Source: an uncultured Thermococci archaeon
GTDB taxonomy: Archaea; Methanobacteriota_B; Thermococci; Thermococcales; Thermococcaceae
Assembly: GCA_964487115.1 (NCBI GenBank)
Contig: CAZAPD010000045.1
Location: forward strand, 1 to 25,293
Direction: 5' to 3'
Length of the DNA: 25,293 nucleotides
The notes beneath the pieces were generated by a model, which searched no databases, had not been told where the DNA came from, and saw only the letters and a list, made by a program, of their open reading frames with translations. The translations under genes and the position numbers were made by a program. Every line of letters begins with the position of its first letter. Position 1 is the first letter of the stretch. Shown here one piece after another: positions 1-25,293 of the stretch.

Positions 1-1
1 C

Positions 2-367
2 ATCATCGAGCTGATGCGCTACTTCGACGGGAGCGAGCTCCAAGGCCTTTTCATCGGGGCTTACCTCAAGCTCCTCAACTTCGATAAACTGTACCACCTC
101 TGGAACCTCTCCGCGATGCCCCCGCTGGAGGGGTGGGAGACCAGCTGGAGGGCGTGGGAGGAAGCTCTCAAGCCCGAGGTTCCCAACATCGGCTACAACG
201 TCGTGACGAGGGCAACCCTTTACGTCGGGAAGCGCGACCTGAAGGGAGGGCTGAGGAACCTGATAGGGCATCACAACCTCGACTGGGCCGTCGCTGATAC
301 TGGCCACATACCGGGCGAGGTTCACGGGGACTGGGAGAACCCGGAGTGGTGTGAGCACAGGCGGTAA
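2..367 (+). CDS. 3' end of a conserved Thermococcales protein, possibly GH57/polysaccharide-deacetylase-like (5' truncated by the window)
   Basis: Frame is open from the window edge (atc atc gag ctg atg...), codons are GC3-rich, and it converges on cca with a 1-bp gap. The family is only a weak recollection of the C-terminal HHNLDW...HGDWEN segment. Confidence 0.5.
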   Translation: MIELMRYFDGSELQGLFIGAYLKLLNFDKLYHLWNLSAMPPLEGWETSWRAWEEALKPEVPNIGYNVVTRATLYVGKRDLKGGLRNLIGHHNLDWAVADTGHIPGEVHGDWENPEWCEHRR

Positions 368-368
368 A

Positions 369-1733
369 CTACTTCAGGTTCCATTTTTCCCTGCTCAGGA
401 ATAGGTAGGCCTCATCTTCCAGCTCCTTCGGGACGTAGTCTAGGGTTATCTCGGCGTTTCTGATGTTTTCCCTGATGCTTTTCCCCGTGGCGACCTGGTT
501 CTTCTCCAGGAGTTCAGCGGTGACCTCCACTATGTCATCCTTCACGGTCTTTTCCGCGAAGAGCCTCTTTCCGACGAGCCATACTCTTTCGTTCTTCAGG
601 TAGAAGTCCCTGCCCCTCTCGGTAAAGAACTCCGGGCCGGGCTTTATCGTTACCCTCTCACGCTCCCTCCTGTCAACCTCCAGCATTATGAACGCCTTGA
701 CACTTTTACGCCCGACGTTCCAGCCGAGGACATTGAAGCCCTCCCGTGAGAGGGCCCGCTCGAAGCCCCGCGCGCTCCTCTCCAGCTGGGGGAGCAGAAC
801 ATCGTCCACCAGTTCAGGAGCATCAAATAGCAGGGCCACGAGGTGAGTTCCCTTTCTCCGAAGTTCGGAGAGGTAGTTGCCAATTTTCCTATCCGTCGGG
901 AAGAAGAACTCCCCGGAGGGGTTCTCCAGGAACTGGGTCGATTTGAAGTAGAAAATTCCGTACTTCTCCCAGCTCAGGTTCGCCGCCACATTCCTCCTCG
1001 GATCGACGGGGTCTATGACTATCAGCGGCCTGTCGGCCTCGGCCTCACGCCTGACGGTTTTCATGGCCGTTTCGTGCTCCCGCTTTAGCCAGTTCCCGGG
1101 GTCTATTACCTTCTGCCTCAGGATGAAGTCGGCACTCTCAAGGACTTTGAGGAACGAGCCGTACCTGATGACGAGTATCTCCGCCAGATAGCCCGAAAAA
1201 CCGCGAACATATATCTCGCTCCCGTAGGCGTTAATCCCCTTCAGAAAGCGCTTGAGGAGCCTGACCTCGTCGTTTCTGCCCCTCAGGTTCTCAAGAATCC
1301 AACGGTTGTGGAGTATCGAACGATCAACTGCGGTTCTCACGTCCCTCCAGCTTTTCACATCGTAGCACGGCACGAGGTCAACCTTTACCCCCCTATAGCG
1401 CGCCCTGACGTAGGGATGTTCCGCGTAGGCCACCTCGCGGGAATCGAGCCTCTCCGCTATGGCCTTGGCGAGCCTCAGGCCAGCTTCGCGGAGCTCTTCC
1501 AGGGGCGTGTCGAGAGGAAAAGCAAGGAAGAGGTCAACGTCGTGGTCTCCTGCCAGATAGGTGTCCTTTGCGAGGGAGCCGACGAAGTAGGGCTTAACGT
1601 CGAGGTCGAGGTTTTCAATGGTATCCCGCGCAATCTCTTCCAGCTCCCTCATCAGCCCCTCAACGAAGGCCCTCTCCTCCTCGGTGGGGCGTATCCTCTG
1701 AAGGACTTTTTGAAGAAGGGTTTCGACCTTCAT
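369..1733 (-). CDS. cca: CCA-adding enzyme (class I tRNA nucleotidyltransferase)
   Basis: GSLAKDTYLAGDHDVDLF (GS..DxD), AEHPY, DLVPCY, GFSGY and DPVDPRRNVAA motifs. Start moved to ATG 1733 (MKVETLL), which is preceded by an AGGTGA RBS. Confidence 0.97.
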   Translation of the reverse strand: MKVETLLQKVLQRIRPTEEERAFVEGLMRELEEIARDTIENLDLDVKPYFVGSLAKDTYLAGDHDVDLFLAFPLDTPLEELREAGLRLAKAIAERLDSREVAYAEHPYVRARYRGVKVDLVPCYDVKSWRDVRTAVDRSILHNRWILENLRGRNDEVRLLKRFLKGINAYGSEIYVRGFSGYLAEILVIRYGSFLKVLESADFILRQKVIDPGNWLKREHETAMKTVRREAEADRPLIVIDPVDPRRNVAANLSWEKYGIFYFKSTQFLENPSGEFFFPTDRKIGNYLSELRRKGTHLVALLFDAPELVDDVLLPQLERSARGFERALSREGFNVLGWNVGRKSVKAFIMLEVDRRERERVTIKPGPEFFTERGRDFYLKNERVWLVGKRLFAEKTVKDDIVEVTAELLEKNQVATGKSIRENIRNAEITLDYVPKELEDEAYLFLSREKWNLK

Positions 1734-1760
1734 CAACTCACCTAATTGATAGTAGGATAT

Positions 1761-1782
1761 CAAAATATTTATATATCTTTTG
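1761..1782. promoter_or_regulatory. Bidirectional BRE/TATA element for cca and the AAA ATPase
   Basis: Near-palindrome CAAAATATTTATATATCTTTTG centred in the 75-bp divergent gap. Confidence 0.6.
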
Positions 1783-1808
1783 TTTGTAAATTGTCAATTG
1801 GTGGTGGA

Positions 1809-3128
1809 ATGGAGAACCTCACCGTAGTTCAGAACCCCTGGTGGGCTGACGGAGATGCCATATACCTCGACGAGAGGGTTAAGCGGGCCCTCTCCAAGAA
1901 GCCCCGGCTCATCTATCGCTTTGAACCCGTGAACAAGGTCCTCATAGGCCCAAGGCAGGTGGGAAAGACGACCTACATGAAGCTTTCAATAGCCAGTCTA
2001 ATCGAGTCGGGTGTTAGCCCAAGGAACATAATGTACTTCTCGTGTGACCTCCTTAGGGATTACCGGGAGATCGTTTCCCTGGTAAGGTCATTTCTAAGAA
2101 GGGTGTCCGGAAAGGCCTACGTCTTCCTCGACGAGGTTACGTTCGTTGACGGTTGGGAGAGGGCCATCAAGTTCCTCCTTGATTCCCCTCTCTCCTCGCG
2201 AATGGTTCTCCAGGTCACGGGTTCGACTTCGGCGGGCCTCAAAAGGGAGAGCTTTCCCGGGAGGAACATAAAAGTTGAGGAGTTTCTTCCCCTGGATTTT
2301 CGACTCGCGGCGTCGATCTACGAGCCGGGGCTCAGGGAGATAGAGCTCCCCAACATGAGGCCTCGAACCCCCCGCGAGTTTTACGAGAACTCCCTTGAGC
2401 TCTACCCCTTCATTGACGAGCTCCTCGGGGCCTTTGACCTGTATCTTTCCTCTGGAGGTTATCCCCGTTCAAGTTACGAGCTCCTTGGAGGCGACATCTC
2501 CCCCGAAACGTACGAGATAGTATATAACGCCACCGTCCTCGACGTTGTTAAGCTGGGGCGGAGCGAAAGGATTGCACTCTCCCTGCTCCTCGGTCTGATC
2601 AGACGCTATGGCGATAGGGTCAGCCTCAACTCCCTTGCCAAGGAGCTTGAGATAGGCTCCCATGTGACTGTCCGGGATTACCTAGAGCTCTTTGAGGAGC
2701 TGTTCATCGGCAGGAACTACTTCCAAGTCCGGCTCCACGACATGACGCCCCTCTTCAGGAGGGAGCGCAAGTTCTACTTCCTCGACCCCCTGATCCTCGG
2801 CACATTCTCTCGGCTCTTCGGTGTAATCGTTGACGAGTCAAGGGCTGTCGAGAGCGTCGTGGGGGAGCATCTGAAGAGGGTTTACCCGACTTACTACTTT
2901 CACGGCTCGAGGGAGGTGGACTTCATAGCCGGCAACCTTGGAATAGAGGTGAAGTGGAGGAAAAGCGTTTCCCCCTCGGATTTCCCGAGGGTGGGGGTAA
3001 AAAACAAGCTCCTCCTATCCAAGACCGACCTTGAGTTCGTTGAATCCAAGAATCTCGCGGTGATTCCCGTCCCGCTGTTCCTCTTTCAGCTTCACTCAGC
3101 CAACTCAAACCTCGCGACGGTCTCGTAG
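1809..3128 (+). CDS. AAA+ ATPase, AAA_14 + DUF4143 (COG1373 type) with C-terminal PD-(D/E)xK-like motif
   Basis: N-terminal QNPWW, Walker A GPRQVGKT, Walker B VFLDE, TGS, GGYP, KFYFLDP and EVDF...IEVKW. ATG 1809 follows GGTGG. Confidence 0.9.
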
Positions 3129-3646
3129 ATCGGGCCCTTGGGAGTTAGCGTGCTCTTCTTCAGCTCTATTGCCTCGACATCGAACTCGCCGAAGTCCTCG
3201 TTGGCAAGGTCTTTTAACGCCATCGCCAGCTCCAGCTTGTCCCTCACGAACTTGACCCTGCCTATGGTTATGTGGGCCACGAAGTCCTTTTCCTTCTTGA
3301 AGCCTAACCTTCTCATCTCCCTTTCGACGTCGCTCGCTATGGCCTTTATGCCCTCGTCGTTCTCTATTCCGGCCCATATCACCCTCACGTAGTTCGGGTT
3401 CGGAAAGACGCCGATGCCCTTAACGCGAACGCGGTGCTTCTTGTGCTTCTTCGCTATCTCCTCCAAAGCTTTCTTGACCTCCTCTGCTAAATCTTCGTCG
3501 ATTTCCCCAAGGAATTTCAAAGTCACGTGAAAGTTCTCCCTTTCAACGAACTTTACCCTTGCAGCTTTGCTCCCTATCCTCTCTTGGGCCTTTAGAAGGT
3601 TGTCCCTAACCTCGTCGCTAACCTCTATAGCTATGAATGCTCTCAT
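3092..3646 (-). CDS. thpR: RNA 2',3'-cyclic phosphodiesterase (2'-5' RNA ligase, 2H family)
   Basis: MRAFIAI start, two HxT motifs ([14 protein letters not shown]), C-terminal [10 protein letters not shown]. Confidence 0.96.
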
Positions 3647-3780
3647 GTCACCACCGGGAAAAGTTGGAAATAGGAGGTTAAAGGAGTTTCCCCGGATAAT
3701 TCAAGACTTAAACGTTAATCATCACTATTACTAAAAGCAACATTCAAATGGAAATCTATAAAGAGAAAGAAAATAGAGAG

Positions 3781-3960
3781 TCAATGAGTAGTCTGGTTTT
3801 CACGGTAGTTCACCTTAGTTGTGCTGCACTGTGTATTGCCCAAGTAGTTGCCATATACAGGGGCTACATAATATGCCTTTTAGATCCATCTTAAGTATTA
3901 TCGCTCCCAACTCCAAAGGCTGCGGTCGCTACACCTGTTGCCAGAGTTCCTCTTAGAACA
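3781..3960 (-). pseudogene. Possible frameshifted 3' remnant of an unidentified gene
   Basis: Minus strand gives protein-like segments in shifting frames (GTLATGVATAAFGVG / AIILKMDLKG / AYYVAPVYGNYLGNTQCSTTKVNYRENQTTH*), followed by a T-rich tract. Confidence 0.25.
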
Positions 3961-4025
3961 AATGGAAAGGAAAGCCGGGTAAAAGAGCTGTATGATAGTG
4001 AAATCAGGAGACTTAAAAACAAAAC

Positions 4026-4487
4026 CTACTCCGTTACCACTACAGGAAACTCTTCCCACGGGAAAACTATCCATTTATCTGTCCTGAAAACATAGAAGTC
4101 AGGCATTACCTTTGTCCATGGCTTAACTGCAAGGCATGCTATTTTTATTTCAGAAGCTCTTAATCTTTTCACTTCATCGATAACAACCTCAAGGGTCTTT
4201 CCAGTATCGCTAACATCATCGACTATAACTACCTTTTTTCCCTCTAAAGAGCCATGAATCGGTATCATAATCTTCGGCTTTTCCATTCTTTCCTCAATAT
4301 CCTTGTAAAACTTGACGTCGATTATCTTGAGTTCTATATCTCCGAGGATATGACTAAGTCTTACAGCAGGGATCAACCCCCCACGTGCTATTCCGATTAT
4401 AACATCTGGATTATAGCTTCTTAATGCATCAGCGAGTGCAAACATGGCTCTATCTGTCTGCCACCATGTGAGATAAACTTTATCCAT
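4026..4487 (-). CDS. Purine phosphoribosyltransferase (HGPRT/XGPRT-like, type I PRTase)
   Basis: GIARGG, PRPP-binding loop VVIVDDVSDTGKTL, WIVFPWE. GGAGGTGA RBS. Confidence 0.92.
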   Translation of the reverse strand: MDKVYLTWWQTDRAMFALADALRSYNPDVIIGIARGGLIPAVRLSHILGDIELKIIDVKFYKDIEERMEKPKIMIPIHGSLEGKKVVIVDDVSDTGKTLEVVIDEVKRLRASEIKIACLAVKPWTKVMPDFYVFRTDKWIVFPWEEFPVVVTE

Positions 4488-4576
4488 GTTCTCACCTCCT
4501 TTGTATGCTTTTAGATTAAAAAGAAGAGCTTAAAAACTCAACGTTTACAAATTTTTGTCAAAATTGGAAAGAAGAA

Positions 4577-7321
<2,745 letters not shown>

Positions 7322-7379
7322 TCATTGGATACAGTTGCATATCATAGTAAGAACATCAGTAAAGAGAAGTCAGGATTTC

Positions 7380-7398
7380 GGGTAAATATACCTTACCC
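7380..7398 (-). promoter_or_regulatory. Putative nrdJ promoter: TATA-like core inside the inverted repeat GGGTAA-N7-TTACCC
   Basis: gggtaaatataccttaccc, about 80 bp upstream of the nrdJ start. Confidence 0.4.
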
Positions 7399-7490
7399 AT
7401 GAAGAAGTTGCCAGAGTGACAAATAGTGTAATGCAACTCCGTCGCATTAATAAGAAAAAGAAAACTCCAAATGTCGGATATTTTATCCAT

Positions 7491-7925
7491 TTACAGGCTC
7501 TCATACATTATTTTAAGTCTGTATGCATGTTTGAGCTCTTCTCCAGCCATCATTTGAAAAATTTGGGCCAATGAACCTTTTAAAATTCTCTCTAACTTTG
7601 TATATAACTCATAAGAGTGTTTTTCCCTCACAAGAGCTTCAAGAATTAAATCTTCGAGACTTTCCGGCATGGCTCTCTCATCGGAGAAGAATGGTTCTAA
7701 ACTCAGGACATCCAGATAATCAATGATCGCAGTCCCCTCGAAAGTTCCTTCACTCAGGAAGCCCTCAATGGTTTTTCTATGTCTCAGTTCTTCTTCTGCC
7801 AACCATCGGAAATGATCAATAAAGGTGGATGCTTGATAAACAGCAAATGTTTCCCCAAGTTTATACAGGTTATAAAGCTCATTTTCCTGCCAGATAATTT
7901 TTTCAAGGAGCTTCTGAAGCTGCAT
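7491..7925 (-). CDS. Ferritin-like (rubrerythrin family) diiron protein
   Basis: Two E..Y / EExxH repeats (ENELYNLY...EELRH; EKHSYELY...EELKH). GAGGAG RBS. Confidence 0.85.
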   Translation of the reverse strand: MQLQKLLEKIIWQENELYNLYKLGETFAVYQASTFIDHFRWLAEEELRHRKTIEGFLSEGTFEGTAIIDYLDVLSLEPFFSDERAMPESLEDLILEALVREKHSYELYTKLERILKGSLAQIFQMMAGEELKHAYRLKIMYESL

Positions 7926-7931
7926 TCAAAT

Positions 7932-8498
7932 CTACTCCTCTTTGATCAGATTTCCTATAAACTCATGCAAGTTTTCTTCAACCCTAACGCGTCTGTAGAA
8001 GTTATATTGACCTATCAAAAATTCGTAGTGTTCTTTCTCGTCCCCTGCCAAAGACAGGAAAATTTCCCTGTACCTCTCATCGTCAAAGCTATCAGCTATG
8101 GATTCATATATCCTCTCAGCAAGCTTTTCAGAGTAGATTGCAATCTCCAGAACCTCAAGATAGTCACCGACGGTTTCTATGTCATGTTTGACTTCGTCCA
8201 CCCATGTTGAGGAAGAAACCTTGGGAAGTTGTCTATCTGGAAACAGCTCACTGAAAATTGTGAGAATTTTCTCTCTGTGCTCCTCTTCACTTTTGATGAA
8301 CTGCCTGAATCTTATTTTCGCGTGAAGCTCCTCGATTTTTTCCGAAAGCATTGTGTAAAGCCTGATAGCATCCTCCTCACCCTTAATTGCATAACCTAGT
8401 AACTGCTTAAGGGAGAGCTTTATAAGTTCTTTCAGAATCATGCTAACTCTTTCTTCAACCTTTCCATCAATATCGATGTTCTCCATGGGAATCCCCAT
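7932..8498 (-). CDS. Ferritin-like (rubrerythrin family) diiron protein
   Basis: AIKGEEDAIRLY...EEEH and EKLAERIY...DEKEH. No rubredoxin domain. The start could be 8486. Confidence 0.88.
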   Translation of the reverse strand: MGIPMENIDIDGKVEERVSMILKELIKLSLKQLLGYAIKGEEDAIRLYTMLSEKIEELHAKIRFRQFIKSEEEHREKILTIFSELFPDRQLPKVSSSTWVDEVKHDIETVGDYLEVLEIAIYSEKLAERIYESIADSFDDERYREIFLSLAGDEKEHYEFLIGQYNFYRRVRVEENLHEFIGNLIKEE

Positions 8499-8526
8499 TT
8501 ATATTTGTGAGCTCAAGGTTAAATAG

Positions 8527-9318
8527 TTAACCAGAACATTTCAGATAATCAAGCAGCTCTCTAATGCTGGGTAAGATCAAATCAGGCTTTATCCCACTTT
8601 TCTCAACATCTTGGAGGTTGTTGACTCCTGTAAGAACCATTATTGCCTTGGCTTTGATTTTTCTTGCAAATGCTATATCAGTATCAAGCCTATCTCCCAC
8701 AAACCATACTTCTTCTTCATCCAGCTTCTCTTTGACTATCTCCCATACGGGTTCGTAGGGTTTTCCTATTATCAATGGCTCTTTTTCTGTAGCGACTTTT
8801 AGAGCTGCAATAATTGAACCCGCTCCGGGTACTATTCCCTCTTCAGAAGGATACGTAGTATCAGGATTTGTTCCTATGAATTCCGCCCCGTTTCTGATGG
8901 CCAATGTTGCATATTTCAGCTTTTTGTAGGTTAGCTCAGTATCCAGTCCAACAACTACATAGTCTATCTCCTTCCATCTTTCTCCGGCTTCTTCAGGCCA
9001 TATTATCTCCCAGTTTATGCGTTTGATTTCCTCAATAAGCCCCCTCCCACCCACTACAAAGACTCTGCCTTTTTTGAAGTGTTTCTGGAGATAGCGGGCT
9101 GCAGCATACCCGGAGGTGATAATCTGCTCCTCATTAACGTCAATTCCAAATCTCAGAAGTTTTTCCCTGTACATTTTTGCAGTTTTAGTTGAATTATTGG
9201 TGAGAAAAATGAAAGGAATGCCTTTTTCCTTTAAAAAGTTGATAACCTCTTCCGCACCTTCTATAGGAGTGTTTCCCCTGTAGAGCACGCCGTCCATATC
9301 GAATATTATCCCGGTCAT
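8527..9318 (-). CDS. HAD-IIA (NagD-like) phosphatase
   Basis: FDMDGVLY, LTNNS, TNPD, GKP, VGDRLDTDI and VLTGV motifs. ATGA overlap with the upstream gene. Confidence 0.95.
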   Translation of the reverse strand: MTGIIFDMDGVLYRGNTPIEGAEEVINFLKEKGIPFIFLTNNSTKTAKMYREKLLRFGIDVNEEQIITSGYAAARYLQKHFKKGRVFVVGGRGLIEEIKRINWEIIWPEEAGERWKEIDYVVVGLDTELTYKKLKYATLAIRNGAEFIGTNPDTTYPSEEGIVPGAGSIIAALKVATEKEPLIIGKPYEPVWEIVKEKLDEEEVWFVGDRLDTDIAFARKIKAKAIMVLTGVNNLQDVEKSGIKPDLILPSIRELLDYLKCSG

Positions 9319-10022
9319 ATTTGACTCACTGTCGCCAGCATTTTCTTTATACTTTTTAAAGTTTCTATAAGATTGTTTAGATCCTGTTCAATTCCAAGTT
9401 CTTTTGCATTCAACTTAACGGTTACAGTAGTATCTATAGGCACTTCGACTTCTTGATTTATGGGGACTTCGATGACTTTATTAAAAGGCACCTTGATTTT
9501 CATGTTCATAGGTACATTGACGTCGAAATTGAGAGGAACTTTTACAGGGAAGGTCTTATTAACATGAACGAGTACGGTAGTATTTATGGGAACATCAACA
9601 TATGTATCTATTGGAAATGTTATCTCTGTTTCTTCACCGTTGATAACTGTCGTGGTGGTAACGTTCTGAAGTATGTGTGTCCTAACGGTAGTGACGACTG
9701 GGACCTCCACATAGTCATCGACCGGTACATTTAACTCCAACATTTTATTTACAGGAACTGTCAAATTTTCCTTTATTGGTACCTCAAAAACTGTGGAAAC
9801 TGGAACCTTGGCTTTTAGGTTTATTGGCACTTTTATTTTATCTCTAACCGGAACGGTGACTATAATATCCTGGGTCTTTATTTTTTCCAGTGATGAAATG
9901 GTGGCATCTATATTTGATGCAGCCATTGAGGCTCCTTTGTAGGCGATGTACAATTCGGCTAAATTCAAAACTAACAAGAAAATCACAATTCCTGTGAGGA
10001 TCCCGGTTAGTACCTTCCCCAT
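9315..10022 (-). CDS. Membrane-anchored Val-Pro octapeptide-repeat protein (predicted long beta-hairpin), unknown function
   Basis: Hydrophobic N-terminus (aa ~4-29), about 16 xxxVxVP[IV] repeats, central INGE turn, amphipathic C-terminal helix. GGAGGTGA RBS. Confidence 0.85.
   Translation of the reverse strand: MGKVLTGILTGIVIFLLVLNLAELYIAYKGASMAASNIDATISSLEKIKTQDIIVTVPVRDKIKVPINLKAKVPVSTVFEVPIKENLTVPVNKMLELNVPVDDYVEVPVVTTVRTHILQNVTTTTVINGEETEITFPIDTYVDVPINTTVLVHVNKTFPVKVPLNFDVNVPMNMKIKVPFNKVIEVPINQEVEVPIDTTVTVKLNAKELGIEQDLNNLIETLKSIKKMLATVSQI
9411..9869 (-). repeat. Protein-level 8-residue Val-Pro repeat array (aa 52-204)
   Basis: Pro (or His) at aa 58, 66, 74, 82, 90, 100, 108, 116 and 137, 145, 153, 163, 171, 179, 187, 195. 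Confidence 0.9.
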
Positions 10023-10043
10023 AGTGTTATCACCTCCTAATTG

Positions 10044-11033
10044 CTATTTTATTACTTCTATATTAAGTTTTAGGCTCTGAATGGTACCATTTATTGCTTT
10101 GAGGATAAGGTTGGTAGCGTTAGTTTCGGCATAGTTTCCGTCCGGAGGAGCAGGAGGGAGTAAAGGTGGCTTATCCTTAAATAGAAGGAACCAAAGCTGC
10201 CATCTTCCGGGTTTGTCTATGCTAAATGTATAATTTTTTTCAAATTGTGGAGTCCAGTTGCCTTCTATATTCACAGGAATGCTGGGTAATGTTATATTAA
10301 ACCAGCCGGGCATGGGATACATAGCGTGTATTTTAGTTGTGTTTGTTCTGAAGTCATAGGTGAGGTTGACCAGCCATATCTGGACATAGTATGTTACATT
10401 CCTGTGTTCATGATTGACAATTCCCAGAATCACAGTGCCCTTTTCTCCGATGGTTAGGTTCGTTGGATAATCTGCGGCTTTTCCTCCAGGACCTAAGATA
10501 TAAAACTCTGTAAATGCCTCTCCCTGCTTTGGATGAGTTATTACATAGGCAAGTGTCCCAATCGAGGTTAGAATAGCTATTATTAAAATTACGGTTAGGA
10601 CTTTATCGAGTTTGCTTGATTGTTCCCATTCAAGTTCTTTTTTAAGTTTCTCAATGCTAATCCATGGAATCCACGGTTCAAAGGCGTTTATACGGCGGTA
10701 GATTGCAACAGTAGAAAATATAATGTTGAATATCGTCAGGCTAATCAGAATAGGGATCAGCCTAATTCCCCATGGAGTATAATTTAAAGCTAAACCAATA
10801 AGTGGAACAATGGCTATGCTTAATCCAAAGCTTAAGGCCACTCTTTCAAGATTGTCAAGCTCTTTCCTATTTGGGAAAAGGGCAGTTATGAAGACATAGC
10901 CGGGAAAGAAGAGTACAAAGGCTAAACCAAGAGCTTTTCTCAACAGGCTGTGTGGAGTGTACAATATCAAAAGATCGAGGGTGATTGAGAGCAGTATAAT
11001 TATTATTAAATCCCAGTAATTTTTTAGTTTCAT
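10044..11033 (-). CDS. DUF1616 family membrane protein
   Basis: LFFPGY..ALFP...LDNLERVALSFGLSIAIVPLIGLALNYTPWGI, FTEFYILG..GKAADYP and GIVNHE. Many N-x-S/T sequons in the C-terminal domain. Confidence 0.9.
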   Translation of the reverse strand: MKLKNYWDLIIIILLSITLDLLILYTPHSLLRKALGLAFVLFFPGYVFITALFPNRKELDNLERVALSFGLSIAIVPLIGLALNYTPWGIRLIPILISLTIFNIIFSTVAIYRRINAFEPWIPWISIEKLKKELEWEQSSKLDKVLTVILIIAILTSIGTLAYVITHPKQGEAFTEFYILGPGGKAADYPTNLTIGEKGTVILGIVNHEHRNVTYYVQIWLVNLTYDFRTNTTKIHAMYPMPGWFNITLPSIPVNIEGNWTPQFEKNYTFSIDKPGRWQLWFLLFKDKPPLLPPAPPDGNYAETNATNLILKAINGTIQSLKLNIEVIK

Positions 11034-11064
11034 TCAACCCACCACAAATAAAAGCGGAGAGGGG

Positions 11065-11079
11065 TTTAAAATGATTTCC
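11065..11079 (-). promoter_or_regulatory. Internal BRE/TATA for the DUF1616 - VP-repeat - HAD genes
   Basis: GGAAATCATTTTAAA on the minus strand, about 30 bp upstream of the DUF1616 start. Confidence 0.45.
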
Positions 11080-11082
11080 AAT

Positions 11083-11643
11083 TCAGGGTTTCTTAATGAG
11101 CTTCACCTCTATGGGAGTCACATCCTTTATCTCGCCTAAGAGGACAAAAATCAGTGTCAGACCCACAATGACAAGTGCTTGTGCTCCTGCATTCGGTAAT
11201 CTGTTTTTTATGGCATATAAGAACGCTATCAATAAGGTCCACCATCCTATCGCATAAAATGAGGCCTTTCCGAATCTGCGGTAAGCTATGTAAAACGCCA
11301 CAAATCCAAGAACTGGTAGGAAGGTGTAGAGTGTGAAGGCCGAAATTGTGAGCACACCGAGGAGTATAAATTCCTCCTTTGAAGGGCTTTTAAGTTCAAC
11401 ATCCCTGAGGATGTCATCGAGCACTACTATAATAGAAAAAGCTACTGTTACTCCATTTATTCCATCCAAGGTATATATTGAGCCGGGATTAAATGAAAAC
11501 GCAATTATTATGACATATATGTAAAAGATCAGCAGAGCGATATCTCTGCTCTTCAGCGCAACAGCATATATTATTGGTGTCAGGAGGAGTATGTAATTCC
11601 CCGTAAGTATGGCGGTTAAGATTGAAGCTATTATCCCTATCAT
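11083..11643 (-). CDS. Multi-pass membrane protein of the MoxR cluster
   Basis: About 6-7 hydrophobic segments. ATGA overlap with the DUF58 gene. Confidence 0.8.
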   Translation of the reverse strand: MIGIIASILTAILTGNYILLLTPIIYAVALKSRDIALLIFYIYVIIIAFSFNPGSIYTLDGINGVTVAFSIIVVLDDILRDVELKSPSKEEFILLGVLTISAFTLYTFLPVLGFVAFYIAYRRFGKASFYAIGWWTLLIAFLYAIKNRLPNAGAQALVIVGLTLIFVLLGEIKDVTPIEVKLIKKP

Positions 11644-12920
11644 AGTTTCTCCACCACCTTTGGAATTAGATCTTTTGGTCCTACTTCAATTATCTTTGTT
11701 TTCCCCATGAGTTTTTTCAGAAGTTTTTTCCTCTCCACATAGCGCATGTAAAGGAGTTTGAGCTTTTCTTCATTTAGGGTGTTCTTATCCATAAAAAATA
11801 TCGGGTTTGGATACAGAACTACTACTGTGGAGCCTCTCTTTTCGAGAATGTTTACAGCTTTCAGTATTTCCCTCGGATGAAGCCCTATATCATCTACTAT
11901 TATTACATAGGAATTGGCCTCAACTTTGAGGGCCGCTCTCACGAGACCCGATGTATAAATCCCCCTGCGCAATGAAAGAATCTTCCGGGTTAAGTGGGAT
12001 TCTCTCTCAAGGGATGAAGCCTTTATAGGAGGGATCCCTTTCTGGGGTGCAAGTTTAAGCTCTCCTACAAATGATTTTCCATCCCTTGGATTCGGAACAA
12101 CCTTAACGACCTTATCAGTATCATAGGCTATTCCGTTTATCATGTAGCCAAATTTCCTGAAATACTGAACAAGTTGAGCCGTTATCAGGATCAGGTAGTC
12201 GACTTTCAGGTTCTTCAGCTCGCGCCTGAATTTTCTATCGACATTTATTAGTAAATATATTTCGCTGAGGGTTTCCCTGTAGAATTCCTTAACTATGAGT
12301 TCGCCCAAGCGTGAGGTTGATTTCCAGTCGATTTTTCTCACATCGTCTCCTGGACGGAATTCCCTTAACTCCTTGAAATCCATGGTTTCAAGCCCTATAC
12401 CAAGTGCTCTTTCCACTTCAGCTATAGCCTCAACGGGTCTTTTTATTTTCAATGCCTCTCTGATACTCCTTGCAGAGGGCAGAACAAGAAGTTTCTCCTC
12501 CTTAAGGTGCATCTCCTTATAGAATAGACCGGGTTCATCCTCAAAGATCACATCTTCTCTAAGCGGTATGTATCCCTTTCTCTGGGGGACTATCGTCTGT
12601 TCAATGAATTTCACTTCTCCTGGTTTGAGTTTAACCTCAATATCTCTTGCAAAAACGAATTCAGATTCCTCTTTTATCTTGAGCCTGCCTGCGGTTTCTG
12701 AGAGATTTTCTACTTTGATACTGGCCTTCAGAGGTTCAAGTTCTGTACCTCTCTCAGGCAATCTCCTCTGCACTTTTATTTTCGGATTAAAGCTGAGTTT
12801 TGCCATAGTGTAGTATCCGGTTATTCCGGCAGCTATCAGGGCAGGTAGGATATTCCCTGTTAAGTATGCTCCTGCAGACAGTACTGCAGCCAGAGAGAGA
12901 AGTAAATCAGTTCTCTTCAT
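11640..12920 (-). CDS. DUF58 (COG1721) protein, MoxR partner
   Basis: Two N-terminal TM segments, an Ig-like region and FKELREFRPGDDVRKIDWKSTSRLGELIVKEF. Confidence 0.92.
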   Translation of the reverse strand: MKRTDLLLSLAAVLSAGAYLTGNILPALIAAGITGYYTMAKLSFNPKIKVQRRLPERGTELEPLKASIKVENLSETAGRLKIKEESEFVFARDIEVKLKPGEVKFIEQTIVPQRKGYIPLREDVIFEDEPGLFYKEMHLKEEKLLVLPSARSIREALKIKRPVEAIAEVERALGIGLETMDFKELREFRPGDDVRKIDWKSTSRLGELIVKEFYRETLSEIYLLINVDRKFRRELKNLKVDYLILITAQLVQYFRKFGYMINGIAYDTDKVVKVVPNPRDGKSFVGELKLAPQKGIPPIKASSLERESHLTRKILSLRRGIYTSGLVRAALKVEANSYVIIVDDIGLHPREILKAVNILEKRGSTVVVLYPNPIFFMDKNTLNEEKLKLLYMRYVERKKLLKKLMGKTKIIEVGPKDLIPKVVEKL

Positions 12921-13837
12921 TCAGTGGGCACCTCTACCCTGTCTAAGGCATCCATTACAATCTCCTTGCCTGTTATGTTGTCTATTTCATATTCGGGCTT
13001 AACTATAATTCTATGAGCCAGAACCGGGAGGGCAAGCTTCTTAACATCGTCTGGTATGACATAGTTCCTACCGCTGAGGTATGCATGCACCCTTGCAGCA
13101 TAAAGAAGGTGTTCTCCAGCTCTTGGTGAAGCTCCAAGTATTACCCTCTCATCCAATCGAGTCTCTTTCACTATTGAGTAAATGTAATCCACTATTGCAT
13201 CGCTAACGTGAACCTTTCTGAAGTCTTTCTTCGCATGCAGTATTTCCGATGATGGAACTACTTGTCTGGCTGCACTGAATTTACCAAGAGATTTTCTTTT
13301 GAGCATAAGTTTCTCCTGCTTTTCATCCAGATATGTTAAGTCTATCTTCATCATGAATCTATCTACCTGAGCCGCTGGAAGGTTGTAAACGCCCTCAAGC
13401 TCGATGGGATTTCTTGTCGCTATCACTATAAATGGTTCTGGAAGTCTAAGTGTCACACCTTCTATTGTGACCTGCCTCTCTTCCATGGCCTCAAGTAAAG
13501 CTGACTGGGTTTTAGGCGATGCCCTGTTTATTTCATCCACAAGAACAACATTGGCAAATATAGGACCCTTTCTCATTTTAAAGTCTCCTGTTCTCATGTC
13601 ATAGAACGTGTGTCCTAAGATATCTGCGGGTAGGATGTCTGGGGTCATTTGAATTCTAACAAACTTTAAACCAAGTGTGCTTGCAAAGTTTTTGCTGAGG
13701 GTTGTCTTGGCTATCCCAGGGATGCCCTCCAAGAGAATATGACCTTCAGCTATAAGAGAAATTGTCATGAGCTCGATTATTTCATCCATACCCACCACAG
13801 CTTTTCCAACTTCCGCTTTTATTTTTTCAAGTATCAT
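12917..13837 (-). CDS. moxR: MoxR family AAA+ ATPase
   Basis: HILLEGIPGIAKT, RIQMTPDILPADILG, DEINRASPKTQSALLEAMEE, ATRNPIE, DRF and GASPRA. ATG 13837 follows GGGTGA (alternative GTG at 13846). Confidence 0.96.
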   Translation of the reverse strand: MILEKIKAEVGKAVVGMDEIIELMTISLIAEGHILLEGIPGIAKTTLSKNFASTLGLKFVRIQMTPDILPADILGHTFYDMRTGDFKMRKGPIFANVVLVDEINRASPKTQSALLEAMEERQVTIEGVTLRLPEPFIVIATRNPIELEGVYNLPAAQVDRFMMKIDLTYLDEKQEKLMLKRKSLGKFSAARQVVPSSEILHAKKDFRKVHVSDAIVDYIYSIVKETRLDERVILGASPRAGEHLLYAARVHAYLSGRNYVIPDDVKKLALPVLAHRIIVKPEYEIDNITGKEIVMDALDRVEVPTE

Positions 13838-13838
13838 G

Positions 13839-14840
13839 TTAATCACCCATGCGTTCTATCATTGCAAGAACTTCCTTTTCATTCCATCCGTTCCTTTTTG
13901 AGAGTTGGATTGCCAGGGTTATTAAATCTTCTTTTTCCCCCCTGAAAAATCTGTCTATAAGGGATGATATAGGCTTAAGGAGATAATCCAAAACCCCAAT
14001 TTCAATCAGGAGTATAACAATGCCCATAATTATTAACATTTTTCTTGCCTTGTCGACAGGTAGGATTCTTGTAATTGTAACTGTTCCGGCACTATAGAGG
14101 TTAAAGTCCATGTGATGGGCTTCATCGATGTATACAGTGCCTCTACCAATATAGTCTATCAGATTGCTTATAAAGGGCTTGTTTTCAGTAAAAAATTGAT
14201 TTGTAAGGATATCTGGATCCGAGAGCACAATAACCTTTCCATCTCCATAAGGAATCTCGGTGAGTATGGGAAACTGGCCTTGATGGAAGTTGACCATAGC
14301 AACTTTACTTGAATAGACCTCTCCTTTTCCTGAGGCTGTAATGGCCGAGGGTTCGTTCATTATTATCCTGCTCACGTTTCTTCCAAGCACCGGATCATTT
14401 ATCCTGACGGTTACTATAATCCTATCATCCTTATTATAGAAAAAGTCTCTCAGTGGAGATTTTGAGATTCTCACAGAGAGATTAAGCTCCTTGAGTATCT
14501 GATCCCCATTTCCAAAGTCATCAGCTATAAAGAGCGTGTTTCCCCTTTTTACAAAGTCCTTGATCTGAGCGAGTTCAGCTGAGGTGTATGATACATCAGG
14601 AGCAATTACAATGAGAACCCCATTTTTATCCTTCAAATTCTCCATGTCAAAAGACTGGAAGAGAGGCACTACATCCACACCTTTCGAATGGAGGAGAATG
14701 GCAAATCTCGCTGTTCCATCCCAAGCAGTATTGAACATGCTGTAGGGAGTTGAGCTCTTGAAGATGGGAACTGTCAGTGGCATTGCTACAAGCGCCATCA
14801 TGAGTACTATCCCGGTGGTGTATACCACAAACTTTCTCAT
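13839..14840 (-). CDS. DUF4350 domain membrane protein
   Basis: N-terminal TM, YSMFNTAWDGTA, FVKRGNTLFIADDFG, GDGKVIVLSDPDILTN, DEAH and C-terminal TM. Confidence 0.88.
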   Translation of the reverse strand: MRKFVVYTTGIVLMMALVAMPLTVPIFKSSTPYSMFNTAWDGTARFAILLHSKGVDVVPLFQSFDMENLKDKNGVLIVIAPDVSYTSAELAQIKDFVKRGNTLFIADDFGNGDQILKELNLSVRISKSPLRDFFYNKDDRIIVTVRINDPVLGRNVSRIIMNEPSAITASGKGEVYSSKVAMVNFHQGQFPILTEIPYGDGKVIVLSDPDILTNQFFTENKPFISNLIDYIGRGTVYIDEAHHMDFNLYSAGTVTITRILPVDKARKMLIIMGIVILLIEIGVLDYLLKPISSLIDRFFRGEKEDLITLAIQLSKRNGWNEKEVLAMIERMGD

Positions 14841-16558
14841 CTATACCCCTCCAGAACCTTTTTGACTCTCTCTCTGAACTCCTTCTCTTCCTCTCCTGTG
14901 AGCGGCATGCTTCCATAGACCAGTTTCTCATGAAGCTCCGTTATTCGTTTCATGTCTTCATATATTTTGCTATTCCTAAAGAGCATGAGAGCTTCTCTTG
15001 GAGTGAGATTCTCGCTGATTCCCAAAATTTTCCTGAGGAATCCATAAAGCCCTGCCATGTCTTCGGGCAGACTAACCGCAGGTTTCTCCTCTTCAGGAAG
15101 TTTAGGATATCCTTCTCTCCTCACCATAGTCTTCTCCTTATGAGGCTTCTTTGTGTATATGGATGCTAAGATTAGGAATGCAAGAATTAAGAGTATCATG
15201 ACATACCTTTTCGCCATGCTTGGGGGATTGACAACATTTAGGATAATCACATTTGATATTGCTCCTGCATGGATGCTATCTCCCCTAAATTTTACATATA
15301 CCTTCAGTTTTCCTGTATCGTTAGGCTTTATGAAAAAGGAAAAACTGCCATTTACTGCGGTTATACTGATATAAGGTCTATTATTTAAATATACCACGAG
15401 TGGAGCTGAGAGGGAGGGTGTCATATTACCTGTGAATTCTATTTTCTCTCCTTTATACCCCTCCGAAGGACCGCTGAGTGTTATTGATGTCGGATATTTG
15501 CTGAAGATTAGGGAAATGTTCTTTGCTGCTGCTGAATGTGCATTATCACCCCGGAATCTGGCAGTGAGCTGTATGATTTGCGGAATATTTGAGGTATAGA
15601 TTGTGTAAAATGCCCCGTTTTCATCTGTAAGTAGTGTTCTGTTTCCAATAGAAATTTCCTTATGTTTAAGTGCATTCCCATAGTAGTCTATCAGCTGTCC
15701 TGAGACATTTAACTCGGAGCCCATCAGTCCACTGAATGTATCGCTCATTATGAAAAGCGAAGGGATTTTTCGAACTGTGATTGGGATTGTATTCGACCTA
15801 TTGGTTCCTTGGAGGGCATATATGGTGTAATTACCCAGCTTTCTAAAGGAGTACTCCACTGAGAACATGCCTTTCTTGGGGGAGGTGAATATCACCATTG
15901 AGCTGTTCTTTCCGAGTATAATTATCTGAATGCTATCATTTGAGGGAGTCGAGCCATATATTGTTATATTTTCGTGGAGGATGGGTTTTGTATTTGAAAT
16001 AAAGATTTCAAATTTTTCTGCATGAATCTTTGTGGAGGTTATCATTTCAAGAATCTTCCGCAGATAGCTTCGTACCCTTTCAGTCTGAGATGTAAAATTA
16101 AGAATTTTCGTTCCATTCATAAGTTTTATTGAATCAATAAGTTCGAGATCCTTATTCATAGTCTCAACCGTCCTTCGTATCCCTGCCACAAGTGCGCTGT
16201 TCGGCTCCTTCTGAAACTGAAGCACGAGTGAGGTTAACTCCTCGAGGTTTTGAGAAAAGTCATAAAATGGTGGTATCACCTCCATGACCTTAGCATTGAT
16301 GCCCTTATTTTGATAATAGATTGATTCGAGCTGTATAAGTTCAAGCTCGGTTGTGGTGTTGTTTGCAAGTTGAATGCTGTAGGGATTATTTTGGAGAGAA
16401 TACCTGAGTGAGTGTTCAAATTTAACAAGGGTCTTTGAGAAATATTCATATATGAAAATATCTCGACTAATGGGTTTTTCAACACCTTTTGCCGAGACTG
16501 AACCAATGCTGGAGCATATTATTAGAGCCACCATTATTACACCAAGAACCCTTTTCAT
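14837..16558 (-). CDS. Secreted, membrane-anchored Ig-like repeat protein with DUF4129-like cytoplasmic tail
   Basis: Signal peptide MKRVLGVIMVALIICSSIGSVSA, helical domain, about 3 beta-rich repeats (TDENGAF, ARFRGD, VKFRGD), TM segment, then LTPRE...HEKLVYG. More than 10 sequons. Confidence 0.8.
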   Translation of the reverse strand: MKRVLGVIMVALIICSSIGSVSAKGVEKPISRDIFIYEYFSKTLVKFEHSLRYSLQNNPYSIQLANNTTTELELIQLESIYYQNKGINAKVMEVIPPFYDFSQNLEELTSLVLQFQKEPNSALVAGIRRTVETMNKDLELIDSIKLMNGTKILNFTSQTERVRSYLRKILEMITSTKIHAEKFEIFISNTKPILHENITIYGSTPSNDSIQIIILGKNSSMVIFTSPKKGMFSVEYSFRKLGNYTIYALQGTNRSNTIPITVRKIPSLFIMSDTFSGLMGSELNVSGQLIDYYGNALKHKEISIGNRTLLTDENGAFYTIYTSNIPQIIQLTARFRGDNAHSAAAKNISLIFSKYPTSITLSGPSEGYKGEKIEFTGNMTPSLSAPLVVYLNNRPYISITAVNGSFSFFIKPNDTGKLKVYVKFRGDSIHAGAISNVIILNVVNPPSMAKRYVMILLILAFLILASIYTKKPHKEKTMVRREGYPKLPEEEKPAVSLPEDMAGLYGFLRKILGISENLTPREALMLFRNSKIYEDMKRITELHEKLVYGSMPLTGEEEKEFRERVKKVLEGYR

Positions 16559-16581
16559 GCCTATCACTTCCATAAAGAATA

Positions 16582-16593
16582 TAAAAGCTTTTA
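16582..16593. promoter_or_regulatory. Bidirectional promoter core, perfect palindrome TAAAAGCTTTTA
   Basis: Centre of the 59-bp divergent gap. Reads AAAAGCTTTTAAG on + and AAAAGCTTTTATA on -. Confidence 0.65.
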
Positions 16594-16617
16594 AGGTTAT
16601 CCAATTTGGGTGCTAAA

Positions 16618-17340
16618 ATGAGCAGGACTGTAGGAGCGGCTTTAATCGGCGTTGGTATCATCCTCTGGTATTATGGTGGTACTTCATCCAATACCACGTT
16701 CATAAACCTCGGTATCGGTTCTATTATCCTTGGATTGGTAGTTGCAGCTTTTCCTGCCAGAGGATATGTCAGTAAAGAGGCCCTTGAGTTAAGCTGTAGT
16801 GATATGAGTGGGTTTTTTGAAAAGATTGTAGAAAATCTTGAACTCGGGGGAAATCCCGTCTTTATCCCTCCCTATGAAAATCTCCCCCAGGGAGGAGTAT
16901 TTATCCCCAAGGTCAAGGACTTCAGATTGAGTCTTGGAAGGTTTGATGAAGGGGATGTTTTTGTTACAGGAAGTGAGCGAGAAACCGGGGTCTTGATAAG
17001 TCCTGCTCCGGGTTATGCCCTTCTTAGATATTTTGAGGAAAACTATGGGGAGATAAGGAACACAGATGTTGCCTATGCATCATCTGTGATCTCAGGGGGA
17101 TTAAGTGCTTTGGGTATCGGGAGTGCGGAGGTTTTTGAAGAGGATGATACTATGGAAGCATACATAAAGCCTCTCCTCTCGAAAGTTGATAGTGTCTGGA
17201 GTGATCCCATTTCCTCCGCGGTTCTCCTCGGCGTGGCAATGGCAACTGGCGAGCTTATCTCTGTGGAAGAGGTTCAGAGAGTTAATAATTACCTGAGATT
17301 AAAAATCCGAAAGCTCGGGAGTGTGGAAGAATGGCTATGA
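16618..17340 (+). CDS. Conserved archaeal membrane protein (2 N-terminal TM segments + soluble domain)
   Basis: ATG follows GGGTG. Two hydrophobic helices, then VFIPP...VFIP...PAPG. Divergent from the MoxR operon. Confidence 0.8.
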   Translation: MSRTVGAALIGVGIILWYYGGTSSNTTFINLGIGSIILGLVVAAFPARGYVSKEALELSCSDMSGFFEKIVENLELGGNPVFIPPYENLPQGGVFIPKVKDFRLSLGRFDEGDVFVTGSERETGVLISPAPGYALLRYFEENYGEIRNTDVAYASSVISGGLSALGIGSAEVFEEDDTMEAYIKPLLSKVDSVWSDPISSAVLLGVAMATGELISVEEVQRVNNYLRLKIRKLGSVEEWL

Positions 17341-17573
17341 GAGAGAACATGCTAATTTTTCTGGCCTTCTGGATTGTTCTGAGTGGACTTTTAAGCCCGT
17401 CCTTGAGGATTTTCCTGACTGTGTCTCTGATAGGAATCCTAATTGTTCTGGAGATTGGGGAGTTTTATCTTCCAAAAGAAACAAAAGAAATCCTGAAGAT
17501 TTCATCATACTTTCTCCTGCTGATATTTGCCTTCATAGTGGCTCAGAAGGTTTATGAGGTTATAAAAGGATGA
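17337..17573 (+). CDS. Small 3-TM membrane protein
   Basis: ATGA overlap with the upstream gene. Almost entirely hydrophobic, with a LIGILIVLEIG segment. Confidence 0.8.
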   Translation: MRENMLIFLAFWIVLSGLLSPSLRIFLTVSLIGILIVLEIGEFYLPKETKEILKISSYFLLLIFAFIVAQKVYEVIKG

Positions 17574-17632
17574 TCTCTAACCTGCTTTGATAACAATTCT
17601 TCCAAAAGATGCAACGTTTCCAACTTTCATGC

Positions 17633-17646
17633 AAAATATTTATATA
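17633..17646 (+). promoter_or_regulatory. BRE/TATA promoter of the RHH-sat operon
   Basis: AAAATA-TTTATATA, about 60 bp upstream of the RHH ATG. Confidence 0.7.
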
Positions 17647-17660
17647 CTACCTCCTCTGCT

Positions 17661-17690
17661 TAATTAAATGTCATTAAATATCATTAAAGC
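17661..17690 (+). promoter_or_regulatory. Three phased direct repeats T(A/C)ATTAAA, candidate RHH operator
   Basis: taattaaatg tcattaaata tcattaaagc, exact 10-bp period, between the TATA box and the RBS. Confidence 0.6.
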
Positions 17691-17704
17691 TGGAGGTGTT
17701 TGCT

Positions 17705-17932
17705 ATGGCAGATGAAAAGAAGTATACAACTGTTTCGATTCCAAAACCCCTCTATGACAAGATTAAAGCAAGAATAGAAGGAACTGGCTTTACTTCAGTT
17801 TCAGACTATGTTACATATGTTTTGAGGGAGGTCTTGGCAAGCTTGGAAGAAGAGGAGAAGGAGGAGGTATTCAGCGAAGAAGAAGAGGAGAAAGTTAAAG
17901 AAAGACTTAGGGCTCTTGGATACCTCGATTGA
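17705..17932 (+). CDS. Ribbon-helix-helix (CopG/Arc/MetJ) regulator with acidic linker and RLRALGY tail
   Basis: YTTVSIP (beta strand), KPLYDKIKARIE, GFTSVSDYVTYVLREVL. GGAGGTG RBS. Confidence 0.9.
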   Translation: MADEKKYTTVSIPKPLYDKIKARIEGTGFTSVSDYVTYVLREVLASLEEEEKEEVFSEEEEEKVKERLRALGYLD

Positions 17933-17933
17933 A

Positions 17934-17948
17934 TTTTTAACTCTTTTT
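17934..17948 (+). terminator. Possible leaky oligo-T terminator between the RHH gene and sat
   Basis: tttttaactcttttt directly after the stop codon. Confidence 0.35.
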
Positions 17949-17959
17949 AGGTGATAATT

Positions 17960-19099
17960 ATGGTTTCTAAGCCGCATGGTGGGAAGTTAATCAGGAGAGT
18001 GGCCGCTGAAAAGACGAGAATGAGGATTCTGAGTGAGCAGCATGAATACCCTTCCGTTGAGATAGACCATGGAAAAGCGATTGACCTTGAGAATATAGCC
18101 CATGGAGTCTACTCTCCACTGAGAGGTTTCCTTACGAGTGACGACTTTCAAAGCGTCCTTGATCATATACGTCTCAGCGACGACACCCCTTGGAGTATTC
18201 CAATAGTTCTCGATGTTGATGAGCCCAATTTTGAAGAGGGTGATGCCATTCTGCTCTATTACAAAGACACTCCCATAGCGAGAATGCATGTGGGTGAGAT
18301 TTACACATACGACAAGAGGGAATTTGCCCAAAAAGTATTCAGGACTACGGATAAAGCTCATCCGGGCGTTGTTAAAGTGTATTCAATGGCCAAATACCTT
18401 GTCGGCGGTGAAATCGAGCTCCTCAATGAAGTGCCGAATCCCTTCGAGAAGTACACCCTGAGGCCAGTTGAGACGCGGGTGCTCTTTAAGGAGCGCGGGT
18501 GGAAAACCATTGTGGCTTTCCAAACAAGGAATGTGCCACATCTCGGTCATGAATACGTGCAAAAAGCAGCTTTAACGTTCGTTGATGGCCTTTTTATCAA
18601 CCCAGTCCTTGGGAAGAAGAAGAGAGGGGATTATAAAGATGAAGTAATAATCAAGGCTTATGAAGCCCTCTTCAAGCACTACTACCCGAGAAATGCGGCG
18701 ACGCTCGCAACAGTACGCTATGAGATGCGTTATGCTGGACCAAGGGAGGCAATCCACCATGCAATAATGAGGAAGAACTTTGGAGCAACTCACTTCATAG
18801 TTGGGAGAGATCATGCAGGAGTTGGCGATTACTACGGCCCCTACGAGGCTTGGGAACTTTTCGATGAGTTTCCCGATCTGGGAATAACCCCAATGTTCAT
18901 ACGTGAGGCTTTCTACTGCAGGAGATGTGGGGGAATGGTTAATGCCAAAATATGCCCACACGAGAGAAAGTTTCACGTACATATAAGCGGAACAAAGCTC
19001 AGGAGAATGATAACGAGCGGTGAAAAGCCGCCTGAATATATGATGAGACCTGAGGTCTATGAAGTGATAAAGAGCTTTAAGAGGCCCTTTGTAGAGTGA
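17960..19099 (+). CDS. sat: Sulfate adenylyltransferase (ATP sulfurylase)
   Basis: PHGGKL, YSPLRGF, FQTRNVPHLGH, MRYAGPREA, GRDHAGVG, zinc site CRRC...CPH, SGTKLR and MRPEV. Confidence 0.98.
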   Translation: MVSKPHGGKLIRRVAAEKTRMRILSEQHEYPSVEIDHGKAIDLENIAHGVYSPLRGFLTSDDFQSVLDHIRLSDDTPWSIPIVLDVDEPNFEEGDAILLYYKDTPIARMHVGEIYTYDKREFAQKVFRTTDKAHPGVVKVYSMAKYLVGGEIELLNEVPNPFEKYTLRPVETRVLFKERGWKTIVAFQTRNVPHLGHEYVQKAALTFVDGLFINPVLGKKKRGDYKDEVIIKAYEALFKHYYPRNAATLATVRYEMRYAGPREAIHHAIMRKNFGATHFIVGRDHAGVGDYYGPYEAWELFDEFPDLGITPMFIREAFYCRRCGGMVNAKICPHERKFHVHISGTKLRRMITSGEKPPEYMMRPEVYEVIKSFKRPFVE

Positions 19100-20037
19100 T
19101 TTCCATGTTAATTATACATCACTGGGACACAGATGGCATAACTTCAGCGGCCCTTGTTGCAAAAGCTTTGAGGTTAGAAGACTTCACTAACCTGAGCCCC
19201 CCAATAGGAGAGTTCAGATTTGACCTGAGGATTAGAAAAGCCATTGAAGAGGCCAAAAATATCTACGTCCTCGATCTCAATTTAGTCCACGAAGTCGAGG
19301 GCATAGAGAAAGAGACCGTCTTCATAGACCACCACATCCAGCCGAGAATCAGAAATCCAAGAATCAAGCAGATAAATCCATTACTGGAGGGAAATGAAGT
19401 CCCCTCAGCCTCCTTCGTGGTTTCATCTTATTTTTCCCTCTGGAACGCTTGGAGCGCTTTGGGAGTAATCGGCGATATTGGAAGCAAAGCCTTTGAAATT
19501 CCAAAAGTTGGAGAGCTCCTAAGAAAAGAAGGGCTTACAAAGGAGGAAGCTTTGAGATTAGTTCAGCTCATTGATTCAAATTACATCGTAATGGAAAGGG
19601 AGAGCGTGGAGAAGGCCGTTGAAATACTTTTAAGCTCAACTCTCAGAGAGCTTTTGGAGTACGAGCCGTGGATCAAAAACGTTGAGGCTATAGAAAGAGC
19701 AATCCAAGATGCCTTCTCCCATGTAGAGCCAAGGGATGGGTTTGCGTTCATAGAATTCGTGAGTCCATTCAATATAATCTCAAAAATTGCGAGGAAAGCA
19801 GTATGGAAAGCTGGCTATGAAGGGGCAATCGTGGTGAACAGGGACTTCCACGGGAAAGGCCAGATATACTTTAGAATCTCCTCCAAGTTGAAAGGGAGAA
19901 TAAACATGAGTGAGATTATTGGCACTCTCAAAGAAAAGGGCTTCAACGCAGGTGGAAAAAGCGAGGTTTTGGGCTGCATTTGCGAAAAGGATAGAATAAG
20001 CGAAGCTTTAGAGATAATTAACTCTTATCTGAGGTGA
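19096..20037 (+). CDS. DHH family phosphoesterase, likely PAP (3'-phosphoadenosine 5'-phosphate) phosphatase
   Basis: HHWDTDG, VLDL, IDHH, GD and AGGK motifs. The PAP role is inferred from context. The start may be ATG 19105. Confidence 0.85.
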   Translation: MISMLIIHHWDTDGITSAALVAKALRLEDFTNLSPPIGEFRFDLRIRKAIEEAKNIYVLDLNLVHEVEGIEKETVFIDHHIQPRIRNPRIKQINPLLEGNEVPSASFVVSSYFSLWNAWSALGVIGDIGSKAFEIPKVGELLRKEGLTKEEALRLVQLIDSNYIVMERESVEKAVEILLSSTLRELLEYEPWIKNVEAIERAIQDAFSHVEPRDGFAFIEFVSPFNIISKIARKAVWKAGYEGAIVVNRDFHGKGQIYFRISSKLKGRINMSEIIGTLKEKGFNAGGKSEVLGCICEKDRISEALEIINSYLR

Positions 20038-20042
20038 TTGAG

Positions 20043-21434
20043 ATGGAAAACGTTAAGAAAGTCTTTGTTATCGGTTTAGATTCAGCTCCTCCAGAGCTTT
20101 TGTTCAACAGGTTTTTGAATGACCTACCAAACATAAAGAAGCTCCTGAAAAAATCAATTTATGGCCCGATGCAGAGCACGATTCCAGCAATCACTATTCC
20201 TGCATGGATGGTCATGGCCACAGGCAAAACACCCGGAGAGCTCGGCTTATACGGCTTTAGACATAGAAAGAAGGGAACGTACAACGACATCTGGATTGCC
20301 CACGCATTAATGGTTAAGGAGAAGGCCGTTTGGCACCACATAGCTGAGAAGGGTAAAAAATCAATTTTAGTTGGTGTTCCTCCGAGCTATCCCCCAAGGC
20401 CAATCAACGGTTACCTCGTGAGCTGTTTCATAACTCCAGATGCTTCAGTTGACTATACCTATCCAAAGGAACTCAAAGGTGAGATTGAGCGCTTAGTCGG
20501 CGAGTACATCTTTGATGTAGTCTTCAGGAAAGAGAATAGAGATGAGGTTAAGGAGCAACTCTGGGAGATGACAAAGAAGAGGTTTGAGGTTATCCGCTAC
20601 TTAATCCAAGAAAAGGAGTGGGATTACTTTCAGTTCGTGGATATAGGTTTGGATAGAGTCCACCACGCCTTTTGGAAGTATTTCGACGAGAACCACCACC
20701 TCTATCCCGGCGACGACAACCCCTACAAAAACGTAATTCCCGATTATTACAGGCTCCTCGATGAGGAGATAGGCAGAACATTGGAGCTCTTGGATTTAGA
20801 TGAGACCGCTATCATAATAGTTTCAGACCACGGGATAAAGGCCATGAAGGGAGCTTTCGCAATAAACCAGTGGCTGATTGAAGAGGGTCTCTTGAAGATT
20901 AAAAACCCCGAGATTCTCAAGGAAGGAAGACAGGTTAGATTCAACGAACTTAAGGTTGACTGGAGCAAAACGATTGCTTGGGCTTGGGGTGGCTACTACT
21001 CAAGAGTCTTCCTCAACGTCAAGGGGAGGGAGCCTCAAGGAATCATTGAGCCCGAGAACTACTACAAGGTTAGGGACGAGATTGCCGAGCTCATAAAGGG
21101 CATTAGAGGACCAAACGGTGAGAAGTGGAACACTAAAGTGTTCTATCCGGAGGAGATATATCCAATCGCCAAAGGCGATAAGCCAGACATGATGGTTTAT
21201 TTGGACGATTTGAACTGGAGAGCTGCTGGAACTCTCGGTTATGAGACGCCATACCTCTTAGAGAATGACTTGGGCCCAGATGATGCGGTTCACGCTGAGT
21301 ATGGAGTGTTCTCCCTGTATCTGCCAAGCATGGAGGAGGCTAAGCAAACCCAGCTCACAATTTACGACTTCGCACCAACAGTGCTCAAGCTCTTTGGAAT
21401 AAGAAAGCCTCTTAGAGGGAGGAGTGTAATATGA
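20043..21434 (+). CDS. Alkaline phosphatase superfamily enzyme (NPP/phosphodiesterase-like, COG3379 type), cytoplasmic
   Basis: VIGLDSA, STIPAITIPAW (Thr nucleophile position), TGKTPG, DRVHH, SDHG, DDAVH and DFAPT. No signal peptide and no CxPxR sulfatase motif. Confidence 0.9.
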   Translation: MENVKKVFVIGLDSAPPELLFNRFLNDLPNIKKLLKKSIYGPMQSTIPAITIPAWMVMATGKTPGELGLYGFRHRKKGTYNDIWIAHALMVKEKAVWHHIAEKGKKSILVGVPPSYPPRPINGYLVSCFITPDASVDYTYPKELKGEIERLVGEYIFDVVFRKENRDEVKEQLWEMTKKRFEVIRYLIQEKEWDYFQFVDIGLDRVHHAFWKYFDENHHLYPGDDNPYKNVIPDYYRLLDEEIGRTLELLDLDETAIIIVSDHGIKAMKGAFAINQWLIEEGLLKIKNPEILKEGRQVRFNELKVDWSKTIAWAWGGYYSRVFLNVKGREPQGIIEPENYYKVRDEIAELIKGIRGPNGEKWNTKVFYPEEIYPIAKGDKPDMMVYLDDLNWRAAGTLGYETPYLLENDLGPDDAVHAEYGVFSLYLPSMEEAKQTQLTIYDFAPTVLKLFGIRKPLRGRSVI

Positions 21435-22003
21435 GCGAGAAGGGAGGAGCAAATGCCCAAGAAGTATCTCTTAGGACGCTGAAGCAGGGATTTACCATCT
21501 GGCTCACCGGACCGAGCGGAGCAGGTAAAACAGTTTTGGCACATGCTCTAAAGAAAAAGCTCAAAAGAATGGGTTATAGAGTGGAAATTTTAGATGGTGA
21601 TGTGATAAGAAAAACTCTCTATCCTGACTTGGGCTTCAGCAGGGAAGCGAGAGAGATGCACAACCGTATAGTTATCCACATGGCCAAGCTCCTATCGAGA
21701 AACGGCGTCATAACAATCGTCTCCTTGATTTCACCGTACAGAGCCGTCAGGGAATATGCGAGGAAGGAGATAGGCAACTTCATTGAAGTCTATGTCTATG
21801 CTCCCCTTGAAGTGAGGATCCAGAGGGATCCAAAGGGTCTCTATGCCAGAGCCATAAAGGGGGAGATTAGGGGATTGACGGGCTATGATGGAGTCTATGA
21901 GGAGCCAGAGAGCCCGGAAGTTAAGGTGGACAGCTCAAAAATGACTCCTGAGGAAGAGGTGGAGGCAGTCTTAAGCAAGGCCAGAGAGCTTGGCTATCTA
22001 TGA
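21431..22003 (+). CDS. cysC: Adenylylsulfate (APS) kinase
   Basis: TIWLTGPSGAGKT, LDGD, LGFS, ISPY, RDPKGLY, TG...YEEP. Confidence 0.97.
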   Translation: MSEKGGANAQEVSLRTLKQGFTIWLTGPSGAGKTVLAHALKKKLKRMGYRVEILDGDVIRKTLYPDLGFSREAREMHNRIVIHMAKLLSRNGVITIVSLISPYRAVREYARKEIGNFIEVYVYAPLEVRIQRDPKGLYARAIKGEIRGLTGYDGVYEEPESPEVKVDSSKMTPEEEVEAVLSKARELGYL

Positions 22004-22012
22004 GGTGGTTTA

Positions 22013-22753
22013 ATGCTAATTTTTATTTTTCTCGGTTTCCTCGTTGGATTTTTAGTTGGACTGACAGGTGTCGGTGGAGGAGCCTTAATGACGCCTTCAC
22101 TCATTTTTCTGGGGGTTGAGCCACTAACCGCTGTTGGCACCGATTTAGTTTACGCCACGATTACAAGGGTTTTTGGTGTGCTCTTCCACAACAAAAAGAG
22201 GAACATCAGATTTGATCTGGCTCTGAGACTTTTTGCTGGAAGTTTACCCGCAATTTTACTCGGGTCTGTTCTGCTTAGGATTATTGATAAAAGCACCCTT
22301 AACAATTATCTCACCTTATTGCTTGGTACAATTCTTGTCCTTAGTTCCTTCCTCAGCTTAATTAAAGGGGAAATTCATGTTCCCCTGAGACCACGGAGGG
22401 AATATCTCTATCTCTTAGGGTTTATTGTCGGTTTAACCGTCCAGTTCACCTCAGTAGGAGCTGGGGTCATTGTTAGCTTTGCCCTGATGAATCTGGCTAA
22501 AATCAGTCCCAAGGAAGTTGTTGGCGTTACGATATTTTATGGTCTGGCCTTGTCCTCCTTCAGCGCCCTAAACTATGCGTTTCTGGGAAGTGTGAATTAC
22601 CACTTAGCCTTAGTGTTGATTGCCGGCACTTTGCCGGGTGTTTATTTAGGAACCCATATAAATGCCAGAACTGATAGGGATAAGTTGAAGAGAGTTATTA
22701 ACGTCATAATACTAGCCATTGGGCTCCTGATATTGGTTCAGAGAATAGTTTGA
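22013..22753 (+). CDS. TauE/SafE (TSUP) family transporter
   Basis: GFLVGLTGVGGGALMTP, AVGTDL and TSVGAG. About 8 TM segments. Confidence 0.92.
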   Translation: MLIFIFLGFLVGFLVGLTGVGGGALMTPSLIFLGVEPLTAVGTDLVYATITRVFGVLFHNKKRNIRFDLALRLFAGSLPAILLGSVLLRIIDKSTLNNYLTLLLGTILVLSSFLSLIKGEIHVPLRPRREYLYLLGFIVGLTVQFTSVGAGVIVSFALMNLAKISPKEVVGVTIFYGLALSSFSALNYAFLGSVNYHLALVLIAGTLPGVYLGTHINARTDRDKLKRVINVIILAIGLLILVQRIV

Positions 22754-22858
22754 ATTATTCTCGATTGGAGTTAAGACACGAAGCCTCTTAGATCCCCATT
22801 TTATCCTTATTTATCTCGGCGATTGAGAATATAAAAAGCGCATTATTGGGGATATAAA

Positions 22859-22954
22859 ATGCTAAGGGATGAAAAGGTACTGAAGGTATTAGCCCCCTAT
22901 AGTTTCTGAAGAAAACCTCAAGAGACTGATAGTGAAAGACAATTGGACACCTAA
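22859..22954 (+). pseudogene. 5' remnant of a probable AAA_14/DUF4143 ATPase gene
   Basis: TATA and GGGGA RBS, then MLRDEKVLKVLAPYSF*RKPQETDSER. TGA at 22907 sits where this family has N-x-W (inferred TGG>TGA). Confidence 0.5.
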
Positions 22955-23008
22955 TTGAGTGATAGCAAAGCTGAGTTTTTAGATAAAGTGGAGCAGGTTT
23001 ATTTAATT

Positions 23009-23066
23009 ATGTACCCCCGACTCCTCTCTCCCTTGAAGGATGAGGCTTTCAAAGAAGAGCAGTAAT
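23009..23066 (-). mobile_element. Isolated, degenerate IS200/IS605-type terminal hairpin (MITE-like remnant)
   Basis: Minus strand AAGCCTCATCCTTCAAGGGAGAGAGGAG resembles the AAGCCCCGCCCTTCAGGGCGGGGAGGAG-type end. No tnpA or tnpB nearby. Confidence 0.6.
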
Positions 23067-23200
23067 ACCGGAGGTACTTTTTGGCTTCAAGCCCTCAAGG
23101 GCGTTCGGGAAGACCTTGATGTTTATTCCGCCTTCCACGAGTTTTTGAGCTCTTCTTCAGGCTCCCTGTCATCGCCCAGGTAATTTCCATCATTCTTCAT
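23067..23200 (-). pseudogene. Frameshifted fragment of an unidentified gene
   Basis: GC3-rich codons reading YLGDDREPEEELK / LVEGGINIKVFPNALEG / EAKKYLR across two frameshifts. Abuts the IS hairpin. Confidence 0.35.
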
Positions 23201-23265
23201 ATGCTCAAGTTCAATATTAGGTATCAGAGCCAAGATAAAGAAGCATTAATCCCCCAAATGGAAAA

Positions 23266-23631
23266 TTAAATTGTTGCGGTTAACGGAGGAAGTCCTTCAT
23301 TTGTGCTCAAGAATTTCATGCTATCTTCTCTTCTTTTTCCTCTCTGCAAAACCTGGATAAAAATGGATATGACAATTTCTTTTTCTGTGATTCTAATTTC
23401 AGCATGAAGTTGTTGAATTCCTCTAGAAAGCAGGTAGGGGCTAATTTTAAACTTTTTGGAAGCATCTAGCATTTCAAATCCAACAACCGCTAATTCACCA
23501 TTAATCTTGCCTAAATCTAAAATTATATCGCCTAACTGAACCGAGCTTTGGTATTTTCCTTCAGGAATTCTTACAAAGAGAGAATCCCCTAATGGGTCAT
23601 AATCGATTATCTTTATCCTGTCATTTTTCAT
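23266..23631 (-). CDS. DUF2283 family protein (putative antitoxin)
   Basis: DYDPLGDSLFVRI...SVQLGDIILDL...VVGFEMLDASK pattern. Overlaps the upstream toxin-like gene. Confidence 0.85.
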   Translation of the reverse strand: MKNDRIKIIDYDPLGDSLFVRIPEGKYQSSVQLGDIILDLGKINGELAVVGFEMLDASKKFKISPYLLSRGIQQLHAEIRITEKEIVISIFIQVLQRGKRREDSMKFLSTNEGLPPLTATI

Positions 23632-23924
23632 TTGTTTTCATCCTCCGTCTTTTTTCCTGTAGATATGCAGTTATCAGGGTTAAATACAGTTTGCTTTTAG
23701 CCTGCCTAGCCTTAATTACAACAACCAAATCCTTGTCATCAGGTAGTGGATAGTAGAGGAGGAATTTCTCGCCAACTTCATCTTGCTGAATTATTCCCAC
23801 AATCCTCTTTGGATTGTTAAACACTTCTCGTATCCCACTTATGAGGTATGTTTCTTCCAGCCAGACGGTTTTGAAAATGAACAGTCTCTATGAACTCAAT
23901 GTTCTTTGAGCGAATGAGCTTCAT
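23621..23924 (-). pseudogene. DUF4258/RelE-like putative toxin, +1 frameshift
   Basis: MKLIRSKNIEFIETVHFQNRLAGRNIPHKW joins IREVFNNPKR...DLVVVI...LITAY if one G is removed from TGGG (ccc at 23834-23836). Confidence 0.75.
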
Positions 23925-24260
23925 GAGTTGATAGCAGTCTATATATCCTCATTTAATTGTAGGGGAAATATCTTAAAAATAGACGATGGAAATGAACTTT
24001 CATTATATCCTAGGATAGGTCAAAAGGTCAGAGGATATATTCTCTCGCGGCTTCATCTTTTTGCAACAAATTTTTCTGTGATTTCTTGTGCTGTTTTTGA
24101 ATCCGATACCAGCTTCAGATTTTGTGATTCATATCTTTTTGAAAGGAGATTTTAATGTTCGTTTTGCTGGGGGTGAGAATTACTTTTGAAAAGAACGATT
24201 ATTCAACATAAGAGAAAATGCTTAAATATCAAAACAGTTATTTCATACTTCGGTGGTAAA

Positions 24261-25258
24261 ATGAAGGTTCTGATAATGGCTGGCGGTTATGCCACCCCCC
24301 ACTGTGGCCCATAACAAAGAATAATCCCAAGGCACTGCTGCCCGTTGGAAGCGGGGTGATTCTGGATTACATTCTTGAAAAAACACGAGAGCTTGATATG
24401 GAGACATACATTTCAACAAACAGATTTTTTGAGCATCATTTCAGACCCTATGCAGAGAGACAAGGAGTTGGGCTTATAGTCGAGGACACGCTTTATGAGG
24501 AAGAGAAGCTCGGCACGATAGGTGCCATAAACATGGCTGTTGAAAAGCTTGGCCTTGATGATTATCTGATCATCGCAGGAGATAACCTCTTTTCATTCAA
24601 CCTTAAGGACTTTCTGGAGAGATATGAGGGAAAGCCCCTCATAGCGGTCTATGATGTTGGTGATTTTGAGCTGGCAAGGAGGTATGGTGTGGTGGTTCTT
24701 GAGGGTGATAGGATTATAGATTTCCAAGAAAAGCCTGCAGAGCCCAAATCCACACTCATAAGTACTGGTGTTTATGCCTTCCCGAAAGAGATAATGGTGA
24801 GAATTAGCGAGTATCTACAAGACGGCAATCGTGATTCTCCCGGCTACTTCCTCCAGTGGCTTTTATCTGAGGGTGTTGAGATACATGCATACAAATTTGA
24901 TGAATACTGGTATGATATAGGGTCAGCCGATAGTTATCTTGAGGCTTTGAGGACTCTACTAAAGGAAAGCCACATAGAGGAGATTCAGATCAGCCCCTAC
25001 TCCAAAATAATTTCCCCTGTTGTGATAAAGAAGGGCGCGAAAATTTTGGGGAGGTCAATGATAGGACCCTACGCATACATTGGCGAAAACTGTATTATTG
25101 AAAGCTCAGACGTGAGCGACTCCATAATTTTCAAGAACACGATAATCAGAAACTCAACGATCTGGCGTTCAATTATTGATGAGAAGTGTGAGATAAGGAA
25201 TTTGGAGCTTAAGAAAAGCTTAGTTGGAGGACATGCTAAGATACAGAGGGGAGACTGA
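24261..25258 (+). pseudogene. Sugar-1-phosphate nucleotidyltransferase (NDP-sugar synthase, COG1208) with left-handed beta-helix tail, frameshifted at codons 12-13
   Basis: MKVLIMAGGYAT in one frame and LWPITKNNPKALLPVG...AGDN...YGV...EKP...WYDIG in another. The break is the C6 run at 24295-24300. Confidence 0.88.
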
Positions 25259-25293
25259 GCTGCATTTATGGGAGAACTGTCTCTGTGATATAA

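Follow-up and report, generated by a model that had tools for sequence, protein, structure and literature searches.

Several described systems resemble the Val-Pro repeat protein analyzed here in one respect or another. Membrane fusion proteins (EmrA, AcrA, HlyD; PF00529, PF13437) assemble into a hexameric duct; they share with the hairpin family described below a single anchor and an elongated shape, and some members of that family lie, like them, beside or fused to MFS or ABC exporters, but the modelled layout of the hairpin protein is inverted, its helices forming the base and its beta-hairpin the tip. The phage lower collar is one barrel tube made from the long beta-hairpins of many subunits, and we know of no membrane anchor or Val-Pro period in its proteins. 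The stems of beta-pore toxins (lysenin, aerolysin, anthrax PA pore) likewise consist of one long hairpin per subunit, whereas our protein, designated P0001, has no receptor or cap domain and carries a hydrophobic face along its full length, which probably points inward. The archaeal S-layer stalks (tetrabrachion, SlaB, Pyrobaculum SLP) are also membrane-anchored, elongated envelope proteins of hyperthermophiles; according to the accessible part of the source they are coiled coils or Ig arrays (10.64898/2026.08.21.746120), in contrast to the repeat hairpin of our family, which also has bacterial members. Articulins and epiplastins are characterized, in the available sections of the source, by more than three VPV motifs and numerous acid-base dyads, and epiplastins coat the inner membrane surface of protists (PMC6212826).

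The window (the whole stretch of DNA that was analyzed, 25,293 nucleotides) contains the P0001 gene as a minus-strand ORF of 235 aa, at the position originally given, and two intact orthologs lie in synteny with it at 90% and 73% identity. The features of the gene and its immediate neighbors are as follows.

9315..10022, minus strand: P0001 gene, 235-aa Val-Pro hairpin protein (ORF and syntenic orthologs)
10030..10038, minus strand: ribosome-binding-site-like AGGAGGTGA, with the ATG 7 bases further on
9942..10013, minus strand: single membrane anchor, about residues 4-27 (hydropathy 2.5; model helix 3-50)
9873..9941, minus strand: membrane-proximal N-terminal helix, residues 28-50 (AlphaFold2 model), its predicted partner being the C-terminal helix
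9642..9866, minus strand: arm 1, residues 53-127, V-P-I-N-x-T-V-x 8-residue repeats with one 10-residue step
9636..9641, minus strand: two-residue turn N128-G129, the predicted hairpin tip (AlphaFold2 model; midpoint Gly family-wide)
9411..9635, minus strand: arm 2, residues 130-204, predicted antiparallel partner of arm 1 (i+j=257)
9321..9389, minus strand: C-terminal amphipathic helix, residues 212-234, not membrane-spanning (model and hydropathy)
10044..11033, minus strand: DUF1616 membrane protein, the upstream neighbor, last of a MoxR/DUF58/DUF4350 cluster (Pfam)
8527..9318, minus strand: HAD-IIA phosphatase, the downstream neighbor, overlapping P0001 by 4 bases and near the TK1734 family

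P0001 contains only one hydrophobic segment (Kyte-Doolittle 2.5 from residue 4, and at most 1.0 past residue 30), in agreement with the N-terminal transmembrane anchor proposed for it, and the expected sequons N86, N120, N147, and N155 are all present. Prolines occupy positions 58, 66, 74, 82, 90, 100, and 108 in the first arm and 137, 145, 159, 163, 171, 179, 187, and 195 in the second. The 10-residue step described among the 8-residue proline spacings is found once in each arm; of the 16 repeat anchors that had been listed, 14 are prolines, but positions 116 and 153 are His, and Pro159 had been omitted. The proposal that both termini sit at the membrane holds for the anchored N-terminus; the C-terminal helix has no anchor and is predicted to pack on the N-terminal helix.

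The AlphaFold2 model of P0001, calculated on 56 sequences, consists of a helix (residues 3-50), a strand (53-127), a turn (128-129), a second strand (130-204), and a second helix (212-234), so that both arms are flanked by helices as anticipated; mean pLDDT is 74.6 and pTM 0.38, and residues 71-79 and 176-184, which lie opposite one another in the model, fall below pLDDT 50. The model of a distant bacterial-type member has a central hairpin of residues 83-138/141-196 (mean pLDDT 53.8, pTM 0.25). The core of the original prediction, a single giant antiparallel hairpin with arms of about 75 residues, is thus supported by AlphaFold2 together with the paired arm lengths and the charge pairing described below, and we regard a hairpin in register 257, its base closed by an antiparallel pair of helices, as very probable from the model. 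In this register 57 of 76 inner-face positions are hydrophobic, as against 10 of 74 on the outer face, and all 15 prolines and all four sequons lie on the polar outer face, at positions where the backbone NH is directed away from the partner strand. The outer face similarly holds 183 of the 184 Pro and 102/102 sequon Asn in 14 archaeal proteins. The computed maximum for 75 residues is 25 nm, matching the ribbon length of up to about 25 nm that had been suggested.

The first argument for symmetry was arithmetic, the mirrored anchors of the two arms summing to 253. Because complete anchor pairing arises in 7 of the 49 placements of the free 10-residue step in two period-8 arms, and because the P0001 prolines alone give a tie between the sums 253 and 245 (six pairs each), this arithmetic in one sequence is weak evidence of symmetry and suggestive only. 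The symmetry is above chance, but it is demonstrated by the family, not by P0001 alone. The proposed axis also requires correction: A sum of 253 places it at 126.5, two residues ahead of the N-G turn, and matches prolines with prolines, whereas the strand ends in the model sum to 257, centered on N128-G129, a register that sets every Pro opposite a non-Pro. In 33 homologs, chosen for a recognizable turn motif and anchored on that turn, the cross-strand pairs at offset 0 comprise 125 opposite-charge, 28 like-charge, and 10 Pro-Pro pairs; at offset -4, the sum-253 register, they comprise 65, 80, and 100, respectively, and no offset from -12 to +12 other than 0 gives more than 65 opposite-charge pairs. 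Register 253 was rejected, given that AlphaFold2 returns register 257 and that charge pairing peaks at the turn-defined register. Since charge pairs peak at offset 0, with few Pro-Pro pairs, the arms pair with their prolines staggered by half a repeat.

If the arms pair along their whole length, repeats should be gained and lost in pairs, and the homologs bear this out. Arm lengths co-vary with a slope of 1.03 (r 0.995) in the 22 of 24 archaeal homologs in which the two flank landmarks could be located along with the turn motif; these fall into eight distinct arm-length pairs, from 51.5/56.5 to 95.5/99.5 residues, and forms of 267-271 aa carry an additional 16 residues on each arm. The midpoint carries a turn Gly in 32 of 38 proteins, with 3.2 expected and a maximum of 13 in 200,000 simulation runs; the 38 proteins (cores of 97-199 aa) are the 55 full-length rows of the alignment of helix-capped members (A3) dereplicated at 60%, and the Gly window, -1 to +4.5 from the inter-flank midpoint, was chosen after a first look at the data. 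A held-out repeat on proteins outside the alignment (cores of 62-150 aa) found the midpoint Gly in 18 of 21, with 3.0 expected. It should be noted that the homologs are kin, and the midpoint and pairing counts overstate independence, although the length classes remain distinct. Judged by sequence, the hairpin would thus change length without breaking register, through paired gain or loss of repeats on both arms; length varies threefold in the family, with cores of 62-199 aa overall. Neither the sequence searches nor the fold searches turned up a solenoid or sandwich structure, homologs with asymmetric repeat numbers, or a match to a known family.

Neither Pfam nor NCBIfam gives a match above cut-off for P0001, and no description of the family was found in the literature outside subscription journals and supplements. 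A word-based homolog search with P0001 alone returned zero matches, whereas an exhaustive search returned 52 proteins; 39 of these were kept, having by inspection the whole layout or fragments of it, and 13 were dropped as non-homologous, since on inspection they looked eukaryotic or consisted of simple tandem repeats that lack the flanks. A profile search found 52 proteins, 49 of them new and none with a precomputed Pfam domain. By profile, the gene occurs in 25 of 128 genomes of its own phylum, among them 17 of 59 other genomes of its own genus, and in 49 of 401 genomes of a bacterial phylum (that of genome G129) which we take, from the look of its genes, to be Chloroflexota. Two subtypes can be distinguished, a helix-capped one (A3) and a bacterial, nearly gap-free one without the C-terminal helix (A4); the two match with 99% probability (E 1e-18), a match that is out of register and aided by composition. 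The family is real, widespread, and apparently undescribed. What is new is the family and its architecture, not a demonstrated function: an unannotated, widespread group with an unusual design rule in which ribbon length changes only in matched steps, giving two-stranded ribbons that reach about 90 residues per arm and carry their staggered prolines on a single face.

Named bacterial members comprise one Oligoflexales and one Pseudomonadales protein, and Acinetobacter baumannii encodes two tandem paralogs between gapA and obgE (L155:8911-10337), so that the family points to an uncharacterized gene pair in this species. The first paralog (QCP18022.1, 246 aa) is labelled "MFS transporter," has one membrane segment by inspection, and perhaps received the label by transfer from the fused forms described below; P0001 itself was rejected as an MFS transporter, with no MFS_1 match and one hydrophobic segment against 12-14 helices. 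The locus tag A1S_2499, listed as "hypothetical protein" (PMC2848557), could not be tied to the pair. Clusters of look-alikes in the ESM Atlas, mostly from Bacteroidota, Verrucomicrobiota, Pseudomonadota, and Chloroflexota (scores 0.94-0.95, TM 0.55-0.59, and TM 0.74 for a match to P0001 residues 50-207), are leads only.

Further variation was observed within the family. The phylum of G129 has a second, more divergent subfamily (L059, L071-L088) with GGGG or other variant turns, and many of its genomes encode both subfamilies at separate loci. P0023 continues past the hairpin with another membrane segment and with an FHA domain; the C-terminus of P0061 contains, by inspection, an additional hydrophobic segment. 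One family member is matched weakly (E 8e-5) by a plasmid protein of Lactiplantibacillus plantarum (L156:2800-3666); tblastn with P0001 gave no match in phages, plasmids, or viral contigs. Frameshifted, split, or partial copies occur in four genomes of the genus, at L004:1353-1998, L048, L011, and L020, the L011 remnant downstream of tRNA-like sequences.

Comparison with solved and predicted structures gave no close relative. Foldseek against the PDB and BFVD yielded no match at E <=0.001. Its best rows were the lower collar tail tubes of phages phi29 and Andhra (6qz9 and 8egr; E 0.05 and 0.011), a fold match that is non-significant (TM 0.10-0.16, rmsd >45) and serves as an analogy only; the top viral fold row was Bacillus phage G gp421 (BFVD G3MAG2; E 1.3e-3, TM 0.19). 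The hits of the wide structural searches were generic helical hairpins (Z <=9.2) and single helices (Z <=4.2), the former in alignments running from the N-terminal into the C-terminal helix, so that these helix-dominated searches barely tested the hairpin. Pore toxin stems, like the collar tubes long hairpins of a generic kind, appeared as weak rows (E 0.2-1.2; Z 4.2 over 54 residues), and the comparison with beta-pore-forming toxins gave no sign of a toxin function in P0001. Sequence search against solved structures gave no more than three matches, to a viral delta protein (E 9e-4), to a designed repeat protein (E 0.003), and to the LEA protein 1yyc (E 0.46), all of which we treat as compositional; LEA_2/WHy membership was rejected, with 1yyc as the sole hit, no Pfam match, and an extended model as opposed to a compact beta-sandwich.

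A candidate mechanism follows from the two faces. P0001, held by its N-terminal anchor, would have the part outside folded back into a two-stranded beta-hairpin of 75 residues per arm, and several copies would bundle with their hydrophobic faces turned in, giving a slender barrel rod of 15-25 nm, because a 25-nm strip of Val, Ile, Leu, and Phe cannot stay exposed. We consider it probable that the hairpin lies outside and, from its hydrophobic face, that about 4-6 hairpins form a barrel. A rough packing fits this number, with an estimated axial barrel length of 15-20 nm, and the rough volume estimate makes a trimer too tight, 4-5 hairpins solid without a lumen, and at least six hollow. Against a barrel stand the one in four inward positions that are polar or charged, and the prolines, which take away part of the outward backbone NH that adjacent hairpins need. 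The rod could then serve membrane exporters as an envelope-crossing conduit or adaptor, leading hydrophobic or lipid-linked cargo off the membrane, a task that membrane fusion proteins perform as adaptors of pumps. Our best reading of the whole chain, anchored hairpins bundled into a rod whose length is set by the repeats and which acts as an exporter conduit or adaptor, is put forward tentatively; its weakest step is the conduit role, drawn from partial gene context and doubtful enough to hold the whole chain at that level. If true, it would provide a route for hydrophobic cargo over thick envelopes in archaea and bacteria that have no classic adaptors.

In bacteria, P0106 is a whole hairpin protein fused behind an EmrB/QacA MFS pump, and a similar region (TM 0.50) is found in 53 MFS proteins, each of 829 aa, that form one cluster in the ESM Atlas. 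The hairpin gene directly precedes an ABC ATPase in four of the 19 positive genomes of G129's class; the hairpin proteins of these four share 32-38% mutual identity, and an ABC-2 permease comes next after the ATPase in three of the four loci, where the locus reaches. In G070 the gene lies right after an MFS gene, and in G113 and G090 it precedes a flippase-family gene. The MFS fusions and the four ABC operons tentatively suggest an envelope conduit. Against such a link, 24 of the 28 ABC-ATPase loci examined have no hairpin gene within 1.5 kb, and the linked ATPase is present in 79 of 251 genomes, a tally that takes in up to three unpublished genomes (the locus-level claims are independent of these). 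The four loci may be descended from one operon, most bacterial loci examined have unrelated neighbors, and no exporter gene adjoins P0001 in the window (Pfam). Also against a conduit, the gene is patchy within the genus and some copies are broken (broken or partial in G008, G086, G003, and the second G016 copy). Little weight was given to the RND pump cluster that lies 1-3 kb away from the homologs in L157, L159, and L160, which are one close-kin group. P0001 was rejected as a membrane fusion protein: The HlyD profile gave no match, the model has no lipoyl or beta-barrel domain, and a true AcrA-like neighbor scored as expected; a Pfam scan of 40 homolog-search matches also found no HlyD-family profile. 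A broader reading, in which at least six anchored Val-Pro hairpins form a hydrophobic-lined beta-tube of repeat-pair-tuned length serving MFS, ABC, and flippase exporters across both domains, as an all-beta counterpart of the membrane fusion proteins and as a two-paralog hetero-oligomer in Acinetobacter, strikes us as rather unlikely.

The same bundle may instead be a solid rod, that is, a strut, spacer, or glycan-bearing spike of genetically set length that transports nothing, and this we regard as doubtful but almost as likely as the conduit. Side chains fill a barrel of 4-5 hairpins completely (fill 0.9-1.26), and the threefold length variation, the sequons all facing outward, and their higher density in archaeal members (3.0 per 100 aa, vs. 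0.87 and 0.5) are consistent with it, although N-x-T belongs to the repeat consensus and is found in bacterial members too. The archaeal gene context points the same way: Among the 20 genomes of the same family as ours that carry the hairpin gene, 13 have a copy within glycosylation clusters, eight adjoining STT3-like and GT2/GT4 genes (five of these assigned by ORF translations in short loci, not Pfam) and five adjoining RmlA/B, a flippase, or GT2. The remaining seven comprise three at the DUF1616 slot, two beside a CGP-CTERM surface protein, and two in variable regions. In other genus members a TasA/camelysin-like surface gene fills the slot between DUF1616 and HAD, at 14 or more other DUF1616 loci as judged by N-terminal text. 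A solid rod leaves the MFS fusions and the ABC operons unexplained, however, and a gene so patchy and so often broken would be unusual for a structural envelope part. Its reach is also limited. The Pyrococcus furiosus periplasmic gap is about 34 nm according to the accessible portion of the source (PMC5517150), and P0001 probably stops short of passing the S-layer, since the rod (at most about 25 nm) and its short helical base (about 3.5 nm extra, by arithmetic) together fall below this; the original suggestion of a stalk spanning the S-layer is thus doubtful, and that of a molecular ruler gained no direct support. If the solid rod is correct, it would represent a heat-stable, length-programmable nanorod and an envelope spacer.

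Assembly of the hairpins by edge or face into sheets or fibers, which would parallel, on the outside, the membrane skeleton of articulins and epiplastins, appears improbable. The likeness to articulins and alveolins had been raised from the VP-rich composition, and in this respect it stands: P0001 has five VPV motifs (vs. more than three), its content of Val+Ile is 32% and that of Ala+Gly 1%, and its strands are predicted to be long, as expected of epiplastins. It fails elsewhere, with just three acid-base dyads in 152 residues and no match to the IMCp profile (Pfam, E <=0.1; which we take to be PF12314). P0001 further differs from epiplastins in its membrane anchor, mirror arms, and prokaryotic range; its anchor and sequons suggest a location outside, unlike the under-membrane epiplast. 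The anchor, the terminal helix pair, and the strict pairing of arm lengths suit a discrete particle, and the outward prolines would hinder unlimited sheet growth.

We consider it similarly improbable that P0001 works as a monomer or dimer, its twisted hairpin serving lipid-linked glycans as an open hydrophobic groove or as a measuring arm, the ruler of the original suggestion. The glycosyltransferase and flippase neighbors in archaea would fit, as would the overlap of the gene with a 500-aa multi-pass membrane gene without Pfam match (G129, G705), but neighbors vary between lineages, and a two-stranded ribbon presumably lacks the width to cover 57 hydrophobic side chains. That the repeats form a beta-solenoid, sandwich, or disordered linker, with the symmetry a by-product of periodicity, is very improbable, the low pTM of both models (0.38, 0.25), their low-confidence stretches, and the 7/49 chance that a single sequence pairs all its anchors being outweighed by the family-wide midpoint turn, the paired lengths, and the register-specific charge pairing.

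As to the neighbors in the window, the hairpin gene follows DUF1616 in three of 30 DUF1616 loci, too few for a general link in function with the MoxR/DUF1616 cluster, and such a link was rejected. The HAD-IIA phosphatase, whose score of 468 against a TK1734-family cut-off of 475 points to a Thermococcales archaeon as the host, is probably cotranscribed with P0001 and functionally unrelated to it. The TasA/camelysin-like protein that fills the slot elsewhere has 198 aa and is secreted (L141:2561-3154 and kin); genome G000 has a copy at another place, on contig C127, 47-56% identical. Upstream, the co-directional cluster at 10044-16573 (minus strand) encodes Ig/DUF4129-like, DUF4350, MoxR AAA+, and DUF58 proteins, a membrane protein of 186 aa, and DUF1616. 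The genes measured have a G+C of 0.38-0.42, as opposed to 0.54 in a ribonucleotide-reductase-like gene at 4577-7303. By inspection, positions 17951-22753 (plus strand) hold a putative sulfate-activation cluster with ATP sulfurylase-like, DHH-like, phosphodiesterase/sulfatase-like, APS-kinase-like, and TauE-like genes.

Follow-up and report, generated by a model that had tools for sequence, protein, structure and literature searches.

The locus analyzed here raises the question of why a small putative regulator encoded in a sulfate-activation operon ends in a peptide found at the C-termini of sulfatase-like and AlkP-type enzymes, while the AlkP-superfamily enzyme of the same operon lacks it. 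The window, a stretch of 25,293 nucleotides from an uncultured Thermococci archaeon, encodes on its forward strand a 75-aa RHH (CopG-like) protein (17705..17932), the ATP sulfurylase Sat (17960..19099; PF01747 and NF003166 above cut-off), a DHH/DHHA1 phosphoesterase (19105..20037; PF01368), a tail-less AlkP-superfamily enzyme with an NPP fold (20043..21434; PF01663, AF2, and Foldseek), the APS kinase CysC (21431..22003; PF01583 and TIGR00455), and a TauE/SafE membrane transporter (22013..22753; PF01925). The AlkP gene is the third after the RHH gene, following sat and DHH, and its stop codon overlaps the cysC start.

The operon itself has already been published, as the archaeal sulfate-activation clusters PYCH_17520-17560 of Pyrococcus yayanosii (PMC8268124) and TON_1704-1707 of Thermococcus onnurineus (PMC4463584). 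These likewise have copG, ATP sulfurylase, DHH pApase, type I phosphodiesterase, and APS kinase in this order, with tauE adjacent, and our profile annotation matches the published description in gene content and order (copG-sat-DHH-NPP-cysC-tauE). By its place in the gene order, the DHH protein corresponds to the pAp phosphatase described for P. yayanosii (PMC8268124). In the available text of these reports, however, the RHH protein figures as a putative copG factor, the enzyme of the AlkP type is described as a pyrophosphatase, and no tail, operator, or sulfotransferase exchange is mentioned.

The RHH open reading frame runs from an ATG at 17705 through its stop codon to 17932, and comprises a DNA-binding part (residues ~6-47), an acidic linker, and the tail. 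The assignment comes from homologues and weak profile matches: Pfam RHH_1 scored 15.9 bits, under its cut-off of 20.5, and NikR matched with E=0.005 and 0.1. Among 2188 candidates, 2184 were RHH homologues, which the source databases name CopG/Arc-MetJ. A candidate operator of three tandem T[AC]AT[TG]A boxes with a 10-bp period (17661..17686) lies downstream of a TATA-like element and ahead of the ribosome-binding site. In 65 of 105 regions upstream of RHH relatives, two exact boxes are separated by 4 bp, against a mean of 0.27 (maximum 3) in shuffled sequences, while box pairs at other spacers were found in 0-4 of the regions. The genome holds 5 two-box matches, and the triple box stands only at the RHH promoter, suggesting that the protein is an autoregulator binding the tandem boxes over its own promoter. 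A sigma-70 promoter scan was set aside as uninformative for an archaeal host.

The tail itself (FS-EEE-V-ERL-ALGY-L; 17870..17929) spans 20 residues, from the F56 codon at 17870, FSEEEEEKVKERLRALGYLD, through 17929, with the codon for Tyr73 at 17921-17923. LxxLGY is present in 119 of 120 RHH homologues compared, and 14 of 19 positions are identical to the enzyme-tail homologue P0259. When a profile was made from 25 enzyme tails alone, its sole significant match among the genome's 8506 open reading frames was the RHH tail (29.8 bits, E=1.6e-7; next best 11.9 bits, E=0.074), so the resemblance exceeds chance. This agrees with the preliminary description, which had read the end of the regulator as a sulfatase/AlkP-type tail, and argues for homology to the C-termini of tail-bearing AlkP relatives. 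Besides RHH proteins, the tail is carried by AlkP-type enzymes, CysC, CysD, sulfatase-like proteins, a sulfotransferase, and a 36-aa stand-alone reading frame. Of 199 candidates for longer proteins with the tail region, 7 qualified, all of them extended RHH fusions; this is weak evidence. Searches of solved structures with the tail profile gave no match (best E=0.12), and the ESM Atlas no usable one.

Tyr73 is kept in 222 of 224 RHH proteins, and in all 76 found through their neighbours. For comparison, the column of the core residue Tyr35 held 35 Tyr and 24 Phe among 63 read; Tyr73 resists replacement by Phe. The helix without Tyr was seen at 9 of 347 AlkP-family C-termini (10 matched, one of which was discarded as false).

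The AlkP reading frame starts at ATG 20043 or GTG 20034 and ends in DFAPTVLKLFGIRKPLRGRSVI at 21434. That it "ends abruptly", as first described, is correct in that the tail is absent, but overstated: the tail-less state is that of the majority (110 of the 133 full-length proteins among 150 representatives listed), and the NPP fold ends there. The initial claim that family members carry the tail was borne out by the other 23. None of the 120 closest homologues carries LxxLGY, and the short end is therefore natural. The two-metal site is intact (D13, T51, D204, H208, D262, H263, and H417), with ligands and Thr nucleophile presumably acting as in NPPs generally. The protein is 88% identical to P. 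yayanosii P0123. No solved structure matched it by sequence, while its AF2 model shows a complete two-metal NPP fold (pLDDT 96) with ENPP1/Xac NPP as best Foldseek matches (E about 1e-17). Its fold is that of the NPP family (Xac NPP, ENPP1-7; Z about 29, with an rmsd of 3.4-3.7 A across ~345 residues), as are its metal ligands, but identity is 13-17%, the NPPs show nothing corresponding to the tail in the aligned range, and the enzyme here is cytoplasmic and part of a PAPS operon.

These results speak against a split enzyme with a missing tail. In the AF2 model of a natural tail-bearing homologue, the cis tail helix is placed with pLDDT about 95, yet solved NPPs align only to residues 1-469 of its 492, which leaves the tail outside the fold; this fold stops where the tail-less enzyme stops, and the latter models as complete. 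In addition, the T. onnurineus counterpart TON_1705 has a reported pyrophosphatase activity, which is slow by its tabulated PPi kinetics (kcat of 2.1/s versus 3e4/s; PMC9653972). As our genome also encodes a family I pyrophosphatase, a slow second one is a weak reason for the AlkP gene. The same RHH tail is furthermore kept where an unrelated sulfotransferase fold replaces AlkP.

The idea that the tail is supplied in trans fared better in a genome survey, in which tail-less AlkP orthologues nearly always neighbour a tail-bearing RHH protein, CysC, or paralogue. A tail-bearing gene lay within 5 kb in 32 of 34 cases in one bacterial phylum sample and in 24 of 33 in a Thermoproteota sample. Conversely, the 4 cis-tail orthologues with context, all of one clade, have no neighbouring tail gene. 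Two genomes that retain a tail-less orthologue, G511 (a single 2.0-Mb contig) and G141, encode no tail anywhere; the sat and DHH genes of G141 are broken. A phylum sampled around genome G017 proved to be a group of small genomes (0.6-1.9 Mb), other than the haloarchaea. Genomes G1001 and G921, which are possibly incomplete, hold an RHH-AlkP pair without a sat or cysC match. Co-occurrence within the archaeon's own family (RHH and AlkP both in 57 of 83 genomes, AlkP only in 1, RHH with an AlkP fragment in 1) was set aside as evidence, since it reflects gain and loss of whole operons.

The RHH tail is not confined to tail-less AlkP enzymes. Operons lacking AlkP can have in its place ST190, a 190-aa PAPS-type sulfotransferase that exceeds the PF00685/PF13469 cut-offs and whose alignment with cytosolic SULTs stops at about residue 236, next to the same RHH tail; 29 of 80 RHH genomes, and 42 of 54 in Thermoplasmatota, have ST190 instead of AlkP. 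The 80 RHH loci contained an AlkP orthologue (37), ST190 (16), a short AlkP (6), or none of these (21), and never two. Of the 21, AlkP was found elsewhere in 4 genomes and ST190 elsewhere in 13, with neither in 4. Among 201 Thermoplasmatota, 13 had AlkP and 43 ST190, without overlap; one or the other was present in 51 of 54 with a full-length RHH match, versus 5 of 147 others, although kin are not independent in this count. Likewise, none of 24 genomes that encode a tail-less AlkP orthologue has ST190, while G331 and G369 combine ST190 with a cis-tail AlkP. The tail is fused to ST190 in three loci (L219, L240, and L377), and forms the 36-aa stand-alone frame in L217. RHH adjoins ST190 without sat in 10 of 80 loci retrieved, and tail identity is 0.85 beside ST190 versus 0.78 beside AlkP. 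Among more distant ST190 loci, many on short contigs, 6 of 45 had a tail gene in the DNA covered.

We propose that the tail is a substrate, whose tyrosine would act as sulfuryl acceptor or shuttle and would also tie the autoregulator to PAPS flux; we consider this quite possible, if somewhat short of probable. As established for the published cluster, PAPS is made by Sat and CysC, and pAp is removed by the DHH protein. The RHH protein would bind the tandem boxes observed over its promoter, and its tail would dock on the enzyme in the variable slot (here the NPP-fold AlkP, elsewhere ST190), as suggested by the cis fusions to both folds and by the co-distribution. This enzyme may then move sulfate from PAPS onto Tyr73 by O-sulfation. 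The resulting sulfo-Tyr, an aryl sulfate, could supply the sulfate to AlkP/sulfatase-like transferases encoded in surface-glycan clusters, for which Agl30/Agl31 offer a precedent. More speculatively, docking or sulfation would alter repression of the operon. The complete relay, from PAPS through the tail Tyr to such glycan transferases, with the repressor as carrier and its sulfation state reporting flux, we regard as unlikely.

The alternation of two unrelated folds in the slot, each also found with a fused tail, points toward such a shuttle, as do the conservation of Tyr73 and of the tail beside either enzyme. Against it, AlkP keeps the full NPP two-metal site with its Thr nucleophile. NPP chemistry attacks phosphorus, and sulfuryl transfer from PAPS by this fold is a prediction made here. 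The published pyrophosphatase activity, the Tyr-less helices, the tail-free genomes G511 and G141, the pairing of ST190 with cis-tail AlkP in G331 and G369, the scarcity of tails at distant ST190 loci, and genomes G1001 and G921 also count against it, and the invariant Tyr may only hydrogen-bond. In addition, a canonical sulfotransferase lies in a glycan cluster of the archaeon's own genome (found by direct scan, where the PF13469 search missed the gene), and PAPS can therefore be spent without a relay; for P. yayanosii, the available text identifies no sulfotransferase (PMC8268124).

The main rival to the shuttle broadens the docking first suggested, and takes the tail as a non-covalent docking peptide, serving as lid, activator, or tether on the slot enzyme, with Tyr73 making contacts while unmodified. 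A tail on CysC would then channel PAPS, and that of the RHH protein would be held or released depending on ligand. All co-distribution data and the confidently placed cis tail fit such docking, the Tyr-less variants show that such a helix may be retained as a lid, and tails on CysC and CysD suit tethering. However, two unrelated folds, one of them a sulfotransferase with a short C-terminus, would each have had to evolve a non-catalytic site for this one peptide, and the 36-aa stand-alone tail has nothing to tether; we regard docking as possible but doubtful. It is improbable that AlkP is a plain pyrophosphatase pulling the Sat reaction, with the tail binding Sat, CysD, or CysC, or oligomerising RHH on its operator. 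While most RHH loci (72 of 80) contain sat or cysD, the TON_1705 activity is on record, and tandem boxes imply cooperative binding, this account faces RHH-AlkP and RHH-ST190 pairs with no sat in the vicinity and the family I enzyme already in the genome, and it leaves unexplained both the either-or pattern of AlkP and ST190 and the fusion of the tail to both. The same pairs weaken Sat as a fixed tail partner, and CysD/CysN were rejected as partner, occurring in only 7 of 80 RHH loci.

That LxxLGY is simply a common helix cap, arrived at by convergence, is very improbable and already largely refuted by the enzyme-tail profile and the CysC tails. The same cap does occur on a weak PG_binding_2 match and on the last helix of CysC itself, which here ends in LGYL; with 3.9 bits against the enzyme-tail profile, however, this helix is not the tail. 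The match extends over 20 residues as the only one in the genome, and tail-bearing CysC proteins keep their own last helix, with the tail in addition to it.

The shuttle has analogues in known systems. In DltX/PatA, a C-terminal acyl-tyrosine shuttle occurs fused or free (PMC12148441): here too, a short C-terminal motif with an invariant Tyr is found on an enzyme or a separate microprotein, and is placed between two enzymes in a pathway that modifies the cell envelope, as we propose for the tail. That system, however, has an FXYXXF motif, an acyl group, MBOAT and SGNH partners, and a membrane-bound setting, whereas our tail is a soluble acidic helix in a PAPS context, borne by a transcription factor and paired with an NPP-type enzyme or a sulfotransferase. 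As the operon has no FXYXXF motif or MBOAT/SGNH genes, it would be an analogue rather than a member, and the covalent Tyr intermediate is our proposal. In caprazamycin synthesis, a phenolic carrier is loaded in a PAPS-dependent step, after which a second enzyme transfers the sulfate. The carrier is a small polyketide there, while the one proposed here is a protein tyrosine. The two-step sulfation involves Cpz8/Cpz6/Cpz4 (PMC11677658). Agl30/Agl31 of Halobacterium salinarum are AlkP-superfamily sulfatase-like proteins that sulfate N-glycan sugars (PMC11980604). They act on sugars and are likened here by description; "PAPS", "donor", and "tyrosine" do not occur in the main text of that paper. 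Motif-string and topic searches, mostly of papers open without subscription and of their main texts, did not bring up any account of the tail or of sulfated Tyr in this operon, the motif strings matching a single irrelevant paper, and a tyrosine-tail sulfate route as put forward here appears not to have been described before.

If the proposal is correct, it would provide a consumer for Thermococcales PAPS, where the published account finds none, and a donor for archaeal AlkP-superfamily glycan sulfotransferases, for which the Agl30/Agl31 paper names none. It would also assign a role to a family of regulators that numbers >2000 clusters, as well as to the C-terminal motif seen on numerous AlkP, sulfatase-like, and sulfotransferase proteins, and would extend sulfotransferase activity to the NPP fold and protein tyrosine sulfation to the archaea. 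Consistent with the proposal, the genome studied here encodes an AlkP paralogue in a cluster of flippase and glycosyltransferase genes, and has a sulfatase-like gene next to a flippase.

The RHH gene (17705-17932, + strand) opens an operon in which RHH, sat, DHH, the gene for the AlkP enzyme (20043-21434, +), cysC, and tauE follow one another on one strand; going by the names of homologues, the DNA belongs to the Thermococcaceae. The operon as such is already known: the accessible text of PMC8268124 places a putative copG factor in the cluster PYCH_17520-17560. Natural fusions of the types Sat-AlkP (P0261), CysC-AlkP-tail (P0271), and AlkP...Sat (P0277) occur, and these tie the AlkP enzyme to PAPS synthesis. 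Thermococcaceae also contain second operon copies in a state of decay, or what is left of them (L111, L122, L123, L124, and L127), including an in-frame sat-DHH-AlkP deletion fusion at L122.

The RHH protein ends in FSEEEEEKVKERLRALGYLD. The preliminary description had recognized an enzyme-type tail here, and this was borne out: when a profile built from 25 enzyme tails was run against the genome's 8506 ORFs, the RHH tail was its sole significant match (E=1.6e-7), and pairwise comparison with P0259 gave 14/19 identical residues. The homology between the RHH tail and the enzyme tails is real. The tail is conserved, and it is undescribed in the searchable literature. The AlkP enzyme itself, like its closest relatives, ends 22 residues past the last D-x-x-P-T motif; LxxLGY was found in 0/120 of these relatives, versus 119/120 RHH relatives. 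The enzyme family's 150 best representatives include 133 that extend to the end of the model, and 23 of these carry the tail in cis.

The proposal of a split enzyme was wrongly worded, since the model of the tail-less enzyme is complete (pLDDT 96) and matches NPPs, all metal ligands and T51 are retained, and solved NPPs align to the tail-bearing homolog P0294 over residues 1-469 only, not over its tail. The tail is not a missing piece of the AlkP fold. In the P0294 model, the tail forms a helix (475-487), whose block pLDDT of 85-95 suggests that it packs. Other architectures were noted as well: proteins of 212-221 aa (P0241-P0245; L266:398-1048; L270:7599-8240) have an extra RHH-like and nuclease-like N-terminal part before the tailed RHH (PF24434 on P0241), many operons contain a divergent second RHH that shares this tail (L265-L299, L060, L065, L068, L070, L072, and L088), and at L329 and L339 RLxALGY is kept while the acidic linker is gone.

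The tail is observed to be mobile, and is probably supplied in trans. In 301 genomes from the bacterial phylum of G049, 40 had an orthologue, 39 loci were fetched, and 38 complete ORFs were scored. Tail-less orthologues made up 34/38, and 32 of these 34 had a tail gene within 5 kb, carried by an RHH (26), by CysC only (5), or by a paralogue (1); the CysC tail is an addition beyond that protein's own last helix. Both exceptions have a tail elsewhere in the genome. None of the four cis-tail orthologues (0/4) had a tail gene within 5 kb; as these form one clade, they were counted as one event. Cis tails lacking gene context fall at roughly five positions in the tree, with weak support at some of the nodes. 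Genome G141 had no tail anywhere. Among 251 Thermoproteota genomes (the phylum of G048), all 33 complete orthologues are tail-less, with an RHH tail nearby in 24/33; of the other nine, five have one elsewhere, two have none in the genome (G511 and G613), and two lie on short contigs. In 151 small-genome archaea, a tail gene was found near 7/8 orthologues, the carrier being an RHH in 4 cases and a paralogue in 3.

Two unrelated folds were observed to occupy the operon in an either/or fashion. At 80 RHH loci (the best 80 among the 126 that were confirmed when 14 of 64 parts were scanned), we found an AlkP orthologue in 37, the 190-aa sulfotransferase ST190 (PF00685 above cut-off) in 16, a 240-aa short AlkP in 6, none in 21, and two together in 0. 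For those 21, AlkP was encoded elsewhere in 4 genomes and ST190 in 13. Across 201 Thermoplasmatota genomes, AlkP was present in 13, ST190 in 43, and both in 0 versus 2.8 expected (P=0.04), most genomes in these presence counts being incomplete assemblies and kin not being independent; in the 54 whose RHH match was full-length, 0 was seen versus 7 expected, again among kin. A tailed RHH accompanied ST190 in 42/43 genomes and AlkP in 11/13. ST190 adjoins RHHs nearly identical to that of the window (L341-L344) and is itself fused to the tail at L219, L240, and L377; a 36-aa tail-only ORF (L217:8449-8559) lies 3 kb away from an ST190 gene, the region being glycosyltransferase-like. RHH stands next to ST190 without sat in 10/80 metagenome loci. 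The pattern has its limits: ST190 occurs in 2/28 AlkP genomes, both of the cis-tail clade, and only 6/45 distant ST190 loci have a tail gene. In cysD/cysN operons, the slot is occupied by a short AlkP-type protein of 230-255 aa (L015, L022, L027, L054, L057, L061, L117, and L118), and the CysD-like proteins of these operons end in a related RxLGYM helix.

Tyr73, the tyrosine of the tail, was conserved in 222/224 RHH sequences, a set biased by one search pattern that contained it, and in 76/76 RHHs found via neighboring genes; in the latter, the core Tyr35 column holds Phe in 24/63. Tyrosine sulfotransferases accept an acidic stretch preceding the tyrosine. Where one operon would have this peptide acted on by a sulfotransferase fold and another by an NPP fold, the simplest reading is that the two folds share it as a substrate. 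We tentatively favor, at close to an even chance, covalent sulfation of the tail tyrosine. Counting against this, the tyrosine is absent from 9/347 AlkP-family ends that keep the helix. Non-covalent docking of the tail, for which the predicted packing in P0294 could speak, is somewhat less likely. It is unlikely that the tail instead partners Sat, CysC, or itself, with the AlkP enzyme being a pyrophosphatase. TON_1705, equated with the AlkP enzyme by gene order, is given as a pyrophosphatase in the accessible text of PMC4463584 and PMC9653972 (kcat 2.1/s, Km 18.8 uM; 3e4/s for Ton1914), and PPi degradation by the cluster's phosphodiesterase is a speculation of the authors of PMC8268124, as far as its accessible text goes.

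If the tail is sulfated, sulfo-Tyr might serve as donor for AlkP/sulfatase-like transferases. The accessible parts of PMC12148441 (the DltX/PatA acyl-Tyr shuttle) and PMC11980604 (Agl30/31) offer precedents for a tyrosine carrier and for such transferases, respectively. AlkP/sulfatase-like genes do lie in flippase clusters of the own genome, and long paralogues are found in 17/58 operon genomes of the same family versus 0/23 genomes without a match; however, the genome also encodes a canonical sulfotransferase, which counts against the need for such a donor. One surface-glycan cluster (L326, G000:C96:1-12522) contains a flippase, glycosyltransferases, a 477-aa tail-less AlkP paralogue, and a 338-aa sulfotransferase, and on another contig (L319, G000:C99) a second flippase precedes a sulfatase-like gene that is truncated where the contig ends. 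The genes of these clusters are likely PAPS consumers of this genome.

Upstream of the RHH gene, boxes of the form T[AC]AT[TG]A were observed with a 10-bp period (17661-17686). Two exact boxes 4 bp apart were present in 65/105 upstream regions of RHH relatives, while shuffles averaged 0.27, and other spacers occurred in at most 4 regions each. The RHH protein looks like a working autoregulator that would bind these boxes. The state of the tail may in turn affect transcription, the least supported step of the proposed mechanism.

Elsewhere in the window, a membrane-protein cluster with an AAA ATPase (10044-16573, -; 16606-17573, +) presumably comprises MoxR, DUF58, DUF4350, and DUF1616 proteins, and the operon is immediately preceded by two ORFs that had no Pfam match. 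Two small overlapping ORFs of 67 and 121 aa (23266-23824, -), which we take to resemble a toxin-antitoxin-type pair, are followed by a nucleotidyltransferase gene (24356-25258).

Follow-up and report, generated by a model that had tools for sequence, protein, structure and literature searches.

Which enzyme spends the activated sulfate at a locus that encodes PAPS synthesis, and what is the task of the alkaline phosphatase (AlkP)-fold protein encoded among the PAPS genes? These questions are raised by a 25,293-nucleotide stretch of DNA from an uncultured Thermococci archaeon (GCA_964487115.1, CAZAPD010000045.1:1-25293; hereafter, the window). An earlier note had regarded the AlkP gene as the only unassigned catalytic gene of a PAPS operon, and had proposed that its product is a non-canonical sulfotransferase.

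The five packed genes of that operon are real, as open reading frames with Pfam matches, all on the plus strand, and their junctions, as called, consist of three 4-bp overlaps and one 9-bp gap. The first, sat (17951-19099; likely start at ATG 17960, with AGGTGA ahead), encodes an ATP sulfurylase (Pfam PUA_2 and ATP-sulfurylase, E 4e-92; NCBIfam sulfate adenylyltransferase, 545.7 bits for a cut-off of 387), which, by its family assignment, would convert sulfate and ATP to APS and PPi. It is followed by a gene for a DHH-family PAP (pAp) phosphatase (19096-20037; Pfam DHH), whose product matches the Methanothermococcus thermolithotrophicus PAP phosphatase (PDB 8a8k) with a phmmer E-value of 4.7e-140, and then by that of the cytoplasmic NPP/AlkP-fold metalloenzyme (20034-21434; PF01663 Phosphodiest, E 2.6e-48). 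CysC (21431-22003; Pfam APS_kinase, E 1e-57; NCBIfam apsK, 229.5 bits for a cut-off of 138.7) is an APS kinase by family, expected to form PAPS and ADP from APS and ATP. The last gene (22013-22753; Pfam TauE, E 4e-46) encodes a TauE/SafE-family (TSUP) anion permease, a putative sulfate importer, both substrate and direction being predicted; TauE lies downstream of the cassette in 16 of the 42 loci with room. A sixth gene, directly upstream on the same strand, had been overlooked (17696-17932; likely true start at ATG 17705, with GGAGGTG ahead). It encodes a small RHH/CopG-like regulator of 78 aa, recognized by ORF calling and by its homologues, with no match in Pfam or NCBIfam. In 43 of 55 related loci, RHH-homologous ORFs immediately precede the cassette, and a role in regulating the operon is predicted for the protein.

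This operon is an already published archaeal/Thermococcales PAPS-synthesis cassette (TON_1704-1707; PYCH_17520-17570), with which it shares gene content and order (RHH/copG, sat, DHH pApase, PF01663 enzyme, cysC and, in some cases, TauE); the same order was seen in related loci. The earlier note had placed similar clusters in some other Thermococcales, which is correct but understates their spread, an orthologue being present in 66 of the 97 species genomes of Thermococcaceae. As described for Thermococcus onnurineus NA1 (PMC4463584), the four enzymes follow in the same order, with TON_1707 as ATP sulfurylase, TON_1706 as PAP phosphatase, TON_1705 as pyrophosphatase (between the DHH gene and cysC) and TON_1704 as APS kinase, whereas the RHH and TauE genes of the window are absent from that 2015 listing. 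With Pyrococcus yayanosii CH1, six genes are shared, described (PMC8268124) as copG (PYCH_17520, the counterpart of the RHH gene), ATPS (17530), pApase (17540), type I phosphodiesterase/nucleotide pyrophosphatase (17550) and APSK (17560), with TauE adjacent. The DHH orthologues TON_1706 and PYCH_17540 are reported to have been shown to be pApases (PMC4463584, PMC8268124), and, by analogy with such close homologues, the DHH enzyme of the window would recycle the PAP left after PAPS use.

The AlkP protein shares 88% identity with that of P. yayanosii (P0003; 99% query coverage), and orthologues within Thermococcaceae genomes are 70-97% identical. From the published gene order, its gene is probably the counterpart of TON_1705 and, with that protein published as a pyrophosphatase, it is no longer the sole catalytic gene lacking an assignment. 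Lee et al. (2009, J Bacteriol 191:3415) reportedly described TON_1705 as an inorganic pyrophosphatase.

By profile, fold and catalytic residues (a Thr and six Asp/His ligands), the AlkP protein belongs to the NPP/PF01663 branch of the alkaline phosphatase superfamily. It scores 165.8 bits against PF01663 (gathering cut-off 23), and 19.7 bits against PF00884, under the cut-off of 25. Seven residues (D16, T54, D207, H211, D265, H266 and H420) do not vary across 28 sequences that reach down to 44% identity. In alignments to Xac NPP and phosphonoacetate hydrolase (PhnA; E about 1e-3), T54 and the SDHG motif find their counterparts, T54 lining up with the NPP nucleophile Thr; the Asp and His ligands are presumably split between metal sites 1 and 2. 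The best Foldseek matches of its AF2 model (pLDDT 88.9, pTM 0.90) are ENPP1/3, Xac NPP, ENPP5/6/7 and PhnA, all with a probability of 1.00. Likeness to Xanthomonas NPP (2gsn), ENPP1/3 and PhnA thus covers the fold (TM up to 0.66 on the target), the Thr nucleophile and the Asp/His motifs, but identity is only 12-16%, and the window enzyme has about 80 extra residues and is cytoplasmic, without a signal peptide. The nucleophile motif also differs, reading T-I-P-A-W in 28/28 sequences, with Ala at the position of the NPP-type Asn (TFPN in Xac NPP, TNPN in PhnA). In NPPs, the Asn of T-x-P-N contacts the phosphoryl group. As TIPA replaces TFPN, the nucleotide-type site is only partly preserved, and the substrate reported for TON_1705 is PPi rather than a nucleotide. 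EptA and LtaS, which had been cited as transferase precedents, share the AlkP-superfamily core and act through a Thr nucleophile and a covalent intermediate. Nevertheless, both are PF00884-branch enzymes anchored in the membrane, with their catalytic domains outside the cytoplasm, and the groups that they transfer are phospho-substituents, whereas the window enzyme is soluble and belongs to PF01663.

The other half of the question is where PAPS is spent. The earlier note had reported the absence of reductases and sulfotransferases, and this stands for the window, as no PAPS_reduct, NIR_SIR or Sulfotransfer domain was found by Pfam in the 24 window ORFs scanned. For the genome it does not, since the search for Sulfotransfer domains recovered a sulfotransferase gene on another contig than the operon's (C96:1690-2706). 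Its product passes the cut-offs of Sulfotransfer_1 (27.6 bits, cut-off 22) and Sulfotransfer_3 (27.4 bits, cut-off 27), 36 of its 37 PDB profile matches are sulfotransferases, and its relatives carry that name in many Thermococcus species. The 5'-phosphosulfate-binding and 3'-phosphate-binding motifs read GTPRGGTTW and RHPCATIAS, with invariant core residues (GTPRxGTTW and RHPxxxxxS in 27 relatives), and all matches listed in a fold search with its AF2 model (pLDDT 93.8) are PAPS sulfotransferases. Profile, motifs and modelled fold, therefore, predict the activity of a canonical PAPS-type sulfotransferase. The gene sits between a Wzx flippase and glycosyltransferases, its neighbours comprising GT4, UDP-GlcNAc 2-epimerase and UDP-glucose dehydrogenase genes.

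In relatives, the two loci are found together. Two genomes (G041 and G014) carry a single string, RHH-sat-(DHH)-AlkP-cysC-TauE-Wzx-sulfotransferase, of which the last two genes are homologous to those on C96, and the end of TauE overlaps the start of the Wzx gene in three relatives. In 11 genomes the AlkP gene has a sulfotransferase gene within 7 kb, and in relatives it shares a cluster with one to four canonical sulfotransferases. As both occur in one contiguous string, the AlkP enzyme does not replace canonical sulfotransferases. Within the family, a canonical sulfotransferase was detected in 25 of the 66 operon-bearing genomes (in four of these 25, as fragments only), versus none of the 31 operon-free ones. 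Three queries recognized no sulfotransferase in the other 41 operon-bearing genomes, a count that weighs against the reading adopted below; in three of them (G002, G012 and G088), PF00685 and PF13469 gave nothing at E <= 0.1. The P. yayanosii authors likewise describe finding no sulfotransferase (PMC8268124), unlike in the window's genome.

Fusions of the PUA_2 + ATP-sulfurylase + Phosphodiest type make up 49 of the 52 longer AlkP relatives, the partner being Sat and never CysC, and they therefore tie the AlkP enzyme to the PPi-producing step. Some eukaryotes fuse a pyrophosphatase to ATP sulfurylase/APS kinase. Such fusions are alluded to in PMC11210485 (citing Bradley et al. 2009). They resemble the Sat-AlkP proteins in coupling PPi removal physically to sulfate activation, but use the family I pyrophosphatase fold in place of the AlkP/NPP fold. 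On the other hand, of the 47 loci with room, 43 (42, plus L018 added by reading) have cysC beside the AlkP gene, and in 17 of 41 loci with room, mostly from Archaeoglobaceae, AlkP is joined to cysC (usually with DHH) without sat upstream, an arrangement not predicted for a pure Sat helper. Mean identities are 76.5% for AlkP, 75.8% for sat and 76.2% for cysC, so that AlkP is as conserved as the two pathway enzymes, which also weighs against a helper role. The kinetics reported for TON_1705 on PPi (kcat 2.1 s-1, Km 18.8 uM, pH optimum 9.5; Table 1 of PMC9653972) are slow, with a kcat/Km of 1.1e5 versus 2.7e7 M-1 s-1 for Ton1914, the housekeeping pyrophosphatase of T. onnurineus. At a kcat/Km so far below that of Ton1914, a dedicated pyrophosphatase is not obviously needed, which counts against PPi clearance.

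Taken as a whole, we give a probability of about 0.6 to the reading that this published PAPS cassette has an AlkP/NPP enzyme that likely clears the PPi of Sat, and that PAPS is likely spent by the ordinary sulfotransferase of the glycan cluster on the other contig. The presence of that ordinary sulfotransferase, in a sugar-coat cluster of the same genome, makes the AlkP enzyme a likely PPi-clearing helper and not a new sulfotransferase. The pathway would begin with sulfate entry through TauE and the formation of APS and PPi by Sat. The NPP-fold enzyme would remove PPi and so pull the unfavourable Sat reaction, as reported for TON_1705. CysC would then provide PAPS, the C96 enzyme would move sulfate onto a lipid-linked or nucleotide-linked glycan, and the DHH enzyme would hydrolyse the by-product PAP, under the predicted control of the upstream RHH protein.

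The AlkP enzyme could instead be a nucleotide pyrophosphatase/phosphodiesterase with a pathway adenylate as substrate: it would, for example, provide a safety valve by hydrolysing APS or PAPS, or act on by-products derived from ADP or ATP, with PPi hydrolysis as a side activity. The nearest folds, ENPP1/3 and Xac NPP, do cleave nucleotide phosphoanhydrides, the low kcat on PPi (PMC9653972) would suit a side activity, and the Archaeoglobaceae loci keep AlkP with cysC and DHH without an adjacent sat. This is unlikely nonetheless, as hydrolysing APS or PAPS would be futile within the operon that produces them, the Sat fusions are better explained by PPi removal, and the NPP Asn is replaced by Ala.

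An addition compatible with the PPi-clearing role concerns the RHH protein, whose C-terminus consists of an acidic linker and a ...RLRALGYLD tail. Its last 40 residues are near-identical in 46 ORFs from 43 loci, across archaeal phyla, and are better conserved than the DNA-binding part. The tail might dock on the AlkP enzyme or on CysC, in which case transcription of the operon would respond to enzyme occupancy (a 'trigger enzyme'). The RHH protein is the sole protein of the genome with an end of this type, and the C-terminus of CysC is similar (...EEEVEAVLSKARELGYL). However, as the tail is like an ordinary APS-kinase C-terminal helix, its resemblance to CysC may be a structural coincidence, and docking is, in our view, a quite improbable suggestion.

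The proposal that the AlkP enzyme itself is a PAPS-dependent sulfotransferase, with a sulfo-Thr intermediate and a sugar or lipid-linked glycan as acceptor, is very unlikely. It could draw on the linkage to cysC even where sat is not adjacent, on a conservation equal to that of sat and cysC, on the slow pyrophosphatase activity (PMC9653972), on the 41 operon-bearing genomes without a detected sulfotransferase, and on four Archaeoglobi genomes and one Methanocaldococcus genome in which no C96-type sulfotransferase was found. Against it stand the report of the orthologue TON_1705 as a pyrophosphatase and the complete NPP-type two-metal site for phosphoryl transfer by Thr. No sulfotransferase fold appears among the 36 matches listed for its model, down to rank 50, and the protein shows no Sulfotransfer match in Pfam, no P-loop-like 5'-phosphosulfate-binding motif and no 3'-phosphate-binding motif. 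NPP chemistry on PAPS would consist of an attack at phosphorus, with release of free sulfate. The fusions to Sat, never CysC, and the canonical sulfotransferases clustered with the AlkP gene in relatives are further contrary evidence. A canonical sulfotransferase elsewhere in the genome had been named in advance as a finding that would refute the proposal, and the C96 gene is such a finding. The sulfotransferase role is thus not supported, and what survives of the earlier interpretation is, by context, the use of PAPS for sulfation.

That use is backed by a search for cysH and sir, as the earlier note had advised. The genome (96.5% complete) yielded no NIR_SIR sulfite reductase, and its sole strong PAPS_reduct-family protein, on contig C30 (E 5.6e-47, 631 aa; PUA + PAPS_reduct + two [4Fe-4S]), remains well below the cysH cut-offs (TIGR00434, 50.9 versus 165.1; PRK02090, 75.2 versus 154). 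Its NCBIfam equivalog family is named 'hypothetical protein', and it occurs in 95 of 97 family genomes (79/79 high-quality ones), whether the operon is present or not. With no equivalog-level match and an occurrence not tied to PAPS synthesis, it fails as a CysH. In M. thermolithotrophicus, Sat, CysC and a DHH-type PAP phosphatase are also present, but PAPS is described as being reduced by an APS-reductase-like enzyme and Fsr (PMC10322725), a branch not found in the window's genome. An assimilatory cassette, in which the C30 protein would serve as reductase on the way from PAPS to sulfite and sulfide for cysteine, is hardly credible: the published name 'sulfate assimilation cluster', the strong PAPS_reduct domain with two [4Fe-4S] motifs and the putative PAPS and sulfite reductases named in T. 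onnurineus (PMC4463584) favour it, but the C30 protein is far more widespread than the operon (66/97) and below the cysH cut-offs, its PUA domain is of RNA-binding type, no NIR_SIR sulfite reductase was found, and sulfotransferases strictly track the operon.

Context, including the glycan genes around the operon in relatives, thus supports the provision of PAPS for sulfated surface glycans, as the earlier note had held, and not for assimilation. The EPS of T. litoralis is reported to bear sulfate and phosphorus substituents (review PMC4189415). The flanking genes invoked for the same purpose are real, with one reservation. The 578-aa protein encoded at 14837-16573 (minus strand) carries 16 N-x-S/T sequons, as well as a signal peptide and a membrane segment at its C-terminus. 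The gene for a sugar-1-phosphate nucleotidyltransferase (NDP-sugar synthase; 24186-25258, also listed as 24356-25258, plus strand; Pfam NTP_transferase), taken as context only, has a broken 5' end: the frame is interrupted after about 13 codons, next to a C6 run, the N-terminal piece MKVLIMAGGYAT is in another frame, and the Pfam match begins at profile position 33. This break may be an assembly error or mark a pseudogene. An intact homologue is found at L044:2104-3153, and 10 loci have homologues close to the cassette.

The window holds a compact set of genes for PAPS synthesis. Five of them, namely sat (17951-19099, +, with a likely ATG at 17960), a DHH phosphoesterase gene (19096-20037, +), the gene of a 466-aa PF01663 (NPP/AlkP) protein (20034-21434, +), cysC (21431-22003, +), and a TauE permease gene (22013-22753, +), are co-directional and, as called, joined by three 4-bp overlaps and one 9-bp gap, in agreement with the tight operon described in the earlier note. 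That list of five is real, and it overlooked a sixth gene directly upstream of sat, which encodes a 78-aa RHH-type protein (17696-17932, +). The DHH protein has a match (E 4.7e-140) to PDB 8a8k, the structure of the M. thermolithotrophicus PAP phosphatase. As previously claimed, no PAPS_reduct, NIR_SIR, or Sulfotransfer domain is present in the 24 ORFs scanned in the window. Just upstream of the RHH gene (17655-17692), a TATA-like ATATTTATATA is accompanied by a TCATTAAAT(G/A)TCATTAAA tandem repeat; the two are possibly promoter and operator.

At its C-terminus, the RHH protein has an acidic stretch and ...KVKERLRALGYLD. This end is better conserved than the DNA-binding part: its last 40 residues (...FSEEEEEKVKERLRALGYLD) hardly vary among 46 ORFs from 43 loci in different archaeal phyla. 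The C-terminus of CysC (...EEEVEAVLSKARELGYL) resembles this tail, and the motif is found at the end of no other frame in the same genome. At five related loci (L006, L007, L009, L014, and L024), an inserted toxin-antitoxin-like DUF4258 and DUF2283 gene pair separates AlkP from cysC, whereas in the window a DUF2283 gene with a 67-aa ORF is located downstream of TauE (23266-23824, -).

This cassette is an already described system. In the accessible text of PMC4463584, T. onnurineus NA1 carries TON_1704 (APS kinase), TON_1705 (pyrophosphatase), TON_1706 (PAP phosphatase), and TON_1707 (ATP sulfurylase). TON_1705 acts on PPi with a kcat of 2.1 s-1, a Km of 18.8 uM, and a pH optimum of 9.5 (Table 1, PMC9653972), far more slowly than the housekeeping Ton1914 (same source); the available portion of the review PMC11210485 contains no statement on it. 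The AlkP-fold gene, once regarded as the only unassigned catalytic gene of the operon, therefore has a counterpart described as a pyrophosphatase in the accessible parts of PMC4463584 and PMC9653972. As far as the accessible text of PMC8268124 goes, the P. yayanosii cluster comprises copG, ATPS, a DHH pApase of solved structure, a type I phosphodiesterase/nucleotide pyrophosphatase, for which the authors speculated on PPi degradation, and APSK, with TauE adjacent; a sulfotransferase gene adjoins the cluster in other archaea, and none was identified in P. yayanosii. Barring that remark, the link between operon and sulfotransferase in Thermococcales is apparently absent from the accessible portions of the papers found on sulfotransferases and PAPS in archaea.

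The P. yayanosii AlkP-fold protein is 88% identical to that of the window, while the other named relatives among the matches listed (Methanocaldococcus, Archaeoglobales, Korarchaeum, and Asgard) are 68-90% identical. Identity reaches 84-85% between the window genome and Methanocaldococcus (L010-L012), and most orthologues in the window's own genus are merely 70-75% identical. The operon has two lineages, and this sequence pattern suggests lateral transfer among hyperthermophiles.

In this genome, the PAPS would most likely be spent by an ordinary sulfotransferase encoded in a glycan island. The whole assembly (2.06 Mb, 132 contigs, 96.5% complete) was searched for a canonical sulfotransferase, a check that the earlier note had proposed, and one was found on another contig (C96:1690-2706). 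Genome-wide Pfam searches with Sulfotransfer_1, _2, and _3 gave no match; these blanks were false negatives, since a direct scan of the C96 protein puts it above both Pfam cut-offs. PF03567 had no match in any control genome. The protein was reached through a neighbour gene at a Thermococcus locus (L024), which matched Sulfotransfer_3 and whose homologue in this genome is the C96 gene (49% identity, E 2.5e-97). It is a canonical sulfotransferase by several criteria: the 338-aa product carries GTPRGGTTW and RHPCATIAS, with core residues invariant in 27 relatives; its family profile matched 37 PDB sequences, 36 of which are sulfotransferases; its model (pLDDT 93.8) has only PAPS sulfotransferases among the fold matches listed; and its relatives are annotated as sulfotransferases in many Thermococcus species. 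The gene is flanked by those of a Wzx-type flippase and of a 609-aa membrane protein, and next come a cytoplasmic PF01663 paralogue (24% identical to the operon enzyme), GT4, an AsnB-like amidotransferase, UDP-GlcNAc 2-epimerase, DUF354, and UDP-glucose dehydrogenase. C96 is not placeable relative to the window, because no end-overlap of the window's contig with other contigs was found.

In some related genomes, operon and sulfotransferase are physically joined. Two Thermococcaceae species genomes (G041 and G014) carry a continuous RHH-sat-(DHH)-AlkP-cysC-TauE-Wzx-sulfotransferase string, in which the start of Wzx overlaps the end of TauE and the last two genes are homologous to the C96 pair (46-54% identity). 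In G076, 19 kb separate the operon from an island that encodes GT4s, a sulfatase-family protein, and an AlkP paralogue along with four sulfotransferases. The closest relative of the window operon, in G002 (AlkP 97% identical), reads RHH-sat-DHH-AlkP-cysC-TauE-Wzx; the genes that follow encode sulfatase-family, short PF01663, and GT2/GT4 proteins, and no sulfotransferase is among them. An AlkP orthologue occurs in 66 of 97 Thermococcaceae species genomes. Over these 97 genomes, the C96-type sulfotransferase is found in 20, a second type in 6, and a third (Sulfotransfer_2) only in G076. Sulfotransferases are present in 25 of the 66 operon-bearing genomes (as fragments in four: G009, G064, G069, and G072) versus none of the 31 operon-free ones, a pattern rather than a statistic, as related genomes are not independent; in 11 genomes, the gene lies less than 7 kb from the AlkP gene. 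This strict nesting, together with the contiguous strings, offers a concrete route, open to testing, by which hyperthermophilic archaea could make sulfated envelope glycans or EPS. Since the AlkP-fold enzyme coexists with canonical sulfotransferases in one gene string, it is not a stand-in for them, contrary to its proposed role as a replacement sulfotransferase spending PAPS on envelope glycans.

The AlkP-fold protein is, most likely, the cassette's pyrophosphatase (with a probability of about 0.6). Its predicted site is of the two-metal, Thr phosphoryl-transfer type: seven residues (D16, T54, D207, H211, D265, H266, and H420) do not vary among 28 sequences whose identity goes as low as 44%, and the family profile aligns T54 with the nucleophile Thr of Xac NPP and PhnA, and the SDHG motif with the corresponding motif of these two enzymes (at weak E-values). 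One NPP feature is lost, with Ala in place of the Asn after the T-x-P motif. The protein has no signal peptide, and phmmer retrieved no PDB sequence at E <= 0.01, profile matches being weak; NCBIfam has no model for it, nor for the RHH, 244-aa, or 578-aa proteins. The AF2 model (pLDDT 88.9, pTM 0.90) is closest in fold to ENPP1/3, Xanthomonas NPP, ENPP5/6/7, and phosphonoacetate hydrolase, with which it shares 12-16% identity; the 36 listed matches, which extend to rank 50, include no sulfotransferase. At such an NPP-type site, attack on phosphorus with sulfate release is expected of PAPS, not transfer.

Gene neighborhood also bears on this assignment. Among 55 related loci from public genomes, the AlkP gene is adjoined by cysC in 43 of the 47 with room (42 by filter, plus L018, where cysC overlaps), by DHH in 36 of 49, by sat in 24 of 41, and by TauE in 16 of 42. 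Over 17 complete loci, mean identity is 76.5% for AlkP, 75.8% for sat, 76.2% for cysC, and 57.1% for DHH, which makes AlkP no less conserved than sat and cysC. The lack of sat upstream at 17 loci, mostly from Archaeoglobaceae, counts against a pure Sat helper. A pyrophosphatase would be predicted to fuse to a PPi-producing enzyme, as in the Sat-AlkP fusions: among 52 relatives that are 817-2330 aa long, 49 combine PUA_2, ATP-sulfurylase, and Phosphodiest in one protein, their AlkP part having 42-50% identity across 96-98% of its length, and none is fused to CysC.

A small probability is kept for an AlkP-superfamily sulfotransferase on account of the operon-bearing genomes without a sulfotransferase. 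Three queries detected none in 41 of the 66, including G002 and a P. yayanosii-like genome, and G002, G012, and G088 gave no PF00685 or PF13469 match even at E <= 0.1, where the control G076 gave four to five and G074 one weak match. The C96 type is also absent from four Archaeoglobi genomes and one Methanocaldococcus genome. A known PAPS consumer is thus missing in about 60% of operon-bearing species, and the question of what spends PAPS is real there, not for this genome. It is quite improbable that, in those species, the consumer is the cysC-welded NPP-fold protein or a PF00884/PF01663 paralogue of the glycan islands, with the slow pyrophosphatase activity as a side reaction; if true, sulfotransferases would gain a new fold class.

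The context supports a supply of PAPS for sulfated envelope glycans, the predicted product, as the earlier note had suggested. Its proposed searches for sir and cysH were run on the whole genome: NIR_SIR has no match, and the strongest PAPS_reduct protein, a 631-aa product of contig C30 with PUA, PAPS_reduct, and two [4Fe-4S] motifs, scores under the cysH cut-offs and is a member of an NCBIfam equivalog that bears the name 'hypothetical protein'. Irrespective of the operon, a protein of this type is encoded by 95 of the 97 family genomes, including all 79 of high quality. In loci of Thermococci, Methanocaldococcus, and Nanobdellati, the glycan genes close to the cassette include NDP-sugar synthases, rhamnose genes, flippases, STT3, and GT2/GT4, and T. 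litoralis EPS bears sulfate and phosphorus substituents, according to the accessible text of a review (PMC4189415). For Thermococcaceae, the cassette is better labeled 'PAPS supply for glycan sulfation' than 'sulfate assimilation', a gain mainly for annotation.

Further AlkP-superfamily genes recur in glycan islands tied to the operon, encoding PF01663 paralogues of ~290-480 aa and PF00884 'sulfatase' proteins. They lie at C96:4540-5973 (L061, -) in this genome, at L062:3199-4479 and 5410-6276, L064:5630-7060 and 8235-9614, and L066:12794-14266 and 15064-15966, and are present in G002 as well, without a recognisable sulfotransferase. The C96 paralogue, the only one read from its first residue, has an N-terminus like that of the operon enzyme, without a leader peptide. 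In a Thermococcaceae MAG, a dTDP-glucose 4,6-dehydratase-type gene near the cassette (L020:9289-11808, +) is split by an intein with a LAGLIDADG domain.

Both surface-related features reported in the window flanks were found, one of them with a break in its reading frame. The sequon-rich surface protein is a 578-aa product (14837-16573, -) that has 16 sequons together with a signal peptide and, at its C-terminus, a membrane segment, and a MoxR AAA+/DUF58/DUF4350 operon (11083-16573, -) ends in it; judged by its genes, this operon has no relation to the PAPS cassette, from whose flanks it is absent in the relatives examined. Downstream, the NDP-sugar synthase is a real nucleotidyltransferase gene, frame-broken near its start (24186-24360), with MKVLIMAGGYAT in one frame and ...LWPITKNNPKALLPVG in another, the break lying beside a C6 run; an intact homologue is found at L044:2104-3153. 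Positions 1-7300 of the window have a GC content of ~54-58%, versus ~40% for the rest and a genome average of 43.2%; this segment, which covers a CCA-adding enzyme, an AAA_14/DUF4143 ATPase, and ribonucleotide reductase, could be foreign DNA or the mark of a chimeric contig.
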